Shown here: in pieces, positions 1-64,000 of the stretch
Layout of the letters: every line of letters starts with the position of its first letter
Numbering within the stretch: the first letter of the stretch is position 1
Source of the DNA: Nitrosomonas sp.
Lineage (GTDB): Bacteria; Pseudomonadota; Gammaproteobacteria; Burkholderiales; Nitrosomonadaceae
Direction: 5' to 3'
NCBI GenBank assembly: GCA_024281675.1
Contig: JAMXAG010000008.1
Location: 17,737-81,736, forward strand
Length of the DNA stretch: 64,000 nt
Made by a program: the position numbers and the translations under genes
The notes under the pieces: model-generated
The model's database searches: none
What the model was told of the DNA's origin: nothing
What the model saw: only the letters and a program-made list of their open reading frames with translations

Positions 1-2071
1 TCGATTTCATGGAATGCTTGGCCATTCTGACCCATTCCGGTGAATAACCGCTTTTCCCATGACTGTAATACAGCGGCACCACCTGATCTTGCAATATTTC
101 GTACAGAGCGCGGCTTTCTTCTTTGTCGCGTTGTACAGGATCCATGTTTTCAAAACCAGGCTTGATCGCCCAGCCATTTTTGCCATTGTAGCCTTCACCC
201 CACCAACCATCGAGTACACTTAAATTAATGACACCGTTAATACCCGCTTTCATGCCTGAAGTCCCACTGGCTTCCAATGGATAAATCGGATTATTCAACC
301 AGACATCGACCCCAGCCACCATACGCCGCGCCAAACGCAAATCATAGCCTTCAATCAATAACAATCGCCCCTCAAATTCCGGCAGGTGCGCAATTTGACT
401 GATGTGGCGGATCAAATCCTGACCTGGTACATCGGCGGGATGGGCTTTCCCGGCGAAAAGTAATAATACCGGACGATCTTGATCCAATACGATTTTACGT
501 AACCAATCGAGATTATCGAATAACAAGGCAGCGCGTTTATACGTCGCAAAACGCCGGGCAAAGCCGATCGTCAAAATATTCGGATTAACCGGATCGACAA
601 ATTTCAGTAATCGATCCAAGTGTGCCTCAGAACCGCGGTTTCTGGCATTTTGTTCGGTCACCTGTGCACGAATCCGATAAAACATCTTTGATTTCAATGA
701 TTGACGGACACTCCAGAATGAATGATCTGGTATCGCATCGATACCAGACCAATACTCGGTTTCACACAATTTTGCACGCCATTCGTGGCCAAGATAACGA
801 TCAAACAAATCCGACCATTCTTGTGCCAAGAAAGTAGGGGCATGCACGCCATTGGTAATGAAATCCATTGGATTTTCTTCCGGCTCGATTTCCGGCCATA
901 ATTCACGGCAAATATTGGCGGAAACCCCGCCGTGAATCTTGCTGACACCATTATGTGTACGTGAACCGTGTATCGCCAACGCCGTCATATTGAAATCCGA
1001 GCTACCGGGAATATGCCCCAGTGCCATGAATTGTTCATGAGAAATATTGAAGCGCTGATAGTATTGCGTAAAGTACGTTTGCATCATTTCGACCGGAAAA
1101 TGATCATGTCCCGCCGGTACCGCAGTATGAGTGGTAAACACGGTATTGACTGCAACGCTTTCCAATGCCGTAGCAAAATCCAACCCCTGCTGCACCAAAT
1201 TATGGATGCGCTCCAGTATCATGAAGGCCGCATGCCCCTCATTGATATGCCACACCGTCGGTTGAATACCTAGCGCTTGCAGCGCACGCACGCCACCCAC
1301 GCCTAAAATGATCTCTTGCTCGATGCGCATCGTTTTGTCACCACCGTACAAATTCTCGGTAATATCCCGATCTTTAGGCAAATTTTCCGGCAAATCGGTA
1401 TCGAGCAAATACAAAATGACGTGGCCGATTTTAACTTGCCATATTTTAGCAATCACGTCGCGTTGCGGAAGCTCAATCGTAATTTGTACGCTCGCACCAT
1501 CTGCGCGCAACACTGGCGTAACGGGCAGATCCTCAAAATCCGAAGCAGTGTATGTGACCTGTTGATTACCCTGGCTATCAATGATTTGAGAAAAATAACC
1601 TTGACGATACAACAAACCGATGGCGACAAACGGCAAGCGCATATCGCTGGCCGATTTACAATGATCACCCGCTAGAATTCCCAAACCGCCGGAATAAATT
1701 GGCAAACTTTCATGAAACCCAAATTCAAAACAAAAATAAGCAATCTGGTCGCGTTCGTTGAGCTCCCTCGCCTCTTTCTTAAGTGACGATTTATCATGGT
1801 ACGAATCATAGATTGACAGAATACTTTTGTAAGACGCCATAAAAATACGGTCTTCGGTAGCTTTTAACAAGGATGACTCATCAACACGCTTAAGAAATGC
1901 CTTGGGATTATGCCCCGTCATTTCCCACAAATAAGGGTCGATGCGTGCAAATAATGTGCGGGTATCACGATCCCAGCTATACCAAAGATTATCAGCCAAT
2001 TCTTCCAGGCGCTCTAATAGCTTAGGAATTTTAGGATTAATAGTAATGGTAAAAGCTGTTCTAGAACTCAT
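1..2071 (-). CDS. glgP: Alpha-glucan (glycogen/maltodextrin) phosphorylase, truncated by the left window edge
   Basis: Manual minus-strand translation from ATG at 2071: MSSRTAFTITINPKIP...LADNLWYSW...IAYFCFEFGFHESLPIYSGGLGILAGDHCKSASD, and near position 1 QVVPLYY...WVRMAKHSMKS. Missing from the ORF track because the stop codon lies outside the window. Confidence 0.9.
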   Translation of the reverse strand, partial: MSSRTAFTITINPKIPKLLERLEELADNLWYSWDRDTRTLFARIDPYLWEMTGHNPKAFLKRVDESSLLKATEDRIFMASYKSILSIYDSYHDKSSLKKEARELNERDQIAYFCFEFGFHESLPIYSGGLGILAGDHCKSASDMRLPFVAIGLLYRQGYFSQIIDSQGNQQVTYTASDFEDLPVTPVLRADGASVQITIELPQRDVIAKIWQVKIGHVILYLLDTDLPENLPKDRDITENLYGGDKTMRIEQEIILGVGGVRALQALGIQPTVWHINEGHAAFMILERIHNLVQQGLDFATALESVAVNTVFTTHTAVPAGHDHFPVEMMQTYFTQYYQRFNISHEQFMALGHIPGSSDFNMTALAIHGSRTHNGVSKIHGGVSANICRELWPEIEPEENPMDFITNGVHAPTFLAQEWSDLFDRYLGHEWRAKLCETEYWSGIDAIPDHSFWSVRQSLKSKMFYRIRAQVTEQNARNRGSEAHLDRLLKFVDPVNPNILTIGFARRFATYKRAALLFDNLDWLRKIVLDQDRPVLLLFAGKAHPADVPGQDLIRHISQIAHLPEFEGRLLLIEGYDLRLARRMVAGVDVWLNNPIYPLEASGTSGMKAGINGVINLSVLDGWWGEGYNGKNGWAIKPGFENMDPVQRDKEESRALYEILQDQVVPLYYSHGKSGYSPEWVRMAKHSMKS

Positions 2072-2135
2072 CGCAACACTCCTCATTTGAAATTAAGCGC
2101 AATCTTAGCAGGTAAAAATAAAAAGAAACGCTGAT

Positions 2136-3167
2136 TCAACGATACTTTTTACTCTGTTTATCTGGGTTCAACAAATCACATGCTGTTAATCGGGCACCCA
2201 ACAAGCCGATTTCAGGATTGATTACCACATGTACCGGAATCTCACGCATCAATTGCGAAAATCGCCCTTTATCACAAAAAGCCCGCAAAAACCCACCAGC
2301 CTTCATGATTTCAAGAATTTTGGGAGCAATGCCGCCTGCAATATAGACACCGCCACGACACAGTCCGGCAAGTGCGAGGTTACCCGCATAGGCACCGTAA
2401 ATGGTAACAAACAGTTCCAATGCTTGCATCGCAACACGATGGTGTTGTTTCAAAGCAAGCTCCGTAATAACTGCACCACTGTCCTCTAGCAAACCGTGTA
2501 TGATCGCGTCTTTTGTTTTCTGGCTATCTTGCAGGAACTTAAAAATATCCGTCAAACCCGAGCCGGACAACAAACGTTCCACGGATACATGGCCCAATTT
2601 TCTCTGTAATGCTTTCCACAAGTCAATTTGCAAATCATCGGTAGCAGCAAAATCGATATGCCCCGCTTCGGACGAAAAAGGATAGCGACGACCGTTAATC
2701 CAAGCTGACCACGATACGCCCATACCGGTGCCCGCCCCTAAAATCACACGCATTCCTAGCGGATGCACTAGCCCCGTTTGTAAAACCGCTAAATCATGAC
2801 TCGATAACGCATCGATCCCAAGCGCCGCCGCCTCAAAATCATTGAGTATCATCACTTGCGGAAACGAAAATTGCGCAGCAATTTCTGAGCTATCGATAGT
2901 CCAACTCAGATTAGTCAACTTCGCTTTCTGGTGGTCAATAACGGGACCCGCTACGGCAAAACACGCAGCTGAAATTGTTGGATTGGTTTCTGCGTGCTGC
3001 AAAAAATCTTCAACCATATCAGCAAACGATGCGAATTCCTGACTCGGATATTTACGGGCGAGTACCACAAAAATCCCCGCATCATCTATCTCAGCCAATT
3101 GCAAAAGCGTTTTGGTACCACCAATATCGCCATAAAAGATCTGAGTTTTCAATTCAGCAGTAATCAC
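2136..3167 (-). CDS. glk: Glucokinase
   Basis: GDIGGTKT phosphate-1 motif, AVAGPV, LNDFEA, GAGTGMG, SEAGH, GGVYIAGGI. Confidence 0.93.
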   Translation of the reverse strand: MITAELKTQIFYGDIGGTKTLLQLAEIDDAGIFVVLARKYPSQEFASFADMVEDFLQHAETNPTISAACFAVAGPVIDHQKAKLTNLSWTIDSSEIAAQFSFPQVMILNDFEAAALGIDALSSHDLAVLQTGLVHPLGMRVILGAGTGMGVSWSAWINGRRYPFSSEAGHIDFAATDDLQIDLWKALQRKLGHVSVERLLSGSGLTDIFKFLQDSQKTKDAIIHGLLEDSGAVITELALKQHHRVAMQALELFVTIYGAYAGNLALAGLCRGGVYIAGGIAPKILEIMKAGGFLRAFCDKGRFSQLMREIPVHVVINPEIGLLGARLTACDLLNPDKQSKKYR

Positions 3168-3359
3168 TTTAAAATTTTAGGGATAACCGTATACCGACGA
3201 ATTACATCAATCCACACATATCCAGAATTATACCTTGAGTGCAAAGCTCGTATGATTGTTATCGTGATTTGACATGCTAGCATTCATTCAGTACATTTCA
3301 TTAACAAATAAGCATATTTTGAATAACTTGGCTATTAAATTCTTTTACAGGTATCTCAC

Positions 3360-4913
3360 ATGACCGATCCCCTAATCATCGCCAAAGCGAACGACCATGA
3401 ACTGGCTCTGCTACCTGCTATGTCGAACCGACACGGTTGCATTACTGGCGCGACGGGTACTGGCAAAACAGTCACACTACAGAAACTGGCAGAGAGCTTT
3501 TCAAGTATCGGCGTGCCCGTATTTATGGCCGATGTCAAAGGTGATTTGAGCGGGATTTGTCGATCAGGAGCACTTACAGAAAAAATGAAAAAGCGGTTGG
3601 ATATGTTGCAGATCGATACACCAAGCTGGCAAGGCTACCCAGTCACACTATGGGATGTCTTGCAAGAAAACGGACATCCGGTTCGCGCGACTATTTCCGA
3701 TATGGGACCGTTATTGCTGGCACAATTATTGAACCTTAATGAAACACAAGAAGGCGTATTGGCACTGGTTTTTAAAATCGCCGATGACAATGGATTATTA
3801 CTGCTGGATTTGAAAGACTTACGTACATTATTGCAATTTGTCGGCGACAACGCGGCAGAATTCAAAACACAATACGGCAATGTTTCATCTGCTTCGATTG
3901 GCGCGATTCAACGCAGCTTATTGCAGATTGAACAACAAGGTGGTGACAAGTTTTTTGGCGAACCAATGCTAAACATCGAAGATTTGATGCAAACAATAGA
4001 CGGTAAGGGCATCATCAATATTTTAACCGCCGATAAGCTGCTTAACTCACCCAAATTATATAGTACCTTCCTGCTGTGGATGTTGTCGGAGCTATATGAA
4101 AACCTGCCCGAAACCGGTGATCGCGAACAACCCAAGCTCGTTTTCTTTTTTGATGAGGCACATTTACTATTCAGCACGGCAACACCCGCATTACTGGAAA
4201 AAATCGAACAAGTCGTACGTCTGATTCGCTCTAAAAGCATTGGTATTTATTTCGTAACACAAAACCCATTGGATATTCCAGAGAAAATCCTCGGTCAATT
4301 GGGTAATCGCATTCAACACGCATTACGCGCATTTACGCCGCGCGATCAGAAAGCTGTCGCCACAATCGCAGAAACCATGCGCCCGAATCCTGGACTCGAT
4401 ATCAAACAAGCCATTATGGAACTATCTGTCGGCGAAGCGCTGATTTCTTTTTTAGATACCAATGGATCACCCAGCATAACCAATCGCGCTTTCATTTTGC
4501 CCCCGACCAGCCAAATCGGGCCGATTACACCGGATGAACGCAAACAACTGATCGAGTCTTCTTTAGTTGCAGGTGTTTACGAGCAGACTGTGGATCGAGA
4601 AAGCGCTTTTGAAATGTTACAAGCACGCGCTGGTAGCACAGACAATTCCGAGAAATCATCGACAAAACAATTACCTAGTAATCAAGAAGAATCCAGTGGC
4701 AGTATTGGACAACAAGTAACCGAAGGTATTTTGGGAGGGCTTGGGAGTTTGGTATTCGGTTCGACAGGTAAGCGAGGCGGACATCACGATGGCATGATCA
4801 GTGCGTTTGCGAAGAGCGCCGCACGCTCGGTTGGAACATCAGTTGCACGCGAAATTACCCGCGGATTACTTGGATCATTATTGGGTAGCACAACTACCAA
4901 AAGAAAGCGCTAG
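3360..4913 (+). CDS. HerA-like P-loop ATPase (DUF853/YjgR family)
   Basis: [15 protein letters not shown] Walker [11 protein letters not shown] Walker [34 protein letters not shown]. Confidence 0.88.
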
Positions 4914-5028
4914 TCAGACTGTTCAAGCAATTAGCGCTGTGCTTCTTCATCCATGCAAGAATACAACAGCATAGGAGGAAATTGACGAACAATAATGATT
5001 ATTTCCCCCGCTGCGTGATTGAGGCTGT

Positions 5029-5763
5029 TTAATTTTTTAACATTTCTTGCTTGATCCTCCAACCTGGCAGGGCTGCGTCAAATATACGCACAGTATCCAT
5101 ACCGCCATTAAAAAAGGCTGCATCTTCAGGAGGAGGAATCGTCCTATGCTTAGCACCTATCGCCAGAGGTTCAGTATTAACGCAAACAGGTCCGGGAACA
5201 AGCACGGAAGATTTACCAGACAACACACCATTGATATATATCCTCAAGATCGCGCCATCATAAGTTGCTGCCACATGCGTCCATGTATTATCAGGCACGA
5301 CTTTATTACTATCCAGTATAAAATAGGAAGCACCATTGCGGCATCCTCCAAAAAAACCACCAACCCTTACCTTGCGAGTATTTTTTCTGATGTTAACCCA
5401 GAAAGAACCTGCTTTCTCCATCACTTCTTGCCTATCCCATGCGCTGGGCTTGAGCTTTATCCAGGCCATCACAGTATATTGATTAAAATCGAAAATAGGA
5501 TTGTCAGAAACCAGAATGAAATTATCAATCCCATTCAGTTTAAGGCCTCTTCCTCCACCAGCAACACCCGCTGCAAAATGCCAAGTGCCACCACCTTCAA
5601 TATCGCCATTGAGGTCATTTCCGCTGGTATCGGATGCGATCGATCCATTATCCGATGTAAATTTATATTCCAGAACCAAACTTCCCGAGAAAACAGAAAT
5701 TGGAAAAAACAAAAAAAGGAAAAACAAACCTGATCGCAAAAAAACGAATTTTCTATTATTCAT
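5029..5763 (-). CDS. Secreted LamG/concanavalin-A-like lectin domain protein
   Basis: Signal peptide; TVMAWIK, WTHVAATYDGAILRIYING, FNGGMDTVRIFDAAL typical of laminin-G-3 domains. Confidence 0.8.
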   Translation of the reverse strand: MNNRKFVFLRSGLFFLFLFFPISVFSGSLVLEYKFTSDNGSIASDTSGNDLNGDIEGGGTWHFAAGVAGGGRGLKLNGIDNFILVSDNPIFDFNQYTVMAWIKLKPSAWDRQEVMEKAGSFWVNIRKNTRKVRVGGFFGGCRNGASYFILDSNKVVPDNTWTHVAATYDGAILRIYINGVLSGKSSVLVPGPVCVNTEPLAIGAKHRTIPPPEDAAFFNGGMDTVRIFDAALPGWRIKQEMLKN

Positions 5764-5821
5764 GATTTGTATTTACACTAAGGCTAGTTAGAGGATCAAA
5801 CTAGATTCATTATACTATCTG

Positions 5822-5860
5822 TTAATTGTGCAATAAATTTTTTATTTATTGCACAATTAA
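5822..5860. terminator. 16-bp perfect inverted repeat (hairpin/terminator-like)
   Basis: ttaattgtgcaataaa-7nt-tttattgcacaattaa between two minus-strand genes. Confidence 0.45.
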
Positions 5861-5885
5861 TTTCTAATGTATCCCTTTTGTTTTA

Positions 5886-6680
5886 TTAGTCACGAAGGTA
5901 TTGAACAGATACGGATTTGGAAGCATTTGGCCCAAGGGTTCCTAAATTATACTGAACCGTACTATCGAAATCTCCAAACACAGGGCCCGCAATTGCTTGG
6001 TCAGGTGGATTACAGCTAGTATTATTAAAGCTCACCACTTTAGCTTCAGAAACTGTTGTGGTTGGACTTTTTGTAATGTGTCTGAGTTTTACAGCAAAAG
6101 GAATTGCATCGGCCTTAGTTCCCCATGCTGAGACAGAGTCTCTGGTTGCATCATGCCACTCATCTATAGCAGAATTGATATCAACGGTGGCTAAACGTCG
6201 TAAAATTACACTATTAATATTCGCGCCAGTAAGATTTTTAACAGTCATCTTGATATTAAATGAACGATCGAAATTAGTTGGTTTAGAGAGCTCTTGAACC
6301 AAACTCATTTTTCCATCAGTGGTATTACGTGTCACTTTACAGGTATTTCCCACACAATTACAGGAAGCAGCACCAAACCCGCTATCTCCAAAACTGTTAC
6401 TATAACGCGCGGGAGAACCTGTATTACATAGTGTATACCCTTCATTGTACATATGATCCCCTTGATTCGAGCCTTGGAAAACCACAATGTTTCCTTCCTG
6501 GTTAATACTAACTTTAGGCGCCCCCGTAAAGGTTTTACATATGGCAGAAGCTGCGGCCATCATCTCAGTATCTTTTTGCCTTTTCTCTACACTGTTTTGC
6601 CCGGCATTAGCTGTTCCTGTAAGAACTAACAAGCTCATTGAAACTAATGCTAGCACTGATAATGCAATTGATTTATTCAT
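5886..6680 (-). CDS. Hypothetical secreted protein (Cys-containing, beta-rich)
   Basis: Long ORF; signal peptide MNKSIALSVLALVSMSLLVLTGTANA; no family recognised. Confidence 0.65.
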   Translation of the reverse strand: MNKSIALSVLALVSMSLLVLTGTANAGQNSVEKRQKDTEMMAAASAICKTFTGAPKVSINQEGNIVVFQGSNQGDHMYNEGYTLCNTGSPARYSNSFGDSGFGAASCNCVGNTCKVTRNTTDGKMSLVQELSKPTNFDRSFNIKMTVKNLTGANINSVILRRLATVDINSAIDEWHDATRDSVSAWGTKADAIPFAVKLRHITKSPTTTVSEAKVVSFNNTSCNPPDQAIAGPVFGDFDSTVQYNLGTLGPNASKSVSVQYLRD

Positions 6681-7080
6681 ATTATACCCCACCTTATTCT
6701 TGGAATTTTAATCTCGAGAAATCCATTACTGCTGCTTTTTATTACACAAAAAGCCAATCGACTCTAAAATATCCTATCGAAATGGTCAAATCTATTTGCT
6801 CCTGGGCATGTTGGCCCGAGATACAGTACATAAATACTAGGAGGCCTGTACAAAACGCAAGCCAGATCCGACTTTGTACCCGATTCGGTATAAGAATATA
6901 CCGTTGTAAGCATCATAAAATGATCAACAATCCTAAAAACCTCAATTGATCGCACAAATATAGGTGCGACAATTTGTCACATTCTATTTTTTTATAAATT
7001 GAAATATTCTTTTATCGCCATCCAAATGTGGAATGGAGATAAATAACATTCATCAATTAAAAGATAGGATTTCAATCAAA

Positions 7081-7824
7081 ATGATCAAAATCAGAAAAAC
7101 ACTTAGTCTCGTCAGTGCACTGAGTGCTTTGTTAGCTTTTAGCATGCCTGCAAGCGCCGTTTCGTCTGTCACGTATGCAGACCCTGTTCCATCGACCCCC
7201 GGTGCGTGTGATGGTGGTATTAGTTACGAATGGATGGCAAAAATGAGCGACAATCATACGATCAGCTTCGTCAATCATGTCGGTGCTAAAAGCTTTAACG
7301 AACCACCTCCAGCGTATGAACCCCCTTTCACTGGCTGGACTCACACCTCTAACTGGGTAGCGTTTGAGTTAACCAAAGATGCGCAGGTAGAAATCGAAGT
7401 CACGCGTCAAGAAGGCGTACCTTATACATCCGGCAGCACCGTTGCTACTGCGCGCAATAAACTAGTACCAGCATTTGCCATTTATTCAGGTTGGGATAAC
7501 ACCAGCTGCGAAGATCACCGTTACAATAATGCCGGTAACTTTGACTGGTCTAACATCAAATACATTACCAACACCCCGAATAAAGGCGGTTGGCCCAGTG
7601 TTACGCGCAAAATAAAACTGAAAGCGGGCAAGTATAGTATCGCCATTGGTGGCACACCAAAAGTTTTGGAAACTTATCCCGATGCAGCCACCTGTGATCC
7701 TGCTACCGATGCAGCTTGTTATGCCTATACCGGCAGGCACGGATATCGTGTGCGTGTAAAAACCAACCCATCCCGTTCGGAATCCGATAACGCAAGTACG
7801 AGCGGTAATTCCACCAACCAATAA
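7081..7824 (+). CDS. Secreted CorA/MopE-like copper(I)-binding protein (putative)
   Basis: Signal peptide ending in PASA; GWTHTSNW (W-x-H) motif and a second His 58 residues later (EDHRYNN); followed by a di-haem peroxidase gene, as in corA-corB and mopE-SACCP loci. Confidence 0.6.
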   Translation: MIKIRKTLSLVSALSALLAFSMPASAVSSVTYADPVPSTPGACDGGISYEWMAKMSDNHTISFVNHVGAKSFNEPPPAYEPPFTGWTHTSNWVAFELTKDAQVEIEVTRQEGVPYTSGSTVATARNKLVPAFAIYSGWDNTSCEDHRYNNAGNFDWSNIKYITNTPNKGGWPSVTRKIKLKAGKYSIAIGGTPKVLETYPDAATCDPATDAACYAYTGRHGYRVRVKTNPSRSESDNASTSGNSTNQ

Positions 7825-7840
7825 ATCTGGTTTAGCTCAG

Positions 7841-7866
7841 TAATCTCCGATTAATTTCGGAGATTA
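7841..7866 (+). terminator. Intergenic hairpin between the corA-like gene and the peroxidase gene
   Basis: taatctccga-ttaatt-tcggagatta, perfect 10-bp stem. Confidence 0.4.
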
Positions 7867-7980
7867 TATCCAATAATCATAGCATTAAATTTATCTTCTA
7901 TGGCTTCGTCGAGTTCAGTATGACATTTGACTTTGTTAGCCGAGCTTTTATTAAACATATCATATCAACAGTTACCACTT

Positions 7981-9858
7981 ATGTTTCGCAATCCTTCCTT
8001 CATCGCAGCTTTAATGATTTCAATTTGGGGTATTGGGGAAACACATGCTGCCGAAGACCCTGCACGACCACCTTCCCTAAAAACCATTTCGGTACCAGAG
8101 CCTGATAATCTAGATGATTTCATTATCAACAAACAAAAAGCTATAGAATTAGGCAAAGCTTTATTTTGGGAAATGCGTGTTGGCAGCGACGGCGTCACCG
8201 CCTGTGCCACGTGTCATTTTAATGCTGGCTCAGACAGCCGGTCTTTCAATCAAGTCAACCCAGGCTCAAATCGCGTTCACAGTGATGGCACGCCGGATGC
8301 CGATTTAACATTTGACTTCGGCCCTGCTCAACAATTGATGCGCGGCGATTTCCCTTTGCGCAAACTGAGCAACATCTCCGATCGGAGTTCACCTGTAATT
8401 TCAGACTCCAATGACGTGGTTTCTTCACAAGGCGTTCAAGCAGCAGTTTTTTTGTATACCGTGCGCGGCAAAAGCAAGGATGTAGTCACCCCCAAAATCG
8501 ATGCTGATGGTTTTCTCATTGACCACAAAAATGTCCGTCGTGTTGCGCCACGTAATGCACCCAGTATTATTAACGCAGTCTTTAATTTCAGAAACTTGTC
8601 CGATGGCAGCGCACAAAATGACTTCAATGGTGTAAACAAATGGGGAAGCCGTGACCCAAATGCAAAAGTTTACCGCGTGACTTCAAGCTCCAGCCAAATT
8701 GAAGCCGTAACAATCAGCATTAATAATGCTAGTACAGCCTCTCAAGCAGTAGCTCCTCCTGTTAGCGACCGCGAAATGAGCGCCACAGGCAGAACATTTC
8801 CAGACATTGGCCGAAAACTCATCAGCATGCGACCGCTGGCTCTACAGCAAGTACACCCACAAGACAGTGTTTTTGGTGAATACAGCCGTTGGCCACATTC
8901 CGGCTTAACCATCCCTTCCTATAAAAAAATGATCCAAGCGGCATTCCATCCACAATGGTGGGATTCTGAACAATTTATTCGTAATCTTGGGACGACGCCG
9001 AATATCGTAACGCATGGCAAACCACGATTTCCGAATGAATACAGCTTGATGGAATACAATTTCTCATTGTTTTTCGGTTTAGCCGTGCAAATGTATGTAT
9101 CTACATTGGTTGCCGATGATACGCCGTATGACCGCTTCATGATGGGAGATGCCTCAGCCATCAGTGCAGCCGCTATTCAAGGCGTCGATGTATTTCGCAG
9201 CCAAACACGCGGCCGGTGTATCAATTGTCATGAGGGTGCAGAATTAACCGGCGCATCAATCACCCGTGTAACAGCCAGTCCGGTAAGAGTTCGTGAGGAG
9301 CAGGCGTTTGATCGGGGTTTTAATCATATTGGCGTCCGACCAGCAACCGAAGATATCGGCTTAGGCGGCAAAGATCCTTTTGGCAAGGAATTATCGTATT
9401 CACGTCATCCTGCAACAGCGATACCTAATTGCGCCAATGGATTACCCTGCCCAGTCATAGCCGATGGATTCATCAAAGTTCCAGGGTTACGTAATATCGA
9501 ACTAACTGCGCCTTATTTCCACAATGGTGGCACTTTGACATTACGCGAGATACTAGATCTCTACAGTCGTGGCGGAAATTTTCACTCACTGGAACAACTC
9601 GATGGCTCAGAAATCGCAGGATTAAATATTCTATCGAATAGTGAGGAAGAAAAATCCAATCTTGAAGCATTTTTGCTGTCATTGACCGATGAAAGAGTAC
9701 GATTGCGCAAAGCACCGTTTGATCACCCGCAGTTACTGATTCCTATCAAAGATCATCATCTTCTGGATAAGCAAACCAACCATCATTCAGAGGCTTTTCT
9801 AAAAATCAATGCTGTGGGGAAAAATGGCGGAGTGCCTCTGAAACGATTCTTACAGTGA
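7981..9858 (+). CDS. Di-haem cytochrome c peroxidase, MauG/CorB/SACCP-like
   Basis: Two CxxCH motifs (CATCH, CINCH), LGKALFWEMR, RNAPSIINA, KVPGLRNIELTAPYFHNG; signal peptide; longest ORF starts at 7927. Confidence 0.9.
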   Translation: MFRNPSFIAALMISIWGIGETHAAEDPARPPSLKTISVPEPDNLDDFIINKQKAIELGKALFWEMRVGSDGVTACATCHFNAGSDSRSFNQVNPGSNRVHSDGTPDADLTFDFGPAQQLMRGDFPLRKLSNISDRSSPVISDSNDVVSSQGVQAAVFLYTVRGKSKDVVTPKIDADGFLIDHKNVRRVAPRNAPSIINAVFNFRNLSDGSAQNDFNGVNKWGSRDPNAKVYRVTSSSSQIEAVTISINNASTASQAVAPPVSDREMSATGRTFPDIGRKLISMRPLALQQVHPQDSVFGEYSRWPHSGLTIPSYKKMIQAAFHPQWWDSEQFIRNLGTTPNIVTHGKPRFPNEYSLMEYNFSLFFGLAVQMYVSTLVADDTPYDRFMMGDASAISAAAIQGVDVFRSQTRGRCINCHEGAELTGASITRVTASPVRVREEQAFDRGFNHIGVRPATEDIGLGGKDPFGKELSYSRHPATAIPNCANGLPCPVIADGFIKVPGLRNIELTAPYFHNGGTLTLREILDLYSRGGNFHSLEQLDGSEIAGLNILSNSEEEKSNLEAFLLSLTDERVRLRKAPFDHPQLLIPIKDHHLLDKQTNHHSEAFLKINAVGKNGGVPLKRFLQ

Positions 9859-9912
9859 AATAGGAATCATAGCTTCAATATTTTTTGCCAATAAAGGCCC
9901 CCCGTGAAGAAC

Positions 9913-9933
9913 CCCCGTGGCAAGACCACGGGG
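9913..9933. repeat. Orphan copy of the IS200 subterminal hairpin
   Basis: ccccgtgg-caaga-ccacgggg, identical to the hairpins at 16137 and 16624; no transposase nearby. Confidence 0.8.
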
Positions 9934-10024
9934 AATCACAAATTAAATATCAAACTCGCACATTCTTCCACGAGAACGAGTTTTCTACTCCGTCCTTCGA
10001 AAGCAGGTGCGCAGTTTTAACATT

Positions 10025-11056
10025 CTATCGCTCGAAAAGTATTGGTGCATCAGCATCCACAGCAAGAATTGTAACGAATTGCAACAATTCATTCCAAATA
10101 TCACCGCCCACAACACCTTTCATCATACGGTCCATTTTGGCAGCATGAAGGATTGCTTGCTGCAGAGATTCGAATTTAAGATGCTTGACTGCATTCATGA
10201 CAGGTTTTTGGCGACTTTTCCACACCCTCTCTGCCTGCAGTAATGGTGCGAGAGGCCGTCCGTTATTCATGCCTTTTCGAAGATTGATTAATTGGCGAAT
10301 TTGTTCGGTTAACACAGTTAATATCAAGAGCGGTGCCGTACCCTCGCTTTCTAATCCACTTAAAATGCGAGCAAAACGCCCCCGATCCAAAGTAATCAGC
10401 GCATCTGCCAACTGGTAGACATCATAGCGTGCCATATTGAAAATAACCGCACGGATTTGATCTAAAGACAAGTGCCCAGCAGGATAAACAAGTGCTAGTT
10501 TTTGTATTTCTTGATGTGCCGCCAGTAGATTGCCTTCAACTTGATCTGCTACAAACCCAAGCGCTGCGCTATCAGTTCTTTGTTGTTGCCGCTCAAGGCG
10601 CTTTGCAATCCATTCCGGTAATTGTTCGCGCTCGACCGCATAGACCGGAATGGCAACACCTCTATTTTCGAGTGCTTTGAACCACAGTGCATTTTGTGCA
10701 GCTTTATCGATTTTCGGCAGTGTCATCAGTGTTAGCGTATCGGGTGGAATGTCAGCACAATAAGCCTCAATCATGCCCCCCCCCTCTTTGCCTGGTTTTC
10801 CTGATGGGATACGGATATCGATGATTCTACGCGAACCAAATAACGATAAGTTATTGCTGGCATTGCGTAGATTCAGCCAGTTAAAATGCTGCTCGACTGT
10901 ATAGATTTCTCGTTCTGTATAACCGAGCTGTTGTGCGCGGGACAGAATTAAATCCATCGCTTCAGTCATCAACAGGATTTCATCGCCAAACAACACATAT
11001 AGCGGAGCCATTGTTTTTTGCAAATGACTGGCAAGTTGCTCCAATGGTATTCGCAT
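10025..11056 (-). CDS. holA: DNA polymerase III subunit delta
   Basis: PLYVLFGDE, NLSLFGSRRII, EGNLLAAHQEIQKL; holA-lptE-leuS synteny. Confidence 0.93.
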   Translation of the reverse strand: MRIPLEQLASHLQKTMAPLYVLFGDEILLMTEAMDLILSRAQQLGYTEREIYTVEQHFNWLNLRNASNNLSLFGSRRIIDIRIPSGKPGKEGGGMIEAYCADIPPDTLTLMTLPKIDKAAQNALWFKALENRGVAIPVYAVEREQLPEWIAKRLERQQQRTDSAALGFVADQVEGNLLAAHQEIQKLALVYPAGHLSLDQIRAVIFNMARYDVYQLADALITLDRGRFARILSGLESEGTAPLLILTVLTEQIRQLINLRKGMNNGRPLAPLLQAERVWKSRQKPVMNAVKHLKFESLQQAILHAAKMDRMMKGVVGGDIWNELLQFVTILAVDADAPILFER

Positions 11057-11108
11057 CGTTACGAATAAAATCCTATAGAAAAGAAATCAGTCAATCATCC
11101 CTTCCATT

Positions 11109-11651
11109 TTAAGAAGCCGGCTTTTCAGGGTCTGGTTTATAAGTAGACAAACGCCACAGTATTTGTTGGATGGCATCTGCTTGCATGTCTCTCACCAACA
11201 ATTTCTCTTCCGCGTCTTTGGCTAGAATCTGTTCATCCAAGAACGGTAAAATACGTGCCAATAAAATTTCCGTCGGTGGAATAATTTCAACTCTTTGTTG
11301 ATTGACTACACGATAATTGACGCGATATACCACATTAAAATCCCGCACGCGACCACCTCCCGAGAGTGACAAAATAGCTTTCTCACTGATGGCACTGATG
11401 ATTTCGATCATTGCATCAGCATCATCGGGTTCCATCACTACTTTGGTGGTTGGTGTTGTACGTATCGCCCGTTCCAAATGAACGCCAAAAATTTGTCCAG
11501 GTCCATCCGGCGCCAAAACATACAGTGATTTGAACGGCAAGGATACTGCTTGCCCACGCAATTTAAAACCGCACGCGGTCAAAGCGAATACAGCAATCAG
11601 CAGTATCGAAATGAAAGCTGCATGTTGCTGAAAATCATATTTTCTACCCAT
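11109..11651 (-). CDS. lptE: LPS assembly lipoprotein LptE
   Basis: Lipobox LTACGFKLRG; located between leuS and holA. Confidence 0.9.
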   Translation of the reverse strand: MGRKYDFQQHAAFISILLIAVFALTACGFKLRGQAVSLPFKSLYVLAPDGPGQIFGVHLERAIRTTPTTKVVMEPDDADAMIEIISAISEKAILSLSGGGRVRDFNVVYRVNYRVVNQQRVEIIPPTEILLARILPFLDEQILAKDAEEKLLVRDMQADAIQQILWRLSTYKPDPEKPAS

Positions 11652-11695
11652 AGTACACCTTAGCGAAATCAATAAGTGAGGCGATTAAGAAACTG

Positions 11696-14320
<2,625 letters not shown>

Positions 14321-14396
14321 TTAGTGAAAAATGCATTATAGCGTCAACTGTGCTGGCAGATCACATCACTCCATCTACCACGGATGGATATACTGC

Positions 14397-14603
14397 CTAA
14401 TCGAGGCGAAAACCTATTTTGATTTTCACTTGAAAATGCGCCACTTTGGCATCCACAATATGGCCACGCGTTTCTACTACCTCAAACCAATCCAAATTGC
14501 GTAAACTTTTACCGGACTTAGCGACCGCTTGTCGAATGGCGTCATCACTGCTCACAGTAGAAGAACCCACCACTTCGATGATTTTGTATATATGCTCGCT
14601 CAT
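14397..14603 (-). CDS. Dodecin (flavin-binding)
   Basis: MSEHIYKIIEVVGSS...LDWFEVVETRGHI...HFQVKIKIGFRLD, 68 aa. Confidence 0.9.
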   Translation of the reverse strand: MSEHIYKIIEVVGSSTVSSDDAIRQAVAKSGKSLRNLDWFEVVETRGHIVDAKVAHFQVKIKIGFRLD

Positions 14604-14789
14604 AATGAAACACCCCTTTACTTTATTGGAAAGAACAATGTTTATATCATAGTTTACATAGGTATTGATTTGAGAACCCTGAAATGCCATATTGATCCCT
14701 ATGATCATCGCACTTACCAGTGCGTAAAGTATCGTTCCAAGTAATGTAATGAATGTGTCACCCTTTGATCCCTATAGGAAACTTTGATT

Positions 14790-15578
14790 ATGATTATTAA
14801 GCATAAAATATTATTTATTCTACTGATGATGGTAATGCTTGCGGGTTGCTCGACTACTCCCACTGGAAGAAGTCAGCTTGCATTTATGCCCGACGCCGAA
14901 TTGGATGCAATGGGCTTGCAAGCATTCGATGATCTAAAAAAAGAAAAACCGATCAGTAACAATGCAAAAGAAAACAAATTTGTACGTTGTATCGCCGATG
15001 TATTGACGCGTGAAGTCGGTGGAAAATGGGAAGTTGTGGTATTCGAAGACCCATCATTGAATGCTTTTGCGTTACCCGGCAGCAAAATCGGTGTCCATAC
15101 CGGCTTAGTCGATTTGGTGGATAACCAACACCAACTAGCTTCTGTGATCGGCCATGAAATCGGCCACGTACTTGCGCGGCACAGCAATGAACGTATGTCA
15201 CAACAAATGGGCACAAAAATCGGTATGACCGTAGCTTCCATATTAGCGCCTCAAACAGCAACGGGACAAGCTGCCTTAGGGCTGTTGGGTGTAGGCGCAC
15301 AGTATGGTGTGATTATGCCGTTCAGTCGCTTGCATGAAAGTGAAGCTGATGTTATCGGATTGGATCTAATGGCAAAAGCAGGCTTCAATCCAACAGAAAG
15401 CATCACACTCTGGCAAAAGATGTCGCAAGCCAGCCAAGGATCGCGGCCCGCAGAGTTTTTGTCAACACACCCATCGCATGAAACTCGCATCGACGAATTA
15501 CGTGAACATATGCCTAAAAGTATGGAACTCATGCGCCAAGCGCATGCTATCGGTAAGAAACCGGATTGCCAAAAATAG
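14790..15578 (+). CDS. M48 family zinc metallopeptidase lipoprotein
   Basis: Lipobox LAGC; NAFALPG, HEIGH (HExxH), ESEADVIG, STHPS. Confidence 0.9.
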   Translation: MIIKHKILFILLMMVMLAGCSTTPTGRSQLAFMPDAELDAMGLQAFDDLKKEKPISNNAKENKFVRCIADVLTREVGGKWEVVVFEDPSLNAFALPGSKIGVHTGLVDLVDNQHQLASVIGHEIGHVLARHSNERMSQQMGTKIGMTVASILAPQTATGQAALGLLGVGAQYGVIMPFSRLHESEADVIGLDLMAKAGFNPTESITLWQKMSQASQGSRPAEFLSTHPSHETRIDELREHMPKSMELMRQAHAIGKKPDCQK

Positions 15579-15593
15579 CGTGCTTTAACACAA

Positions 15594-15977
15594 TCATTTT
15601 GGTTCAGGCTCATTGGCCGGAAAATCCAGTTCAATTTTTGCACCGTCCGGATCATGGAAGAACAATTGCCATATTTCCAAACCTTTCAGACGGTGCAGAT
15701 CATACGCAATACCGCGCTGTTTCAATACATCAACCGTTTGTTGCAGATGGTTTGCACTAAAAGCCATATGATCAATTACGCCGGCAGGTTTTTCCGGCAT
15801 AGGTTTACCCGCCATGATGTGCAAAATGGCTTGACCACCTGCATACAGCCATGCCCCTGGGAAAGAAAAATCTGGTCGGCTGCCTTCTGTCAGGCCGAGT
15901 ATTTCCACGTAAAAATTTTTACTTCGATTTAAATCACTACTCAATACGGTAAAGTGATTCATACCTTGGATCGCCAT
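15594..15977 (-). CDS. VOC/glyoxalase family protein
   Basis: MNHFTV...FYVEILGL...GAWLYAG...DHMAF...QLFFHDPDGAKIEL. Confidence 0.85.
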   Translation of the reverse strand: MAIQGMNHFTVLSSDLNRSKNFYVEILGLTEGSRPDFSFPGAWLYAGGQAILHIMAGKPMPEKPAGVIDHMAFSANHLQQTVDVLKQRGIAYDLHRLKGLEIWQLFFHDPDGAKIELDFPANEPEPK

Positions 15978-16136
15978 AGTATTTTTCCTGCCTTTAATAA
16001 GTTGGTACATCATTTCACACGCATTTCGCACTTACTTTATTTTCCTTGCTTATAGTTAAAATAGTTTGTTTTTCACTGTCTTATCCAATCTTTCCTGAAT
16101 TAAAACCATTTTACAATATTGACTGCTAATAAATAA

Positions 16137-16644
16137 CCCCGTGGCAAGACCACGGGGTATTAGAAAAGCTCGAGTTGACGCAGATCTTCTTTTGGTTTGC
16201 CTTGATTCTTTACATACCGCTCAACTACACCCCAATCTGCCCTTTCTCCGACAGTTGCAACATAATAACCATCCGTCCAAAACTCACCACCCCACAGATC
16301 TCGTTTCAAATCCGGCTTCTTCTTAAACAATTCCCGCGCTGTTATGCTTTTGAATACCCTGACAATCTGACCCGGTGCAATTTTAGGATGGGCCGTACAA
16401 AGTATATGTACGTGGTCTTTGTCGCAACCTATCTGCTCAAACTCGATGTCGTATCGCTCTTCTATCTCTTTTGCTGTCAGCATGATGATTTTTACAACCG
16501 CATCGTCTAACAATCCCCGCCTGTATTTCACAGGAAATACAACGTGATAATGTATCTGCCACGCACAGTGGCTCGCCTTCTCTACGACATTTCGCATCCC
16601 AACATTCTAAAGCCTAATTAGATCCCCGTGGCAAGACCACGGGG
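16137..16644 (-). mobile_element. IS200/IS605-family element (tnpA only), bounded by subterminal hairpins
   Basis: Identical hairpins ccccgtggcaagaccacgggg at 16137-16157 and 16624-16644 flank tnpA; true ends lie slightly outside the hairpins. Confidence 0.88.
16160..16597 (-). CDS. tnpA: IS200/IS605 Y1 (HUH) transposase TnpA
   Basis: YHVVFPVKYRR, DHVHIL (HUH), FWTDGYYVATVG, VERYVKNQ (catalytic Tyr). Confidence 0.93.
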   Translation of the reverse strand: MRNVVEKASHCAWQIHYHVVFPVKYRRGLLDDAVVKIIMLTAKEIEERYDIEFEQIGCDKDHVHILCTAHPKIAPGQIVRVFKSITARELFKKKPDLKRDLWGGEFWTDGYYVATVGERADWGVVERYVKNQGKPKEDLRQLELF

Positions 16645-16773
16645 AATCGCAAGTTGATATTAACAAGCCTTTCTATGCCCAGCGGTTAATTGGTAATGCC
16701 TACTCTTGACTAGGTGCATTGATCTTATCAACAGAGCTATGTTTTAAATATAGGCAAAAAAGGAGCATTGTTT

Positions 16774-17280
16774 ATGTTGCAACAATCTGCGTGTGTAGCG
16801 GCCGAATCATTCGATGAAACCATAGGAAGCTCAGCATCTGGAGAATTTTTAACCCTCCGGTTAGGTGCTGAAGAATATGGTATCGATATACTCAAAGTGC
16901 AAGAAATTCGTGGCTATGATGCCATTACCCAAATAGCCAATGCTCCAGAGTTTATCAAAGGTGTTGTCAATTTACGTGGCGCGATCGTACCGATTGTTGA
17001 TATGCGCATTAAGTTCCGTTTAGGTAATCCAACATACGATCAGTTTACCGTCGTAATCATTCTCAATCTAGGTATCAGGATAGTTGGCATTGTGGTAGAT
17101 AGCGTCTCCGACGTACTCAGTTTGACCGATGAGCAAATACGCCCTACTCCAGAATTAGGCTCAGTCATCGATACGGAATTCATCTCTGGTTTAGGAACCA
17201 TTGATGAACGCATGTTGATCCTGATCGATATAGAAAAATTAATGAATAGTACCAGCATGGGGCTATTGGAAGAATGCTGA
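16774..17280 (+). CDS. cheW: Chemotaxis adaptor CheW
   Basis: [39 protein letters not shown]; AGGAG RBS. Confidence 0.95.
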
Positions 17281-17350
17281 TTGACAGCTATTTTGGTGTA
17301 TTGGGTAGGAATTAAATGATGAGCAATCAGACAATATTGAGGAGAATGTT

Positions 17351-19072
17351 ATGTTTACAAAGACAACGATAAAGTTTCGCTTAAATTTTGTTTTGGGAAT
17401 TTTAGTAACGCTGATGATTGTAATTGGGATATTAGGATTGTATGGTTTGAATGAAACCAATCATGCCGTGAAAAGAATTTATGATGACCGTCTAGTAACT
17501 TCGCAGCAATTGGGAAAAATTCTTGATACCTGGTATCAAATCCGCAAACTGACGGAAGACAGCGTTGATATGAACGAGATTGAAAATGCCCGAAGAAATT
17601 TGGGCACAGCGAATAACTTGGTCAGGCAAAACGAAAGCGTATGGGCAGAGTATTTGAAAACCCAATTAACACCCGAGGAAGCCGTACTCTCTAAAACGAA
17701 AGGAAATCAACATGTGCAATACGTGGAATCCTTTAACCGCAGCTTGCAACTGGCCACTACAGGAAATTTTGTAGATGCCAAACAAAATTTCCTGAACGAT
17801 ACCATACCTAAATTTGATGCACTGCGAAATACCGTTTTTGCATTACTGGACTTGCAAGGAACAGTAGCGTCGGAAGAACTAGTCGCATCACAAAATAACT
17901 TCAATACCCTATTCATGGTGCTCGTGTCTGTCATGATCATGAGCGTTGTACTGGCGATCATTTTTGGCATAACGCTATTAAAATCGATTGTGGGTCCTTT
18001 AGATGAAGCAATCGCTATCGCGCATAAAGTCGCACAAGGGGATTTGACTTCCAACATCGTGGCATCCGACACCAAAACAGAGACGGGGTTGTTACTGCAG
18101 ACTTTAAAAATAATGAACGATAACTTGGTCAATTTGGTCGGCCAAGTGCGCATAAGCACCGATCAAATTTCCACTGCATCGGGCGAAATTGCATCTGGCA
18201 ACTCCGATTTGAGTCAACGTACCGAAGAACAAGCCTCGAGTTTGGAAGAAACCGCTTCATCGATGGAAGAATTGACTTCGACGGTAAAACAAAATGCCGA
18301 TAATGCAAGCCAAGCCAATCAATTGGCAGCCAGTGCATCGGAAGTTGCTATAAAAGGTGGTGAGGTAGTTGGTCAGGTAGTACAAACCATGAGTTCCATC
18401 AATGAAAGTTCCAAGAAAATTGTTGACATTATTAGCGTCATTGATGGAATTGCCTTTCAAACCAATATCTTAGCACTGAATGCAGCAGTTGAAGCAGCGC
18501 GCGCCGGCGAGCAAGGTCGTGGCTTTGCGGTGGTTGCAACTGAAGTCCGCACATTGGCACAACGATCTGCCGCTGCAGCCAAAGAAATCAAGGAATTAAT
18601 CAATGATTCAGTCACTAAGGTTGATGAAGGCACGCGCTTGGTGGATGAAGCTGGACATACAATGGAACAAATCGTCACTTCCGTGAAGCGCGTGACGGAT
18701 ATCATGAGTGAAATCACTGCAGCATCTCACGAACAAAGTACCGGCATTGAGCAAGTCAACCAAGCTGTTACGCAAATGGACGAAACGACGCAGCAAAACG
18801 CGGCATTGGTTGAAGAAGCAGCCGCTGCAGCAGAATCAATGCAAGACCAAACCAGAGCATTAATGCAAGCAGTGAGTGTATTCAGACTTGCTAATGGCCG
18901 GGCACCTTCAGTATCGGTAAAAAAGAGCAATCGCTCCAACACCTCGGCCACAGTCACCAAAATGCAAAACCGCCAACCTACCGAAATGAAGGCTGCAGCG
19001 AATTTCGACAAACCAGTATCGGCACCTCGTAAAGCTGCCGCAAGTGGTGGGGAAGATTGGGAAGAATTTTAA
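17351..19072 (+). CDS. Methyl-accepting chemotaxis protein (Tar-type sensor, HAMP)
   Basis: Two TM segments, HAMP, IAFQTNILALNAAVEAARAGEQGRGFAVVA; C-terminal pentapeptide DWEEF. Confidence 0.95.
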   Translation: MFTKTTIKFRLNFVLGILVTLMIVIGILGLYGLNETNHAVKRIYDDRLVTSQQLGKILDTWYQIRKLTEDSVDMNEIENARRNLGTANNLVRQNESVWAEYLKTQLTPEEAVLSKTKGNQHVQYVESFNRSLQLATTGNFVDAKQNFLNDTIPKFDALRNTVFALLDLQGTVASEELVASQNNFNTLFMVLVSVMIMSVVLAIIFGITLLKSIVGPLDEAIAIAHKVAQGDLTSNIVASDTKTETGLLLQTLKIMNDNLVNLVGQVRISTDQISTASGEIASGNSDLSQRTEEQASSLEETASSMEELTSTVKQNADNASQANQLAASASEVAIKGGEVVGQVVQTMSSINESSKKIVDIISVIDGIAFQTNILALNAAVEAARAGEQGRGFAVVATEVRTLAQRSAAAAKEIKELINDSVTKVDEGTRLVDEAGHTMEQIVTSVKRVTDIMSEITAASHEQSTGIEQVNQAVTQMDETTQQNAALVEEAAAAAESMQDQTRALMQAVSVFRLANGRAPSVSVKKSNRSNTSATVTKMQNRQPTEMKAAANFDKPVSAPRKAAASGGEDWEEF

Positions 19073-19093
19073 TCCTAGCACTAGGTATACTCG

Positions 19094-19150
19094 CTCAAAT
19101 CTGAGCTGACAGTTGCCCATTTTTTAGCGGCCTGTCAGATTAGATTTGAG
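19094..19150. terminator. Imperfect long hairpin between convergent genes
   Basis: ctcaaatct...ctgacag / ctgtcag...agatttgag. Confidence 0.35.
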
Positions 19151-19276
19151 TTATTTTTTTACCCGAATCGTTTTGTAGAATCGTTCAGAGATTCGGTCTT
19201 TTTGCAGACCTGTGGTTATGTCAGCATCAGAATCCCTTATGCAACTCAAGACAGCATCACGGCTATCATGACGCGA

Positions 19277-20275
19277 TCAATCATCACTTTCTCGGGTGCG
19301 TTCTTGTCGTGGAGAAAGCGTATTACTCCCAGTAGCAAAATGTGTTTTGCTGAAAAGTACCCGCTGACCCGGAGTTGCGTCTATCGATTCAAACGATTCT
19401 ACTAATGCGACACGAGGCGCAAGCCCAGCAAAATTGGCCACTTGAATCGACAGCCCTGGGCGCGCATTGAGTTCAATAATCATAGGGCCTTTATCCCGAT
19501 CAAGTACGAGATCAGCGCCAAGATATCCTAATCCAGTCATCTCATAACAAGCAGCAGCGAGTTGTAATAACTTATCCCAATGCGGTATGACTAATTCCGA
19601 GAAAGTTTTCTGCGTATCAGGGTGATGAAGCACTGTTTTACCAAACTGCACCGCATGTAATGCACTACCTGTTCCAATATCAATCCCAACGCCCACAGCG
19701 CCTTGGTGCAAGTTGGCTTTACCGTCAGAAGCATGCGTAGTCAGCCGCAGCATTGCCATGATTGGATAACCCCTGAATACAATAATCCTAATGTCAGGGA
19801 TGCCCTCATAGCTGTAATCAGCAAAAACCGGGTCCAATTGAATCAACGATTCGATCATGACGGTATCGGTCTTTCCTCCTAAACTATGCAACCCGCTGAT
19901 GATGTTTGAAACATGGCGTTTGATATCGACCAACTGGAGCGTCTCACCGCTCGGTTTAAAGTAGTGCCGATGCTCATCATGCTTGACGATTACTAGAATC
20001 CCCTTCCCTCCACTTCCTTTAGCAGGTTTAATGACAAACTGTTCATGCGGTTGAAGAATTTCCCCCAATAACTTCACGTCATGCTGAAATTCAACAGTGC
20101 CTAATAAAGTTGGAACAGTAATCCCGGCTTTTTGTGCAAGTAACTTGGTTTTCAGCTTATCATCTACCAGAGGATAGAGATGGCGTGGATTATAGCGAGA
20201 GATCAAACCAAAATTCCTCTGGTTCATCCCGATGATACCCATACTGCGCAGTTTCTTAGCGCTGGTGAGTAACAT
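19277..20275 (-). CDS. Alpha-L-glutamate ligase-like ATP-grasp protein (RimK-related)
   Basis: DDKLKTK, FVIKPAKGSGGKGI, DIRIIV, KANLHQGAVG, IELNARPGL; longest ORF extends to 20344. Confidence 0.88.
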   Translation of the reverse strand: MLLTSAKKLRSMGIIGMNQRNFGLISRYNPRHLYPLVDDKLKTKLLAQKAGITVPTLLGTVEFQHDVKLLGEILQPHEQFVIKPAKGSGGKGILVIVKHDEHRHYFKPSGETLQLVDIKRHVSNIISGLHSLGGKTDTVMIESLIQLDPVFADYSYEGIPDIRIIVFRGYPIMAMLRLTTHASDGKANLHQGAVGVGIDIGTGSALHAVQFGKTVLHHPDTQKTFSELVIPHWDKLLQLAAACYEMTGLGYLGADLVLDRDKGPMIIELNARPGLSIQVANFAGLAPRVALVESFESIDATPGQRVLFSKTHFATGSNTLSPRQERTRESDD

Positions 20276-21806
20276 TGCGCCTTTCCAAAGAATGAAAACG
20301 ATACAATTCCGACAAACGGTAACCGGTATACTGCCCGAGTACAAGGATGAGCGCCAAGTTGACTAACATCAATTCAGGAAAATTAAATGTGAGATACTCA
20401 ATCGTTCGGTTTGTCATAAAAAGGTAGGCAATAATGGCGGTTAATAAGCTGCCACCACCTTGAATCAATACTTCGCGTGGCCCATCTTCTTCCCATAACA
20501 CAGACATCCTTTCAATGGTCCAGGAAAGAATGATCATCGGGAAAAAAGTCACCGTCATGGCTTGATCGATGCCAAATTTGTTACTGACGATGCTAATGCC
20601 GGCCATAATGATAATGACAACAATAATCACCGCGGATATACGCGCGACAAAGAGTAAATTTAAGCGCGATAAATAGGAGCGAATGAGTAATCCAGTACTG
20701 ACCACCAACAGAAAAATAATAATACCGCTGATGAGTGTTGTTTGTATCAAAGCCAATGCAATCAGAATCGGCATAAAAGTACCCGACGTTCTGATGCCGA
20801 TCAATAACCGCATTATCACCACGATCAACGCACCAATAGGCAGCAGCAAAATCACCTTGAATGCATTTTGTTGCTCAATCGGTAAACTGTAAATGGAAAA
20901 GTCCATCAATGTGGCTTGTTTACTCAAATTATCCTTTACCGCTAGATTGCGGGTCGAATGCACATTTTTGATGATCGAAAAAGAAATTTGCGAATCCTTT
21001 CCACCGACAACATCGAGAAGCGATTCATCACCACGCTGCCATACCAAAAAGTTTTTCGGTTTGCCGGTTTTCCCAGTGGTTTGATTAAACAATAACCATT
21101 CATTGCCTATATAGACTTCCACAAAATTGCTTAACGATTGCCTGCGGCGATTATTTTGCAAATAGAGGCCGCGTACAATACGGGCACTGATACCTTCTAG
21201 CGCCAGTAAATCAATAATAAGCTGGGTCTTATAGTCCTCAGTAGCTTGTTCTTTTAGCAATAAATTCTGATTTTGATTCGGAGTATTGGAATTGAGTGTA
21301 ACGATTAACTCACGAACCAATATTTCGGTATTGGCTGATTTGTTGCGCACTTGCTCCAATAAAGTAGTGGCAGCCGTTTTGTGCAGTTCATCAAATTCGG
21401 GTTTTTCAGGCTCTGGCGGCAAATCACTTGCTTGCTGGGATGCAACATTATGATCAGCTTCATACATACTCAAACGATAGTAGGCTGTTTGCGGACCGGA
21501 AGCTGTTCTCTTACTCCATTGCGCACGCCTTCCCGCTGTAGAAGGCAGTTCACTAAATCCGTAATCCGGTGAAGCGAATTCTTCTTGGGTAAAAATGATA
21601 TCGGGCGTTTGCGGTGGAAGTGCAAAAGAAACAATCACGGGATCGCCGCGTGCGGTAAAGTCGACTTTAGCTTCGACCGTCCAAACGGATTTTTTATGAT
21701 CGGGTAATAAAGGAAATCCCAATACATAGTGCTTGTATAAAATCAAACCGATACCCAGGCCCATCAACAGAATAACTAAAATATAGAGCCGCAGCTTCGC
21801 GTTCAT
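20256..21806 (-). CDS. Inactive transglutaminase fused to a 7TM domain
   Basis: N-terminal TM, WTVEAKVDF, LALEGISARIVRGL, multi-TM C-terminus with GTFMPILIALA and FFPMIILSWTIER; canonical neighbour of the ATP-grasp ligase. Confidence 0.85.
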   Translation of the reverse strand: MNAKLRLYILVILLMGLGIGLILYKHYVLGFPLLPDHKKSVWTVEAKVDFTARGDPVIVSFALPPQTPDIIFTQEEFASPDYGFSELPSTAGRRAQWSKRTASGPQTAYYRLSMYEADHNVASQQASDLPPEPEKPEFDELHKTAATTLLEQVRNKSANTEILVRELIVTLNSNTPNQNQNLLLKEQATEDYKTQLIIDLLALEGISARIVRGLYLQNNRRRQSLSNFVEVYIGNEWLLFNQTTGKTGKPKNFLVWQRGDESLLDVVGGKDSQISFSIIKNVHSTRNLAVKDNLSKQATLMDFSIYSLPIEQQNAFKVILLLPIGALIVVIMRLLIGIRTSGTFMPILIALALIQTTLISGIIIFLLVVSTGLLIRSYLSRLNLLFVARISAVIIVVIIIMAGISIVSNKFGIDQAMTVTFFPMIILSWTIERMSVLWEEDGPREVLIQGGGSLLTAIIAYLFMTNRTIEYLTFNFPELMLVNLALILVLGQYTGYRLSELYRFHSLERRNVTHQR

Positions 21807-22546
21807 TGTTTAGTGGTATCAACTGGAGGCATAATGCCATCGACTTTCGTCATATACCGTTGACTGACATCGACAATCGCAAGGTCACGTAATAGATTAC
21901 GTCCAATCAACACTTGGTGTTTGAATTTACTGCGATTTTCCAAAGTAAAATCGATTAATTCATTGATGCTGCCTAATGTAACGCGCATTCTTACCACTGG
22001 ACGTTGTTGTGCTTCTCGGTCGCCGCGTTCTTTGATTTTTACATGGCGGCGCAAGCGCCGAGTAATTTCCATCATTTCACCTGTCTGTGGGTTTTTCAAC
22101 GTAAATCTCACATAAGGTTTACCGTCACGTTCAAATTCCATGAGTGTCATGGCATTTAAAGAAGATGTGCGAGCACCCGTGTCAATTCGTGCACTGAATT
22201 CGAGTCCCGGGGGATCCAAATAAACATATTCCAAACTTCCGAATACGATTTTATTTTTAATCTGTTGCGACCCTGCATCTGTTTTGGTGAAGAATGTGCT
22301 ATTGGCTGCCGACAAACAATCAGACTGTTGTGAGTCCGGTTTTTTCTCGGACTTATCGGAATGCGTCGATGCATGCTGATCTTCTAGCGACTTTTTTTGT
22401 GCCACCAGTTCAGCAAATAAAGTCACCAATTCAGATTCTCTGGCATTAACATAAGCTTCGCGTTCCACTAATCTATCCTCTCGAGCGCTATCATTACAAG
22501 CTGATAGCAATGGCAATACGCAACACACAGTCAACAAGCGAATCAT
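21803..22546 (-). CDS. Retropepsin-like ('ATP-dependent zinc protease'/RimB-like) lipoprotein
   Basis: Lipobox LLSAC; ARIDTGARTSSL, RPVV, LIGRNLL; longest ORF extends to 22660. Confidence 0.85.
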   Translation of the reverse strand: MIRLLTVCCVLPLLSACNDSAREDRLVEREAYVNARESELVTLFAELVAQKKSLEDQHASTHSDKSEKKPDSQQSDCLSAANSTFFTKTDAGSQQIKNKIVFGSLEYVYLDPPGLEFSARIDTGARTSSLNAMTLMEFERDGKPYVRFTLKNPQTGEMMEITRRLRRHVKIKERGDREAQQRPVVRMRVTLGSINELIDFTLENRSKFKHQVLIGRNLLRDLAIVDVSQRYMTKVDGIMPPVDTTKQ

Positions 22547-22708
22547 GTTAGGTCGAGTACGATAGATAATCATCATACGCATAAAAATTAAATTTGTTAC
22601 AACGGGAGCCAACCAAAATGTTAATAAATTTGCTAAAAGCAGCACTCGATCTGTGATCATGGATTGATTTTTTGTTTGACGAAGCTAGCTATGGAGATTG
22701 CCGGGATA

Positions 22709-23116
22709 CTATGGCTTCGTTAATTGAATCAGCACAGTAGTATTTTTATAGGTACAAGCATAACGATGAATTTCCAAGCATTGTGATGTAATCGTAAGTT
22801 GATAGGTTCCTGGTGCCTCATGTTGCGTATCAAACTTGAATTCAAATTGACCCTGCGGATTACTTGGATAAGATTGATCCACGACGACATGACCGTCTGG
22901 ACGCAGCAATTTAAAACTCAACAGCACATCTGGCACGGGTTTTTCCTGGTACTCCACCCAGCCTTGCACAACAATGGTATCGCCAGCAGTATATTGGTTT
23001 TGTAAATTTTCGACGATCGGTTGAGAAATATGCGTTGCCCATCCCTGATTCGCAAATCCAAATAATAGGATCAGTAATATAAATCCAGCACAGTATGTAT
23101 TTTTCCAAAGCATCAT
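22709..23116 (-). CDS. Hypothetical secreted Ig-like protein
   Basis: Signal peptide; YTAGDTIVVQG...SNPQGQF...PGTYQLTI pattern. Confidence 0.55.
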   Translation of the reverse strand: MMLWKNTYCAGFILLILLFGFANQGWATHISQPIVENLQNQYTAGDTIVVQGWVEYQEKPVPDVLLSFKLLRPDGHVVVDQSYPSNPQGQFEFKFDTQHEAPGTYQLTITSQCLEIHRYACTYKNTTVLIQLTKP

Positions 23117-23177
23117 GATGATGGAGTAATAATTATTGAATAACTTGTGAGTATTTGAAGCATATGAGAGAACGGTA

Positions 23178-24965
23178 TCATTTCTTTGGTAAAAAAAGAT
23201 CAGTAATGGTTCCCTCAGCTATTTCAGAGGCGAACAATATGGTTTCGGAAAGAGTTGGATGAGGGTGAATCGTTAAACTTAGATCTTGCATATCCGCACC
23301 CATTTCCAAAGCCAAAACCGTTTCAGCAATTAATTCCCCGGCATTGATACCGACGATGCCGGCACCAAGAATTCGGCGCGAATTCTTTTCAAGAATCAAT
23401 TGTGTCAAACCCTCTTCACGCGACATGGAAATGGCACGCCCACTGGCAGCCCAGGGAAAACTGGCTTTTTCATAATCGATGCCTTGTTTGATAGCCTCTT
23501 TTTCTGTTAATCCCATCCAAGCAATTTCAGGATCTGTGTAAGCAACCGAAGGAATGGTCCGCGCATCGAAAGCCACATTGTGTCCAGCGATCACTTCAGC
23601 GGCAAGCTTGCCTTCATAGGTAGCCTTATGTGCCAACATGGGTTCTCCGACGATATCTCCAACCGCAAAAATATGATTAAGATTGGTGCGCATTTGTAGA
23701 TCCACTGGAATAAATCCTTGCTTGCTGACGTGAATACCGATTTCTTCTGCACCGATTGTATGTCCATTCGGGCGGCGTCCAACCGCCAATAAAATCCGAT
23801 CATATATTTGGGCTTCAGGAGCACTTTCACCTTCAAAAGTAACTTTCAAACCCTGTTCGATTGCGGCAATCTGCGTAACTTTGGTTTTTAAATAAATCGC
23901 TTCGTAACGTTTTTTGATCCGCCGCTGCAAAGGTTTCACTAACTCGGCATCAGCACCTGGAATTAACTGATCCATCCATTCCACCACTGTAATTTTACTA
24001 CCGAGAGCAGCATAAACTGTAGCCATTTCCAAACCAATGATGCCACCGCCAATAATCAGCATACGTTGTGGAATATCCCGCAAGGCCAGTGCAGCAGTCG
24101 AATCCATCATGCGTGGATCTTCATATGGAAAATCAGGAATGCGTGTGACACTGGAACCAGCTGCGATGATGCAATTCTCGAATGAAATTGTTTTTTTACC
24201 TGCATGCGTTTCCACTTCAATCAAGTAAGGATTGGCAAATTTTGCTGTGCCATAAACGACTTCTACCTTACGCTGCTTGGCCAGCGCTTTTAATCCTTTG
24301 GTAAGTTTACCGATAACCGATTCTTTCCAATTGCGTAATTGATCGATATCAAGCTTTGCTTCGTCAAAAGTAATGCCATGGGCTTTTGCATCTTCTGCAT
24401 CGGTGATGACTTTAGCTGCATGTAGTAGTGCTTTGGATGGAATACAACCAACATTCAGGCAAACACCACCCAGAGAGGGATAATGCTCGATTAACACCAC
24501 CTTCTTGCCCAGATCCGCAGCACGAAAAGCAGCCGTGTAACCACCAGGGCCAGCACCAATCACAGCAACATCGGCATGTATGTCTCCAGGTACAATTGTC
24601 GGCTTCGATAGGCTGGAAGATTGTTGTACGTTATCGAAAGATACCGCATGATCAATCGCTGGTTTTGCAGGATCTGCATCTACCGGAGTGGTTGGTTCTG
24701 GATGTTTTATGGGAACGGATGCTTCCGCCACCGCTAACGTTAATAACACCGAGCCTTCAGATACCTTGTCGCCCACCTTGACTTGAATTGCATTAACTTG
24801 ACCCGCTTGAGGGGAAGGGATTTCCATCGAAGCTTTATCAGTTTCTAGCGTAACGAGTGCTGTTTCTTTCTCAACGGTATCGCCTGGAGCTACTAATATT
24901 TCAATGATGGGAACATCCTTGAAATCACCAATATCGGGTATTTTTATTTCGATTATGCGTGTCAT
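23178..24965 (-). CDS. lpdA: Dihydrolipoamide dehydrogenase with N-terminal lipoyl domain
   Basis: [10 protein letters not shown] lipoyl site, [26 protein letters not shown]. Confidence 0.95.
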
Positions 24966-25073
24966 ATTTTGCGTCGTACTTACTATGTGTAACTCTATTA
25001 AATCTCAGCGGGTTGTACGCTTTGTGAATAAATTAGGATTTGCGGTAACCGACGTCGTTGCGGTTGTTATCAA

Positions 25074-26339
25074 TTACTGTCTTACCTGCCCATTACCCAG
25101 TACGATAAATTTTTGACTGGTAAGTCCTTCCAAACCTACGGGGCCACGGGCGTGAATTTTATCAGTGGAAATACCAATTTCGGCACCCAGACCATATTCG
25201 AAACCATCTGCGAAGCGCGTCGAAGCGTTGACCATCACTGAACTGGAATCAACCTCCCGGAGAAAACGTTGCGCATGCGAGTAATTTTCAGTAACGATAG
25301 CATCCGTGTGTTGCGATCCGTACTGCGTAATATGGTCAATTGCTTGATCTAGATTATCAACGATACGAACGCTTAAAATCGGTGCCAAATACTCTTCATA
25401 CCAGTCCTGTTCGGCTGCAGCTTTCATTTGCGGCACCTTGCTACAGGCTGTACCATCCCCTCGCAGTTCCACGCCTTTTTCCCTATAAATTTTGCTCAAT
25501 TCTGGCAGTACCTTATCTACAATGGCTCGGTGAATCAATAGCGTTTCCATGGTATTACAAGTGCCATAGCGCTGTGTTTTAGCGTTATCAGCAATACGAA
25601 TAGCTTTATCGATGTCAGCCTGTTCATCAATATACACATGGCACACACCATCAAGATGTTTAATAACCGGAATGCGCGCTTCTTTCGCGACCCGCTCTAT
25701 CAATCCCTTGCCGCCGCGCGGTATAATCACATCGACATCATCTTGCATCGTGATCAATTCACCCACTGCAGCGCGATCGGTCGTTTCGATCACCTGTACC
25801 GCCGTTTCTGGCAAACCTGCTTTTCGCAAACCTTCCTTGACGCATGCCACTATTGCTTGATTACTGTGGATGGCTTCTGACCCCCCACGCAAAATGGCTA
25901 CATTGCCTGCTTTTAAGCACAAGGCCGCTGCATCGGCGGTTACATTGGGGCGTGCTTCGTAGATAATGCCAACGACCCCCAACGGCACGCGCATCTTACC
26001 GACTTGGATTCCAGAAGGCCGATAATGAAGTCCGCTGATTTCACCCACTGGATCAGGCAAAGCGGAAATTTGCATTAAACCCTCCGCCATCGTCGCGACA
26101 CTTTTTGTAGAAAGCGTTAGGCGGTCAATCATTGCCACTTCCAAACCTTGAGCGCATGCGTTATCCACATCCTTGGCGTTAGCTGCTAATAGCAAAGCTT
26201 CATCGCGACGAATAGCATTGGCCATTGCCGTCAATGCATTATTTTTTGTTGCCGTATCGGCTTTAGCGATTAATCGCGATGCTGCACGAGCCGTTTTCCC
26301 AACGGTTTTCATGTATTGCTTAATATCGAGTATGTCCAT
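25074..26339 (-). CDS. proA: Gamma-glutamyl phosphate reductase
   Basis: [56 protein letters not shown]. Confidence 0.97.
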
Positions 26340-26449
26340 ATATTGCGAATTAGTAACTGCTAGAATCGATTATTGATCAATATGATTATAGTACAAGATG
26401 TAGCCCCGCTTGGTTGGGGAGTTTTTTTATTTTAAATTGGAGAATCAAA

Positions 26450-26800
26450 ATGACAACCATACAGATATTTGACCCTGCTTCATGTTGTAGCTCAGGCGTT
26501 TGCGGTTCCGACGTAGACCAAGAATTGGTCGGTTTTTCCGCTGATGTCGACTGGGCCAAACAACAAGGTGCTGCCATTGAACGCTTTAATCTGGCGCAAC
26601 AGCCGATGGCTTTTGCGGATAATTCTATAGTAAAAGCATTCTTGGAACGCTCCGGTGCTGAAGCGCTACCATTGATTCTCGTAGATGGAGAAGTGGCATT
26701 AGCAGGCCGCTATCCAAATCGCGGTGAACTGGCGCGCTGGACTGGCGCTACTGTGGAAGAAGAAACCGAAGAATCCAGTTGCTGCGGCGGCTGTTGTTAA
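26450..26800 (+). CDS. arsD: Arsenite metallochaperone ArsD
   Basis: FDPASCCSSGVCG, RFNLAQQP, LPLILVDGE, C-terminal CCGGCC. Confidence 0.93.
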   Translation: MTTIQIFDPASCCSSGVCGSDVDQELVGFSADVDWAKQQGAAIERFNLAQQPMAFADNSIVKAFLERSGAEALPLILVDGEVALAGRYPNRGELARWTGATVEEETEESSCCGGCC

Positions 26801-26820
26801 CGAAAACCTGAGCCAACCAG

Positions 26821-28602
26821 ATGACGCAACTCAAATTCCTCGATCAACCGCCCCGATTTCTGTTCTTTACTGGCAAGGGCGGCGTCGGCAAAACGTCGTT
26901 GGCTTGCGCTACCGCGATAACGCTGGCCGATGCCGGTCAGCGGGTATTATTGGTCAGCACCGATCCGGCTTCCAACGTGGGTCAGGTGTTCGGCACGACG
27001 ATTGGCAATAAGATTACAGCAATTACTGCTGTGCCTCGCTTAGCCGCTCTGGAAATCGACCCGCAAGCAGCCGCGCAAGTCTATCGTGATCGCATTGTCA
27101 ATCCGGTGCGCGGTGTATTGCCGGACACGGTGGTCAAAGGTATCGAAGAGCAACTATCCGGCGCGTGCACGACCGAAATTGCCGCTTTCGATGAATTTAC
27201 CGCTTTGTTGGTCGATTCGGCGCTGACAGCGGATTACGATCATATTATTTTTGACACCGCCCCCACCGGCCACACCATACGATTGCTGCAACTGCCCGGC
27301 GCATGGAGTGATTTTCTTGCGGAAGGCAAAGGCGATGCGTTATGTCTTGGTCCATTGGCAGGATTAGAAAAACAACGCGCACAATACAAAGCGGCGGTAG
27401 ATGCGCTCGCCGATTCGCAACGCACCCGGCTAGTATTGGTGGCTCGTGCACAGCAAACCACGTTACGCGAAGTAGCGCGGACACACGAAGAATTAGCAGC
27501 CATTGGATTGACGAAGCAATTCCTGGTCATTAATGGATTGTTTCCACAGGCAGAAACAGTACAGGATCCATTGGCAACTGCAATCTTCCAACGTGAACAG
27601 AACACTTTGGCGGCTATACCGAAAGTTCTCAATCAATTACCACGTGATCATATAGAGCTTAAACCGTTTAACCTAGTCGGATTGACAGCCTTGCGAAAAC
27701 TATTGATTGATGATTTGCCTGTCGAAGGCGACAGAGAATGTACACATAAGGCAATACCATTTCCCAGCTTATCCAGTTTGACTGATGAGATTGCCAAAGA
27801 CGGATGCGGTTTAATCATGCTGATGGGCAAAGGCGGAGTTGGCAAAACCACCCTTGCTGCGGCTATCGCGGTCAATCTTGCACATCGGGGCTTGCCAGTA
27901 CACCTAACCACCTCAGACCCGGCAGCGCATTTGAGTGAAACACTCAGCGGCGCTATGGATAACCTGCTGGTTGATCGGATTGATCCGCACATGGAAACCG
28001 AACGCTATCGGCAGCGTGTTCTGGAAACCAAGGGTTCGCGTCTGGATGCACAAGGCAGAGCATTGCTGGAAGAAGACTTACGTTCGCCTTGCACCGAAGA
28101 AATTGCGGTATTTCAAGCATTCTCGCGCATTATCCGCGAAGCGGGAAAGCAATTCGTGGTGATAGATACCGCACCCACCGGGCATACACTATTGTTACTG
28201 GATGCCACCGGCGCCTATCATCGCGAAGTTGCCAAACAAATGGATAGTCATTCCATCGCGCACTACACCACGCCGATGATGCAACTTCAGAATCCCAAGC
28301 AGACCAAAATATTGCTTGTCACATTAGCGGAAACGACACCGGTACTGGAAGCTGCCAACCTGCAAGCCGATTTACGCCGTGCTGGTATTGAGCCGTGGGC
28401 GTGGATCATCAATAACAGCATAGCTGCAACTACTGTGAAATCACCTTTATTGTGTCAGCGTGCCAATAATGAGCTTACTGATATCGAAACCGTATCGACC
28501 ATGCACGCAAAACGCTATGCCGTCGTGCCTTTGCTCAAAGAGGAACCTATTGGTGTTCATCGGTTATTGGAATTAACACAAGGTAGCGCGACTGAACATT
28601 AA
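26821..28602 (+). CDS. arsA: Arsenite-stimulated ATPase ArsA
   Basis: Two GKGGVGKT motifs, two DTAPTGH motifs, metal-binding Cys in GACTTE, LCLGP and SPCTEE. Confidence 0.95.
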   Translation: MTQLKFLDQPPRFLFFTGKGGVGKTSLACATAITLADAGQRVLLVSTDPASNVGQVFGTTIGNKITAITAVPRLAALEIDPQAAAQVYRDRIVNPVRGVLPDTVVKGIEEQLSGACTTEIAAFDEFTALLVDSALTADYDHIIFDTAPTGHTIRLLQLPGAWSDFLAEGKGDALCLGPLAGLEKQRAQYKAAVDALADSQRTRLVLVARAQQTTLREVARTHEELAAIGLTKQFLVINGLFPQAETVQDPLATAIFQREQNTLAAIPKVLNQLPRDHIELKPFNLVGLTALRKLLIDDLPVEGDRECTHKAIPFPSLSSLTDEIAKDGCGLIMLMGKGGVGKTTLAAAIAVNLAHRGLPVHLTTSDPAAHLSETLSGAMDNLLVDRIDPHMETERYRQRVLETKGSRLDAQGRALLEEDLRSPCTEEIAVFQAFSRIIREAGKQFVVIDTAPTGHTLLLLDATGAYHREVAKQMDSHSIAHYTTPMMQLQNPKQTKILLVTLAETTPVLEAANLQADLRRAGIEPWAWIINNSIAATTVKSPLLCQRANNELTDIETVSTMHAKRYAVVPLLKEEPIGVHRLLELTQGSATEH

Positions 28603-28721
28603 TCACTTGATCGCTCCTGAGATACACACAATCTATAAATAGTGCACATTTGTACTTAATGTCACAAATTTTGCACAATCGAAGTAGAAGCGGTTCGGTT
28701 ATGTTTCTAGGTCATTGATAA

Positions 28722-28767
28722 TGGTGCTGTTGAGAGGAGTCGAACCTCCGACCTACTGATTACGAAT
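28722..28767 (-). other. att site 1: 3' half of tRNA-Thr(CGT) (anticodon loop to CCA), no 5' half
   Basis: Reverse complement ATTCGTAATCAGTAGGTCGGAGGTTCGACTCCTCTCAACAGCACCA has anticodon CGT, T-arm and CCA; lies 155 bp from an integrase. Confidence 0.85.
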
Positions 28768-28885
28768 TCTAAAATATACTGTTTTACGTTGTTTTAATAT
28801 TTTTGAATATCCATTCATATCATTGTTTTGTATTGATTTTTACTGTTAAGTTGTTTTAAACTCCACCCCATGGTTTTACGCCCAC

Positions 28886-28905
28886 TGTCTACATAGTGTC
28901 TACAT
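28886..28905 (+). repeat. Tandem TGTCTACAT direct repeats (putative integrase arm-binding sites)
   Basis: tgtctacat-ag-tgtctacat just upstream of int; degenerate copy at 41868-41887. Confidence 0.5.
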
Positions 28906-28922
28906 GAAAGGAGATTAAAACA

Positions 28923-30185
28923 ATGACTACACCCCAAACGCCTCCGCAAAAAATCACAAAATCCTATGTAGACAAATTGTCTACACCAGAAACCGGACAA
29001 GCCTTTATCCGTGATACCGAACTCAAAGGTTTCGCCGTGCGTATTACTTCATCCGGCGCAAAATCATTTATTCTCGAAAAGAGAATTGATGGCAAAGTGA
29101 AGCGATTAACGTTAGGCCGGTATCCTGAGCTAACTGTCGAACAAGCCAGAAAGGAAGCGCATAAATTACTTGGTCACATCGCTGTTGGCCGCAATCCCGC
29201 TGCCGAGAAAAAGCAGGAAGCGCTACAAGGCACCACATTAAAACAAGCCTTCGATGATTTCGTAAAGACGCGAAAAAATCTCAAGGAACGAACGCTCTAC
29301 GATTACCGGCGAGTAATGGCCGTCGTTTTTGCCGACTGGCAGGATAAAACGATAACCGGTATCAATAAGGACATGGTCAGCAAGCGCCATAACAAAATTG
29401 GGGCGGAAAGAGGGGAAGCCTATGCCAACCTGGCTATGCGCTTTTTACGTGCGCTGTTTAATTTTGCCATTGCACAATATGAGGATGGCAATGGACATTC
29501 AATATTACGGGAGAATCCCGTTATGCGTCTGACGCAAACCCGCGCATGGTATCGGGTAGATCGTCGCCAAACCGCTATCAAACCTCATCAACTTTCTCCT
29601 TGGTATGAAGCCGTGATGTCGCTTAAGCAAGATCAAATATCTAACCAATCTGCAATGGTAGCCGATTATCTTTTATTTCTTTTATTTACAGGTCTAAGAC
29701 GACAAGAAGCGGCAACGCTAAAATGGTCGAATATAGATTTGGATGATCGCTCTTTCACATTGACCGATACCAAGAATCGGGAACCTTTGACATTGCCGCT
29801 AACTGATTTTGTCTTCGATCTACTGCAAAGCAGAAAAGCCGTGACCGATTCTGAATATGTTTTTGCTGGGGATGGTAAAAAGGGATACTTGATTGAACCT
29901 CGCCGCCAAGTGCAAAAGGTCATTCAATTATCCGAAGTATCGTTCACACTACACGATCTACGCCGCACTTTTATCACGATTGCCGAAAGTATCGATATAT
30001 CCGCTTATGCACTTAAACGGCTGGTAAATCATAAAATGACCAACGATGTCACTGCTGGCTATATTATCAGCGATGTCGAACGCTTGCGAAAACCCATGCA
30101 ACAAATATCCTCCCAATTGCTTCGATATTTCAAAATCAAAGATGACAAGAAGATATTGCCATTTCAAAAGCACCAAAGCGCTTGA
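28923..30185 (+). CDS. Tyrosine recombinase/integrase with N-terminal arm-binding domain
   Basis: RDTELKGFAVR...RLTLGRYP arm domain; TGLRRQEA, LHDLRRTF, LVNHK...TAGY catalytic residues. Confidence 0.95.
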   Translation: MTTPQTPPQKITKSYVDKLSTPETGQAFIRDTELKGFAVRITSSGAKSFILEKRIDGKVKRLTLGRYPELTVEQARKEAHKLLGHIAVGRNPAAEKKQEALQGTTLKQAFDDFVKTRKNLKERTLYDYRRVMAVVFADWQDKTITGINKDMVSKRHNKIGAERGEAYANLAMRFLRALFNFAIAQYEDGNGHSILRENPVMRLTQTRAWYRVDRRQTAIKPHQLSPWYEAVMSLKQDQISNQSAMVADYLLFLLFTGLRRQEAATLKWSNIDLDDRSFTLTDTKNREPLTLPLTDFVFDLLQSRKAVTDSEYVFAGDGKKGYLIEPRRQVQKVIQLSEVSFTLHDLRRTFITIAESIDISAYALKRLVNHKMTNDVTAGYIISDVERLRKPMQQISSQLLRYFKIKDDKKILPFQKHQSA

Positions 30186-30209
30186 ATATAACATTTTATA
30201 ACTTATAAT

Positions 30210-30476
30210 ATGCACAATCCGTACAATTTATTGATCCGGCCGCAAGCCAAAAAGAAATTGCAAAGCCTGCCGAGAACGGATCGATTCAGGATTGCCGAAA
30301 AACTGGAACAGCTAGGTCGTAATCCTGATGACAGCTCACTGGATATCAAGAAATTGGAAGGTGAACCTTATTTTCGGTTAAGAGTTGGTAATTGGCGCAT
30401 TATTTTTGAACGGCACGATGCCGTTAGGATCATTGCCATTGAGAAAATTAAACCGCGTGGAGATGCATACAAATGA
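30210..30476 (+). CDS. RelE/ParE-family toxin
   Basis: AKKKLQSLP...IKKLEGEPYFRLRVGNWRIIF; 4-bp overlap with the antitoxin gene. Confidence 0.88.
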   Translation: MHNPYNLLIRPQAKKKLQSLPRTDRFRIAEKLEQLGRNPDDSSLDIKKLEGEPYFRLRVGNWRIIFERHDAVRIIAIEKIKPRGDAYK

Positions 30477-30805
30477 CACTGCAAAAAATAAAATCCATTC
30501 AAGGCAAAGACGAATATGTCCTGTTACCGATGGCGGTTTACCGTGCCTTGAAAGATCAGATCGAAAAGGAATTGGCAGCTTGCGAAGCAAATCAGAATGA
30601 CGAACAAACCTATGAACCGTTTGTGCTTGAGGACTATGTTGATAATCCCGTGGCGCTTGCGCGAATCAAAGCCGGTATTACACAAGAGCAATTAGCTCAG
30701 CGCCTAGGCGTCAGTCAAGCTTATGTTAGCCAAATTGAACGCCGCGACACCGTAACTAATAAGATGCTTGAACAAGTGCATTCGGCTATTCAGAGTAGTG
30801 ACTAA
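30473..30805 (+). CDS. XRE/HTH antitoxin
   Basis: ARIKAGITQEQLAQRLGVSQAYVSQIER. Confidence 0.88.
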   Translation: MTLQKIKSIQGKDEYVLLPMAVYRALKDQIEKELAACEANQNDEQTYEPFVLEDYVDNPVALARIKAGITQEQLAQRLGVSQAYVSQIERRDTVTNKMLEQVHSAIQSSD

Positions 30806-30854
30806 TACTCATCTTATTTTGTTCAATTTTCTTTGCCACCGCGAAGCGGGCTTG

Positions 30855-31029
30855 CCCTTGACAGGCTGCCACCGCTCAAGAAAATAACCAGGCAGGAAGG
30901 ATTGAAGCGCAATTACTTCTACGCACAAACTGACCACGCAAAACCGCAGTGACCTTGTTCCCCACCCGGCCACAAAACCTCAATCTTTCATACTAAACCA
31001 CACTTCGAGCGGCGGCAGCCTGTCAAGGG
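30855..31029. repeat. 23-bp inverted repeat pair enclosing 129 bp
   Basis: cccttgacaggctgccaccgctc (30855-30877) vs gagcggcggcagcctgtcaaggg (31007-31029), 22/23 complementary. Confidence 0.8.
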
Positions 31030-31125
31030 TGGCAAGTCAATCCGGCAAATCAAATACGAATTTTCTAAAGTGTTCAGATTATTGAACCGTCATTTGGCAT
31101 TATCTATCACTACGGAAAACTCACT

Positions 31126-31791
31126 ATGCATGTAGAAAATAGCCCTGACTTCAAAACTGTCTGGCAATTAGCGCATAACTGGATAGGCGCTGACCTGGAC
31201 AAGACCAATTTAAGCGCAATCTCACCTGAATTAAAAACAGCTATTCATCGCTTGATGCAGGCAATGTCAAGCATGGAAATTACCGGCAGATGGAAAGGGT
31301 TGCGAATCTTTATGGATAATTCCTTTCTCTCTTCACTTTTTGATCTTTATCACACCTTTAAATTTTATCAATGCTTCAGAAAAAACAAATTCGATAAAGA
31401 CTATCTAGATAACCTTTACATAAAGCGTAATGAAGTTTTAAGATGGTGCGAAAATATCATTTATTTAGATCCTCCACCCTGCTGGGCATTAAAAATAATA
31501 TCGTCTAAAAATGACATATCTGCTGAAGTTGAAGATACTGATGATGAGAACAATAGCTGGTACGATAAAATAACGAAGCGACGCAGACAAAGAATAGTCT
31601 GTATCGAATTAGCAAAGCAGCTCTGGGAGCAATATCCGGGCATAAGTTACGAAGAAATGCATAAGCATCCCACTATGCAACAATTGGGCTATTCATCTAC
31701 TTTTACCTTCAAATCTTTTAAGAATTTGGTTCGATTCGTTGCATCGGAACCCGCCCAGCTACCTGGAGCACCTGCAAAAACAAAGGAATAG
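31126..31791 (+). CDS. Hypothetical protein upstream of the excisionase
   Basis: 221-aa AT-rich ORF; no family recognised. Confidence 0.6.
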   Translation: MHVENSPDFKTVWQLAHNWIGADLDKTNLSAISPELKTAIHRLMQAMSSMEITGRWKGLRIFMDNSFLSSLFDLYHTFKFYQCFRKNKFDKDYLDNLYIKRNEVLRWCENIIYLDPPPCWALKIISSKNDISAEVEDTDDENNSWYDKITKRRRQRIVCIELAKQLWEQYPGISYEEMHKHPTMQQLGYSSTFTFKSFKNLVRFVASEPAQLPGAPAKTKE

Positions 31792-31904
31792 AAAATCATA
31801 ATTATTCCTAAAAAAATAAATATATTTCTATTTTTCTAGCATCTTTTTTTACACCATCATTTAATGCAAATTGATCTCGTATTCACTAACTTACGAGGTC
31901 AATC

Positions 31905-32099
31905 ATGCAAAACCCTTTACTCACGACTAAACAAGCCGCACAAATCTTAGGCGTCAGCACCGCATTCCTGGAGCGAGACCGCTGGGCTGGAGCGCGGGTG
32001 CCTTTCGTCAAAATAGGCTCACGGGCAGTTCGCTATCGCCATAGCGATCTGCTCGCCTATATTGAATCCTGTCTCTGTCAATCCACCAGTCAGTACTGA
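31905..32099 (+). CDS. AlpA/excisionase-like HTH protein
   Basis: [14 protein letters not shown]...[22 protein letters not shown]; 64 aa. Confidence 0.85.
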
Positions 32100-32107
32100 G
32101 GTGTATC

Positions 32108-33784
32108 ATGCATACGTCAGTACGTGATAGCCAAGAGCTACTTACTCCCAGCGAACAGATTGCAGAAAGTGTTTTAAGTTTACTGGATGAACCGAATAAC
32201 AGCGACAAGCGATGGCGTGCGCCCATATTCCAGAGACTCCCCAAACGCTTTGCTGAAAACGCTGCCTACGACTATAAAGAAACCTACATCTTTGAAGGCA
32301 GGCGCCATGCCAATCTCTTTCTACTCCAAACCTATGGGAAATCCAACAAACACAGCATTCCGCTCAATGCTAACGATGATGACCTGAAAGCGATATCTAA
32401 GCGTATCGTGACAGAAATCAAGGATTTTAGTAATTTCCTGCTCAATCGAACCGACAAAATAGCCAGCCTGCTGCACTATGCGCAAAAATATGACGTGAAT
32501 CTACCTTCTTTTGATAATCCAAATATCACAGAGAAAGGTATTTATACCCGCTTAACCGATGAAAACTGGTGGCTGCGCAGACTACGTAAAACCCATGCCA
32601 GGAATCTGGAACAAGAAGCGATTCGAACCGGTTTCGTGCATCAGCGTAAAGGCAAGTACGTCAGCGATGAAACCCTGCAACGGCGTAGAGAACAGAAAAA
32701 ACGCAACCAGCGCATCCTTGAAGGATTGCTGATGATCAATGAGCTGGATGAAGGCTTCACACTCAGCGAACTGGCAGAACATAGCTTAGCTAATCCGCAT
32801 GTACGACGCAGTGAATTGATGGTACGCCTATTCGGATTTGAATTCATTGCCAACGAATTGGGACATGTTGGCGAATTCTATACCATCACTTGTCCATCCA
32901 AAATGCATGCCCGGCATTCCGGCAGCGGTGAACGTAATTCTAAATATGACGGCACCACACCGGAACAGGCGCAAAAGTATCTCAATACGGTCTGGGCAAG
33001 AATTCGCGCAAAACTGAAGCGGGATCATCTAGAAATTTATGGTTTCCGAATTGCCGAACCACAACATGATGGTACACCGCACTGGCACATATTGTTATTC
33101 ATGCCACCCGAACAAACTGCAAAGGTTCAGGCTATCATTCGGCATTACGCCCTGCAAACCGATGGCGATGAACCGGGCGCAAATGAACACCGTTTCAACA
33201 CAACCCCCATTGATAAAAGCAAAGGTACCGCCGTCAGTTATGTCGCGAAATACATTTCAAAAAACATCGACGGCCACGGCCTTGAACAGGATATTGACGG
33301 CAGCCCGATACAAGAAGCGGCTGAACGGGTGGAAGCCTGGGCTTCAACTTGGAGCATTCGACAATTCCAACAAATTGGCGGCGCACCTGTCAGCATTTGG
33401 CGGGAACTCAGAAGAATCCACGATGCACCTGAAGGCATCCTTGAACAAGCACGAAAAGCAGCCGACCAGAAAGAATGGTGGAAATTCATTCAGTTGATGG
33501 GCGGTATAACTTCTAAACGAAAAGACAATCCCATCAAGTTACTGAAAATAGAATCTAAAGAGCTAGGAAAGTATGGCGATCCGATAGGACAAAAAATCTG
33601 TGGCGTAAAAACTGATTCCATCCAGCTACCAACCCGTTTGCATCAATGGCGTATTGAAAAATGTGCAGTGAACACAGAACAGACTGAACGGCGAAGCGCA
33701 AAGCGCCCGAGTAGGAGCGGCAGCGACCGCGAGGTCGCATTTGCGGCGCAGCCGCCTTGGAGTTCTGTCAATAACTGTACGTAA
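32108..33784 (+). CDS. Rolling-circle replication endonuclease (phage P2 gpA-like, HUH)
   Basis: [27 protein letters not shown] (HUH), [12 protein letters not shown] (YxxxY), [18 protein letters not shown]; ends PWSSVNNCT. Confidence 0.92.
33723..33778 (+). other. Putative rolling-circle origin/nick site within the rep 3' end
   Basis: Two GC hairpins (gcgacc-gcga-ggtcgc; gcggc-gca-gccgc) followed by CCTTGGAGTTCTGTCAATAACTG, resembling the P2-family ori as recalled. Confidence 0.6.
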
Positions 33785-34247
33785 GATAATAGTTTCGTCA
33801 ATCCATGATCAAATATGTACTATTTTTAATCTAATTGTATAGAGTCTCTGAAATAGTGAGTGTTACTGAGTTTGATATGGATGTTGAATCCTTAAATCAA
33901 ACTTAATAATAAGTGGTACCAATGTCATGTACTAACAACCTAATTATCAAACACAAAGAAGGGTAACTCAATTTTTCCCAAGAATTTGAAAATTTCTATA
34001 AATTCTGAAAGATTATGGGAGTATCCAGAAATATATTTTATTGAATTGAAGTGACAAACAATTTGGAAGCACTGATCAATCAGAATCGCCGTGTTCTAAT
34101 GTTAAGAACTTTGTTGATGAAACGATAGAACAAACCGTTTGAGTTATGCGATTAAATATCCGATGTATAGTCAATATCGAACCAGTAATGAATTACGCTA
34201 GTAAGCGATTAGATTAGTTTACGTGATTTACATTCTGAGGATATGAT

Positions 34248-34345
34248 TAAAAAAGAAACGGGAACCGAAGTTCCCATTTCATATCGGTGGGCTTTTAAGC
34301 CCTTGTTGCCGACAGTTCCCCACCATCGGAATAACTGATACAGTT
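34248..34345 (-). ncRNA. tracrRNA
   Basis: Anti-repeat 34305-34340, nexus hairpin gggct-taaa-agccc, UUCG-capped gggaac/gttccc hairpin and U-tract on the minus strand. Confidence 0.88.
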
Positions 34346-34348
34346 TAA

Positions 34349-34377
34349 ATTCTATCAAACAAAGCAAAAAGGGACAA
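34349..34377 (-). promoter_or_regulatory. Sigma70-like promoter for tracrRNA
   Basis: Minus strand TTGTCC-17 nt-TAGAAT (with extended TG), overlapping the cas9 5' leader. Confidence 0.55.
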
Positions 34378-36804
34378 GCGGATATGGTTCTGAAATATAG
34401 GCTTGGCTTAGACGTAGGCACTGCATCAGTTGGTGCTGCGGCGGTATCTCTAGATAAAGATGGGCAACCGGATACACTGATCTGGCATCACGTGCGAATT
34501 TTCAATGAACCGTTAGAGAATGCACAAGGCACACTGGTTTCGAAGAAATCTGGACGGCGAAAAGCGCGGATGCAGCGTCGCCAGATTGACCGCCGTGCTT
34601 CACGCTTGCGGCGCATTGCAAATCTCGCCAGTTTGCTCGGACTAAAACGCGAAGAAATCGCACCCGATAATGGCAGCACTCTACCCTATCTGCGCGCTCA
34701 AGCTGCAACCGAGCACGTCGAGCTTGATGATTTATTGCGCATCTTCCTACGGCTATCCAAACGACGCGGGTACAAGGGTGAATTCAAAGCCAAGAAAAAA
34801 GGCGAGGTCGCAGAAGGTTCCAGCGAACTCAGCCTTGCCATGAGAACCCTTGCTACAGAATGCGCCATTTTGTTCAAGGATGAAAACGATACTGGCATCA
34901 CCATTGGGCAATATTTGCTGCATCGCATGGAAAGTGGCTTACCAACCAAGCTCAAAGTAAAAGAAATCAGCGATGAACCTAAGAATAAAAAAAATGAGGG
35001 CGCGAACACACCAAAGAATTTATACGCACTTCGCAAAATGATCGAGTATGAATTCAACACCATCTGGGATACGCAAGCCAAACATCATGACATCCTCAAC
35101 GGAACTCACGAAGACAAGCCGATACGCGAACACTTCCATGAAGCGCTGTTCTACCAGCGCCCGCTAAAATCGGCTACCGACTTGGTTGCGCGATGCGAGC
35201 TTGAACCAACGCTATCACGTGCACCACGTGCGCAAATGGCCTTTCAACGCTTTCGCATTGAAAAGACGCTGGCAGATTTACGTTGGGGCGCTGGTAAACG
35301 CGCCGAACCAATCACATCGCATCAAAAGCAAGTCATCAGAAACTTGCTTGACCACAATGACAAAGTGAAATTCGATGACATCTATGAAGCGCTAGAAAAT
35401 GCAGATTGTGTAAAACCACAAGGCAAAGGACTAAACCTTGACCGTGCCAGTCGCGAAGAGCTGCTTGGGAACAGTACGCTGGCAGCACTACGCAAACTGG
35501 ATAAACATAGTACAAAAAATCATCCAGAACGCGCTGCCAATCTTGAACAAGCCTTCTGTGCTCTGGATGAAAAAACACAAATCGCTGTCATCAATTTTCT
35601 GGCAGAACTCGGCTCACCTGAACAGCTAGATGATCCAGAGTGGCATACCAGCTTCGTCAAGCGCGATGGCAAGCCGCGCCAATTCAGCGAGCCTTTGATC
35701 GTCTTCATCAACTGTATTAAGGAACACGATAATTTCGACCGGTTAAGCAAAATGGATTTCGATGGTGGGCGAGCTTCTTATTCCGTCAAAGCCTTAAACA
35801 ATCTTGCTGACTGGCTAGAAGAGCCAAACTGGCCGGGCGATTGGCAAGACGATATGAAACGCATGGATGAAGAAGCTGCCATTCGCGTGTGTTACCCGAA
35901 ATCGCTTAACTGCGAAATCAAACGCATGGAGAAACTGCCCGTACCTGAATCTACCGGTAATGCTGTGGTGGATGGTTCGCTTCGTCAGATCCGCTGGACA
36001 GTGAACAAGATGATTGATGAACTTGGCGCTCCACCTAATGAGATCGTGGTGGAAATGGCACGCGAGATGAGCTTAGGCATCAGCCGCCGCAATGAGCGCG
36101 AAAGTGATAACAGCGCACAACAACGTGCGCGCAAACATGCTGAAAGTGTAATCCGAAATTCCGGTGGAGTACCAACACCATCCAAGATTCGTCGTTATCT
36201 TTTGCTACAAGAACAGGATACTCATTGCCCTTATTGCGAAAACAAAATTGGGTTGCCGGATGCTCTATCTGGCGCAACGGAATATGAACACATTATTCCG
36301 AAATCGCTTACGCAAGTTGGCATGAAGCGTTCTGAAATTGTGTTGGCGCATCACGCCTGCAATCAGGAGAAAGATGATCGCACGCCATGGGAAGCATGGG
36401 GGAACAGCCCGCGTTGGGTGCATATTGAGAAGGCAGCAGAGCGCTTTGAGAAGAAAAAACAATTTCGCAAAGCCAAGCTGCTACGCCTTAAAGACTTTGA
36501 GCGTGAAGTATTGACCGATGAATCTGTGAGTGGTTTTGCAGACCGTCAGTTTCATCAAACCTCATGGATAGCAAAAGAAGCTGCACAATGGCTGGAATGC
36601 CTATGCCCTCATAAAGTTTCTGTTTCGCGTGGTGAACTAACATCCATGCTACGCCGCAGTTGGAAACTGGAAACCGTAATCCCAGAGGTTCGCATCGAAA
36701 ACAGCCTGCCCCTGCTGGATACCGAAGGAAAGCTGATTGAGCAAAATGATTTTGACAGACTCAAGAAATACTGAGGTATGTTGTCAAAAATGGAGTCCAT
36801 AGGT

Positions 36805-37710
36805 TTAAGCAGCGAGTAGATTTGCATAGTACTGCTGCGAAAATTGTGCAGGCGATAAATAACCTAATTTTTCTTGCTTGCGCTGTCGGTTATAGAATAT
36901 TTCGATATATTCGGTAATCTCCTGAATGGCTTGTTGCCGTGTTTTGAATCTCCGATGATGCACCAGTTCGGTTTTAAGTATCCCCCAGAAGCTTTCCATC
37001 GGCGCATTATCATAGCAGTCGCCCTTGCGGCTCATGGAGGCGATCATGCCAAATTGTTGCAATAAATTCCGGTAATCGTGTGCACAGTATTGACTACCTT
37101 GATCTGAATGAGCAATGAGCCCCTTATCCGGATGTTTATTTGCAGTTGCGCGAAATAATGCCTGTATAACCAGGCTCTTTGTCATTTTCTCATTCATGGC
37201 ATAGCCCACCAGTTCGCCATTAAATAGATCTTTTATTCCAGCCAAGTACAACCAGCCCTCATCTGTAGGAATATAAGTGATGTCACTGACCCACACTTTA
37301 CCAGGTGCATTAACAGAAAATTCCCGTTTCAGAATATTGGGCGCAACCGGTAAATTATGTTTAGAATCGGTCGTCACCTTGAATTTTAGCTTTTGCTTAC
37401 AACGCAAACCCAATTTCCTGCGCAATGTTCGAACACGGTATGGTGTGGCTTGTACTCCGTGATCCGCCAAATCATGATGCAAGCGCTTTGCACTGTAGGT
37501 CTCTCGTGTACGTTGGTGTGCGGCCAGTATTTCTATTTCCAGCCTTCTATTCTCCCGCTTACGTTTACAAAGCGGGCGCGTTCTTTGAGCATGAAAGCCG
37601 CTCTCGGAAACATTCAATACTCGACACATGAGCCCAATCGAATAGCTTCGTCGCATCGATTCAATCAAACCGTATCTCACCGCGACTCCTTGGCGAAATA
37701 CGTCGCACAC
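36805..37710 (-). CDS. IS3 transposase OrfB (DDE integrase core)
   Basis: WVSDITYI, HSDQGSQY, SRKGDCYDNAPMESFW, YIEIFYNRQR. Confidence 0.93.
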   Translation of the reverse strand: MCDVFRQGVAVRYGLIESMRRSYSIGLMCRVLNVSESGFHAQRTRPLCKRKRENRRLEIEILAAHQRTRETYSAKRLHHDLADHGVQATPYRVRTLRRKLGLRCKQKLKFKVTTDSKHNLPVAPNILKREFSVNAPGKVWVSDITYIPTDEGWLYLAGIKDLFNGELVGYAMNEKMTKSLVIQALFRATANKHPDKGLIAHSDQGSQYCAHDYRNLLQQFGMIASMSRKGDCYDNAPMESFWGILKTELVHHRRFKTRQQAIQEITEYIEIFYNRQRKQEKLGYLSPAQFSQQYYANLLAA

Positions 37711-37976
37711 TTTTTTATAAAATCACGCTCCATCTTCACTTCTGCTAATTCACGTTTAACTCTGGATAGCTCTAACTCAAGTTCAGTCAGCGGCTTATGA
37801 TGCTTGCCTACTGTAATGAGTTCTCCTCGTTTGTCAGCATAAACCCAATTCTTTAGTGTCCCCTGGGGTAACGACAGCCGTTTTGCTGCTTCAACCAGAG
37901 TCAATCCGCTTTCTTTGAAAAATTTAACTGATTCCTTCCGAAATTCCTGACTATATTGTGTGCGGGGTAATTCCAT
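37677..37976 (-). CDS. IS3 transposase OrfA (HTH)
   Basis: YSQEFRKESVK...AAKRLSLPQGTLKNW...LKRELAEVKMERDFIKK; -1 overlap with OrfB. Confidence 0.9.
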   Translation of the reverse strand: MELPRTQYSQEFRKESVKFFKESGLTLVEAAKRLSLPQGTLKNWVYADKRGELITVGKHHKPLTELELELSRVKRELAEVKMERDFIKKCATYFAKESR

Positions 37977-39063
37977 TTTCATCCTCCATTTCATGTCTTC
38001 ATTTTATGAAACTTCGGACTCCTTGAAAATCAGCATACCTCATACCTTGAAGGACATCCGGTCAGGAGTGAAGACCGCAAAGCAAACCCCGACTTCGATT
38101 TCAACCGTCGCCCAGACAAACGTCTCGATCATCGCCATCACCTGATTGATGCGATTACACTGGCATTGACCTCGCGCAGTTTGTTTCAGCAAATGGCGAA
38201 GAAATACAAAACTGCCGCCGAAAAGATGCAAACGTGTGAGGGAGAAACACAGGAAGAACGCGAACGCCGCATCAAGAATGAAACACGGCTGCGACTTGAA
38301 GTGCCTGAACCGCCTTTTCGCAATGTGCGTGCTGCTGCACTTGATGCCATGCGCGAGTGCAATATTTCTATAAAACCGGATCGCTACCCTGATGGTGCAC
38401 TGTTCAAGGATACAGCCTACGGAATAGCGCAGCGAGATGGTGAAGACAGGTTACGACTTACTCTACGCCAGCCCGTCGCTGGATTGGGCAAGGTTCAAGG
38501 AAAAACAAATTTAGAGGCCGCGCGTAAAGCCATTGCAAAAATCATCAGCAATGACGTGCAGTGTATTGTTACCGACACATTTGAGGATCGCATTGCTAGG
38601 GGCATGGAAGCTGGAGATGCACTTGCTTTGCCTATCCGGCATCCGCTCTATGATAAACCAATTCGCAAAGTGCGTTGCTTTGAAACCTATGCAGAAGATG
38701 CACAACCCATTGGCTTCAACAGCCGCCGCGGTGAGCACCGCAAATATCTTATCAATGCAGGGTATGCCTATTTGGAGCTTTACACCGACAGATCAAGAGA
38801 ACCCCGACTTGTGAAAATCCGTGATGCGATGCGAAAAAAAGGAACGCCTACTCCCCAAAATGCAAAGTGGATTTACAAAGGAGATGTTGTAAAGGATTCT
38901 AAAGATAATAAACTCTATCGAGTGGGCTACTTCAAGTCTGAAGGAGTTATTGCTCTCATTCCAATTTTCGACCCACGCTCATTCGACAAAATTTCAGAAA
39001 GTAATGCTGGAAAGAAAAAAATTGCGTTTACTCAAGCTGCAAAACGTTTAACACTGATTAACG

Positions 39064-40011
39064 ATGTCTGAACAGCGCATCCTCGTCATCGAAAATCCCG
39101 CCCACCTGCGCATAGACACGGGGCGGTTGAAAATTGAGCGTGACGGTTTTGACCATGTATTTGTCTCGCCTGATGATGTGGCAGTACTTTGCCTCGAACA
39201 CCACACAGTCACACTCTCAGTCGCCGTCTTGCGTGCACTTGCCGAAGCCGGAGCAGCAGTGATGGTCACCGATACGCGACACATGCCTTGCGCCATGCAG
39301 ATTCCGCTCGCCGCCACAGGCTTGGATGCGGGTAGGCTGCGTCAGCAAATTGCACTGGATACCAGCGAGAAACGTGGCGAGTTATGGCAACAATTGATCT
39401 CCACAAAGTTATCTATGCAGGCTCACGCCTTGCGCGGGCTGCAACGTAAGGGAGCATTGCGCCTGGAGCGTCTCGCAGCACAAGTGCAACATAACGACAA
39501 AAGCAACGCGGAAGGTCAAGGTGCAAAACACTATTGGAATAACCTGTTCCCAGAGACTTTTAAGCGCAGCAAGGAAGGTGCAGAAGACCCACTGAACGTT
39601 CGCCTCAACTATGGCTATGCTGTGCTGCGCGCCATGATTGCCCGCTCGTTGGTTTCAGCCGGACTCAATGGCACATTGGGCTTGGGACATCGCAATGCGG
39701 GCAATGCATTCAACTTGGCGGACGACTTCATTGAGCCGTATCGCTTTCTGGTGGATGTGCATCTGGCTGATGATGCCGATACCTGGAGTGAAGCGCCAGA
39801 ATTTGACAGCCGCGCCAAGCGCTATTTGCTTGGATTCGTCAAACGTCCTGTGCGCATGGCGGGGCAGGATATGCGGCTGCACGCCGCAATTGATACGAGT
39901 ATCGTCAGCTTCGTGCGTATTCTTGAAGGCAAAGGCAAAAAGCTGGTGCTTCCCGAAGGACTGGTTATTGATAGGGATAATAAGGAATGGCAATCAACGG
40001 ATGGCGCGTAA
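39064..40011 (+). CDS. cas1: Type II CRISPR-associated endonuclease Cas1
   Basis: EGQGAKHYW, NVRLNYGYAVLRA, LGLGHRN, NLADDFIEPYR; overlaps the cas9 stop. Confidence 0.95.
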   Translation: MSEQRILVIENPAHLRIDTGRLKIERDGFDHVFVSPDDVAVLCLEHHTVTLSVAVLRALAEAGAAVMVTDTRHMPCAMQIPLAATGLDAGRLRQQIALDTSEKRGELWQQLISTKLSMQAHALRGLQRKGALRLERLAAQVQHNDKSNAEGQGAKHYWNNLFPETFKRSKEGAEDPLNVRLNYGYAVLRAMIARSLVSAGLNGTLGLGHRNAGNAFNLADDFIEPYRFLVDVHLADDADTWSEAPEFDSRAKRYLLGFVKRPVRMAGQDMRLHAAIDTSIVSFVRILEGKGKKLVLPEGLVIDRDNKEWQSTDGA

Positions 40012-40319
40012 TGTGGGTGATTGCAGTTTATGATTGCCCGATGATAGAACGTGAGGAACGGCGCGATTACACGCTGTTCCGCAAAAGCCTGTTGCAAGAA
40101 AATTTCTTCCAGTTGCAAAACTCGCTCTATGTGCGCCACTTCCCTACCATGGCGGTTGCCGAAGCCACGATACAGCGCATCCGTTTAGGCATCCCAGCAG
40201 GTGCACAAGTGGCATTTTTCCTCGTAACTGATAAACAGTACGCGATGACTAGAGAGTTTTTTGGTAATCGACCCACAAAGAAAAAGCCCAATTTGCCAGA
40301 GCAAATCGAGCTTTTTTAA
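39987..40319 (+). CDS. cas2: CRISPR-associated Cas2
   Basis: MWVIAVYDCP...FRKSLLQENFFQLQNSLYVR...VTDKQY; no csn2 or cas4 follows, so type II-C. Confidence 0.93.
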   Translation: MAINGWRVMWVIAVYDCPMIEREERRDYTLFRKSLLQENFFQLQNSLYVRHFPTMAVAEATIQRIRLGIPAGAQVAFFLVTDKQYAMTREFFGNRPTKKKPNLPEQIELF

Positions 40320-40358
40320 AATTATTTAATTTTAAAAACAACTGACTATATACAATCT

Positions 40359-41516
40359 AGTTTATCAGGTATTCCGATGGTGGGGTGTCGGAACTCGTTG
40401 AGTATTATGAAGCCACACATTGGTAGTTTATCAGGTATTCCGATGGTGGGGTGTCGGAACAAATAATCCTGCCTATATGAAAAATGTTTAAGTTTATCAG
40501 GTATTCCGATGGTGGGGTGTCGGAACGAAAAAATGCGCCGATATCACCAACTCTAAAGTTTATCAGGTATTCCGATGGTGGGGTGTCGGAACAATAGCCG
40601 ATAAGGTAATACCGGCTATTGAAGTTTATCAGGTATTCCGATGGTGGGGTGTCGGAACATGAATCGAGAGATGAAGCGGTATGCTGGAAGTTTATCAGGT
40701 ATTCCGATGGTGGGGTGTCGGAACCTGTCTTTCGCTGTTATTTCAATCCGTGTTAGTTTATCAGGTATTCCGATGGTGGGGTGTCGGAACGAATAACAAT
40801 TGGTATGTCTGCACCCTCAGAGTTTATCAGGTATTCCGATGGTGGGGTGTCGGAACGCGAGCGTGATGTTAGCTACGGCATCGCCGAGTTTATCAGGTAT
40901 TCCGATGGTGGGGTGTCGGAACATTTAAACCCCCATGAGTCTGAGTGAAAATAGTTTATCAGGTATTCCGATGGTGGGGTGTCGGAACCTGTAACCCTAG
41001 ATGGTAAAAGTGTATCTTAGTTTATCAGGTATTCCGATGGTGGGGTGTCGGAACGTAGAGGGTGAGGTAGAACTACAGGAAAATAGTTTATCAGGTATTC
41101 CGATGGTGGGGTGTCGGAACTACCTTCGCAAGCATCCTTTTTGTTCTCATAGTTTATCAGGTATTCCGATGGTGGGGTGTCGGAACCACTAACTGTAGCT
41201 GACTCAGGCGACGTGTAGTTTATCAGGTATTCCGATGGTGGGGTGTCGGAACACACATTATTGGCTACTCTTAAACTTGAAGAGTTTATCAGGTATTCCG
41301 ATGGTGGGGTGTCGGAACATAGTTTCGTGCGTTTCAACCGCTTGAATCAGTTTATCAGGTATTCCGATGGTGGGGTGTCGGAACACCAAGCTATGACTGG
41401 TCATGCCCGGTGAGAGTTTATCAGGTATTCCGATGGTGGGGTGTCGGAACCATCGCTAGCCGTTAAATCCTCCTCCTCGAAGTTTATCAGGTATTCCGAT
41501 GGTGGGGTGTCGGAAC
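40359..41516 (-). CRISPR. CRISPR array: 18 identical 36-bp repeats, 17 spacers of 30 bp
   Basis: Plus-strand repeat agtttatcaggtattccgatggtggggtgtcggaac with an exact 66-bp period. Predicted sense strand is minus (GTTCCGAC...TGATAAACT), from tracrRNA pairing and the embedded extended -10. Confidence 0.99.
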
Positions 41517-41756
41517 AATACCGTCGATGGAATAAATAGCCGTTCGCAGCGCTCGGAATTAATAGTGAGAGATTTCTAGAGGTTCCAGATTTTATCGGAA
41601 AGATGAAGTACCAAATAAAGAAAGCGCAAATTAGTACCAAATAGGGCGATTTGTTATAGAGATTACTTATCTTTTTCGTATGTTCAGTCTATTATCTACA
41701 TTATGCCTACATCTAAATGTTATAAGATTATTATCTTATGCAACCTATAGATTCTA

Positions 41757-41802
41757 TGGTGCTGTTGGGCAGAATCGAACTGCTGACCTACAGATTATGA
41801 AT
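41757..41802 (-). other. att site 2: degenerate tRNA 3' fragment related to att1
   Basis: Reverse complement ATTCATAATCTGTAGGTCAGCAGTTCGATTCTGCCCAACAGCACCA; followed by a copy of the TGTCTACAT arm repeat at 41868. Confidence 0.75.
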
Positions 41803-41931
41803 TTGACTGACTTAATAGTCAATTTCTAAACCCCAGATTTGTTTATCCGTATTTTATTTTGATCTGCTGTCTACATTGCGTCTGCATGAATAATTATTAT
41901 TTGTCAATCAATGCATAACTTATTGTTTTTA

Positions 41932-41977
41932 TGGTGCCGACACCAAGAATCGAACTCGGGACCTTCTGATTACAAAA
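41932..41977 (-). other. att site 3: 3' half of a tRNA-Thr(TGT)-like gene
   Basis: Reverse complement TTTTGTAATCAGAAGGTCCCGAGTTCGATTCTTGGTGTCGGCACCA; intact T-arm and CCA; no 5' half. Confidence 0.75.
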
Positions 41978-42004
41978 CTTATTTACAAATTACAATTACT
42001 TATA

Positions 42005-42017
42005 AATCAATAACTTA
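42005..42017 (+). promoter_or_regulatory. IHF-consensus site beside att3
   Basis: AATCAA-TAAC-TTA matches WATCAANNNNTTR. Confidence 0.5.
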
Positions 42018-42175
42018 CAATGCTTGCCAAGCATAAAAACTGTCTCACACAACCACAAACGGTGACACTTGCAGAGTAGTTTGGCACAAATTTGACACAG
42101 TCAATTCCGTATCTTATTTCGTTCTCGCATAACGATGTTCCTTTGATAACTGCCATTAACACAAAATACCTAAGA

Positions 42176-42595
42176 TTATTCTTCCCAAGGATTGATGACG
42201 AGCACTCCGGCAGCGATAAAAGGTGCAGTATCTCGCGTCGCTATGGTGAATCTATGTATGACCGCGATTGCGGCAATCTGACCGTCTGCCACAGAGATGA
42301 GGCGACCGTTAGTCCTAGCTCGACCGACTACGGAGGCATATGCTATCGCAGCCTGTTGGTCGAATGATAGTATGCGCGACCCAAAAAGCCTCTCCATCAG
42401 TTTCCTCAATGCGATATCAAGTCCTTCTTTACGCTTGCCATCTGGCAGGATTTCAATGCCGACCAGCAATTCGGAAAGGCTTGTTGCTGTCAGATACAGT
42501 GTCTCTGCCGTCTGCCGATCAAGCCAAGCTTGAACAGCGGGATTGCCATTGAGTTTCATTGGCTCGGATATGACATTCGTATCCAGAACGATCAT
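42176..42595 (-). CDS. vapC: VapC/FitB PIN-domain toxin
   Basis: MIVLDTNVISE, ELLVG, ADGQIAAIA, TRDTAPF. Confidence 0.93.
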   Translation of the reverse strand: MIVLDTNVISEPMKLNGNPAVQAWLDRQTAETLYLTATSLSELLVGIEILPDGKRKEGLDIALRKLMERLFGSRILSFDQQAAIAYASVVGRARTNGRLISVADGQIAAIAVIHRFTIATRDTAPFIAAGVLVINPWEE

Positions 42596-42831
42596 TCGAA
42601 CACTGCCGGATCAGTCGGCGTCTGATCACGAATGTCATTAAAATCAAGCCCTCCAAAGGACTGCCCAAAAGCAGCGAGTTCTGATCCGATTTTGACACGC
42701 ATCCTAGGACGCACTGCCTCTTCCAGAATTTCCCGGATTTCAGCTTCGGTGCTACGTCCATGTTGAGCAGCACGCAGCTTAAGCGCGCGATGCGTTTCTT
42801 CGGGCAAATTGCGAACAGTAACAACAGACAT
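42592..42831 (-). CDS. FitA-like ribbon-helix-helix antitoxin
   Basis: VTVRNLPEETHRALKLRAAQHGRSTEAEIREIL; 4-bp overlap with vapC. Confidence 0.9.
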   Translation of the reverse strand: MSVVTVRNLPEETHRALKLRAAQHGRSTEAEIREILEEAVRPRMRVKIGSELAAFGQSFGGLDFNDIRDQTPTDPAVFE

Positions 42832-43667
42832 CTGACTTCACTCCTTATTATATGAAATCAATGATAGCATATATTAAAAAATGACATCAATTTTGTGTAC
42901 TCATACGATATTGAGAGAATTAATAATCAATACATTGCCAAAACAATTCAGTATCGCAGGTTAGATAAACAATAAAGCATTACTTTCATTAATCTTTCCA
43001 ATCTTTACAGGTCGACTACAATCTTCACAATATTTTCTTCCACTTCCAATCGCCCTCTTTACAACCCTAAGATTTCTTACATATCAATTGATTATATTTT
43101 TGTGATGCAAATAGGCGGTTATCGCGGCTTTAGTAACAATTCCCTCAGAATTTCACAGTACTTAAGCGAAACTGTTAAGGGTTTTCGCTAGTTTCATTTA
43201 TCCAATATACTATACTGAGTAGATTTTAGTTAATTTTCTATACCGCCTATTAAAGTATCTCTGAAAGGATACTTTTCTTCATTCTTTGGAATGATACTAA
43301 CAACGCCAGCTGTTTAAAACAGTTGTTGTATTTTATATACTCTCATCCGTATGATCGAATCTTGAATACTCAATCAATAGTTTTCTTCAGACAAACAAGA
43401 TGATACAAACTATAGTACCGAGGATACATTTCATGTGTTTATGTACTTGTGGTTTCCATATTACGGATTTCGAATAAGTATTATCACAGTGCTTGTTAAC
43501 GTAAAACAAATTGCTCGACTTATGTAACTGTGTTGAATTTGCATGCAGCAATAACAAGCGCATTTACAGTGGTACCATAAAAACACGTATACTCCCCCGC
43601 AACAGTGAACATTATGTGTACCAGCGTTTTTACCCAACAGAATGTTCAGTCTGGCATGCTAGTGCCT

Positions 43668-43700
43668 ATCACAATCACAATCACAATCACAATCACAATC
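43668..43700 (+). repeat. (ATCACA)5.5 microsatellite
   Basis: Direct reading of the sequence, 75 bp upstream of the MscK start. Confidence 0.9.
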
Positions 43701-43775
43701 TAAGTCAAAAGAGAAAATGAAATATTTTGGGAAACATTTCATTTATTCAACAACTTTTCACGGCTCTATGCATTC

Positions 43776-46700
43776 ATGTGGCTAAAGTTTTCATTCAATT
43801 TTAAATCTCTCTTTTCTATTCTCCTGTATTACGTATTAGCTCTTCAGCTTTTTTTGCCCACTAATGGCTACTCAAAAACTCAGCCATCTGTGTTCAAAGC
43901 TATTGATACCGCACGCACTGCCATCGATCGCAGCAAGATGGAAGAAACTCAGCGGCAGATGGCTATTGATCATCTTGATGTCGCACGTGCGGATGTACAA
44001 GAAGCAGAAACACTGAAGGAGCGCTTAACCACTCTACGTGCTGAAACTATAGAACAACCGACACAGATGGATCGCCTGCGTAAGGCTCTGGCGACAAACC
44101 GTGAACAGGAGCTGCTCGAATGGTCCAAGCGCATACCTGCTGGCGCGGATGGTGAAACTCTTGAACGAATCTTGGAACAGGAACGCAGCATCATCACCGA
44201 TCTGCGCGCACAGATCGATACAATCGGTGTAGAAATAGCTCTGGCATTATCACGTCCGGCTCAGGCAACAGAAGAAATGACTACATTGCGCCAACGTATC
44301 GAAGAATTATTAGTACCCATCGTGGCTCAGAAAGATGAGCCTGTCGCGCTATTCGAAGCGCGGCGCCTGCGCCGCAGCAGCGAGCAACAGCGGTTACAAA
44401 CAACACTGGAGTTACGCCTTGCCGAGCAAGATACCGCCACACAGCGCCAACGTCTACATGAACTGAAATTACGCGAGCTGCGCTTTCGGCTAGAGCTACA
44501 TGAAAAAAAAGTGGAACATTTACAACAGCTCATTGCCAGCCGTGGCCGGCATGAACTGGAATCATTGGTCGAGCAATTGATCAAACGAGAACAAGAGTTG
44601 GTAGGTGGCATCCCCATTCTGGCATCCGCCGCCACAGCGAATCGTGCAATTGGTGAAGAACTCATACAACAAAATGAGCTTTTGGCGCGAGATCGCAACG
44701 CTCTAGCCAGCTTCGACCAAGCTCGCGAGCACATTGAAGTAACTTTGCGTGATAGCCGAACCCGACTTGATATAGGTGGAGCCAGCGAACGTATCGGTCG
44801 CTGGTTGTGGAGTGAACGGCGCCGACTGGAATCGTCAGAAAGACTCGAGCTTCTCCTGAAACAAATCCGCAATAACCTGGCTGATTTACGGCTGGAGCGA
44901 GTAGTGCTAAGCGAACGGCAACGAAAGCTGCTCGATATCAGCGCTGCCGCTCGTACGCTGACCGAAGCGCACCCGGCGGCAAACAACGAGGGATACATCG
45001 ATGATAAAGCCCAAAAGCTACTGTTCCCTCTGTTGCAAAAACGCACAGATCTGTTAATCCTGCTGGAACCTTTGCTTCAGCGGCGTATTTCGACACTGGA
45101 AAAGAGTGAACAGGCTCTACAAAAGCAGATCCAAACTACCCAGGAGCTGCAGCAGATGCTCGATCGCCATCTGTTATGGATTCGCAGTCACAGCATCATC
45201 AATTGGGACTGGTTACAAAAAATGCCAGAAGGATTATTCGATTTGATCAAGCCTTCACGTTTCACTACCACGATGGAGCTGAACTTTAGTAACTTCCTTC
45301 AGCAACCCATACCCTGGGTAGGTAGTTTACTACTAGTATTGGTCTTATTAGAAGTCCGGCGTCGCGCTCCAATCCGTATCGAAGCTCTGGCAATGGATAC
45401 CTATCAGATTCATAAAGACAGTTATCAAGCAACCCTCAAAACACTAGGATGGACCTTGCTGGCTTCTCTGCCAGGGCCAATCGCATTGGCTTTGTTAGGG
45501 CAACTGCTACAAAGTGTCGGCAATCTCGGGCGATTCAGTTATTCCCTAGGCCAAGCCTGCATGCTACTAGTATTTCCCCTACTGGCCGTACAACTGCTGC
45601 GCTGGACTAGTATCGAGCGTGGACTTGGTCACGCTCATTTTCGCTGGACTCGACAACGTTGCGCCGCATTACGCCAATGGTTACCAGGAATCGCTGCTGT
45701 CGTACTGCCGCTATACTTTATCAGTTCGATGGCATTTATTCGAAGGATTGACTCGGCCATCGACGTGCAAGCGCGTTTGGCTATCGTACTAAGTTGTGTG
45801 GTTCTTGCATGGGCTCTCTGGCGCCTTCTGGATGTGGGCCGTCTCTGGGTCATTAGAGGTGTGGTCAGCGAACCATCGACTCAGCGCAAGCTGTTGCGTT
45901 TGCTACTACCTGCATCGCTACTGGCCAGTTTTAACATAATTGTTGTGGTTGCCATTCTACTGGGGTTGCTTGCACGCTGGTTTCTTCTCGGAGAGCGGCG
46001 TCTGGCACTACGCCGATTCGAGGAACGTCGCTCGGCAGCAGCTGAGACTACTAAAGAATCCGGCGAAGTAACGCCGGAACCGGAAGAAATCATTACTCTG
46101 GAACAGGTCAACACTCAGACCCGGCGATTATTACGGGTGCTGCGTCGAAGCTTGTTGGTGCTCGGCCTGATCTGGGTCTGGGCTGACATACTGCCAGCCA
46201 TTGCACGTCTGGACGAGATTGGACTATGGAACTTCAGCGAGATTGGACCCGATGGTGCAATGACACAGCAACCCGTCACGCTGATGGCAGTGTTGCTGGG
46301 TATCTTTGTACTGGCCCTGACCACGGCAGGTGCCAGAAACTTGCCAGGATTGATCGAGATCAGCCTGTTGTCACATATCCGTATTGACGCAGCCTCACGT
46401 TATGCCATCACCAGCGTATTTCGCTACGTCATCGTAATTTGGCGGTACACTGGCGGGATTGAGCCTTCTGGGTATGCGCTGGTCGCAACTACAATGGATG
46501 GCTGCAGCTTTGACGGTTGGGCTTGGATTTGGTTTGCAAGAAATTTTTGCCAACTTTGTATCCGGGATCATCCTACTGTTTGAACGACCGTTTCGAGTTG
46601 GGGATGTAATCACAATCGGCGATTTTTCCGGTCGGATCATTCGTATCCGTACTCGTGCTACCACCGTTCTTGATTTCGATAACAAGGAAATCATGATACC

Positions 46701-47121
46701 CAATAAAACTTTCATTACTGGCCATCTGATTAATTGGACATTGACCGATACGATCACTCGCGTTGCCATCCGGGTGGGAGTTGCATACGGCACTGATACA
46801 AACAAAGTACGTGCATTGCTATTGCAGATTGCCAGGGAAGATGAACGGGTACTGGCGGAACCAGAACCATCGTGCTGGTTCCTGACTTTCGGTGCAAGTT
46901 CTCTTGATTTTGAGCTTCGTGTATTCGTAAACACAGTCAATCACAGGATGGAAGTTCAAAGCGCGCTCAACACAAGAATCGCAACATTATTCCCTGAACA
47001 CAACATCGAGATCGCCTTTCCACAACTCGATTTGCATGTGCGCGATCTGCCACCAGAGTTGTTACGCAGTCAAATGACCTATGCAATAAATGAAAAAATA
47101 AAGACAGATCAATCAGCTTGA
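43776..47121 (+). pseudogene. MscK/MscS-family mechanosensitive channel, frameshifted at ~46438-46440
   Basis: Coiled-coil N-terminus and TM region in ORF 43776-46583; MscS core (GLGFGLQEIFANFVSG, FRVGD, IPNK, IAFPQ) in the +1 frame. Removing one T in attt|ggc restores VIVIGGTLAGLSLLG. Confidence 0.85.
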
Positions 47122-47294
47122 CGACGCTGAATATGCTGCCTACCAAAGAAGATCCCTATAATTAGACAAATTCACTTCCTCGACTGAGTAATTATAAAAC
47201 AAGTAAGATTAGTTTCCAGTTACAAGATTTGCCCGTTCTGGTGAGCCTTAAAGGATGAAAACCAGGATTTTGCAATAACTGATATTCTGAAAAT

Positions 47295-47654
47295 TTAGGT
47301 GGGTTGTTTTATCAGGGATTCAGCCGGAATACCCAGTTCCTGGTGTAGTTTCTGGATCATTCTTAGCGTTAATGAGCGTCTGCGATTGAGTACTTCATAA
47401 ACGCGATTGCTTTTTCCAATCATCGGCTCAAGGTCTTTGACTGTTAAACCTTTCTGTTCCATCTCAAATTTAATGGCTTCGACAGGATCAGGGAGATCAA
47501 GCAGAAAATGTTTGCACTCATAGGCTTCAATCAGTGTTGCCAGAATATCCAGCTTTTCACCTTCTGGTGTATTTGGCTCGGCCGTCATGAGTGATTCCAC
47601 TTCTTTCAGCACAGCATGATAATCAGCATCGGTTTTGATGGGTTTGATGTTCAT
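47295..47654 (-). CDS. higA: HigA antitoxin (HTH)
   Basis: MNIKPIKTDADY...PNTPEGEKLDIL...LPDPVEAIKF...NRVYEVLNRRRSLT. Confidence 0.92.
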   Translation of the reverse strand: MNIKPIKTDADYHAVLKEVESLMTAEPNTPEGEKLDILATLIEAYECKHFLLDLPDPVEAIKFEMEQKGLTVKDLEPMIGKSNRVYEVLNRRRSLTLRMIQKLHQELGIPAESLIKQPT

Positions 47655-47672
47655 ATAAGTCCGTTCCTGGTG

Positions 47673-47973
47673 CTAGCGTTTGTGCATCGATCCGGTCATA
47701 TTGGTCATGTGTGCCGATAAAACGGATATAAACAATACTGTAAGCGTAGTTTATCCATACCATTAGCCGATATTTATTGCCGGCAAATTGAATACGACGC
47801 TGCCGTCTTTGAGAATACTGGCACTTTTGAAATCCGCTTTTACCTCTGCCGGTGTTGTCCAGTTGGCTTTTAATGCATGCCGAGGTACCAAACAAGCGCC
47901 GGTTGAATTGCATCGGTATAAGACGAGTATCTTCCCAGAATGCTTTCAGGGTCGACAGGGCAATAATTCTCAT
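47673..47973 (-). pseudogene. higB: HigB toxin with three frameshifts and an out-of-frame native stop
   Basis: MRIIALSTLKAFWE / SYTDAIQPALVWY / RHALKANWTTPAEVKADFKSASILKDGSVVFN / AGNKYRLMVWINY fall in three successive frames. Confidence 0.8.
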
Positions 47974-48019
47974 GGGTGAAACAATAGTCCCGTTATGGGG
48001 CTCTGGCAATTATTTTGAT

Positions 48020-48339
48020 TAAATAATTCCTTACCAGGCATGCTCAAAAATGCGATTGACTGGCTATCTCGGCCACCAAGCAGTATTGCACGAACTTTCG
48101 GTGATCGTCCAGTTGCACTGATGGGAGCATCGCCCGGCGGATTTGGCACAGTCCTGTCTCAGAATGCCTGGCTCCCTGTGCTGCGGGCATTAGGCATGCG
48201 TCCATGGTTCGGTGGACGGTTGCTCATATCACGAGCACATCACGTCTTCAATGAATCGGGAGAAATGGTAGATGAGGCAGCACGTGAGCAGCTCCGAAGT
48301 TTTCTTGCCGGGTTCACCGAGTTCATCCAAACTAAGTAG
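48020..48339 (+). pseudogene. NADPH-dependent FMN reductase, C-terminal fragment
   Basis: NNSLPGMLKNAIDWLSRP...PVALMGASPGGFG; N-terminal half absent. Confidence 0.75.
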
Positions 48340-48391
48340 CAGCCGCGCTGGAGATTGAGTGTTGCCTAGAACCATTTGGCTATGTACTTGC

Positions 48392-50059
48392 TCAGCGTAA
48401 CGGGCGCCCGAAGCGGGATGCCTGCAGGGTGACATCTGCACGCTCCCAGGCTTTTTTGAAGCGCGCTTCGATAAGCCTTGCCTGATCATCCTTTTTTTGC
48501 GCGCTCAATGCCTGTATCAGTCCGTAGAGCGCCCAACCATTGTTACGATTTCGCCGCAAGTCTTCCCAGTAAACGGTTTCCGCTTCAGTTGGCTGACCTG
48601 CTTCCAGCAAGATAGCGCCCAGTGCCAAGCGTGGCGGGAGATGAAATTCTGATGGCTCTGTATATACCAGGGCATCCTCTAGGCGAACCGCTTTTTCAAG
48701 GTATGCAATAGCCTGATCGAATTGACCGTGAGCAGCGGCAATTTCACCTGCCAGTACTTCAGGTGCGATACTGAGTATGGTGCTGGTGGTATTTTTAGAC
48801 AACAGCGGATTGTCTAGTAACGGGTTTTTCATGATCTTGCGCAGTGCTATTAACTCCTGCTCAGCTTGTAGCGGTTGCCTCATCGCAACAAATGCTAGAC
48901 CGCGCACATAATGCCAGCTCCCGGTCAAAAATGGATTGGTTGACGGTGGCGCAGGTTGTTCAAGAATTTCTTGCCAATGTCCAAATCTGGCTAATGCCCA
49001 ATAAGGTGCCACGCGAAAAATTGCCGTCAATGGAATCGCTTTTAGCACCTCATCGTCAATTTTGCCAGCAGCTTGTTTGGCAGATTCGATCGCAATCTTG
49101 CTTTGACCATCCATTGTAGCTGCGAACCAGAGAAAGTGAATGTTGTGCGGATAATAGACCATCGGGTATAACCCTTGGGCATGGCATTGTGTAATGTAAT
49201 TTTCGTCTGCCGTGATTGCCAATTGATTGCTTTTCATGGAATCGGCGTAGCGTCCGATCCGCTGATAAATATGCGATGCCATGTGTATTATGTGCCCTGC
49301 CTCCGGCATTAAGTTCAGCAAGGTATCGGCTGCCTTCTCTGCACGCTCAGGTGTACTGGTCGGCTCAATCAGGTGAATATACATGTGCAGCGCGCCAGGA
49401 TGTTGCGGATTGCGCTGTAATACATCTTCAGTAAGCGCGACGATTTCGGCTGTGCCTTCATACGGAGTACCGTCGAGCATCCAGTAGCCCCAAGGTCGCA
49501 AATCCATCATGGACTCGACATACAGCACCGCGATATCCGCATCATCCGGAAAACGCTGATGCACCTCTCGCATTGCCTCCGCGTAAGCCTTATCATTCGT
49601 TGTTCTGTGTTCGGTTTTTCCTGAATAGCGCTTTTCCAGTGCGCTGATGAGTGCTTGTTCCTTTGGCGAAGCATTCATCATCAGTGACTTGGCTTGCTGC
49701 ATAATTTCCAAAGCCTGCGGCTCTTCGTTCGGCTCCATCATGGCGTTGATATTAGGACCGAGTACGAGTGCCTGACCCCAGTAAGCCATCGCAAGTCCGG
49801 GGTCAAGCCTTGCCGCCTCACGAAATGCGCGGCGCGCCTCAGCATGATTGAATGCATACGCTAGATTGAGGCCCTGGTTGATATATTGCTGTGCCAGTGG
49901 ATTGCGTGTACTGACTGGAAATGTGTGCGTACCCAGATTTTGCAGTCTAGGTATAAGCTGGCCGTCTGGTTCAGTTGCTGCAAATGATTCAAAAGTACTT
50001 GCGACAACCAGAGTCAGAGCTAGTATTGCAAGGCGAAAAGTATGGGGTTGCATAATCAT
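48392..50059 (-). CDS. Secreted TPR-like helical protein with His-rich motifs
   Basis: Signal peptide; QGLNLAYAFNHAEARRAF, HPGALHMYIH, HMASHIY, YPHNIHFL. Confidence 0.75.
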   Translation of the reverse strand: MIMQPHTFRLAILALTLVVASTFESFAATEPDGQLIPRLQNLGTHTFPVSTRNPLAQQYINQGLNLAYAFNHAEARRAFREAARLDPGLAMAYWGQALVLGPNINAMMEPNEEPQALEIMQQAKSLMMNASPKEQALISALEKRYSGKTEHRTTNDKAYAEAMREVHQRFPDDADIAVLYVESMMDLRPWGYWMLDGTPYEGTAEIVALTEDVLQRNPQHPGALHMYIHLIEPTSTPERAEKAADTLLNLMPEAGHIIHMASHIYQRIGRYADSMKSNQLAITADENYITQCHAQGLYPMVYYPHNIHFLWFAATMDGQSKIAIESAKQAAGKIDDEVLKAIPLTAIFRVAPYWALARFGHWQEILEQPAPPSTNPFLTGSWHYVRGLAFVAMRQPLQAEQELIALRKIMKNPLLDNPLLSKNTTSTILSIAPEVLAGEIAAAHGQFDQAIAYLEKAVRLEDALVYTEPSEFHLPPRLALGAILLEAGQPTEAETVYWEDLRRNRNNGWALYGLIQALSAQKKDDQARLIEARFKKAWERADVTLQASRFGRPLR

Positions 50060-50108
50060 TACTCCCTTGATGAAAAATATTTTTCATGAGCGGCAAAATT
50101 TTTGCATG

Positions 50109-50381
50109 CTATTCAGCCGTAGTTGGATCAATCACGGACCTGATTTGAGAAACACGATTGGCGGGAAACTCGCCTTGTTCAGCATGCGCTCTAACGGTGG
50201 CCTCATCGGGGGCAATGTAGACGCAATAGACTTTATCGTCAGTCACATAACTTTCCAGCCACTGGATTCGTGGCCCCATACTGTTTAAGATACCGCATGA
50301 TTTCTGCGAAATGGCTTTTAGCTCTTGTTGTGTCAGTGAACCTGCTCCAGGAATTTCGCGTTCAATAATATATTTTGGCAT
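50109..50381 (-). CDS. DUF4242 family protein
   Basis: MPKYIIEREIPG...WLESYVTDDKVYCVYIAPDEATVRAHA...FPANRVS. Confidence 0.85.
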   Translation of the reverse strand: MPKYIIEREIPGAGSLTQQELKAISQKSCGILNSMGPRIQWLESYVTDDKVYCVYIAPDEATVRAHAEQGEFPANRVSQIRSVIDPTTAE

Positions 50382-50410
50382 TTTTATCCCCTCTAAAATT
50401 GAATTAATAA

Positions 50411-50426
50411 TATGACCGGTCGTCTA
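50411..50426. promoter_or_regulatory. Putative TetR operator upstream of the DUF4242 gene
   Basis: tatgaccggtcgtcta, 13/16 identical to the site upstream of tetR. Confidence 0.55.
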
Positions 50427-50445
50427 TTTATTCGATAAAAAATAA

Positions 50446-51048
50446 TCAAACCTTAAAATAATCTTCCAGCAAATCCTGACAACATTGCTTAACCGGCGCA
50501 GATGATTTCTCTATTTGCATTCGCAGTAAAGCTCCTTGCCAGGCATTGATCAGCAAATCAGCCATTGCTTCGGATGATTTGTCTGACCTGACTGTTCCTT
50601 GCTGTTGCGCTTTGGCCAATCCGGACTGCAATAAATCTCGATAGCGTCTGACGGCCGATTGCAGGGATTGCTGACAAACATCATTGGTGCTGCCGATTTC
50701 TCCCATAAGATTACCCAGCAGGCAACCGCCTTTAAATTGGTTATTTTCGAGTTCCACAATTAGCTCGTCAAAATATCGCCTGATTGCGTTTAGCGCGTCC
50801 GTGTCGGCTTTGCTCAGATGTGTGGATAACCTCACAATAAAAGGATCAATATAGTGCTGAATGACCTCAGCACCAAAATCCTCTTTGCTGTCGAAATAAT
50901 TATAGAAAGAACCCTTTGGAACGCTCACCGCATCGAGAATTTCCTGCAACCCGGTACCGTGATAACCTTGCTCAATAAATAAAGCGACGCCTTGGTTTAA
51001 CAGGTTTTCTCTATTGAGTTCTTTTTGGATCGATTTAGCCATACTCAT
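50446..51048 (-). CDS. TetR-family regulator (NemR/AcuR-like)
   Basis: GYHGTGLQEILDAVSVPKGSFYNYFDSKE; GGCLLGNL. Confidence 0.92.
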   Translation of the reverse strand: MSMAKSIQKELNRENLLNQGVALFIEQGYHGTGLQEILDAVSVPKGSFYNYFDSKEDFGAEVIQHYIDPFIVRLSTHLSKADTDALNAIRRYFDELIVELENNQFKGGCLLGNLMGEIGSTNDVCQQSLQSAVRRYRDLLQSGLAKAQQQGTVRSDKSSEAMADLLINAWQGALLRMQIEKSSAPVKQCCQDLLEDYFKV

Positions 51049-51052
51049 ACAA

Positions 51053-51068
51053 TACGACCGGTTGTCTT
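51053..51068. promoter_or_regulatory. Putative TetR autoregulatory operator
   Basis: tacgaccggttgtctt immediately upstream of the tetR start. Confidence 0.55.
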
Positions 51069-51139
51069 AATTGTCAAATAAAATTTTTCTAAACGCTTTC
51101 GCGGCAAGATGTCAATTGATGCATTTAGGGTTTCCGCAA

Positions 51140-51389
51140 CACGCCTGATGAGAAGGAGAGATTCCTCGCAGTAAACCCGGCAATGGTTGATATCTTCGAG
51201 GCGGAATCTATCGAGCAACTTCTCGCTCATCCCTTCAGTGAATTGTATTGTGACCCCGCTGAACGCAATATTTTTATTGATAAAGTTAAAAGCCAGGGTC
51301 ATGTCAATGGTGGAGAGGTGCGGTTAAAGACGTTGCGGGGACGCGAATTTGATGCTGCGTTAACTGCTGTTGCATGGAACCTAAATTGA
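51140..51389 (+). pseudogene. Isolated PAS-domain fragment
   Basis: RFLAVNPAMVDIFEA...ELYCDPAERNIFIDKVKSQGHVNGGEVRLK; no output domain. Confidence 0.5.
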
Positions 51390-51755
51390 ACATATTGCTT
51401 AGACCTTTTTGACTGGTGGATGCCCAATCCAGCTTACTGATTGGCAATTGATTTAAACGTTAAACCAATAATGAATCAGTTTCAAGCACTATATCAGTAG
51501 GGCAGACAAGAAGAAAATTGCATTTAATCGTTCCTGAAAGCTTTTTTCAACGGAAAAACCATATTATGCAAGCGCTTCATACTTAATATTTATAAAATTT
51601 CATCATTTAGAATAATTCATTTTTTTCTAAAGTATCCAGTTACTATAATGGATTGGATTTTTACAGTTTGAAAACTATTTCATTCTGGATACCTATATTT
51701 TTAGGTGAAAAAGTGTTGAAGTGCGATAACGCTTGTTCTATAAGGATTACAAGTT

Positions 51756-54104
51756 ATGACTTACGAACATCACAAGGATATACAGCATAAACACGATCAT
51801 CACACGAATCACCCTGATATAGCGACCGATCCTGTCTGCGGCATGCATGTCGATACGTCTACAGAAAAATACTGTGCAGAACATGATCATCAAGTTTACT
51901 ATTTCTGCTCTGCCCATTGTCACGGCAAATTCGTAGCTGCACCCGGAACCTATTCAACCAGCAAGCTCCAAACCGGAGAATCTACACCCAGCGCTATCTA
52001 TACCTGCCCCATGCACCCGGAAGTCCGGCAAACCGGGCCGGGAAACTGTCCGATTTGCGGCATGGCATTAGAACCGGCGGAAGTATCACTCAGTACTGGA
52101 CCGAGTGCGGAACTCACGGACATGAGCCGCCGCTTCGGGATTGGCCTCATATTGACCGCACCCGTTTTTATCCTGGAAATGGGCGGTCATCTGATCGGGC
52201 TGGCACATTTACTATCTCCCCAAACTTCCAATTGGCTGCAACTGCTGCTGGCAACACCAGTCGTGTGGTGGTCAGGATGGCCGTTTTTTGTACGCGGCTG
52301 GCAATCGATAACAAACCGCGCGCTGAACATGTTCACGCTCATTGCGATGGGTACCGGTGTGGCATGGATCTATAGCATCATTGCCACCGTTGCGCCTGAT
52401 CTCTTTCCCGATGCTTTTCGCAGCAGTGATGGATCGGTCGCAGTTTATTTCGAGGCTACGGCGGTTATCACCGTGCTGGTGTTATTGGGCCAAGTGCTCG
52501 AATTGCGAGCGCGCGAACGTACCTCTGGTGCGATTAAAGCCTTGCTCAATTTGTCACCCACGACGGCCCGTCGTCTTGGCGACGACGATGCAGAAGAAGA
52601 GATCAATCTGAATCAGGTAATGGTGGGTAATCGCCTACGGGTACGTCCCGGCGACCAGATACCGGTCGATGGCAAAGTGATCGAAGGCGGTTCGAATGTC
52701 GATGAATCGATGGTAACCGGTGAATCCATGCCGGTTCGCAAGCAATCCGGCGATAAGGTGATCGGCGGTACCATCAATGGTCAGGGCAGTTTTGTGATGC
52801 GCGCGGAAAAAGTTGGGCGTGATACGATGTTGGCGCAGATTGTTCGCATGGTATCGGATGCGCAGCGCTCGCGCGCACCAATTCAGCGCTTGGCAGACAT
52901 CGTTGCTGGCTGGTTCGTTCCGGCAGTCATTCTGATCGCCATACTTGCTTTTTCCGCCTGGGCGGTCTGGGGCCCGCCGCCAGCCATGAGTTATGCCTTG
53001 ATCGTAGCCGTCAGCGTGCTAATCATCGCTTGTCCGTGCGCATTGGGTCTGGCGACACCAATGTCAATCATGGTCGGCATCGGACGGGGTGCGACCGAAG
53101 GCATTCTGATCAAAAATGCCGAAGCATTGGAACTCATGGAAAAGATCGACACTATCGTGATTGACAAGACGGGTACGCTGACCGAAGGTAAACCCAAAGT
53201 CACCGCAATTCGCGCTGCTGGCAATATCGACGAGAACGAGCTGCTGCATCTTGCGGCCAGCTTGGAGCAGGGAAGCGAACACCCTTTGGCTGCCGCTATC
53301 GTTGCCGCCGCCAAGGAACGATCAATTGTGCTGGCCAAGGCAACCGACTTTGACTCGCCGACTGGCAAAGGTGTGCTCGGCAATGTCAATAATCACCGGA
53401 TTGTCCTAGGTAATACCAAGTTTCTTGCAGAACTGAATATCGATACCCAGGTGTTGGAAACGCAAGCAGATGAACTGCGTCAGAATGGGGCGACAGTGAT
53501 CTTCGTGGCGGTCGATGGAGCGACTGCCGGTATTGTCGCTATCGCCGATCCGGTGAAGGAATCGACACCCGCTGCCATTGATGCTCTGCACGCCGATGGC
53601 ATCCGCATCGTTATGTTGACCGGGGACAACCGCATTACAGCTGAAGCAGTCGCTCGACAACTAGGCATCGACGAAGTGGAAGCGGAAGTGTTACCCGATC
53701 AGAAAGCGGCAATCGTAACGCGATTGCGCGAACAAGGGCGAGTGGTCGCAATGGCGGGTGATGGTGTCAACGATGCTCCGGCTTTGGCTACCGCCGATGT
53801 TGGCATTGCCATGGGCACAGGCACCGATGTTGCGATTGAAAGCGCGGGGGTAACCTTGCTGCGCGGCGATCTGCTGGGCATTGTCCGGGCACGGCGCCTG
53901 TCCGAAGCAACCATGCGTAACATCCGCCAAAATCTGTTCTTCGCCTTTATCTACAATGCAGCGGGCATACCGATCGCAGCCGGAGTACTGTATCCGTTCT
54001 TCGGCATTTTGCTGTCACCGATTTTTGCTGCGGCTGCGATGGCGCTATCTTCGGTCAGCGTGATCGGCAATGCATTACGGCTACGCACAACCAAGCTGGA
54101 GTAA
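51756..54104 (+). CDS. copA: Cu(I)/Ag(I)-translocating P1B ATPase with YHS and CPMHP domains
   Basis: DPVCGM...[45 protein letters not shown]. Confidence 0.9.
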
Positions 54105-54220
54105 GTATGGAAAGTTTAAAACAGCGCTTCCGAATTTTTAATTTTATAAGCTATATAAAGGAGTACTATTTAATTTTGGCAAAGTTTTAGTTCACAACCC
54201 CATCAATCAGGAGGTGTAAC

Positions 54221-54823
54221 ATGGCAAAAATTCTTGTCTTGTATTACAGCATGTATGGTCATATCGAAATTATGGCCAACGCGGTAGCTGAAGGTGCACG
54301 CAGCGTCGAAAATGCCGAGGTTGCCGTTAAACGCGTCCCCGAACTCATGTCGGAAGAAGTGGCGCGAAAAGTCGGTGCCAAGCTTGACCAGCCAGCACCC
54401 ATTGCAACTGTTGATGAGCTGCCAAATTATGATGCCATTATCTTCGGTACGCCTACACGCTTTGGCAATATGTGCGCGCAAATGCGCAATTTTCTTGATC
54501 AAACAGGTCGATTATGGCTTAACGGTGGACTGATCGGCAAAGCAGGTAGCGTATTTACGTCTACCGGCACCCAGCACGGCGGCCAGGAAACCACGATAAC
54601 CTCGTTTCATACCACCTTGCTCCATCATGGCATGATCATCGTAGGTGTTCCCTATTCCTGCCAGGAGATCATGAACATGAGTGAAATTACCGGCGGCTCA
54701 CCGTATGGAGCAAGCACGCTGGCCGGTGGCGATGGCAAACGTCAACCGTCAGACAACGAAATAAAAATAGCACACTTTCAGGGCGCTCATGTCGCCAAAG
54801 TGGCCAACAAGCTATCCCACTGA
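54221..54823 (+). CDS. wrbA: NAD(P)H:quinone oxidoreductase WrbA
   Basis: [35 protein letters not shown]. Confidence 0.95.
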
Positions 54824-54882
54824 TGAGGTAGTACACTTAGCTAACAAACGCTCGCACTTTATATCAGCAGAGGTTTTTAATC

Positions 54883-55701
54883 ATGAGCCCGATATCACAA
54901 GCGCTTTCGCCCGTTTTGTTTTTACCGCACGGTGGTGGGCCATTACCGATTCTTGGTGATAAAGGGCATGACAAGATGGTTGCTTTTCTGCAGAAAATCA
55001 CAAGTGATCTGAGCGAGCCAGCAGCGATTTTAGTCATTAGCGCTCACTGGGAAGAGGAACAAGCAACAATAACCAGTAATAGCTCCCCCGGAATAATCTA
55101 TGATTATTATGGATTTCCTGCCGAGGCCTACCAAATTCAATATGCAGCGCCTGGCAATTCCGGATTGGCGCATGAAATTTGCACACAGTTAACAGCGAGC
55201 GGAGTGCCGGCAAGACTTGATGAACAACGGGGTTTTGATCATGGGTTATTTGTACCGCTCAAGCTGATGTTTCCACAAGCCCAGATTCCTTGTCTCCAGT
55301 TATCATTACTGAAAAACTTAAATCCTCGATTGCATATTGCACTTGGAAAAGCGATTGCATTTTTACGCGAGAGGAATATCCTGATTATCGGTTCAGGCAT
55401 GTCATTTCACAATTTGAAAACATTTTTTTCGAACGATATCGATAGCAGCAAAGAAAATGAGGGATTTGATCACTGGTTGATTGAAACTTGTACCGATCCG
55501 GAGATTCTATCTGCAGCGCGTGAACAGCGATTGATTGAGTGGGAAAAGGCACCGTTTGCCCGATTTTGTCATCCGAGAGAAGAACATTTATTGCCTTTGC
55601 ATGTTTGCTACGGTGTCGCCTGTGCCGACACCCCAGCTGCAAAGGTGGTATTTAATGAGGAGGTGATGGGGAAAAAAGTGACGAGCTTCCTGTGGCAGTA
55701 G
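54883..55701 (+). CDS. LigB/DODA-type extradiol ring-cleavage dioxygenase
   Basis: FLPHGGGP, VISAHWE, YDYYGFP, RGFDHG, GSGMSFHN, HPREEHLLPL. Confidence 0.88.
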   Translation: MSPISQALSPVLFLPHGGGPLPILGDKGHDKMVAFLQKITSDLSEPAAILVISAHWEEEQATITSNSSPGIIYDYYGFPAEAYQIQYAAPGNSGLAHEICTQLTASGVPARLDEQRGFDHGLFVPLKLMFPQAQIPCLQLSLLKNLNPRLHIALGKAIAFLRERNILIIGSGMSFHNLKTFFSNDIDSSKENEGFDHWLIETCTDPEILSAAREQRLIEWEKAPFARFCHPREEHLLPLHVCYGVACADTPAAKVVFNEEVMGKKVTSFLWQ

Positions 55702-55815
55702 AATCATGGTATTTTGATGCTGATTTTGATTGTTGGCCATCAGCCATGAGTATTTGAATTAACCGCACCAAACTGCCAGCTTATTATCATCTCATTGAAA
55801 TACTGGAGAATCAGT

Positions 55816-56145
55816 ATGGAAAAAACAAAATTGAAAAATTGGTTATTCGGCTTCATGTTCACTGTCATTCTTGCGACAAGCAATGCATGGTCAGCGCAAG
55901 ATGAGAAAAACAATCCAGGGTTTGCGTGGAAGGATGGCGCAGAAATTTACGCCAAAATTTGCGCATATTGTCATGAAGCCCAAGTCGGGCCGCAAATTCG
56001 CAATCGCGACCTTCCCGCAGCTTATATCCGTGCAGTCGTTCGCAATGGTAACCGAGCCATGCCGGCTTTTCGTCCTTCAGAAATCGACGACGAATCATTA
56101 GTCAAACTGGCGGATTTCATTTCAAAAAAAGAAGCTCAACATTAA
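55816..56145 (+). CDS. pchC: p-Cresol methylhydroxylase-type cytochrome c subunit
   Basis: Signal peptide, CAYCH, VRNGNRAMPAFRPSEIDD; upstream of pchX and pchF. Confidence 0.8.
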   Translation: MEKTKLKNWLFGFMFTVILATSNAWSAQDEKNNPGFAWKDGAEIYAKICAYCHEAQVGPQIRNRDLPAAYIRAVVRNGNRAMPAFRPSEIDDESLVKLADFISKKEAQH

Positions 56146-56159
56146 GGAGGGCACATTCC

Positions 56160-57110
56160 ATGGATGAAACGCGACGTAGCTTCATCAAAGGCATGCTGAC
56201 TGGTGGAACCCTGTTGGTCTTCGGCATTCCTGCCACCACTCAAGCACTATCCACCAGCCAAATACCTTCCGGTAATATGCGCGATTGTCACTTGTTACTG
56301 GGAAATACCCCCATAGACGAAGCCTTTGCCAAAGGTGCCCAAGCCGCGTGTACCCGTTTCAGCAGCTTCAACCAAGAAGGTACATTACCAGCATTTCAAT
56401 TAGCAGATGAGCTATTAACCAACCCTCTGCATATAGCCGATTTATTGACACAATCCCGGAATATGCGCTGGGTAGCTCTCATGGACTATGCCAATGCGGC
56501 CATATTCACTGAGTTGGTGCGAAACTCTGAGCGGCATCTCCTTGCATTAGGTTCGCATATGTTCGTATCCAGCGATAGCGCCGTCCTCCCGCAGCGCCAT
56601 GTGTGGACTACCGCATCACCGGCATACAGCGCCGGAGGATTGCTGGCCTCCCTGCTTACTCAAAGTCAGCATGATTTCTCTATCGTCGAAAATTTTCTTG
56701 AACAAACGGCGGTTGATAAAGCAATGAGCGATTCATCATTAGCGGGGTTTTCGTCTTTTCGGCTGGCTGAGCAACCCGCGATGCATTTGTATTGTGCCGG
56801 AGTATCTCCGCTGGAAGCCAGTCAACAGATTGGCTGGAAAGCATCAGAAAATTGGCAACCGGTATTATCCCGAGGCGATGAATCTTCCATCGACCAAGAC
56901 AAAACCATAATGGATGCGGCAATTGAACATCCCCGATTTGACAACTGGATAGAAGCTACCGGTTTTGCGGTTGTGGCAACTGCATTGAGTATGGGAATAC
57001 AGCAAGCATCTTGCTCCAACCGCGCATTTGTCCATCGATCGAATCAACGCAATTCAAACCATCAAGGGTTATCGGGACAACAGTTCGTTTCATTTGTCAT
57101 CGACGTGTAG
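56160..57110 (+). CDS. PchX-like accessory protein (twin-arginine-like N-terminus)
   Basis: TRRSFIKGML; sits between the cytochrome and flavoprotein genes as in pchCXF. Confidence 0.65.
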   Translation: MDETRRSFIKGMLTGGTLLVFGIPATTQALSTSQIPSGNMRDCHLLLGNTPIDEAFAKGAQAACTRFSSFNQEGTLPAFQLADELLTNPLHIADLLTQSRNMRWVALMDYANAAIFTELVRNSERHLLALGSHMFVSSDSAVLPQRHVWTTASPAYSAGGLLASLLTQSQHDFSIVENFLEQTAVDKAMSDSSLAGFSSFRLAEQPAMHLYCAGVSPLEASQQIGWKASENWQPVLSRGDESSIDQDKTIMDAAIEHPRFDNWIEATGFAVVATALSMGIQQASCSNRAFVHRSNQRNSNHQGLSGQQFVSFVIDV

Positions 57111-57121
57111 GAGAAAACAGC

Positions 57122-58666
57122 ATGACCAGTCAATATATCGCATTGCCCAAAGGTGTGTCGGAAAAAAACTTCGATGCGGCCATCCGTGATTTTCGCAAAG
57201 TACTGGGCGACGCTGCTGTACTCACCAGTGCTGAACAGCTTGCACCTTACATCAAGACGATGATGCCGGTTTCCGATGCAGACCATACGCCATCCGCGGC
57301 ATTACTGGCCACAACCGTCGAGCAAATCCAGAAAATCGTTGCGATTTGCAATCAATACAAAGTACCGGTTTGGATGATTTCCACCGGAAAAAATCTGGGT
57401 TATGGCTCGGCAGCTCCGGCAGAGCGTGGTCAGGTGGTGCTTGATCTCAAGCGCATGAATCGCATTCTCGAAGTGGATAAGGATTTGGCCTTTGCCTTGG
57501 TCGAACCGGGTGTAACCTATCAACAACTCTACGATTACATCAAAGAACACAAGCTGGGTTTATGGCTATCCATGCCCGCCCCTTCTGCCATCGCAGGACC
57601 GGTTGGTAACACGCTGGATCGCGGCGTGGGTTACACGCCCTATGGCGAGCACTTTTTGTTCGCTTGCGGCATGGAGGTCGTGCTGGCGAATGGAGAAGTG
57701 TTGCGTACCGGCATGGGTTCAGTGCCCAATTCCAACACCTGGCAGGTATTCAAATGGGGCTATGGCCCCTATCTGGATGGCATTTTTACCCAATCCAACT
57801 ATGGCATCGTCACTAAATTCGGTTTCTGGTTAATGCCGGAACCGCCAGCATTCAAGCCGTTTGTGATCCAGTACCAGCACGAAGAAGACATCGTGGAGAT
57901 CGTCGAAACGATTCGCCCGCTGCGCATCAGCGGTGTGATTCCCAACGCTGTAGTCATTGCCCATGCGCTCTATGAGGCTCCGGTAAAAGCCAAGCGCAGT
58001 GATTATGTGTCCGGGCCGGGTTCAATTCCGGATGAAGCGGTGTATCGTATTATGAAAGATCACAAACTGGGGATCTGGAACGTCTATGCTGCGCTTTATG
58101 GCACGCAGGAGCAGATTGATGTGAACTGGAACATCGTCACACAAGCGTTCACTCAATCGGGCAAAGCAAAAATCATGACAGAACAGGAAGCAGGTGATGA
58201 TCCGGCATTTGCTTATCGCGCCAAGCTCATGCGCGGAGAAATGACGCTCACGGAATTTTCGTTGTATAACTGGCGTGGAGGTGGCGGGTCAATGTGGTTT
58301 GCGCCCGTCTCTCAAGCGCGCGGCAGTGAAACCTTGAAACAAATGGCTCTGACCAAGCAGATATTGGCCAAGTACGGACTGGATTATTCCGGCGAATTTA
58401 TCGTCGGAATGCGCGATATGCATCACATTGTCGATGTACTGTACGACAAAACCGACCCAGAGCAGACGAAGGCGGCCTATCAATGTTTCGAGGAATTGCT
58501 GACCGAATTCTCCGCGCGCGGGTATGGAACTTATCGCGTCAATACGGCATTTATGGATAAAGTCGCCGAAACCTATGGCCCAGTGCAGAGAAATGTTCAC
58601 AAAATACTTAAAAAAGCACTGGATCCCAATGGCATTCTTGCACCGGGAAAATCAGGCATACGCTAG
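57122..58666 (+). CDS. pchF: p-Cresol methylhydroxylase-type flavoprotein (VAO/PCMH family)
   Basis: ISTGKNLGYGSAAP, PVGNTLDRGVGYTPYGEH, FKWGYGP, LYNWRGGGGSMWFAPVS (covalent-FAD Tyr region), DPNGILAPGKSG. Confidence 0.9.
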   Translation: MTSQYIALPKGVSEKNFDAAIRDFRKVLGDAAVLTSAEQLAPYIKTMMPVSDADHTPSAALLATTVEQIQKIVAICNQYKVPVWMISTGKNLGYGSAAPAERGQVVLDLKRMNRILEVDKDLAFALVEPGVTYQQLYDYIKEHKLGLWLSMPAPSAIAGPVGNTLDRGVGYTPYGEHFLFACGMEVVLANGEVLRTGMGSVPNSNTWQVFKWGYGPYLDGIFTQSNYGIVTKFGFWLMPEPPAFKPFVIQYQHEEDIVEIVETIRPLRISGVIPNAVVIAHALYEAPVKAKRSDYVSGPGSIPDEAVYRIMKDHKLGIWNVYAALYGTQEQIDVNWNIVTQAFTQSGKAKIMTEQEAGDDPAFAYRAKLMRGEMTLTEFSLYNWRGGGGSMWFAPVSQARGSETLKQMALTKQILAKYGLDYSGEFIVGMRDMHHIVDVLYDKTDPEQTKAAYQCFEELLTEFSARGYGTYRVNTAFMDKVAETYGPVQRNVHKILKKALDPNGILAPGKSGIR

Positions 58667-58716
58667 TTTCATTTTGACCTTGAGCAAGACCTAACGATTC
58701 CAAAGCGGAGGTACCC

Positions 58717-59826
58717 GTGAAAAAAATCAAGGCAGCCGTCGTCCGTCAGAAAGGCGGGCCTTTTCAGATTGAAGATCTGATGCAGGATGATCCGCGATCC
58801 GATGAAGTGCGCGTCCGCATGGTAGCGACGGGAATGTGCCATACCGATATGGTTGCGCGCGATCAGCTCTACGAAGTGCCTCTGCCAGTGGTATTGGGGC
58901 ATGAAGGCTCGGGCGTAGTCGAGCAGATTGGCAGCCATGTGAAGAAAGTCGCAGTTGGCGACCATGTGGTGCTGACCTATATGTGGTGCGGGCACTGCAA
59001 GTCCTGCCTACGCGGTGATTTGACCTATTGCGAGCAATTTTATGCGCTGAATTTCAATGGCGCACGCGAAGATGGCAGCACGTCGACCTTTACAACCGGC
59101 AACACACCAGAACCGATCCACGATCATTTCTTCGGACAATCGTCGTTTGGCACCTTTGCGCTGGTGCATGAGCGCAACGTCATCAAAGTTCCCAAAGATG
59201 CGCCCTTGGAGCTTCTTGGCCCACTGGGTTGCGGCATTCAGACCGGTGCCGGAGCCGTCATAAACGCACTCAAAGTCAGTCCGGGCAGCAGTTTTGCAGC
59301 TTTTGGCGGCGGCGCAGTGGGACTCAGTGCTGTGATGGCGGCACGCGCTGCCGGTGCTACGACCATCATCTCGGCCGATGTGGTTCCTTCGCGCTTGGCC
59401 CTGGCGATGGAACTCGGGGCAACCCATACCATTAACAGCCGGGAAACCGACCCGGTCGAAGCGGTTCGCAAAATAACGCATGGCGGCGCTGATTTTACTC
59501 TGGAATCGAGCGGGCGCCCTGCTGTACTGCGTCAAGCCATTGATGCATTGGCTATCCGTGGGACATGCGGCATTGTCGGCGCACCGGCCTTGGGTACCGA
59601 AGCGAGTTTCGATGTAAACGGAGTGATGACGATAGGAAAACGCATTATCGGAATCATTGAAGGCGATAGTAAACCGGATCTTTTTATTCCAGCACTGGTT
59701 GAGCTTTATCAGCAGGGAAGATTTCCTTTTGACAAGCTGGTGAGGTTTTATTCCCTCGATCAAATCAATCAGGCCGCTGAAGATAGTGAGAAGGGCATCA
59801 CGATTAAACCGATCATTCGACTCTAA
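58717..59826 (+). CDS. Zn-dependent aryl/benzyl-alcohol dehydrogenase
   Basis: GMCHTD, GHEG, CGHCKSC...[22 protein letters not shown]. Confidence 0.88.
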
Positions 59827-59888
59827 TCAACACTTGTGTACTTCACTTTGAGTGGATTTTCCAAGAAAACACGCATGAGGAATGCCTT

Positions 59889-61391
59889 ATGGAAAAGAAA
59901 TCAGCATCCCAATCGCCTTATTCAAATTTCGACCAACTATTCATCAATGGCCAATGGCGTCACGGCAAGGGAGCAAAGATTCTGCGCGACTTCAATCCCT
60001 ATGACGGCAGCACGCTGGTCGAAATACCCCATGCCAATCGCGATGACTTGGACGAAGCCTATCGCGGCGGCGCCAAGGCGCAGCATGCATGGGCGGCGTT
60101 AATACCGGGCGAGCGGGCAGCCATCATGCGCCGCGCGGCGCAAATCATGGAAGCACGGCGCGAAGAAATTGTATCCTGGATCATTCATGAGTCAGGCGGC
60201 ACGCGCATCAAAGCCAACCTGGAATGGAACGCCGTGCATGGTGTGCTTCTGGAGGCAACTACCCTGCCCTATTTGGTGGAGGGCCGGATTCTTCCGGCAG
60301 ACATTCCCGGTAAGGAAAGCCGCATGTATCGCAAACCCGTGGGGGTTGTCGGGGTGATCAGTCCCTGGAATTGGCCATTCCAGCTCACTGCCCGTTCTGC
60401 AGCGCCCGCACTCGCTGTCGGTAATGCTGTCGTGGTCAAGCCAGCCAGCGATACTCCGGTAACGGGCGGACTGCTGTTTGCAAAAATCCTTGAAGAAGCG
60501 GGATTGCCTGCGGGTGTACTCAGCATTATCGTCGGTGCGGGCAGCGAGATTGGCGATGCCTTTGTCACCCACCCCATTCCTCGTGTCATATCGTTTACCG
60601 GCTCCACACCGGTTGGCCGCAATATCGCAAGATTGGCAGCCGAAGGACCCATGCTGAAGCGACTGGAATTGGAATTGGGTGGAAATGGCCCGTTTGTGGT
60701 ATTGAATGATGCCGATATGGGACAAGCCGTGGAAGCTGCCGTGTTTGGTAAGTTTCTGCACCAGGGCCAGACTTGCATGAGCGTTAACCGCTTCATTATT
60801 GAAGATCGGATTCACGATGAGTTTGTCGAGCGCTTTGCTGATCGGGTACGTCAACTGAAAGTGGGCGATCCGGACGCAGCGGATACCATGATTGGTCCAA
60901 TTATCAATGAATCCCAGTTGAATGGTCTGCAGCAAAGGATCCACGACGCCATTTCATCGGGAGCCCATCAAATGGTGGGGGGTGACGCACAAGGCCTGGT
61001 GCTTCCCCCCCATGTATTCTCTCAAGTCACCAATCAGATGCCATTGGCACAAACGGAATCGTTCGGCCCCATCGCACCGATCATACGTGCGCGCAATGAA
61101 ACGGATGCATTGAATATCGCCAACGATACCGACCTTGGGTTGGCTGCCGCGGTGTTTACGCAAGATGTCGAACGCGGCCTTCGGTTTGCACAACAACTCG
61201 AATCGGGCATGGCGCATATCAATGACCAGCCGGTCAATGACTTACCTTATAACCCCTTCGGCGGTGAAAAGAACTCAGGAGTCGGTCGTTTCAATGGCGT
61301 CTGGGCCGTCGCAGCATTCACGACCGATCAATGGATAACCGTTCAGCATACGCCGCGTCACTACCCTTTTGACGCGCGAGTCATTAAATGA
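59889..61391 (+). CDS. Aromatic aldehyde dehydrogenase (PchA/4-hydroxybenzaldehyde dehydrogenase-like)
   Basis: [41 protein letters not shown]. Confidence 0.88.
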
Positions 61392-61548
61392 TCTTGTGAG
61401 AAACAAGTACGACAGTTAGGTAACAGAAAGACTGAAACCATCTTCTAGATATTTTATAGCGATCATGATAAGTTGGCTAATTACTGTGACGACGTAGCCA
61501 AAGAAATGACCACGAAAGCTACATAAAAAAGAAAGCCTTGCAACAACT

Positions 61549-61782
61549 ATGAAGATAAGAGTCAGTACTATGGAAGAGGAAGACAGGATTTCCAAACATG
61601 CCACGGCCAATTTACGCTATTATGAGCAAGCTGCACAAGAAGCACAAAAACAGGCTCATTTTCATCGAAAGATAGCGGCAGAATTGTTGCAACACGAATA
61701 TGCAAAGCCGGCAGCAGCACTTGGCCAACACGGTGATCATGCAAGCGAGACCGAGCTAAATTCAGATGTTTACAATTTGTAA
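61549..61782 (+). CDS. Small hypothetical helical protein (possibly a fragment)
   Basis: 77-aa ORF rich in Ala, Gln and His; no family recognised. Confidence 0.3.
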   Translation: MKIRVSTMEEEDRISKHATANLRYYEQAAQEAQKQAHFHRKIAAELLQHEYAKPAAALGQHGDHASETELNSDVYNL

Positions 61783-62004
61783 ACACCTGAAAAATTGACT
61801 TTGACTTTGAATTTAACAAAGTAAAGAACCGCAGCAGGAATATTTGATTCAAAGCAGAGCGTTTTCAAAATGCCCAAGGTAATAAAAACCTTGGGCATTT
61901 AATTTTCCTTACTGGTACCTACTCATCCAAATCTGATCATGCAGTTCTATATTGACTGAATATTTGATCAGACCAGAGGTGAGATCACTATTTGATTTAA
62001 GAAT

Positions 62005-62275
62005 TTAATCGTCAAAGATTTCAACCAGCTTGTCATTTTCATCGACTTTTATCTCAATTTTCTTGCCGTCAGCTTCATAAATGACAATACTTCTTTCTGT
62101 TTCCCTCTTCACGTTTAAAACTTCGCCGCTTTGTGCATGCTCAGTGATTGATTGCTGTACTTTGGTCGGTACCTGAGGCCATTCAACTTTCTCTTCATTA
62201 CAGCCAGCACAAACTTAAAGTTGGGAATGCTAAGGGTATCAGCACAGAAATTGCGAACGTCTTAATATCTATCAT
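62005..62275 (-). pseudogene. Frameshifted small lipoprotein (PepSY-like)
   Basis: MIDIKTFAISVLIPLAF in one frame; FVAGCNEEKVEWPQVPTKVQQSI...YEADGKKIEIKVDEN in another. Confidence 0.4.
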
Positions 62276-62685
62276 GACTCTCTTTTTTATTTACGATAAT
62301 GTAAATAAATTCAGATACTTGATTAAAACCCAATGATGATTGAAGATTTAAATCCGCATTAGCGCGCATCTCAATGCTACGTATCGCACGAGCAATGCAT
62401 TGTTAGATATCGGAGAAGAAGTATTTTTGCATTGAAGACTGATGATTAATACACTGAAACCAAAATTGGCAAAGCGGATGGGTATGCCGATGGTAAAGAT
62501 AACATTCCTGCATAAATCAAATTTTTGAGTGTTCTCAACGCTCTTCGGTATCGAGAAATTTGTCGCCTGTAGATTTCGATAACAGAAAATCTAGAACAAT
62601 TGAGCCAGATCAAGTCGGTGTCACTGCAATGCTCGTCTCAAGCCTAATTACGACAACTCATAACAACCCTCATTTAGGAAATAAA

Positions 62686-63099
62686 ATGACTATAAAACCA
62701 AAGATTATAATTTCGTCGCTCGACGCAATAAGACTGGAAAAGCTTATGGACGCATTGCCCGATTCCACATTCCCAGACAAAGACGATTTGGAAGCTGAAC
62801 TTGCCCGTGCTGAAGTAGTGGATCCTAAGGAGATTCCATCAACCGTGGTGACAATGAATTCAACCGTAAGATTCAGAATCGAATCTACTTCCCAGGATTT
62901 TTATTTAACTCTGGTATATCCCAAAGATGTTGAGGCCAATGGCGGTACAATTTCTATACTTGCGCCGGTAGGAAGTGCGCTGCTTGGTCTTTCCCAAGGC
63001 GATGAAATTGAGTGGCCGAAGCCTGGCGGCGGAGTGTTGCAAGTACGCATTGAAGAAGTCACATATCAACCAGAACGATCCGGTGAGTATCTTCGCTAA
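62686..63099 (+). CDS. rnk: Regulator of nucleoside diphosphate kinase (GreA/B-like)
   Basis: ELARAEVV...VVTMNSTVRF...LTLVYP...ISILAPVGSALLGL...YQPERSG. Confidence 0.92.
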   Translation: MTIKPKIIISSLDAIRLEKLMDALPDSTFPDKDDLEAELARAEVVDPKEIPSTVVTMNSTVRFRIESTSQDFYLTLVYPKDVEANGGTISILAPVGSALLGLSQGDEIEWPKPGGGVLQVRIEEVTYQPERSGEYLR

Positions 63100-63424
63100 A
63101 GGCTTCTACTCGGAGCCTGATGTATCCTGTTATTTTAATGACCGTTAGCCAAATTTAGCAGTAGCCATACTATTTCCTGCGATTCTGTTTTAACCTGTAA
63201 ATCTGAGACATGGTGATGTAACTTGGATTATCGGGGTAGTCAGAAGGAAGAAGCGATAGGTAAGTTTCCTAGTGGTAGCTGGGCACGTATTGATCCATCA
63301 AAGCAAGCAAATGAAAATCCTAGCGCCCTTGGATACTATGGTATTGGTGGATATGAGGAATCAAACCCACAGAGATTAAAAAATAATCATGTCAAGATTT
63401 GACATGATTTATAGTTGGTATATT

Positions 63425-63444
63425 ATTAAACCATATGGTTTAAT
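63425..63444. promoter_or_regulatory. Perfect 20-bp palindrome (putative ArsR-type operator)
   Basis: attaaaccat|atggtttaat, downstream of a TTGACA and upstream of the SRPBCC gene. Confidence 0.55.
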
Positions 63445-63579
63445 GTTTATTAGATTACGATACGGTTTTTCAGGCACTGATTGATAAAACACGGCATTAG
63501 AGACCAAGTAGCGCAAGCGAATGTTAAAAATATAGCAATGCCGCAGTAGGCTTAGCCAATAAAGGAGTGCTAAATAAAT

Positions 63580-64000
63580 ATGAATACGCCAATAATAAAA
63601 AAAGATATTGTTAACAAGATTATTACTGTGGAACGAGTTTTTGTAGCCCCCAAAAACCGAGTGTGGAAAGCGTGGACAGATATTACATGGCTTGATAAAT
63701 GGTGGGCTCCAAAACCTTGGATTGCTATAACCAAGTCATTTGATTTTAGCGAGGGTGGGCATTGGCATTATTGTATGTCTGGTCCAGAGGGTGAGAAGAT
63801 ATGGGTGTGGATGGAGTTTGAGTCTATTGAACCAGAAAATAGTTTTACCGCACAAGATATTTTTTGTGATGACAAGGGTAAATTAAATGAAGAAATGCCT
63901 AAAATGCATTGGAAATATGAATTTAGAGATAATGGCGAGGCTACAACCGTTCATGTGACAATTACTTTTAATACAATAGATGATATGGAAAAAATTATTG
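63580..64000 (+). CDS. SRPBCC/AHSA1-family protein, truncated by the right window edge
   Basis: VERVFVAPKNRVWKAWTD...KWWAPKPW...FDFSEGGHWHYCMSGPEG; manual translation. Confidence 0.85.
   Translation, partial: MNTPIIKKDIVNKIITVERVFVAPKNRVWKAWTDITWLDKWWAPKPWIAITKSFDFSEGGHWHYCMSGPEGEKIWVWMEFESIEPENSFTAQDIFCDDKGKLNEEMPKMHWKYEFRDNGEATTVHVTITFNTIDDMEKII

Follow-up and report, generated by a model that had tools for sequence, protein, structure and literature searches.

A probable divergent homologue of the methanotroph corA-corB operon in Nitrosomonas, with a putative kynurenine/copper(I) site

We found that positions 6965-9858 of a 64-kb stretch of Nitrosomonas DNA (the window) are best explained as a two-gene operon, homologous to but diverged from the corA-corB (mopE-SACCP) genes of methanotrophs. 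We give this reading a probability of about 70%, a figure that covers the whole explanation, including oxidation of Trp86 of the first product (ORF A) to kynurenine by the second (ORF B) and the binding of copper(I). Judged from the sequence, this Nitrosomonas probably has a copper-handling system previously investigated in methane oxidisers alone; the parts that we infer are the conversion of Trp to kynurenine, the binding of copper(I), control by copper and any supply route to ammonia monooxygenase. Public-record annotation is limited to 'hypothetical protein' for ORF A and 'cytochrome c peroxidase' for ORF B. Proteins that share 90% identity or more with ORF A and with ORF B are named from Nitrosomonas MAGs, which makes the probable ammonia oxidiser suggested as host in the earlier note a reasonable choice. 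The features of the locus are collected in Table 1.

Table 1. Features of the ORF A-ORF B locus, with positions in the window
Feature	Position	Strand	Description
Palindrome TGCGACAATTTGTCACA (7-3-7)	6965-6981		Candidate operator, ~100 nt upstream of the ORF A start
Possible -10 box TATTCT	7005-7010	+	From the upstream alignment; tentative
ORF A	7081-7824	+	247-aa secreted CorA/MopE-like protein, divergent subfamily
Predicted Sec signal peptide of ORF A	7081-7158	+	26 aa, ends ASA/V; read from the sequence
W86-T87-H88	7336-7344	+	Trp86 (TGG 7336-7338), Thr87 (ACT), His88 (CAC 7342-7344); aligns with Kyn62-T63-His64 of CorA; invariant, n=44
His146 (CAC)	7516-7518	+	Aligns with CorA His114, the second copper ligand; invariant
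Intergenic stem-loop	7840-7867	+	11-bp stem, core UCUCC/GGAGA, no T-tract after it
ORF B	7981-9858	+	625-aa CorB/SACCP-type long di-haem MauG-like enzyme; ATG 7981, stop 9856-9858
N-terminal signal-like sequence of ORF B	7981-8049	+	
Haem motif 1, C75-A-T-C78-H79 (CATCH)	8203-8217	+	Invariant in homologues
Ser207	8599-8601	+	Inter-haem Trp position (W94 in canonical peroxidases; FWDGR in CorB-like proteins); alignment to 1nml
Haem motif 2, C413-I-N-C416-H417 (CINCH)	9217-9231	+	Invariant in homologues
Tyr528	9562-9564	+	Axial-ligand position (Tyr294 in MauG, Tyr in MbnH, Met in canonical peroxidases); PDB alignments

ORF A resembles CorA and MopE

The N-terminus of ORF A, MIKIRKTLSLVSALSALLAFSMPASA followed by VSS, reads as a Sec signal peptide, and the homologues start at the same Met. 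The secreted protein described in the earlier note, with a W-x-H motif (Trp86, His88) and a second His 58 residues further on (His146), could be read directly in the ORF A sequence. On its own the bare motif is insignificant: W-x-H was found in 5 of the 39 six-frame ORFs of at least 200 aa in the window, and in two of these a His followed after 50-71 residues. The case for more than chance comes from its conservation in 44 homologues, together with in-register profile homology to CorA and the conserved adjacency of a di-haem gene. The homologue search returned 102 clusters, and in an alignment of 44 sequences, with homologues down to 29% identity, W86, T87, H88 and H146 did not vary. Only 14 columns of this alignment are invariant, and they include the three CorA copper-site residues. 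Trp86 is the proposed precursor of kynurenine. The published ligands are Kyn62, His64 and His114 in CorA (PMC3912023) and Kyn130, His132 and His203 in MopE* (PMC3423442). The two His are 50 residues apart in CorA and 71 in MopE*, which corrects the distance of 60-70 residues given earlier for the known proteins, and the spacing in ORF A lies between the two.

The match of ORF A to the Pfam family Cu_bind_CorA (PF18252) was confined to residues 61-109 and, at 20.6 bits (E 3.7e-4), fell under the gathering threshold of 27. The same family matched 36 of the 44 relatives at E <= 0.01 (best 3e-8), and several relatives carry a precomputed PF18252 assignment. A single-sequence phmmer search with ORF A against the PDB gave no match, so that a profile was required, and pairwise BLAST against CorA aligned only a 24-residue motif region. 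The top two PDB matches of the ORF A family profile were CorA (4bz4) and MopE (2vov), with GWTHTSNW of ORF A aligned to GWTHHSNW and GWTHTGKW, respectively. CorA was matched at E 7e-4 with profile A1 and at 1e-12 with profile A2, the N-terminal part of the latter score being inflated by a CorA-like fragment contained in A2. When profile A1 was aligned by hhalign to a profile of seven classic CorA sequences (A3), 122 columns were matched with 96.5% probability (E 8.9e-10), and W86, H88 and H146 fell on W62, H64 and H114 of CorA.

Structural comparison with CorA and MopE, which had been proposed as a check, pointed the same way as these profile matches. In Foldseek searches with the AF2 model of ORF A (pLDDT 85, pTM 0.80), CorA (4bz4) was the top match at E 7e-7 and MopE (2vov) ranked 16th; the TM-scores were moderate (0.44/0.54 for CorA), and generic beta-sandwich domains scored close behind. 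As modelled, ORF A has a CorA/MopE-like beta-sandwich fold.

Identity between ORF A and CorA was ~18% in the structural alignment, and ORF A has additional Cys residues and a tail rich in Ser and Asn. Classic CorA sequences all contain an NGFDRDG segment, possibly tied to the structural calcium site that CorA and MopE* share, and the ORF A family has a gap there in the alignment. Below the Pfam cut-off and lacking this segment, the ORF A family is, by sequence, a separate subfamily. MopE/SACCP of Methylococcus capsulatus Bath (MCA2589/MCA2590; 2vov; PMC3423442) shares the motif and the partner di-haem gene, but MopE is much larger than ORF A, its N-terminal domain is cleaved off to give MopE*, and ORF A is less similar to it than to CorA. 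Five of the 44 relatives end in a PEP-CTERM sorting signal, and some relatives are multi-domain surface arrays. A 66-residue piece of CorA from the PDB alignment, used as a database query, found one 90-aa fragment only, and the classic corA-corB loci used here came from a scan of metagenomes for which that fragment was the seed.

ORF B is a CorB-type di-haem protein with a Tyr at the axial-ligand position

The di-haem peroxidase-family gene reported earlier after ORF A was confirmed, as ORF B contains two CxxCH motifs and matches CCP_MauG (PF03150) with a score of 58.1 bits (cut-off 25.6). Over nearly its whole length, long inserts included, it shares 34% identity (E 7e-98, residues 33-623) with the di-haem protein encoded directly downstream of a classic corA (L085:4174-6300). 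Their NCBIfam profiles follow one pattern, with 102 bits for TIGR04039, and they have a Tyr ligand and a C-terminal APFDHP region in common. The CorB-type protein is 709 aa long, whereas ORF B is ~85 residues shorter and lacks the Trp of FWDGR. Both genes are homologous to corA-corB, and the proposal that they form a CorA-CorB pair of the kynurenine/copper type is supported at the level of homology. Their order is also that of CorA/CorB in Methylomicrobium album BG8 (4bz4; PMC3912023), with the gene for a small secreted protein first and that for a long di-haem enzyme after it on the same strand, though the host here is a betaproteobacterial ammonia oxidiser. Values of dN/dS against the L001 locus were 0.10 for ORF A and 0.075 for ORF B, so both genes are under purifying selection.

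Tyr528 of ORF B was invariant in two comparisons, one of 28 and one of 34 homologues, and its position is occupied by Met in 1iqc, 3o5c and 6fu3. One haem of ORF B is predicted to be His/Tyr-ligated through this residue. The inter-haem Trp (Trp93 of MauG, Trp94 of peroxidases) is absent from ORF B, being replaced by Ser207, and the following Arg is replaced by Ser210. Among 28 homologues the inter-haem position is W in CorB-like, Nitrospira and Binatia proteins, but the Nitrosomonas/Methylococcaceae subclade has S, N, L, M, Y or F there. LSDGS is the form seen in ten or more independent sequences. Hole-hopping of the MauG type is thought to use the inter-haem Trp.

The MbnP/MbnH system (7L6G, 6e1c) follows the same logic, with a MauG-like di-haem enzyme beside a periplasmic protein in which Trp becomes kynurenine within a copper site. 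MbnH is the enzyme that makes the kynurenine of MbnP (PMC11951088). It was the best NCBIfam model for ORF B, the best match to its C-terminal haem domain and the top Foldseek match, and it shares the Tyr ligand. AF2 modelled ORF B with low confidence (pLDDT 68.7), poorly near the haem sites, and the Foldseek matches of this model were at family level only (TM <= 0.33, MbnH first), so that Foldseek cannot separate MbnH, MauG and peroxidase types. Membership in the MbnP/MbnH family itself was rejected: ORF B reached 102.2 bits with TIGR04039 against a cut-off of 362.85, and ORF A gave no NCBIfam match at E <= 1. MbnP has a different fold and no similarity to ORF A, which lacks its WxW motif and His/Met ligands.

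MauG, the tryptophan tryptophylquinone maturase, belongs to the di-haem family and acts on Trp of a separate protein, as is proposed for ORF B, and its Tyr294 aligns without gaps with Tyr528. Overall similarity is low (E ~2e-3), ORF B is 250 residues longer and without the inter-haem Trp, and no methylamine dehydrogenase genes were found near it. Canonical di-haem peroxidases (Nitrosomonas europaea 1iqc) share with ORF B the two CxxCH and the PRN..INA and LRN..APYFH motifs. A canonical cytochrome c peroxidase acting in H2O2 detoxification was nevertheless rejected as an identity for ORF B, which has Tyr528 in place of the Met axial ligand, Ser207 in place of the inter-haem Trp94 and a length of 625 against ~320 aa.

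Genomic setting and distribution of the pair

The two genes lie on the plus strand, 156 nt apart. GC content is 45.1% in the cassette and 45.8% in the window, which gives no compositional sign of recent transfer. No amo gene was found within the 64-kb window, nor any copper, amo, copCD or transporter genes adjoining the pair. The cassette sits in differing contexts among Nitrosomonas genomes, and its flanking genes are not conserved between them and include no copper genes. Upstream, a divergent gene (5886-6692) encodes a 268-aa secreted protein with no family in Pfam or NCBIfam.

The B gene is directly downstream of A and co-oriented with it in L001-L013, L015-L017 and L088, and lies beside A-like genes in Nitrospira loci. 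A followed directly by B was found in Nitrosomonas, Methylococcaceae, Methyloglobulus, Chromatiales, one deltaproteobacterial MAG and one Binatia MAG. In Nitrospira, B adjoins tandem A-like genes, including those of UW-LDO-01, a named comammox Nitrospira (PMC5596200). The A+B form is concentrated in Nitrosomonas, Methylococcaceae and Nitrospira, where one MAG is that of the comammox bacterium. All Nitrosomonas carriers in the genome scan were MAGs; a further carrier is Nitrosomonas sp. JL21, whose source name has no MAG prefix. Verrucomicrobia, cyanobacteria and Pirellulales likewise have A-like genes, with no di-haem gene within 6 kb of them, which weakens the link to ammonia monooxygenase; A-like genes with no B nearby are present in bacteria having no copper monooxygenase.

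Proposed function and alternative explanations

In the proposed mechanism ORF A would be exported by its Sec signal peptide and fold as a beta-sandwich. By homology with CorA/MopE*, Trp86, His88 and His146 would form a mononuclear copper(I) site made up of two His imidazoles and kynurenine. ORF B would be an exported MauG/MbnH-type di-haem enzyme that oxidises Trp86 of ORF A to kynurenine. Modified in this way, ORF A would be able to bind copper(I), either on the cell surface or within the periplasm, and would serve copper acquisition or handling.

ORF A might instead bind copper through its His pair without ORF B being its Trp-modifying maturase, in which case ORF B could have the role of a peroxidase or electron-transfer partner that, for example, reduces copper(II) or clears peroxide from the cell surface, and kynurenine, if present, would arise otherwise. 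We regard this as quite unlikely, given the invariant Tyr528 at the MauG/MbnH ligand position (Met in canonical peroxidases), the tight A-B adjacency conserved across four phyla and the MbnH/MbnP precedent for the reaction (PMC11951088). It does find support in the loss from ORF B of an inter-haem Trp conserved in CorB-like and Nitrospira homologues, and in the Verrucomicrobia and cyanobacteria, whose A-like genes have no B within 6 kb. The enzyme that forms the kynurenine of CorA/MopE is still listed as undetermined (PMC11951088), and when the CorB homologue of M. alcaliphilum was knocked out, function was kept and the expected phenotype was not lost (PMC3912023); both fit the same view. That ORF A is a surface beta-sandwich with no function in copper binding, for instance an adhesin or a protein that binds some other ligand or metal, its conserved Trp and His residues being structural, is very unlikely. 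Foldseek did return carbohydrate-, collagen- and claudin-binding beta-sandwich domains with E-values close to CorA's, some relatives have PEP-CTERM tails or are multi-domain surface arrays, and ORF A is below the Pfam threshold, but it is exactly the three CorA copper-site residues that stand among so few invariant columns, in register with CorA, and the partner gene is of CorB type.

The pair could also handle copper for sequestration, detoxification or storage in the envelope, not for scavenging under scarcity, with no specific link to ammonia monooxygenase. This would agree with a family that is not limited to copper-monooxygenase bacteria, with the lack of adjacent amo, copCD or transporter genes and with a cassette context that differs among Nitrosomonas genomes. 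We consider it unlikely, since the A+B form is found mainly in Nitrosomonas, Methylococcaceae and Nitrospira, low copper is the condition under which CorA and MopE are produced, growth of a corA mutant is poor (PMC3912023), and upstream elements of the copper-repressed corA recur in the methanotroph members of the family.

So far CorA and MopE, extracellular proteins dedicated to copper, have been treated as features of methanotrophs, and full-text literature searches found no paper linking CorA/MopE to Nitrosomonas or comammox Nitrospira. Little is understood of how ammonia-oxidising bacteria supply their ammonia monooxygenase with copper. Should the pair work as a kynurenine-based copper system, it would be a copper-acquisition candidate for the Nitrosomonas species carrying A-B, would extend kynurenine-based copper sites to nitrifiers and would supply natural variants of MauG-like enzymes without the inter-haem Trp, as well as candidate operators with which to seek the copper regulator of corA-type genes. 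More tentatively, the family may be a second kynurenine/copper(I) subfamily with its own CorB-type maturase, partly horizontally transferred among gammaproteobacterial methanotrophs, Nitrosomonas and comammox Nitrospira and controlled by a copper-responsive regulator through the conserved TGYGNCA palindromes, the maturase of the Nitrosomonas/Methylococcaceae subclade working without the inter-haem Trp by a non-MauG mechanism. Such a subfamily, if real, would be present in each of the three bacterial guilds reliant on copper membrane monooxygenases.

Upstream palindrome and intergenic hairpin

The palindrome was the only conserved block in an upstream alignment of five Nitrosomonas loci and the sole site of its kind in the 64-kb window at three or fewer mismatches. 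L001, L005, L009, L012, L013 and L088 carry its pattern upstream of their A homologue. It would have a regulatory function, likely as the binding site of the regulator. At methanotroph-type loci the A-family gene shares the palindrome TGTGTCATATGACACA and a sigma-54-like promoter element with the classic corA loci, and corA is experimentally copper-repressed (PMC3912023). The Nitrosomonas palindrome is related to the methanotroph one, yet distinct from it, with its 7-3-7 arrangement, and unlike the methanotroph loci no sigma-54-like element was found upstream of the Nitrosomonas A genes, that of ORF A included.

At the aligned position of the possible -10 box, TATAAT was present in L001 and TATTAT in L005 and L009. 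The consensus promoter scan did not call this box, and together the promoter and terminator scans gave nothing above shuffle expectation. A minus-strand 'terminator' call at 6981-6965 was discarded, being the palindrome itself. L012 encodes a 252-aa secreted protein that shares the palindrome and has no Pfam or NCBIfam family.

The intergenic region folded with a z-score of -3.0. An equivalent of the stem-loop follows the A stop codon in six Nitrosomonas loci, with compensatory changes at 6 of the 11 pairs. This hairpin may act in attenuation or mRNA stability, and would probably allow the structural protein ORF A to be made in excess over its putative maturase.

ORF A is a distant homologue of CorA and MopE

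The W-x-H motif and second histidine that an earlier note had read in ORF A, the secreted protein gene of the pair, were found exactly where it had placed them (see the table of features). The bare pattern, W-x-H with a further His 50-71 residues on, occurred in 2 of the 39 long six-frame ORFs in the window and so is meaningless alone; the case for ORF A rests on conservation, homology and synteny. A database search returned 102 homologue clusters, never annotated beyond 'hypothetical protein', about 10 of them with a precomputed PF18252 (Cu_bind_CorA) assignment. In an alignment of 44 sequences, the most distant of them at 29% identity, no more than 14 columns were invariant, and W86, T87, H88 and H146 were among them. 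A PEP-CTERM sorting signal ends 5 of the 44 aligned proteins.

ORF A scored 20.6 bits against PF18252, under the Pfam gathering cut-off of 27, and 36 of 44 relatives matched this family at E <= 0.01. The best two PDB matches of the ORF A family profile were CorA (4bz4) and MopE (2vov), with GWTHTSNW falling on CorA G61-W62-T63-H64. With a profile of more distant relatives the alignment reached CorA H114, which was paired with the family's invariant His. The copper ligands are Kyn62, His64 and His114 in CorA (PMC3912023) and Kyn130, His132 and His203 in MopE* (PMC3423442). Seven classic CorA sequences were recovered from metagenomes; the L085 one matches the M. album protein almost exactly across the PDB fragment. 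Profile-profile comparison with these seven gave a probability of 96.5% (E 8.9e-10, 122 columns). W86, H88 and H146 again fell on the CorA ligands, and AGKYSIAIGG of the ORF A family on NGWYQFAVGG of CorA. NGFDRDG is invariant in classic CorA, whereas no counterpart was found in the ORF A family in this alignment. NGFDRDG may belong to the structural calcium site that CorA and MopE* have in common.

The AF2 model of ORF A was an all-beta sandwich (pLDDT 85, pTM 0.80). A structural comparison with CorA and MopE* had been suggested in the earlier note, and Foldseek against the PDB ranked CorA first (E 7e-7, TM 0.44/0.54) and MopE 16th. Unrelated beta-sandwich domains ranked close behind CorA, so the fold by itself is not decisive. 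The CorA/MopE likeness first proposed from the motif holds on profile homology, the register of the copper-site residues and the top structural match; by its sequence, ORF A is distantly homologous to these two proteins.

Features of the ORF A-ORF B cassette
Feature	Coordinates	Strand	Remarks
Nitrosomonas palindrome TGCGACAATTTGTCACA	6965-6981	.	17 nt; candidate operator upstream of ORF A
ORF A	7081-7824	+	247 aa
Sec signal of ORF A, MIKIRKTLSLVSALSALLAFSMPASA|VSS	N-terminus	+	typical; predicted
Trp86-Thr87-His88 (ORF A)	7336-7344	+	read from sequence
His146 (ORF A)	7516-7518	+	read from sequence
Intercistronic stem-loop	7840-7867	+	after ORF A stop codon; 11-bp, UCUCC/GGAGA core
ORF B	7981-9858	+	625 aa; signal-like N-terminus
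c-type haem motif CATCH (ORF B)	8203-8217	+	ORF B sequence
c-type haem motif CINCH (ORF B)	9217-9231	+	ORF B sequence
Tyr528 (ORF B)	9562-9564	+	on the Tyr of MbnH (6e1c), PDB alignment
Ser207, also Ser210 (ORF B)			position of Trp94 in canonical peroxidases (alignment)

ORF B is a CorB-type di-haem enzyme

Every classic corA locus that we recovered had a gene for a 709-712-aa di-haem protein directly downstream. ORF B follows ORF A after a gap of 156 nt, and its place in the di-haem peroxidase family, also claimed in the earlier note, was upheld by two CxxCH motifs and a PF03150 (CCP_MauG) match above threshold. Residues 33-623 were 34% identical to the CorB-type di-haem protein of L085 (E 7e-98), and the two have in common the long inserts that double their size relative to ordinary peroxidases.

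We considered a canonical peroxidase and an MbnP/MbnH pair as alternatives. The peroxidases of N. europaea, Shewanella and Geobacter have Met as haem axial ligand where ORF B has Tyr528. This Tyr fell on MauG Tyr294 in an ungapped alignment, and its equivalent did not vary among 28 homologues taken from the loci and 34 from the database. Together with Ser207 in place of Trp94, it led us to reject a canonical peroxidase. MbnH was the first Foldseek match of ORF B, though its AF2 model was poor and this support is at family level only. Against the NCBIfam MbnH model ORF B scored 102 bits, with a cut-off of 363; we rejected the MbnP/MbnH assignment on this score, and the CorB-type protein, likewise at 102 bits, was also under the cut-off. 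We class ORF B, from its alignments, as a CorB-type, MauG-like enzyme.

ORF B has lost the inter-haem Trp. At the place of its two serines, FWDGR is the form in CorB-like, Nitrospira and Binatia homologues, whereas in the Nitrosomonas/Methylococcaceae subclade the inter-haem Trp position is S, N, L, M, Y or F. The LSDGS form was found across many independent assemblies. In MauG the inter-haem Trp mediates charge transfer between both haems, which is why its loss here is puzzling.

The pair is conserved as a unit

Scanning one genome per GTDB species, we found an A-like protein (homologue of ORF A) encoded at 116 loci. At the closest 17 (all but L014) a B orthologue lay directly after A, in Nitrosomonas MAGs, Methylococcaceae, Methyloglobulus and one MAG each from Chromatiales, deltaproteobacteria and Binatia. 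Nitrospira loci had one to three tandem A-like genes beside one or two B-like genes; they include the MAG UW-LDO-01, described as a comammox bacterium (PMC5596200). In Verrucomicrobia, cyanobacteria and Pirellulales the A-like genes were often arrayed in tandem or coded for multi-domain proteins, reaching 1547 aa, and no B was found within 6 kb of them. The A-like domains of Verrucomicrobia (L040-L079) and of proteins P0103-P0109 occur as three tandem genes or as 3-5 repeats per protein, each repeat keeping the GWTH motif.

The sequences that matched ORF A and ORF B at 90% identity or more bear the names of Nitrosomonas MAGs, in agreement with the probable ammonia oxidiser of the earlier note, and the pair is also present in a cultured strain, Nitrosomonas sp. 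JL21 (GCA_016791245.1). The match between the window and Nitrosomonas GW-Mt58 is limited to the cassette 6962-9866; the flanks differ. The pair is under purifying selection, with dN/dS against the GW-Mt58 orthologues of 0.10 for A and 0.075 for B (dS saturated). A neighbour-joining tree of B, calculated with no support values, nested Methylococcaceae in a paraphyletic Nitrosomonas group, which hints at exchange between the two.

Upstream elements and intercistronic hairpin

In every Nitrosomonas locus, JL21 included, the TGCGACAATTTGTCACA-type palindrome was the only conserved block ahead of A. In Nitrosomonas sp. EsbW (L012) two genes divergent from A-B (3168-5857) are preceded by extra copies (4086-4100, 5826-5840). 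One codes for a second, shorter MauG-like di-haem protein of 480 aa, likewise with ...EFY... at its ligand position, the other for a secreted protein of 252 aa that matched no Pfam or NCBIfam family. The two may be a further substrate and maturase belonging to the regulon of A-B.

Methylococcaceae-type loci had two or three copies of TGTG(T/G)CATATG(A/C)CACA and a sigma-54-like TGGCA-N6-TTGC upstream of A; classic corA loci shared this palindrome and also had a promoter element of this kind. Copies of TGTGTCATATGACACA lay about 100-300 nt upstream of A in L002, L003, L007, L008, L010 and L015 (two or three each) and upstream of classic corA in L082, L084, L085 and L086, followed in gammaproteobacterial methanotroph sequences by a sigma-54-like TGG(C/T)A-N6-TTGC. 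This arrangement suggests one enhancer-binding regulator for both the A family and classic corA in methanotrophs. Since corA is copper-repressed (PMC3912023), the common elements are independent, indirect evidence that the A family and corA belong to one physiological response. In Nitrosomonas the half-site is related to that of the methanotroph palindrome but the spacing differs, and a search upstream of the Nitrosomonas A genes found no sigma-54-like element. On the L081 contig, which also has a classic corA-like gene, the methanotroph palindrome (1122-1137) stands some 210 nt ahead of an ORF of 450 aa (1350-2702), which may be a further regulon member.

The intercistronic hairpin recurred in six Nitrosomonas loci, with compensatory changes in 6 of 11 pairs. 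No T-tract follows it in the window, and it is probably an attenuator or mRNA-stability element.

Proposed function

ORF A would be exported, and ORF B, a His/Tyr-ligated MauG-like enzyme, would oxidise its Trp86 to kynurenine. Together with His88 and His146, this kynurenine would bind a single copper(I) in the manner of CorA and MopE*, and ORF A would help to capture or handle copper in the envelope. We put the probability of this joint mechanism at about 0.7. Copper might regulate the pair, and delivery to ammonia monooxygenase is conceivable. The maturase role of CorB-type enzymes is drawn from the MbnH/MbnP precedent and is itself unproven for CorA and MopE (PMC11951088).

The pair combines profile homology to CorA, the three copper-site residues in register, the fold, an export signal, a CorB-type partner gene and the Tyr haem ligand; it departs from CorA/CorB in the Pfam gathering score of ORF A and the inter-haem Trp of ORF B. 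We regard it, on sequence grounds, as a divergent subfamily of the CorA/CorB kind with some variant features. Full-text searches found no literature tying CorA or MopE to Nitrosomonas or comammox Nitrospira. One survey of CorA/MopE homologues across methane and ammonia oxidisers relied on BLAST, which would miss the ORF A subfamily. The pair is a testable copper-acquisition candidate in nitrifiers, with a cultured strain at hand.

Other loci in the window

No amo, hao or copper-uptake genes were annotated beside the pair. Upstream of ORF A, two secreted proteins are encoded divergently (5029-6692): a 244-aa Laminin_G_3/concanavalin-like protein (5029-5763) and a 268-aa protein (5886-6692) with no family match in Pfam or NCBIfam. 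Neither had homologues beside the pair in the other loci examined. A heavy-metal P-type ATPase (51756-54104) has metal-binding domains of the YHS and HMBD types and may be a copper exporter; its gene is divergent from a TetR-family regulator (50446-51048, minus strand); a window scan found no Nitrosomonas palindrome near it.

Elsewhere the window carries ordinary chromosomal genes, among them glucokinase, holA, lptE, leuS and chemotaxis genes. Genes for a phage-type integrase (28923-30185) and for a replication protein of the phage GPA family (32108-33784), situated between an ArsA-like ATPase gene and a CRISPR-Cas locus, are probably a small integrated element. The CRISPR-Cas locus (34384-41546) is of type II. 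Its 796-aa Cas9-like ORF (alpha-helical lobe, HNH, RuvC-III) looks short for Cas9 and is followed by an rve-family IS transposase on the opposite strand (36805-37710), Cas1 (39064-40011) and an array (40359-41546) of at least 18 copies of the 36-nt repeat AGTTTATCAGGTATTCCGATGGTGGGGTGTCGGAAC with 30-nt spacers.

Follow-up and report, generated by a model that had tools for sequence, protein, structure and literature searches.

Do the small integrative element and the complete type II-C CRISPR-Cas9 locus that lie side by side in a Nitrosomonas genome form a single mobile unit, and if so, to what kind of element does it belong? The question is posed by positions 28722-41802 of the window, by which we mean the whole stretch of 64,000 nucleotides that was analyzed. 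All of the parts listed in a preliminary description of the locus, from a left att site to a second att-like fragment, are there (Table 1), and its estimate of the span holds (13,081 bp, or 11,807 bp minus an IS3-family insertion sequence). We think it probable that this segment constitutes a single, complete member of a widespread and apparently undescribed family of tRNA-gene-integrating elements, 6.5-12.8 kb in length, with a slot for defence cargo.

Table 1. Features of the element and of the remnant to its right, in window coordinates
Feature	Position	Strand	Remarks
attL core	28722..28767	-	3′ 46 nt of chromosomal tRNA-Thr(CGT), to anticodon loop
Arm-type integrase-binding repeats, 2 x TGTCTACAT (P′ arm)	28885..28908	+	Directly upstream of int; copies at 28886, 28897; more at 28966(-), 28978
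Tyrosine integrase, P4-type, N-terminal arm-binding domain	28923..30185	+	Pfam Arm-DNA-bind_3 3e-18, Phage_integrase 2e-14; PHROG phrog_1; HDLR motif
Type II toxin-antitoxin pair	30210..30805	+	Pfam, PHROG; ParE/RelE toxin 30210-30476, HTH_3 antitoxin 30473-30805
23-bp inverted-repeat pair, 129 nt apart	30855..31029	.	Intergenic, upstream of hyp-alpA-rep; arms 30855-30877, 31007-31029
221-aa conserved backbone protein, hypothetical	31126..31791	+	ORF
AlpA/HTH_17 excisionase-regulator	31905..32099	+	Pfam HTH_17 3e-10; phrog_66
P2 gpA-family HUH rolling-circle replication initiator (Rep)	32108..33784	+	Pfam Phage_GPA 3e-87; PHROG phrog_91 'nicking at origin' 1e-169
Candidate ori (gpA nick region) CCTTGGAGTTCTGTCAATAACTG	33750..33772	+	Within last codons of rep
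tracrRNA: anti-repeat, two hairpins, U-run terminator	34246..34345	-	Anti-repeat complementary to all repeats; fold z = -3.6
cas9 (type II-C), interrupted	34384..39071	+	Pfam Cas9_a, HNH_4, RuvC_III; halves 34384-36771, 38046-39071
IS3-family insertion sequence, 1271 bp	36772..38042	-	Ends TGAGGTATG...CATACCTCA, TSD TAC; orfA 37677-37994, orfB 36805-37710
cas1 + cas2	39064..40319	+	Pfam Cas_Cas1 1e-26, CRISPR_Cas2 7e-11; cas1 39064-40011, cas2 39987-40319
CRISPR array, repeat GTTCCGACACCCCACC...	40359..41516	-	18 36-nt repeats, 17 30-nt spacers
Arm-type repeats TATCTACAT, TGCCTACAT (P arm)	41692..41715	+	42 nt ahead of right core
attR core, tRNA-Thr-like 3′ half	41757..41802	-	37/46 identical to attL, GACCTAC common
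Remnant of another family member, outside element, 175 bp	41803..41977	.	Arm repeat 41867-41890; tRNA-Thr(TGT)-type core 41932-41977

Comparison with strains lacking the element, proposed at the outset, uncovered an empty site. A metagenome contig (L204) is 99.99% identical to the window over positions 16821-28767, and this homologous left flank leads into an intact tRNA-Thr(CGT) followed by aroQ-accBC. The attL core equals the 3′ 46 nt of that intact tRNA with no differences, in agreement with the earlier assignment of the left att to a tRNA-Thr 3′ half. Because the two sequences split exactly after position 28767, a genuine integration junction lies at the left att, and since an empty site exists, tRNA-Thr(CGT) is the site into which the element integrated. 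In the empty-site contig arsA and the tRNA are direct neighbours; the cas locus therefore came with the insertion.

The right boundary is placed by analogy, because attR adjoins remnants of other elements and the tRNA 5′ half and aroQ-accBC of the empty-site strain are absent anywhere in the window. From the architecture of the family, in which arm sites lie ~40 nt before the core, the element probably ends at 41802: its right arm repeats are positioned as in L038 (7327-7350, ahead of an intact tRNA) and in the delimited family members, and the attR core has 91% identity to the tRNA-Thr(CGT) 3′ half of L008. The second att-like fragment, previously taken as the end, therefore stands only in part; a tRNA-like core exists, but it has 80% identity to attL and adjoins remnants, not native flank. 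In the window copy there is no BLAST-level direct repeat at the ends (9 of the 46 att core positions are mismatched), and no circular form or attP junction was found. Past attR lie the 175-bp remnant, which terminates in a tRNA-Thr(TGT)-type core and has 87-98% identity to right ends or att sites of L042, L032, L025 and L016, and then a vapBC block. We conclude that the element occupies the first place in either a decayed tandem array or a rearranged island, followed on the right by what is left of other elements.

The backbone of the element is reminiscent of P2-type phage early regions: int, AlpA, a gpA Rep with its ori, usually a toxin-antitoxin pair, and one hypothetical gene. In the window copy int, alpA and rep are all intact. 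The proposal that the element is integrative and carries a rolling-circle replicon of its own is supported. Homologues of the toxin-antitoxin pair are found in L022, L027, L040 and L044, and other types take its place in L007 and L016. The 23-bp inverted-repeat pair, a kind of match that shuffled sequence did not yield, is kept in L036, with one arm in L016, and is presumably a regulatory site. Pfam and PHROG searches with the 221-aa protein gave no match, and its AF2 model (pLDDT 78) matched no fold in PDB or BFVD; it has 66 homologues, and all those with a named source come from Nitrosomonas or an unclassified MAG. AlpA is 84-98% identical within the family at the protein level, with elevated synonymous-site conservation. 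Rep has more than 6000 homologues and contains the HUH motif PHWHILLF and the two-tyrosine motif YVAKYISK. The candidate ori differs at no more than one position in 17 aligned family members, has 0-2 mismatches in most of ~165 gpA loci, and recurs in IMG/VR gpA contigs whose Rep has just 34-45% protein identity; third-codon conservation is 0.90 at this site versus 0.66-0.69 in the remainder of rep.

The same order, Int-(TA)-hypothetical-AlpA-gpA Rep, is present in at least 26 of 80 genome loci, with Nitrosomonas, Nitrosospira, Methylobacillus, Methylotenera, Thiodiazotropha and others as hosts, and it characterizes a family with clean direct-repeat boundaries. Twenty loci are bounded by direct repeats of 42-74 nt (at least 92% identical in 17), which, where inspected, are tRNA 3′ halves. 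These delimited elements (n = 20) measure 6.5-12.8 kb, 12 of them falling between 9.1 and 11.2 kb, with a cargo region of 1.6-6.2 kb and an arm repeat at both ends; in the family layout, a 19-22-nt repeat is common to the region upstream of int and to a site ~45 nt before attR. In all seven delimited or partly delimited loci scanned for tRNAs (L008, L026, L027, L032, L036, L038 and L042), an intact tRNA-Thr(cgt), Thr(tgt) or Lys(ttt) gene forms the right end.

These components suggest a way of life. Int and AlpA would excise the element by a crossover in the GACCTAC common to both cores, and Rep would nick the candidate ori, allowing the excised circle to be replicated by rolling circle; the toxin-antitoxin pair may stabilise the element, and Cas9 would protect the host and thereby the element itself. 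The weakest step is transfer from cell to cell, for which we tentatively favor hitch-hiking in the particles of a helper phage, a model drawn after PICMI, VEIME and P4. As described previously, none of the ORFs tested against Pfam and PHROG is a capsid, terminase, relaxase or T4SS gene; the element likewise yielded neither genes for packaging or capsid remodelling nor a cos or pac site. Right ends showed no cos-like similarity to nine Nitrosomonas loci with a distant Rep (38-40% identical), a set that includes no host P2-type prophage and of which the one locus inspected turned out not to be a prophage but a further small Rep-Int element.

Transfer could also take place with no phage particles at all, if this were an integrative mobilizable element whose HUH Rep doubles as a relaxase and hijacks a conjugative T4SS encoded elsewhere. 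Some integrative elements, such as ICESt3 and Tn916 with their MobT, do use an HUH Rep-like protein as the relaxase; the element lacks both a packaging signal and a virion-related gene, and the 80 best IMG/VR Rep matches, all at most 45% identical, include no family member. However, Pfam and PHROG searches on the ORFs recognised no relaxase, coupling protein or oriT, and the Rep and ori are specifically P2-type, with a motif common to IMG/VR gpA contigs that are mostly 20-47 kb. Moreover, both the AlpA-int-rep layout and the placement of the cargo parallel those of phage satellites and the P2 hotspot, and the upper size of ~12.8 kb recalls the capacity limit of ~12 kb of P4-remodelled capsids (PMC9122126). 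We regard mobilization by a relaxase-like Rep as unlikely and tentatively retain helper-phage transfer as the preferred route.

Downstream of rep, module borders are sharp: Rep homology stops at 33783-33794, and homology to other cas9 loci (more than 20) starts at 34249, in the tracrRNA region. What had been described as a whole type II-C locus does have all of its cas parts, but cas9 is split by the IS3. Rejoined, the halves encode the 1137-aa Cas9 of L001 with 100% identity; in L001, present in 11 samples, int through frag3 are linked and cas9 is intact. The IS3, whose matching plasmid sequences are annotated IS3 transposase, is missing in L001, L003 and L004, and L002 and L005 stop at its left junction. 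In the window genome cas9 has recently been broken by this insertion, and is thus inactivated. The tracrRNA and array are both present as described, but the strand needed correction: full-length repeat:anti-repeat pairing, in sequences read by eye, orients the crRNAs on the minus strand, as is the tracrRNA. The 18 CRISPR repeats are identical over the 35 nt matched. No spacer has a target in the window, ~100 related loci or INPHARED, and five spacers searched against IMG/VR had no match.

Tabulation of cargo across Rep+Int homologues revealed that the variable slot from rep/ori to the right att carries defence systems; these are its main filling, with matches to CBASS, PD-Lambda-2, PDC-S21, Kiwa, MADS, methyltransferases, HerA, TIR/Thoeris-like proteins and others. 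Three elements hold a whole type II-C locus there: the window element, L016 (Int-TA-hyp-AlpA-Rep-tracr-cas9) and L038 (Rep-tracr-cas9-cas1-cas2-array-arm repeats-intact tRNA-Thr-aroQ native flank). The Cas9 of L038 is of a lineage other than the window's, and the slot has acquired Cas9 loci in at least two separate events. Among 30 loci checked with a window-clade cas9, an A-type Rep is found only in L016. Cas9 relatives up to 88% identical occur elsewhere without Rep (at an arn operon, at an McrBC island, or beside a molybdopterin oxidoreductase), and the cassette is therefore exchangeable cargo. The link between Cas9 and the element is one of cargo capture and not obligate, most close Cas9 relatives lying off such elements.

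One could instead imagine two unrelated neighbours, a ~5-kb int-TA-alpA-rep element (28722 to ~33800) beside a pre-existing CRISPR-Cas locus, with their adjacency coincidental. The cassette is indeed discrete and found in many contexts without Rep, a 455-nt homologue-free stretch separates it from Rep, and attL and attR are non-identical. Yet no att core lies between Rep and array, and the array is followed by arm sites and a core exactly as in delimited family members. In L038, furthermore, Rep on one side and the arm sites, intact tRNA and native flank on the other enclose a whole II-C locus; L016 has the same Rep-tracr-cas9 order; and the empty-site strain is without anything between arsA and the tRNA. 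Coincidence is thus improbable, and the orders in L038 and L016 support the original view that the Cas9 locus lies inside the element as its cargo.

It is very improbable that the element is a degenerate, immobile P2-like prophage remnant that lost its late genes and later received the cas locus: although it has the genes of the P2 early region (int, regulator, A + ori, then hotspot) and the window copy has mismatched att cores, an IS-broken cas9 and decayed neighbouring elements, there are 20 copies of similar size in several genera with mostly near-perfect direct-repeat ends, a phage late operon would find no space in 6.5-12.8 kb that already contain backbone and cargo, the window copy has undamaged int, alpA and rep, and the empty site in a 99.99%-identical strain implies recent gain or loss.

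As a member of a family of small integrative elements with defence cargo, the window element has several known counterparts. The PICMI (phage-inducible chromosomal minimalist islands) of Vibrionaceae are also small, with a core of int, alpA and one replication gene, rolling-circle-like replication and variable, host-protecting cargo, and neither they nor the window family have capsid-remodelling or packaging genes (PMC10803314). However, PICMI have a primase, integrate beside fis and have been shown to be packaged as concatemers in helper virions (PMC10803314), whereas the window family has a P2 gpA HUH Rep and P2 ori and integrates into tRNA-Thr or tRNA-Lys genes. With P4-like satellites the element shares a P4-type integrase, an AlpA-family regulator and a size of ~10-12 kb (PMC9122126, PMC13586616), but it is without the alpha primase-helicase, psu, delta and sid, and no cos was found. 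Its Rep and ori are of the P2 family, and its slot adjoins the replication gene, in a position homologous to that of the P2 hotspot downstream of gpA (PMC9122126, PMC13586616), which lies between gpA and gpQ (PMC9122126). The P2 and P4 hotspots are reported without large systems such as CRISPR-Cas (PMC9122126), in contrast to the 6.7-kb Cas9 locus that fills the slot here.

Prochlorococcus tycheposons likewise bear an integrase, target tRNA genes and combine a small replication module with cargo, and in the tandem arrays that they build up, each new arrival displaces the older copies inward, so that partial tRNAs and decayed remnants are left behind; they differ in having their own integrase lineage, primase/helicase-type replication genes and often nutrient-related cargo (bioRxiv 10.1101/2020.12.28.424599). 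Complete CRISPR-Cas systems are carried as integrative mobile element cargo by Vibrio genomic islands (PMC6360697) and a complete type II-C system is carried by a Campylobacter ICE that is conjugative and described as ~70 kb or larger (PMC8743540); the window element, in contrast, is ~12 kb, has no transfer genes and devotes more than half of its length to Cas9. What emerges is a widespread family of small elements that probably shuttles anti-phage defences, here with a Cas9 CRISPR system as the cargo.

The empty-site comparison proposed in the preliminary description could be made at the left end of the element. Window 16821-28767 is matched at 99.99% identity by the JGI metagenome contig L204, which continues beyond 28767 into an intact tRNA-Thr(cgt) gene followed by aroQ-accB-accC-prmA; the two sequences diverge exactly after ...GATTACGAAT (28767), within the anticodon loop. 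This match, together with the intact tRNA, means that a nearly identical strain has an empty site, and all sequence to the right of 28767 has been gained by insertion or rearrangement. A plasmid origin can be dismissed, as only the IS3 matched when 24000-46000 was compared with PLSDB by megablast and the flanks in the window are chromosomal (leuS, holA, glk, a chemoreceptor gene and arsDA). The parts first read from the sequence alone, as those of a satellite-like integrative element with a rolling-circle Rep carrying a whole type II-C CRISPR-Cas locus, were all found in the window.

Features of the element from left to right, with window positions
Feature	Position	Strand	Place or remark
arsA end	28602		starting point left of the element
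tRNA-Thr(CGT) 3' half (attL)	28722-28767	minus	
Arm repeats, 2 x TGTCTACAT	28886 and 28897		
P4-type integrase			right of arm repeats
ParE/RelE-HTH toxin-antitoxin pair			after integrase
23-bp inverted-repeat pair			conserved; after toxin-antitoxin pair
221-aa protein			after inverted-repeat pair; known relatives confined to elements of the int-alpA-gpA family
AlpA gene	31905-32099		between 221-aa ORF and rep
P2 gpA-type HUH Rep, 558 aa			after alpA
tracrRNA		minus	after rep
cas9, cas1, cas2			after tracrRNA
CRISPR array			18 identical 36-nt repeats, 17 spacers; after cas2
Arm-type repeats, right end	41693 and 41704		
Second tRNA-like core (attR)	41757-41802		

Searches of Pfam, PHROG and PDB sequences gave no relatives of the 221-aa protein, and Foldseek gave no match to it in PDB or BFVD; N. 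ureae strains encode a copy of it that is 90% identical. An Rfam search returned no match at the gathering score. The tRNA-Ile called by ARAGORN at 57966-58040 is probably a false positive, as it lies inside a 551-aa FAD-oxidase ORF where Rfam has no tRNA. Across the family, synonymous-site conservation is raised in alpA (0.82 versus 0.66 in rep), which hints at an overlapping cis-acting element or recent homogenisation.

The same layout recurs in a family of related elements. More than 6000 homologues of Rep were found. Those close to it come from Nitrosomonas, which makes the host a Nitrosomonas, and a single genome can have more than one copy. The gene order integrase, optional toxin-antitoxin pair, 221-aa protein, AlpA and Rep was present in at least 26 of 80 genome loci, in Nitrosomonas, Nitrosospira, Methylobacillus, Methylotenera, Thiodiazotropha and several gammaproteobacterial MAGs. 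Twenty loci contain elements of 6.5-12.8 kb (9.1-11.2 kb in 12 of them) between direct repeats of 42-74 nt, which are at least 92% identical in 17 of the 20, and an arm repeat of 19-22 nt occurs twice, immediately upstream of int and some 45 nt short of the right direct repeat. In all seven loci scanned for a right-end tRNA (L008, L026, L027, L032, L036, L038 and L042), the right repeat falls within an intact tRNA-Thr(cgt), Thr(tgt) or Lys(ttt), which places the integrase at the opposite end; the window copy has the layout of these family members. A very small second element type was seen in the related locus L087 (9920-13634), where a gpA-type Rep (38-40% identical), a 140-aa ORF and an Arm-DNA-bind_2 integrase occupy a region of about 4 kb with no phage genes nearby; a Rep similar to this one is also encoded in L081, L083-L088, L093, L095 and L100.

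The Rep belongs to the P2 gpA family (Phage_GPA, 3e-87; phrog_91, 1e-169) and has the motifs PHWHILLF (HUH) and YVAKYISK (two-tyrosine); no sequence relative with a solved structure was found. In P2, the ori lies within gene A. At the 3' end of the window's rep (33750-33772) there is a 23-nt motif, CCTYGGAGTTCTGTCAATAACTG, with at most one difference among 17 family members that share just 65-85% identity across their Rep genes. With 0-2 mismatches it ends most of the roughly 165 gpA genes that we fetched, from phage and non-phage contexts, including genes on IMG/VR contigs that encode proteins of just 34-45% identity. Conservation at third codon positions is 0.66-0.69 in the main part of rep, against 0.90 in the last 30 codons. 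We read this motif as the gpA nick region and a candidate ori, and judging from its sequence it behaves as a near-universal ori of the gpA family. Because elements and P2-type phages have this putative ori in common, they could act on each other's replication origin.

Homology of the family backbone stops no more than 10 nt from the Rep stop codon, and in the delimited elements 1.6-6.2 kb of unrelated genes then extend to the right att. Typed from PADLOC and Pfam matches and precomputed gene calls, this cargo includes CBASS parts (cyclase, E1-E2, HORMA, Cap17, patatin and TIR), PD-Lambda-2, PDC-S21, Kiwa KwaB, MADS, methyltransferases, HerA, DUF4917, Beta_protein, ThsB-TIR, Nmad2, MazG_C and a thymidine-hypermodification gene set. 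The last, in one of 21 delimited elements, consists of aGPT-Pplase3, an amino acid:DNA transferase, a thymidylate synthase-like gene and a carbamoyltransferase; such genes are known mainly from phage genomes. The slot after rep is thus a defence hotspot, in the same place as the P2 defence hotspot between gpA and gpQ (PMC9122126). A different kind of cargo was seen in a related element of L008 whose att cores are at about 1214-1259 and 13246-13290. Between its int and its toxin-antitoxin pair (2627-6774; also in L009), next to an IS3 remnant, are genes for a LysR regulator, the large and small RuBisCO subunits and a CbbX-like AAA protein. This 12-kb integrative element appears to carry a carbon-fixation operon as cargo.

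Several observations place the Cas9 locus inside the element. There is no att core from Rep to the array in the window; the arm sites and core come after the array. The metagenome contig L001, present in 11 samples, spans the stretch from int to beyond the array; samples with the element include ERR15976518, SRR19554484 and SRR35247017. In L038, a Nitrosomonas MAG, Rep is followed by a tracrRNA, cas9, cas1, cas2, a 15-repeat array and arm repeats, then by an intact tRNA-Thr(cgt) and an aroQ-accBC flank 77% identical to that of L204; this is a clean single insertion enclosing a whole II-C locus, and its cas9 is very different from the window's (26-29% identity). The related locus L016, with an att of Thr(TGT) type, has the order Int (74%), a different toxin-antitoxin pair, the 221-aa protein, AlpA, Rep (73%), tracrRNA and cas9 (80%). 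The claim that this is an integrative, self-replicating element with Cas9 as its cargo is well supported.

The association is not obligate. Of the 30 loci checked that carry a cas9 of the window's clade, L016 alone has a Rep; the relative with 88% identity has none, and the contexts of relatives differ widely. Homology to other cas9 loci begins sharply at 34249, the tracrRNA 3' end. This sharp cassette border, the varied contexts, and L038 and L016 together indicate that tracr-cas9-cas1-cas2-array is an exchangeable module, which the family has captured at least twice independently and to which it is not obligately tied. With the cassette and without the IS, the element measures 11.8 kb, near the top of the family size range. 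Cassettes of the window's clade also lie beside an unrelated integrase (L200 8560-9726) and beside an AlpA gene and two unknown ORFs of 457 and 301 aa (L010 7118-9734). The 455-nt gap between the Rep stop and the cas cassette in the window (33795-34248) contains no notable ORF and is without homologues among the fetched loci; the equivalent gap in L016 is about 85 nt.

Within 34384-40319 the ORFs are cas9, IS3, cas1 and cas2 only, and the lack of csn2 and cas4 assigns the locus to type II-C. The anti-repeat (34318-34345) pairs with all 18 repeats and is part of a tracrRNA whose tail has hairpins and a terminator. Full repeat:anti-repeat pairing, read by eye from the sequences, occurs in the minus orientation only, which puts crRNA and tracrRNA both on the minus strand, opposite to cas9. 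In the window, the cas9 frame is split by a 1271-bp IS3 (36772-38042) with a TAC target duplication, and this copy lacks the intact Cas9 expected for functional interference; in silico removal of the IS3 gives exactly the 1137-aa Cas9 of L001, and cas9 is intact at 1137 aa in L001 and in the related contigs L003 and L004.

The right end is more complex. attR matches attL at 37 of 46 positions and is followed by a 175-bp unit made up of 61 nt, an arm repeat, 41 nt and a Thr(TGT)-type core, which is 87-98% identical to right ends or att sites of L042, L032, L025 and L016. A vapBC block comes next, and the same block, at 93% identity, follows a related element in L007. Specifically, the stretch of arm repeat, tRNA-Thr(TGT)-type core and vapC-vapB (window 41803-42891; L007 14845-15875) is 93% identical and lies directly to the right of Rep elements that are only 82% identical. 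The tRNA 5' half and aroQ are absent from the window. The right-hand native junction was not found, a look-up with the mscK-like protein returning a short contig only. Just upstream of the mscK-like gene there is a perfect (ATCACA)x5.5 hexanucleotide repeat (43668-43700); the Logan contig L206 starts near it, and this may be an assembly break at the repeat.

In L008, three elements of two families stand in tandem at tRNA-Thr(cgt): the T-arms of their cores differ, and GACCTACTGATTACGAA is common to all. A crossover at GACCTAC would account for the core mismatches; each left core would keep the T-arm of the target and each right core would bring the element's own, and the attR bases to the right of the crossover would derive from the next element. 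attR is better explained as such a hybrid core, its left part from the element's own attP and its right part from the next element, than as a tRNA-Met fragment with a CAT anticodon. Taken together, the attR mismatch, the units that follow and the missing tRNA 5' half and aroQ indicate that the element either heads a decayed tandem array of the kind described in tycheposons (bioRxiv 10.1101/2020.12.28.424599) or belongs to a rearranged island; we infer its right boundary from the family architecture. The second family in L008 (13290-19870 and 165-1178) uses the same tRNA-Thr(cgt) site, where it stands in tandem with the family that carries Rep. Its 337-aa integrase adjoins the tRNA directly, and its cargo includes a 604-aa reverse transcriptase.

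The gene set gives firm grounds for excision and rolling-circle replication, but not for a route of transfer. The layout is tycheposon-like: the integrase faces inward from one end, there are a replication module and cargo, and the flanking tRNAs, complete or partial, stand in tandem arrays. As in PICI and PICMI, int and alpA are present, but the replication gene is an HUH Rep rather than a primase. No Pfam or PHROG match was obtained to the P4-like satellite genes alpha primase-helicase, psu, delta or sid, and the tested ORFs of 28722-41802 contain no portal, terminase, capsid or tail domains of a P2-like (Peduoviridae) late operon by the same searches. These also recognised no relaxase, T4SS or oriT of an ICE or IME, although the HUH Rep might conceivably act as a relaxase.

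It is reasonable to suppose that the element may be a helper-dependent satellite. A layout like that of PICMI and P4, a Rep and putative ori of P2 type, cargo at the position of the P2 hotspot and a size ceiling near 12.8 kb would all suit transfer by a helper phage. However, there are no packaging genes, no close relative appeared among the best 80 IMG/VR Rep matches, and cos or pac similarity was absent from a comparison set that included no P2-type prophage of the host. The right-end regions of the family have only their last 70-180 nt (the P arm) in common, and comparing them with nine Nitrosomonas loci bearing a distant Rep gave nothing significant; no helper candidate emerged among these loci, and L087, one of the nine, is a small Rep-Int element and not a P2 prophage. 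The spacers matched nothing in the window, in about 100 related loci or in INPHARED, and an exact search of IMG/VR with five 24-nt spacer seeds was also negative. Nor were circular contigs found: L032 and L080, contigs of about element length, are integrated copies. Logan contig ends fall within repeated att cores, and we read these as assembly-graph branching at repeats, uninformative on excision. The broadest proposal, that int-alpA-gpA elements might form a widespread, undescribed class of minimal phage satellites derived from P2 that share a universal P2-family ori with their helpers, ride in helper capsids (with a ceiling of about 12-13 kb) and repeatedly capture complete Cas9 systems, is one we hold tentatively and consider somewhat doubtful.

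Defence hotspots have been described in small integrative elements (P4, PICI, PICMI and tycheposons), and CRISPR-Cas on large mobile elements is also known. Among mobile elements, a large Campylobacter ICE is known to carry Cas9 (PMC8743540). P2 and P4 hotspots have been reported without large systems such as CRISPR-Cas (PMC9122126); in contrast, a complete Cas9 system here makes up more than half of a replicon of about 12 kb. The family so defined is compact, with a P2-type Rep and putative ori and clean att sites, and we found no description of it in the open-access papers and bioRxiv preprints searched. Small Cas9-bearing elements offer a concrete, testable route for the horizontal spread of type II-C systems, one that would explain closely related Cas9 cassettes in unrelated genomic contexts in Nitrosomonadales. 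The host nitrifiers are environmentally important, and their phages and mobile elements are poorly known. If the satellite reading is true, these elements would carry adaptive immunity from strain to strain in ammonia oxidisers and other Proteobacteria.

Follow-up and report, generated by a model that had tools for sequence, protein, structure and literature searches.

Organization of the CRISPR-Cas locus

The window, that is, the whole 64-kb stretch of DNA that was analysed, derives from an activated-sludge Nitrosomonas, a wastewater ammonia oxidiser, and holds a type II-C CRISPR-Cas locus with a divergent tracrRNA, cas9, cas1, cas2 and an array of 18 repeats. An insertion sequence (IS) of the IS3 family interrupts cas9. 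The features are as follows.

34249..34343, minus strand: tracrRNA of about 95 nt, with an anti-repeat, one internal hairpin and an intrinsic terminator (predicted ends)
34384..36771, plus strand: 5' part of cas9, codons 1-796, with RuvC-I (D10), REC lobe, RuvC-II (E557) and HNH (H636, N660)
36769-36771: left copy of the TAC target-site duplication (codon Y796)
36772..38042, minus strand: IS3-family insertion sequence, 1271 bp, with imperfect terminal inverted repeats and TG...CA ends
37710-36805, minus strand: IS orfB
37716-37710, minus strand: IS slippery heptamer A6G
37994-37677, minus strand: IS orfA
38043-38045: right copy of the TAC target-site duplication
38046..39071, plus strand: 3' part of cas9, codons 797-1137, with the RuvC-III motif DHRHHLIDA (H828, D831) and then the C-terminal part
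39064..40011, plus strand: cas1, 315 aa (Pfam Cas_Cas1; NCBIfam cas1_NMENI, type II, 229.7 bits)
39987..40319, plus strand: cas2, 110 aa (Pfam CRISPR_Cas2; TIGR01573)
40320..40358: A+T-rich stretch from cas2 to the first repeat, with the motif AAAACAAC(C/T)GA(C/T)T
40359..41516, minus strand: CRISPR array, 18 identical 36-nt repeats and 17 spacers of 30 nt
40461..40490: spacer 2, perfect match in a secreted glycosidase-like gene beside purC-purK-purE
40527..40556: spacer 3, perfect 30/30 match on another long contig outside the array, likewise at host depth
40659..40688: spacer 5, phage-derived, 30/30 in two IMG/VR contigs (L012/L014 and L013)
41055..41084: spacer 11, same phage group, portal gene, 29/30 in L013 and 27/30 in L012/L014

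The tracrRNA is oriented divergently from cas9, and its anti-repeat pairs with the CRISPR repeat through a bulged duplex (cofold of -78.7 kcal/mol). A promoter-like extended -10 site (TTGTCC-17-TAGAAT) is present at 34377-34349, and the terminator stem at 34280-34255 is followed by T6. The tracrRNA is kept upstream of cas9 in two orthologous loci, L007 and L010, and comparison of the window with these loci shows that the arms of the terminator hairpin have changed in a compensatory way (GGGAAC/GTTCCC versus GGGCAC/GTGCCC). The start of cas1 overlaps the stop of cas9. The motif downstream of cas2 is also common to the window and both orthologous loci, and the stretch that carries it is the probable acquisition (leader) end of the array. 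All of the repeats are the same 36-mer (18/18), as an earlier note on this DNA had observed, and in crRNA sense they read GTTCCGACACCCCACCATCGGAATACCTGATAAACT if the array strand follows from that of the tracrRNA. Transcription probably proceeds towards cas2 from extended -10 boxes embedded in the repeats (TGATAAACT); internal promoters are found within other II-C arrays (PMC10309648). Repeat-spacer-repeat contigs of 96 nt were present in two metatranscriptome runs, X57 (40827-40922, spacer 8) and X64 (41217-41311, spacer 14). The tracrRNA, cas1, cas2 and the array all look intact.

Disruption of cas9

The 5' part of cas9 matches Pfam Cas9_a and HNH_4 as well as NCBIfam TIGR01865 (349.5 bits), and the 3' part, which is in frame with it once the IS is removed, matches positions 723-977 of the latter model. 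The reading frame at the insertion is AAA TAC TGA, the left junction being ...CTCAAGAAATAC|TGAGGTATG... and the right one ...CATACCTCA|TACCTTGAAGG.... Hence the earlier description of a 1271-bp IS3 element with a TAC duplication, whose bases TGA provide the stop after Y796, is correct base for base. Its placement between HNH and RuvC-III is true of the motifs, as the insertion point is past HNH (Pfam 615-669) and 28 codons ahead of DHRHHLIDA, yet the site lies inside the Pfam RuvC_III envelope (716-907). A public protein identical to the 5' part (P0047) is encoded on 4 contigs, all of which end inside the IS.

Joining 34384-36771 to 38046-39071 yields 1137 aa and a single terminal stop, with no further stops or frameshifts. 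The product aligns collinearly with intact orthologues, and none of its catalytic residues is lost; D10, E557, H636, N660, H828 and D831 are invariant columns in an alignment with 13 intact orthologues, across which the junction peptide LKKY|LEGHPVRSE is conserved. The apparently intact 1137-aa nuclease predicted earlier is thereby upheld, and exactly this protein exists as P0121. By its position, as in the solved type II-C Cas9s, the C-terminal part is assigned to putative WED and PAM-interacting domains. The dN/dS ratios across both halves against L007 and L010 are 0.06-0.11 (0.105-0.109 for the 3' part against orthologues and equally low in the 5' part), which indicates purifying selection on both halves.

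The TGA of the IS ends translation 28 codons before the RuvC-III His/Asp, with loss of the whole C-terminal third. The frame of the 3' part contains a TGA at 38007 and offers its first start codon only at 38166 (TTG), beyond the catalytic motif; hence the 3' part with its motif is not translatable as such. The truncated Cas9 would be unable to recognise a PAM or to cut DNA, and interference would thus be off. Adaptation is probably off as well, since Cas9 is needed for it in type II-A systems and cas1-cas2 are downstream of the insertion. In one study of type II-A adaptation, Cas9 was required, and the absence of cleavage unmasked self-derived spacers (PMC4335292).

The inserted element

The IS proteins match Pfam HTH_Tnp_1, rve, rve_2 and HTH_21 and NCBIfam transpos_IS3 (339.7 bits), and the imperfect terminal inverted repeats are TGAGGTATG..GGAGTCC. 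Typical of the IS3 family are the length of about 1.25 kb, the TG...CA inverted repeats, the 3-bp duplication, the slippery site A AAA AAG and the position of orfB (DDE/rve) in the -1 frame relative to orfA (HTH), and from its IS911 features the element presumably belongs to the IS3/IS911 group. It differs in that the nearest annotated copies, on Burkholderia and Paraburkholderia plasmids, have only ~65% nucleotide identity over ~74% of its length; one of them is annotated as IS3-like ISBvi4 and the other as IS3/IS911 family. Judged from these distances, it is probably an unnamed element. Elements of the IS3/IS911 type move by copy-out-paste-in, in which the donor copy stays, and precise excision is unlikely.

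Only a single copy lies within the window. The IS is nevertheless multicopy with intact ends: the ratio of IS depth to host depth in metagenomes, where further hosts of this IS may contribute, is ~5-14, with ~13-14 in the IS-carrying runs X3 and X5 and ~5-8 in the IS-free runs X7, X12, X14 and X16. Many distinct IS flanks occur as loose contig ends in the metagenomes, and IS transcripts are present in metatranscriptomes. A neutral IS burst would account equally well for the higher apparent copy number in the IS-carrying lineage.

Intact allele in sister lineages

The public contigs L096 (11 samples), L097 and L098 encode P0121. Over 10.8 kb their identity with the window is 100% once the IS and one TAC are set aside, a single TAC being present there. 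The search for IS-free alleles in sisters that had been proposed earlier was thus successful, with no other difference over 10.8 kb. This also gives the claim of recent inactivation a stronger basis than the identical repeats from which it had been argued. The intact allele comes from wastewater, activated-sludge, bioreactor and aquaculture metagenomes, is commoner than the IS allele in public metagenomes and in some cases shares a study with it. The empty-site joint (36771 to 38046, with 1274 bases skipped) is found in runs X1, X7, X9, X12, X14, X16, X19 and X50.

Positions 8001-28000 of the window show no differences in the IS-carrying run X5. The IS-free runs X7 and X12 have in common one SNP (22935) and one patch (8447-8790); in the IS-free X14 the SNP is present, and the patch only at part of the depth and span. 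The two lineages are close sisters, with a single SNP and a single recombination patch separating them in 20 kb of flanking chromosome. The IS allele has been found in three studies (2021-2024), hence it is not ephemeral.

As a whole, the sequences make it highly probable that the locus carries a very recent, still segregating IS knock-out of a presumably working but uncharacterised type II-C Cas9. A multicopy, IS911-like element of the IS3 family would have transposed into codon 796/797 of cas9 very recently, and the IS allele would be a loss-of-function polymorphism in a clonal sub-lineage rather than a decaying pseudogene or a programmed switch. Such a knock-out is a natural instance of an already known event, and the kind of system is not new. 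What is new is that the repaired gene is a real allele in public data, together with the sister lineages, two spacers that match apparently own DNA outside the array, two that match a tailed phage, and the seemingly intact remainder of the system.

Related systems

The locus resembles type II-C systems with solved structures in its minimal cas9-cas1-cas2 operon without csn2 or cas4, a Cas9 of ~1.1 thousand aa with RuvC-I/II/III and HNH, 36-nt repeats and 30-nt spacers, a long bulged repeat:anti-repeat tracrRNA duplex, an NMENI-type Cas1, a repeat end like an extended -10 box and an array read towards its variable end. It differs in having the tracrRNA upstream of and divergent from cas9, and in Cas9 itself: the best PDB match is partial (E 5.5e-29), and the best alignments end at about residue 763-769, leaving the C-terminal third including the RuvC-III motif unaligned. 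The PDB entries concerned are presumably GeoCas9 (9ar4/8uza) and Neisseria meningitidis Cas9 (6jdq/6kc8). A literature search found no paper on a Nitrosomonas Cas9, and this Nitrosomonadales clade appears to have no characterised member. The earlier view of an uncharacterised II-C orthologue agrees with these distant structures, and with the nearest proteins besides P0121 being MAG proteins of 84% identity.

Orthologues occur in MAGs of Nitrosomonadales, Gallionella, Nitrotoga and Methylotenera, for example P0005 on GCA_016177795.1 (L007) and P0019 (L010), with 54-86% identity among the 120 matches listed. The 1137-aa P0001 and P0002 are 84% identical to the repaired Cas9 and the Methylotenera protein P0097 58%. 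Length class and operon are shared and the repeat and tracrRNA are near-identical, whereas the spacers are unrelated and the genomic contexts differ, which implies a mobile three-gene module that changes its location. No IS disrupts any of the orthologues inspected.

Self-targeting spacers with disabled cas genes are known from Lactobacillus acidophilus NCFM and Pectobacterium atrosepticum (reviewed in PMC6990116), and an IS insertion in a type II-C locus from Flavobacterium psychrophilum CN46 (PMC10309648). The first two share with the present locus perfect spacer-chromosome matches and a loss-of-function lesion in the effector, and the third the landing of an IS in a II-C locus. Unlike in those cases, the null and wild-type alleles here segregate in near-identical natural populations of many treatment plants, the lesion is one clean insertion in cas9 itself, and self-targeting is only a candidate cause.

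Spacers against phages and against apparently own DNA

Spacer 5 targets the last part of an ORF of 302 aa, which has no family match and lies between the portal and major head genes, and PHROGs identifies terminase, portal and major head protein on the phage contigs. These phage-derived spacers imply that the CRISPR system did work.

The earlier suggestion that the spacers be compared with the host genome led to two of them, spacers 2 and 3, each matching 30/30 outside the array at host depth. In X3 and X5 the target of spacer 2 is on 47-kb contigs outside the array, and the spacer is also matched in X7 and X12 and in the loci L005 and L006; 5685 nt of the 47-kb contig are collinear with L006, and the target protein has a weak Pfam GH42 match. 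The target contigs of spacer 3 are 28-35 kb long with depths of 13.3 and 19.8 (host ~13-16 and 18-20); translation of the 90 visible nt in four frames gave no protein, and viral contigs gave no match to the spacer. Both targets appear to be in the same genome as the array, on the basis of equal contig depth and a single candidate pur locus. Samples in which the intact allele dominates contain them too.

Of the three spacers closest to the probable acquisition end, two are the self-matching ones. The autoimmunity proposed earlier, a candidate driver, thus gains two possible self-matches, one of them in the chromosomal purEKC neighbourhood. The PAM-side bases A1, C3, C6 and T8, common to both phage protospacers, are absent from both self-matches (TTGCCGTG and TAACATCT); hence the self-matches may be harmless, although four sites are too few to decide. 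One newer spacer lies above both, hence the self-matching spacers had been tolerated for some time.

Persistence of the null allele

The most likely driver, which can be put forward only tentatively, is relief from the cost of self-targeting, since two of the three newest-end spacers perfectly match what is apparently own DNA. Escape from self-targeting through cas mutation or deletion is established (PMC6990116).

It is also possible, if somewhat doubtful, that cas9 suffered a neutral hit during an IS expansion in a clonal sub-lineage and was fixed by drift or hitch-hiking, the self-matches being harmless without a usable PAM. The contrast in IS depth between the runs, the many different IS flanks, the PAM-side bases unlike those of the two phage protospacers and the newer overlying spacer all fit this explanation. 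However, metagenome IS depth may include other hosts, perfect self-matches for 2 of 17 spacers, both so near the acquisition end, are unusual, and the allele recurs in three studies.

Selection of the null allele for letting in beneficial mobile DNA, for instance a plasmid, a prophage or an island that the array would otherwise keep out, is unlikely. Loss of CRISPR in order to gain foreign DNA is an established general trade-off, and the locus is in a mobile-DNA hotspot beside an integrase-AlpA-GPA element, tRNA-end-like repeats and a PIN gene. Against this, no spacer matches were found in the whole 64-kb window or in phage and plasmid collections, nothing foreign is matched except a tailed phage contig of lytic appearance, and the regions compared contain no gained element specific to the IS-carrying lineage.

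A reversible switch, in which precise excision restores cas9 when immunity is needed, is very improbable. Both states do occur, at times in one study, and differ at the locus by the IS and 3 bp only. But copy-out-paste-in keeps the donor copy, and the states are also marked by the linked SNP and the patch about 14-28 kb away, as expected of two separate lineages and not of one population flipping. Of the reversibility suggested earlier, the part that stands is that co-occurring sister cells form a reservoir of intact cas9; true excision needs host-mediated recombination across the 3-bp repeat and should be very rare.

Misplacement of the IS inside cas9 during assembly is hardly credible even for a multicopy element that breaks short-read contigs, as the target-site duplication is present on both sides, independent contigs from X2, X3, X5 and X8 cross the left cas9-IS junction 27-28 nt into the IS, other contigs from X2, X3 and X5 cross the right one by 28-30 nt, and independent public contigs with either an IS junction or the precise empty site argue against both an artefact and a chance pattern.

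The split cas9 and its insertion element

The CRISPR-Cas locus of the window is a complete type II system in which the effector gene is split by an IS3-family element with a TAC duplication, and the earlier note had described each of these items correctly. The locus has the Cas9 catalytic motifs, cas1-cas2 module, tracrRNA and array with foreign spacers that define type II-C systems; its repeat-embedded promoters are candidates, and RNA-guided, PAM-dependent DNA cleavage is predicted. Its genes and elements are as follows.

~34343-34249, minus strand: predicted tracrRNA, with anti-repeat, small hairpin, strong intrinsic terminator and extended -10 promoter-like site
34384-36774, plus strand: 5' ORF of cas9, 796 aa, its TGA stop codon formed by the first three bases of the 1271-bp element
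36772-38042, ORFs on the minus strand: IS3-family element of 1271 bp, recognised by terminal inverted repeats, TAC duplication and Pfam/NCBIfam matches
37994-37677, minus strand: orfA (HTH_Tnp_1)
37710-36805, minus strand: orfB (rve, rve_2, HTH_21)
39064-40011, plus strand: cas1, type II NMENI class, its start overlapping the cas9 stop
39987-40319, plus strand: cas2, with the array directly after it

The insert likewise has every defining feature of the IS3 family, which include an orfA/orfB pair with a slippery site (the two overlap in the -1 frame at the A AAA AAG heptamer, A6G, 37716-37710), imperfect terminal inverted repeats (TGAGGTATGTTGTCAAAAATGGAGTCC and TGAGGTATGCTGATTTTCAAGGAGTCC) with TG...CA ends, and a target duplication seen as the TAC direct repeat at 36769-71 and 38043-45. 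It scores 339.7 bits against NCBIfam transpos_IS3 (cutoff 160). BLAST finds a single copy within the window, and metagenome depth indicates a multicopy element. Contigs of the IS are present in two metatranscriptome runs that also hold array contigs. A copy variant with a 96-nt deletion (37850-37947) occurs at about one per genome in several runs and in both of the lineages described below.

The stop codon of the 796-aa ORF is supplied by the IS, as had been read from the sequence, and joining 34384-36771 to 38046-39071 restores 1137 codons with one terminal stop and no other stop or frameshift. The insertion had been placed between HNH and RuvC-III; this holds, HNH (Pfam 615-669) preceding it and the DHRHHLIDA motif following 28 codons further on, with the refinement that it falls inside the Pfam RuvC_III envelope (716-907). 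The repaired protein matches Pfam Cas9_a, HNH_4 and RuvC_III, and NCBIfam TIGR01865 recognises both parts of the split gene, the 5' one at 349.5 bits. A search of 5.8 billion proteins returned 486 relatives, the best being 1137-1142 aa long, 84% identical, and from Nitrosomonadales and related MAGs. In a 14-sequence alignment the repaired protein is collinear with its 13 relatives, the junction LKKY|LEGHPVRSE is conserved sequence, and D10, E557, H636, N660, H828 and D831 are invariant columns, so that the catalytic motifs are intact in the repaired or wild-type allele of this gene, which is split in the window. The repaired protein is thus, by its sequence, a bona fide Cas9. Compared with two orthologous genes, codons 1-796 have a dN/dS of 0.06-0.10 and codons 797-1137 one of 0.105-0.109; both halves have been strongly constrained in their evolution, and no decay is seen in the orphaned 3' half.

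The environmental clade of this Cas9 has hundreds of database members, none of them with a solved structure and none characterised in the literature that could be searched. The closest solved structures are distant (best E 5.5e-29), their best alignments ending at about residue 763-769, and an AlphaFold2 model built from the 14-sequence alignment is poor (pLDDT 54.9, pTM 0.29).

The 796-aa product has neither the catalytic residues of RuvC-III nor any of the C-terminal third, in which solved type II-C Cas9s have their WED and PAM-interacting domains. In frame with the 3' part, a TGA occurs at 38007 and the first possible start, a TTG, at 38166, beyond the catalytic motif; the 3' ORF thus has no start ahead of the RuvC-III motif, and rescue as a split Cas9 is excluded. 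Interference should be abolished. Adaptation has probably been lost as well, because cas1-cas2 lie downstream in the same operon and, by analogy, Cas9 is needed for adaptation in type II-A (PMC4335292). The rest of the system (cas1, cas2, tracrRNA and array) appears intact.

tracrRNA, adaptation genes and array

The locus holds no csn2 or cas4 and its adaptation module is cas1 and cas2 only, hence the assignment to subtype II-C. Upstream of cas9 come the tracrRNA and then a GPA replication gene. The anti-repeat (~34343-34301) pairs with the repeat around a bulge, with a duplex energy of -78.7 kcal/mol, and the same predicted tracrRNA stands upstream of the orthologous cas9 in two other CRISPR loci (L007 and L010), with a compensatory change in the terminator stem. 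Rfam at gathering thresholds gave no match within the window.

The array consists of 18 repeats of 36 nt and 17 spacers of 30 nt, and the repeats are all identical, as stated in the earlier note. The tracrRNA strand sets the crRNA strand as minus, and therefore the array is read towards cas2. Read as crRNA, the repeat has TGATAAACT at its end (TGATACACT in L010), a sequence similar to an extended -10 box and a candidate repeat-embedded promoter; other II-C arrays have repeat-embedded promoters and are transcribed towards the variable end (PMC10309648). From this direction and from a short motif beside the first repeat that is conserved between loci, the cas2-proximal end is taken as the probable acquisition end. 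Contigs of 96 nt (repeat-spacer-repeat) cover spacers 8 and 14 in two metatranscriptome runs. Logan contigs collapse the array, and the runs hold repeat-only words at most.

The intact allele and its sister lineages

The existence of an intact allele is the main new result. The search of public data for IS-free alleles, which the earlier note had proposed, yielded both contigs that join 36771 to 38046 and, by exact-sequence look-up, a database protein (P0121) identical to the repaired 1137-aa Cas9. Placed on the window, the public contigs with this joint skip exactly 1274 bases, which is the IS plus one TAC. The empty-site joint was found in 8 public sequencing runs (X1, X7, X9, X12, X14, X16, X19, X50), contigs extending cas9 27-28 nt into the IS were found in 4 (X2, X3, X5, X8), and 2 runs fell in neither class. 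Two studies hold both states in separate runs, namely P1 (X1 vs X2) and P4 (X9 vs X8). The samples come from activated sludge, wastewater, bioreactors and aquaculture.

The contigs encoding P0121, which are L096 (11 samples), L097 and L098, have one TAC only at the empty site and match the window at 100% identity, with zero substitutions in 10.8 kb (28738-36771, 38042-40394 and 41481-41956). Over the flanking 20 kb (8001-28000) no difference separates an IS+ run from the window, whereas the IS-free runs X7 and X12 differ from it by one common SNP (22935 A>G) and a dense patch at 8447-8790; IS-free X14 has the SNP, with the patch at part of the depth and span only. Given this near-identity over the 10.8 kb and the flank, the two cas9 states belong to a pair of sister lineages, very closely related, within a single strain complex. 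Lineages so close imply that the insertion is very recent, and the claim of a recent inactivation is borne out by occupied and empty alleles without other substitution over 10.8 kb. The linked SNP argues for two lineages rather than a flip-flop within one. Recent mobility of the IS is shown by finding the site both occupied and empty in DNA that is otherwise the same. By its LeuRS the strain complex belongs to Nitrosomonas, the nearest species representatives being 85% identical to it at the amino-acid level.

The patch at 8447-8790 has ~21-27 substitutions between the IS+ and IS-free lineages, lies within a di-haem cytochrome c peroxidase-like gene (7927-9858), and looks like a recombination tract. 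Another stretch, 16135-16650, reaches 3-6 times the depth of the host in metagenomes, where it exists in several variants, and may be a multicopy or common element.

No new principle is involved: disruption of cas genes by an IS is well documented, and so are self-targeting spacers in systems that have been disabled. Insertions of IS elements into II-C loci are described in PMC10309648, and disabled cas genes beside self-targeting spacers in PMC6990116. The locus is of value as a natural and well-controlled polymorphism in a nitrifier of environmental importance, and as a defined wild-type set of Cas9, tracrRNA and repeat for PAM testing. The IS+ and IS-free forms of this key wastewater nitrifier differ essentially by one IS, and form a natural before-and-after pair, a Nitrosomonas strain complex with and without working Cas9 immunity (activity predicted) in many plants. 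With so clean an allele pair, the cost and benefit of CRISPR, autoimmunity and IS bursts are therefore testable directly in public time series. P0121, the tracrRNA and the repeat define a ready-to-test guide RNA for a divergent II-C Cas9 clade.

Targets of the spacers

Two spacers match tailed-phage contigs of IMG/VR that carry terminase, portal and major head genes (spacer 5, 30/30; spacer 11, 29/30), hence the system has served against phage. No match was found for any of the 17 spacers in the window outside the array or in GenBank phages and PLSDB plasmids, nor for spacers 1, 2, 3, 8 and 16 in viral contigs. Extending the matched phage contig gave no further spacer matches, and none of the spacers of three orthologous arrays (L007, L010, L011) matches phage or window.

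Unexpectedly, spacers 2 and 3, the second and third from the probable acquisition end, match 30/30 on long non-array contigs of the same metagenomes at host depth. For example, the spacer 2 and spacer 3 contigs have depths of 13.4 and 13.3 in X3 (host 12.6-16.1) and of 18.8 and 19.8 in X5 (host 18.3-20). In assembled metagenomes that were scanned, the spacer 2 protospacer falls within the gene of a 366-374-aa protein that has a signal peptide and matches GH42 weakly; this gene adjoins purC-purK-purE, hisG-hisD and sodB. A 47-kb sludge contig is collinear with this pur locus over 5.7 kb and is the sole high-depth contig aligning there. The spacer 3 target lies on a 28-35-kb contig, where peptides from 4 reading frames of the 90 visible bases match no protein, and it may be intergenic. 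Because of the perfect matches at host depth and the single high-depth pur contig, the targets of spacers 2 and 3 are probable self-targets, with protospacers that probably lie in the same genome as the array. Among species-representative genomes neither the target nor the array of spacer 2 was matched, and therefore the source species' own array is not in that set.

Locus L006 was considered as a proxy for the host chromosome and rejected as a relative only (~96.5% identical to the sludge contig, mostly in groundwater/biofilter runs); it served for gene context only. The chromosomal target gene of spacer 2 is also seen in an RNA-run contig of the bioreactor metatranscriptome X64.

The phage contig L013 encodes (3897-5921) a protein of 674 aa that has Ig-like domains of the Big_7 and CARDB types and the C-terminal part of which is distantly similar to the spacer 2 target protein (25% identity, E 6e-6). 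Capture of spacer 2 from this matched phage was rejected, the Ig-domain protein being too distant, and another phage with a closer copy might be the source. Phage and host appear to have a surface-glycan-acting domain family in common.

Origin of the null allele

The leading, though tentative, explanation is that the null allele is an escape from self-targeting, a course that is well established for cas mutation or loss (PMC6990116). It leads because two perfect self-matches stand among the newest spacers. However, the same protospacers are present in samples dominated by the intact allele, and a newer spacer overlies both self-matching spacers. The PAM-side flanks are TTGCCGTGCC for spacer 2, TAACATCTTG for spacer 3, AGCGGCTTTA for spacer 5 and AACATCATAT for spacer 11, four sites being too few to define a PAM. 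The self-match flanks TTGCCGTG and TAACATCT are without the four positions common to the phage flanks AGCGGCTT and AACATCAT, which also counts against escape from self-targeting, within the limits of four sites that cannot define a PAM.

Almost as likely is that cas9 was a neutral hit in an expansion of the IS. The ratio of IS to host depth is ~13-14 in IS+ runs against ~5-8 in IS-free runs, as such an expansion would give, but other hosts of the IS may add to that depth. The earlier suggestion that immunity was lost by selection to admit mobile DNA has no specific support.

The loss had also been thought reversible. True excision is unlikely, given an IS3-type element with a 3-bp duplication, and reversal would realistically come about when the co-occurring intact lineage replaces the IS+ one or recombines with it.

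It is improbable that the sister lineage with intact cas9 carries and tolerates the same two self-matching spacers. If so, a type II-C anti-CRISPR not yet recognised would be implied or, alternatively, an ammonia oxidiser that naturally turns Cas9 on its own DNA without lethal effect, and the IS allele would be a second, independent way out. The candidate seat of such an anti-CRISPR is the integrase-HTH-AlpA-GPA element abutting the tracrRNA, including its 221-aa ORF without family match.

Neighbourhood of the locus

Three direct copies of a 47-48-nt sequence (28721-28768, 41756-41803, 41931-41978; 81% and 67% alike) read on the minus strand like a tRNA T-arm, acceptor stem and CCA, and ARAGORN reports no full tRNA there. 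They bracket the whole CRISPR-Cas locus and a small integrative element (28923-33784, between the first two copies) with a tyrosine integrase, a ParE-like/HTH pair, the 221-aa ORF, AlpA and a P2-GPA-type nickase. In metagenomes the depth of the first copy is 3-4 times that of the host, and it occurs with other flanks as well. A P4-like island may carry the cas locus as cargo or lie next to it; orthologous cas modules occupy quite different contexts.

Just past the array and the tRNA-end-like repeats lies a PIN-domain gene (42176-42595, minus strand), which likely codes for the toxin in a toxin-antitoxin pair. At 3360-4913, a long way from the CRISPR locus, a HerA-like helicase gene (Pfam HerA_C, E 3e-221) may be part of another defence or repair module.

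Follow-up and report, generated by a model that had tools for sequence, protein, structure and literature searches.

It is fairly probable, judged from the gene sequences, that a chemolithoautotrophic Nitrosomonas carries a functional p-cresol methylhydroxylase (PCMH) pathway whose pay-off would be the detoxification of phenols and phenolic aldehydes together with auxiliary reductant, and no growth carbon. By homology, the cluster would oxidize p-cresol-type phenols to 4-hydroxybenzoate and leave the ring unbroken. Its physiological role, be it detoxification, extra reductant or ubiquinone supply, we infer. Five genes at 55816-61391 of a 64,000-nucleotide stretch of DNA (the window) make up the cluster; the translations of their open reading frames are all intact and lie on the same strand at the following positions.

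55816..56145, plus strand: pchC, PCMH c-type cytochrome subunit (1dii_C, Pfam PF13442, CAYCH, leader)
56160..57110, plus strand: pchX, conserved protein with a Tat leader (pchX position, leader MDETRRSFIKG)
57122..58666, plus strand: pchF, PCMH flavoprotein subunit, or 4-cresol dehydrogenase (hydroxylating) (1dii_A, Pfam, residues)
58717..59826, plus strand: NAD-dependent Zn aryl (benzyl) alcohol dehydrogenase, ADH (5tnx, 1f8f, Zn motifs)
59889..61391, plus strand: PchA-like 4-hydroxybenzaldehyde dehydrogenase, ALDH (9jw2, Pfam Aldedh, ELGG and QGQTCMS)

The first-pass annotation had read these genes as pchC-pchX-pchF followed by an aryl-alcohol dehydrogenase and a PchA-like aldehyde dehydrogenase. 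Matches to solved structures and Pfam families and the catalytic residues bear out this assignment, and homology supports the proposed span from p-cresol to 4-hydroxybenzoate. The annotation had also raised the possibility that the host is an ammonia oxidizer, and this was confirmed by the identity of PchF and the flanking genes, which place the host in Nitrosomonas, in the N. ureae/oligotropha group. PchF has a 99% match on the chromosome of a Nitrosomonas metagenome-assembled genome and 96-97% matches in N. ureae and N. supralitoralis, and Nitrosomonas sp. CP45 shares the flanking genes outside pch at 96-98% identity. The samples that contain the organism are mainly wastewater, sludge and bioreactor material.

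PchF aligns with the Pseudomonas putida flavoprotein (1dii_A) with 63% identity and an E-value of 1.6e-232, and contains the FAD_binding_4 (PF01565, 2.8e-28) and FAD-oxidase_C (PF02913, 5.3e-09) domains of a PCMH. Residues Tyr94, Glu176, Glu378, His434, Tyr471, and Arg472 are kept and correspond to P. putida Tyr95, Glu177, Glu380, His436, Tyr473, and Arg474, which we take from the 1DII/1DIQ structures to be the phenolate-binding and catalytic residues. Tyr382 aligns with Tyr384 of 1dii_A in LYNWRGGGGSMWFAPV, and the 8-alpha-O-tyrosyl motif for covalent FAD, L-Y-NWRGGGGSMWFAPV, which is described in a preprint, is identical in the two proteins. PchC is a separate small cytochrome, annotated as a 109-residue gene on six public contigs. 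Among solved structures it lies closest to 1dii_C, the cytochrome subunit of PCMH (E = 2.9e-19), it matches Pfam Cytochrome_CBB3 (PF13442) at 2.4e-20, and its translation has a CAYCH heme motif (CxxCH) behind a hydrophobic Sec-like leader. Vanillyl-alcohol oxidase/eugenol oxidase (VAO/EUGO)-type 4-alkylphenol oxidases share the fold and the quinone-methide chemistry of PchF (PDB E-values of 1e-116 to 1e-172) but use O2 as the acceptor, attach FAD to a His and have no cytochrome subunit. The Tyr linkage and the PchC partner therefore argue that the window PchF is a dehydrogenase and not an oxidase.

PchX is without a match in Pfam, NCBIfam or the PDB sequences, and a Foldseek search of its AF2 model (pLDDT 74) against the PDB returned nothing at E ≤ 0.001. 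The family is tiny, with 181 representatives among 1.84 billion, and Arg5 and Arg6 of the Tat leader are invariant across 117 homologs. The spacers are 14 bp between pchC and pchX and 11 bp between pchX and pchF. This gene order recurs in every assessable nitrifier locus, and PchX homologs fill the same slot in the heterotroph loci (profile E-values of 1e-13 to 1e-35). The Sec-like leader of PchC and the invariant Arg-Arg pair of PchX, next to a PchF translation in which a signal peptide is absent, suggest that the PCMH would be periplasmic.

The ADH has the sequence features of an XylB-type medium-chain aryl/benzyl alcohol dehydrogenase: ADH_N and ADH_zinc_N Pfam domains, PDB matches to 5tnx (1.6e-158) and to benzyl alcohol dehydrogenase 1f8f (3.6e-142), and the motifs GMCHTD, GHEGSG, CGHCKSC...C (Zn ligands), and GGGAVG. 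It lies directly 3′ of pchF in 56 of 61 assessable nitrifier loci versus 0 of 13 heterotroph-type loci. The ALDH matches Pfam Aldedh at 3.4e-153 and the NADP+-dependent 4-hydroxybenzaldehyde dehydrogenase 9jw2 at 6.3e-201 over 486 residues, with about 63% identity as estimated from the alignment. The catalytic Glu (ELGG) and Cys (QGQTCMS) motifs of a PchA-type enzyme are kept, and the protein reaches no NCBIfam equivalog cut-off. The share of loci with an adjoining PchA-like ALDH is 15 of 23 in Nitrosomonas, 2 of 16 in Nitrosospira, 3 of 11 in Nitrospira, and 0 of 3 in Nitrotoga, and none adjoins the N. europaea cluster. The conserved nitrifier core is thus pchCXF plus ADH, which is nearly always kept, and the ALDH is patchy. 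In the many nitrifiers with an ADH and no ALDH, the ADH step may differ in direction and purpose, which counts against our main explanation.

Two further genes immediately 5′ of the cluster, overlooked by the first-pass annotation, and several signals around it bear on the extent of the transcription unit.

54221..54823, plus strand: WrbA, NAD(P)H:quinone oxidoreductase (NCBIfam NF002999), outside the 55816-61391 interval
54883..55701, plus strand: LigB-family class III extradiol dioxygenase, YgiD/4,5-DOPA-dioxygenase-like (Pfam LigB, 8in2, 2pw6)
55759..55787, plus strand: sigma-70-like promoter match, TTAACC-17-TATTAT, 9/12 positions, by consensus only
61570..61782, plus strand: small 70-residue open reading frame, 3′ of the ALDH and ahead of the terminator, annotated on public contigs
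61868..61900, plus strand: terminator-like hairpin, 13-bp stem and T-rich tail (sequence; RNA drop beyond)

WrbA scores 357 bits against NF002999 (cut-off 141), ends 59 bp before the LigB-type gene and lies upstream of the cluster in 14 of 22 Nitrosomonas loci. The gaps between genes from pchC to the ALDH are 11-62 bp. Metatranscriptome contigs from bioreactor and sediment cover 54.2-61.7 kb at a depth of 5-15, and up to 97 in X9, with a depth of 2-8 for housekeeping genes of the window and about 0 over copA upstream and over 62.1-63.5 kb downstream; contig depth reflects expression poorly and may include DNA carry-over. The genes from wrbA to the ALDH appear to be transcribed as a block with hardly any cover of the flanks. 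RNA contigs in X5 and X6 also cover the 70-residue open reading frame, which has no Pfam match, and the unit probably ends at the hairpin. Sigma-70-like sites are no more frequent in the region than in shuffled sequence. A sigma-54 activator was not found in the window, nor a -24/-12 site (TGGCAC-N5-TTGC) near the cluster, unlike the Novosphingobium pNL2 cluster, in which the sigma-54 feature is present.

A single clade holds the PchF sequences of Nitrosomonas, Nitrosospira, Nitrotoga, and Nitrospira; it lies beside the PchF of heterotrophs and spans phylum boundaries. Its members are 78-97% identical despite saturated synonymous sites. In comparisons of the window with N. europaea, Nitrosospira, and Nitrospira, PchF is 85-93% and ADH 83-88% identical, and identity at four-fold degenerate sites drops to 35-50%. 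Proteins that stay 83-97% identical at synonymous saturation indicate long-term purifying selection. N. ureae Nm13, N. europaea, N. eutropha, Nitrosospira multiformis, Ca. Nitrotoga fabula, and Ca. Nitrospira defluvii all have a PchF of the window clade (87-97%) and the pchCXF-ADH core; the ALDH, LigB, and WrbA genes are missing from many of these cultured-nitrifier clusters, and the window has the fullest version. The Nitrospira clusters are neighbored by genes for an FMN-type quinone reductase, cytochromes c, a heme-copper oxidase, pirin, DoxX, and glyoxalase. The idea that co-oxidation products of ammonia monooxygenase (AMO), one option named by the first-pass annotation, are the main substrates loses ground because the same PchF clade occurs in nitrite oxidizers that have no AMO.

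The sister clade consists of Rhodocyclaceae/Oxalobacteraceae PCMH operons, with 70-75% PchF identity, a common pchC-X-F core and a Tat-leader PchX homolog. Thauera aminoaromatica Tmz1t_1839-1842, for example, is listed in a preprint as cytochrome c, hypothetical protein, FAD oxidase, and ALDH. Unlike the window host, the hosts of these operons are aromatic-degrading heterotrophs, and their operons have no ADH (the 0 of 13 above) and an ALDH of another type, about 40% identical to that of the window. The pchACXF genes of P. putida NCIMB 9866/9869 (plasmids pRA4000/pRA500), whose order is taken from a preprint, encode PCMH and p-hydroxybenzaldehyde dehydrogenase. The window cluster resembles them in its PchF, a homologous PchC, an equal pchC-pchX-pchF order and an ALDH close to a solved 4-hydroxybenzaldehyde dehydrogenase but differs in having the ALDH downstream rather than upstream, a Zn-ADH inserted after pchF, and a chromosomal location in an autotroph without a sigma-54 regulator or a nearby protocatechuate pathway. 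Geobacter metallireducens has a membrane-bound PCMH (pcm cluster) with the Tyr-linked FAD motif for anaerobic p-cresol oxidation; it couples to a membrane complex resembling cytochrome bc1, none of which was found at the window cluster.

The proposed mechanism starts with PchF and PchC, which by homology would assemble into a flavocytochrome c that oxidizes a 4-alkylphenol, with p-cresol as the model, to a quinone methide. Addition of water would give 4-hydroxybenzyl alcohol and then 4-hydroxybenzaldehyde, and electrons would pass from the covalent FAD to the PchC heme. From PchC they may enter the soluble cytochrome c pool and reach a terminal oxidase, the level where nitrifier respiration already takes place. 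In the cytoplasm, the Zn-ADH, which has no leader, and the PchA-like ALDH would carry the oxidation on to 4-hydroxybenzoate and could give as many as two NAD(P)H; nitrifiers otherwise obtain NAD(P)H only by costly reverse electron flow. Electrons at the level of cytochrome c cannot feed AMO directly, so the reductant would aid respiration and NAD(P)H supply and not ammonia activation.

An unlikely alternative is that the true substrate is another para-substituted phenol (4-ethylphenol, 4-hydroxybenzyl or vanillyl alcohol, chavicol or eugenol, or methyl 3-(4-hydroxyphenyl)propionate, a plant nitrification inhibitor) and that the clade serves as a defense, particular to nitrifiers, against phenolic inhibitors. 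The VAO/PCMH family accepts many 4-alkylphenols. The nitrifier clade is separate and has a signature ADH that is absent from classical pch operons, and the phenolic nitrification inhibitors MHPP (a 4-alkylphenol) and vanillin (a phenolic aldehyde) both inhibit ammonia oxidizers. Only four positions tell nitrifier from heterotroph PchF; that one of them lies four positions before His434 counts for this alternative, but an active site with the residues of PCMH and so small a number of differences speak against it. The closest solved relatives of the ADH and ALDH have benzyl compounds, unsubstituted or with a 4-hydroxy group, as substrates, and the organism comes mostly from wastewater, sludge and bioreactors, where p-cresol is common; both points favor p-cresol.

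4-Hydroxybenzoate is the ring precursor of ubiquinone, and the cluster might supply it from environmental p-cresol or from an endogenous source such as tyrosine-cleaving radical-SAM enzymes. We regard this as improbable. By homology the window pathway stops at 4-hydroxybenzoate and the window has no further catabolic genes, as such a role would have it, but the ALDH step that would make this product is the least conserved and is missing beside the N. europaea cluster. The ubiquinone use offered by the first-pass annotation is weakened because the ALDH is patchy beside nitrifier clusters that nearly always keep pchCXF and ADH, and a trace cofactor need does not account for expression at or above housekeeping level.

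Still less probable is that the operon opens a growth-supporting, mixotrophic route of aromatic catabolism, with ring hydroxylation and cleavage encoded elsewhere or carried out by AMO and the adjoining LigB-type dioxygenase. A 2014 study of N. eutropha reportedly discussed TCA-cycle changes with p-cresol, which counts in its favor, as does the LigB-family gene, located 114 bp 5′ of pchC and kept there in 19 of 24 Nitrosomonas loci. This gene matches Pfam LigB (3.5e-30), PDB 8in2 (3.2e-42) and Escherichia coli YgiD (2pw6, 1.8e-30). Its product may cleave some catechol rings, which counts against the main explanation. However, it encodes a single-subunit YgiD/DOPA-like enzyme and not LigAB, scores 135 bits against the NCBIfam 4,5-DOPA dioxygenase model (NF007914, cut-off 233), and is absent upstream of pchC from the Nitrosospira, Nitrotoga, and Nitrospira clusters. 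Pfam was run on window open reading frames of at least 150 residues that neither overlap nor fall within a longer one; pobA, pcaGH, and ligAB were found neither among these nor in those flanks of related loci to which Pfam was applied, and the same holds for meta- or ortho-pathway genes and an aromatic-acid transporter. The earlier statement that the window lacks pobA, pca genes, and pchR stands, but its claim of no protocatechuate dioxygenase was too strong with a YgiD-type LigB gene next door. Published modeling states that N. europaea has no mineralizing enzymes and for this reason excretes its aromatic oxidation products (PMC8853641). Finally, it is extremely improbable that the cluster is a horizontally acquired passenger with no role in the host: the GC3 of PchF, ADH, and ALDH (0.56-0.57 versus 0.31-0.49 for most other window genes) and a clade that crosses phyla fit this idea, but the purifying selection, the stable synteny within the lineage, flanks included, and the in situ transcription seen in metatranscriptome contigs oppose it.

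The reading that we prefer, detoxification with auxiliary reductant, would have 4-hydroxybenzoate as an end product. The existence of phenolic nitrification inhibitors such as MHPP and vanillin and the gene neighborhood of the Nitrospira clusters agree with it. In the window and in the flanks of related loci the cluster is not accompanied by ring-hydroxylating or β-ketoadipate genes, so the cell would probably excrete the product or use only traces of it. The two upstream genes, for WrbA and the YgiD-type dioxygenase, would fit a broader defense against phenol, quinone and catechol stress. Some nitrifier orthologs already carry the name 4-cresol dehydrogenase in public annotation, and the 2014 study reportedly covers how p-cresol affects the proteome of N. 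eutropha C91, so the topic is not untouched. The enzymes themselves are already known, but a distinct version of the operon is common to unrelated nitrifying bacteria. New here are the nitrifier PchF clade, the conserved pchCXF and ADH core, and the metatranscriptome cover from wrbA to the ALDH.

The five genes at 55816-61391 of the window run in one direction as a p-cresol methylhydroxylase (PCMH) cluster with spacers of 14, 11, 50, and 62 bp. Two further genes on the same strand precede them, with spacers of 59 bp (WrbA-LigB) and 114 bp (LigB-pchC).

54221-54823, + strand: WrbA, NAD(P)H:quinone oxidoreductase, NCBIfam score above the cut-off
54883-55701, + strand: LigB-family extradiol dioxygenase, YgiD / 4,5-DOPA-dioxygenase type
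55816-56145, + strand: PchC, c-type cytochrome of 109 aa with a CAYCH motif and a hydrophobic leader (1dii_C, E = 2.9e-19)
56160-57110, + strand: PchX, 316 aa with the twin-arginine leader MDETRRSFIKG
57122-58666, + strand: PchF, PCMH flavoprotein (1dii_A, E = 1.6e-232; 63% identity in a global alignment)
58717-59826, + strand: Zn-dependent alcohol dehydrogenase (ADH); closest solved structures 5tnx (E = 1.6e-158) and the Acinetobacter benzyl alcohol dehydrogenase 1f8f (E = 3.6e-142)
59889-61391, + strand: aldehyde dehydrogenase (ALDH); 9jw2, a solved NADP+-dependent 4-hydroxybenzaldehyde dehydrogenase (486 residues aligned, E = 6.3e-201)

The cytochrome subunit of Pseudomonas putida PCMH (1dii_C) is the sole strong solved relative of PchC. 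Alignment of PchF with the P. putida flavoprotein subunit (1dii_A) shows that the covalent-FAD tyrosine is kept, with Tyr382 within LYNWRGGGGSMWFAPV corresponding to Tyr384 of 1dii_A. Tyr94, Glu176, Glu378, His434, Tyr471, and Arg472 are also conserved, and we take these residues to have the functions known from the 1DII/1DIQ structures. Homology and alignment bear out every detail of the first-pass annotation of the five genes, namely the pchC-pchX-pchF order with the FAD tyrosine motif followed by an ADH and a PchA-like ALDH. Its statement that the window has no pobA, protocatechuate dioxygenase, or pchR stands in part. A Pfam scan of the other window ORFs of at least 150 aa, which skipped ORFs inside or across a longer ORF, detected no pobA, intradiol or LigAB dioxygenase, or sigma-54 activator, and the cluster has no -24/-12 promoter nearby. 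The LigB-family dioxygenase lies directly upstream, so the absence of a protocatechuate dioxygenase holds in the narrow sense only. A tRNA-Ile(GAT) called by ARAGORN at 57966-58040 is almost certainly a false positive, because it lies within the pchF coding sequence and has no Rfam support; Rfam detects no tRNA anywhere in the window at the gathering threshold. Downstream, a gene with an AHSA1/glyoxalase domain begins near 63580 and, by the gene table of the compared contig L001, continues past the window end at 64000. A second glyoxalase-family gene comes next on that contig, and both match the electrophile-stress flavor of the neighborhood.

PchX has no match in Pfam, NCBIfam, or the PDB by sequence searches. 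Arg5 and Arg6 are strictly conserved across 117 homologues, each of them labeled hypothetical, and a profile built from nitrifier PchX finds proteins with Tat leaders in the same slot of heterotroph operons (E = 1e-13 to 1e-35). Position and homology thus place the window ORF in the pchX family. The family is tiny, with 181 representatives (E ≤ 0.001) among 1.84 billion proteins, and evolves fast (window 56160-57110 and compared loci L073-L086). An AF2 model built on 24 sequences was of too low quality to use (pLDDT 49); one built on 117 sequences is a confidently predicted alpha/beta protein (pLDDT 74, pTM 0.76). Foldseek found no PDB match to this model at E ≤ 0.001 (best E = 0.02, TM about 0.2) and no fold was assigned. 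PchX may be a Tat escort that takes FAD-loaded PchF across the membrane by hitchhiking, a proposal that is attractive because PchF has no leader sequence and its haem partner must be matured outside the cytoplasm. The pch cluster of Novosphingobium pNL2, the best match in the plasmid collection, is without pchX.

Metatranscriptome contigs of four runs, three from bioreactors (X5-X7) and one from sediment (X9), span 54.2-61.7 kb, from wrbA to just beyond the ALDH gene. Contig depth, a crude measure that may include DNA carry-over, is 5-15 over this interval in the bioreactor runs and 15-97 in sediment, and falls to about 0 over copA (51.4-54.2 kb) and 62.1-63.5 kb. The abrupt change in depth at the flanks favors genuine transcription from wrbA through the ALDH gene. 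A hairpin at 61868-61900 with a 13-bp stem and a T-rich tail matches the position of the downstream coverage drop. For the window housekeeping genes holA, lptE, leuS, and lpdA, depth is 2-8 in the bioreactors and close to 0 in sediment. The copA product (51756-54104) is a CopA-type copper P-type ATPase with YHS and HMBD domains, and its gene has the GC (0.547) and GC3 (0.572) maximum of the region; it is preceded by a TetR regulator (50446-51048) in divergent orientation.

The host was supposed to be an ammonia oxidizer, and a taxonomy check agrees. A PchF scan covering one genome per species found a 99% identical protein on a Nitrosomonas MAG chromosome and 96-97% identical proteins in N. ureae Nm13, N. 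supralitoralis, and many Nitrosomonas MAGs. The flanking genes for a TPR protein, a small Dabb protein, TetR, and Rnk are 96-98% identical in Nitrosomonas sp. CP45 with their order kept, and the CopA flank is 89% identical. These PchF matches and the CP45 synteny place the window in Nitrosomonas, within the ureae/oligotropha group. Identical PchF copies occur on contigs of public sequencing runs, and the RNA runs with this region are labeled wastewater, bioreactor, sludge, and sediment metagenomes.

PchF orthologues were found by the same scan in N. europaea, N. eutropha, N. communis, N. nitrosa, Nitrosospira, and Nitrosovibrio, and also in two nitrite oxidizers, Ca. Nitrotoga and Ca. Nitrospira defluvii; the Ca. 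N. defluvii gene lies on a complete chromosome. All of these PchF form one clade in a neighbor-joining tree, with Nitrospira basal and Nitrotoga nested within Nitrosomonas; its sister group is PchF from Rhodocyclaceae and Oxalobacteraceae, with P. putida outside both. Nitrifier and heterotroph PchF are distinguished by only 4 positions. When the window is compared with N. europaea, Nitrosospira, or Nitrospira, PchF is 85-93% and ADH 83-88% identical, and the four-fold degenerate sites of every cluster gene are 35-50% identical, at or near saturation. These saturated sites rule out recent horizontal transfer as the cause of the 87-93% PchF identity across phyla. Together with the high PchF and ADH identity, they point to old cross-phylum sharing and very strong purifying selection on both proteins. 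PchX (39-52% identity) and PchC (53-76%) change faster in the same comparisons. GC3 is 0.56-0.57 in the PchF, ADH, and ALDH genes versus 0.31-0.49 in most other window genes. Some nitrifiers have two pchCXF clusters on separate contigs: Nitrosomonas sp. JL21 (L021, L023), Nitrosospira SMAG_U8746 (L037, L061), and the pair L071 and L072.

Cluster architecture was compared over 78 loci, with a PchA-like ALDH called at 50% identity or higher.

Architecture of pch loci by group (loci with the feature/loci compared)
Nitrosomonas: ADH directly after pchF, 26/26; PchA-like ALDH, 15/23; LigB upstream, 19/24; WrbA upstream, 14/22
Nitrotoga: ADH directly after pchF, 2/3; PchA-like ALDH, 0/3; LigB upstream, 0/3; WrbA upstream, 0/3
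Nitrosospira: ADH directly after pchF, 16/18; PchA-like ALDH, 2/16; LigB upstream, 0/13; WrbA upstream, 0/13
Nitrospira: ADH directly after pchF, 12/14; PchA-like ALDH, 3/11; LigB upstream, 0/14; WrbA upstream, 0/14
Heterotroph-type: ADH directly after pchF, 0/13; PchA-like ALDH, 0/10; LigB upstream, 0/7; WrbA upstream, 0/7

In seven of 10 heterotroph-type loci the ALDH is of another type and shares about 40% identity with the window protein. The N. europaea locus reads LigB-pchCXF-ADH followed by a convergent TonB receptor gene, and this and the other architectures define pchCXF plus ADH as the conserved nitrifier unit. The window has the fullest version of the cluster. Nitrosospira multiformis has an HxlR-type regulator upstream, and the Nitrospira cluster adjoins FMN-type quinone reductases, cytochromes c, a haem-copper oxidase, glyoxalase, pirin, and DoxX. 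On the Nitrospira sp. contigs L087/L088 (about 1500-9545), the cluster directly follows genes for a haem-copper oxidase (a fused COX1/FixO product), three cytochromes c, an ABM monooxygenase, and an FMN reductase. This layout is suggestive of a dedicated route for electrons from PCMH to oxygen.

By homology, PchF would oxidize phenols at a para-alkyl substituent, forming a quinone methide, then the alcohol, and finally the aldehyde, with reduction of the PchC haem. This reaction is predicted to be periplasmic, with electrons passing to the cytochrome c pool and on to a terminal oxidase. The leaderless ADH and ALDH would act in the cytoplasm, oxidizing 4-hydroxybenzyl alcohol and 4-hydroxybenzaldehyde to 4-hydroxybenzoate with formation of NAD(P)H. 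There is no ring-opening route near the cluster. According to a published metabolic model of N. europaea, the organism excretes the products of aromatic oxidation for lack of mineralizing enzymes (PMC8853641). Such a module would suit a nitrifier because it requires no carbon assimilation, delivers electrons at a respiratory level already used, and provides NAD(P)H that is spared reverse electron flow.

Among the roles suggested in the first-pass annotation, detoxification together with extra reductant remains the best reading. The documented inhibitors of ammonia oxidizers include a 4-alkylphenol, methyl 3-(4-hydroxyphenyl)propionate, and a phenolic aldehyde, vanillin, and the module would also clear compounds that inhibit nitrification. 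The gain in reductant has a limit, as electrons at the level of cytochrome c are unable to drive AMO directly. Nitrite oxidizers, which are without AMO, also have the clade, and this weakens the suggestion that AMO co-oxidation products are the main substrates. A role in ubiquinone supply has lost ground because the ALDH that forms 4-hydroxybenzoate is the least conserved part. A wider proposal is tentative and somewhat doubtful: pchCXF plus the aryl-ADH could be a guild-level adaptation, passed long ago among unrelated Nitrosomonadaceae, Nitrotoga, and Nitrospira and held by unusually strong selection. It would allow obligate lithoautotrophs to feed 4-alkylphenols and phenolic alcohols and aldehydes into the periplasmic cytochrome c chain, gain NAD(P)H without reverse electron flow, and disarm phenolic nitrification inhibitors, including those made by plants.

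Elsewhere in the window, 34384-41520 has the appearance of a type II CRISPR-Cas locus, with an integrase and a replication gene to its left.

28923-30185: tyrosine integrase
32108-33784: P2 GPA-type replication protein
34384-36774: Cas9-like ORF of only 796 aa with Cas9 alpha lobe, HNH, and RuvC_III
36805-37710: IS3-family transposase, on the strand opposite to the Cas9-like ORF
38166-39071: ORF of 301 aa, no Pfam or PDB match
39064-40011: Cas1
about 40359-41520: repeat array with a period of 66

The cas9 gene may be split by the insertion sequence, and one idea is that the 301-aa ORF is a candidate C-terminal part. The region 28923-33784 suggests an integrated mobile element adjoining the CRISPR locus. 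A MscK/KefA-like mechanosensitive channel gene is split into two overlapping frames (43776-46583 and 46459-47121) by a frameshift or sequencing error, and the sole match of a 643-aa ORF at 7927-9858 is a short N-terminal one to di-haem cytochrome c peroxidase / MauG.

The pch enzymes are classical, and orthologous clusters are already present in public nitrifier genomes, some annotated as 4-cresol dehydrogenase. Cresol dehydrogenase was reportedly induced in a 2014 paper said to deal with p-cresol and the N. eutropha C91 proteome, and the searchable literature on cresol dehydrogenase and nitrifiers yielded nothing relevant beyond it. We found no account there of the guild-wide PchF clade, its signature ADH, or the strength of selection on PchF and ADH. 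The enzymology is textbook; what the finding adds is ecological and physiological rather than biochemical, and the cluster would offer a tractable case of a catabolic module retained as a dead-end donor of electrons in the periplasm. Sensitivity to phenolics is a feature of nitrification in both wastewater plants and fertilized soil, and breeders are introducing plant-made phenolic inhibitors into crops. If ammonia and nitrite oxidizers do share a conserved, expressed phenol-oxidizing set from which they gain reductant, this would bear on the persistence of and resistance to such inhibitors, on the fate of cresol in treatment plants, and on how strict "obligate" lithotrophy is.
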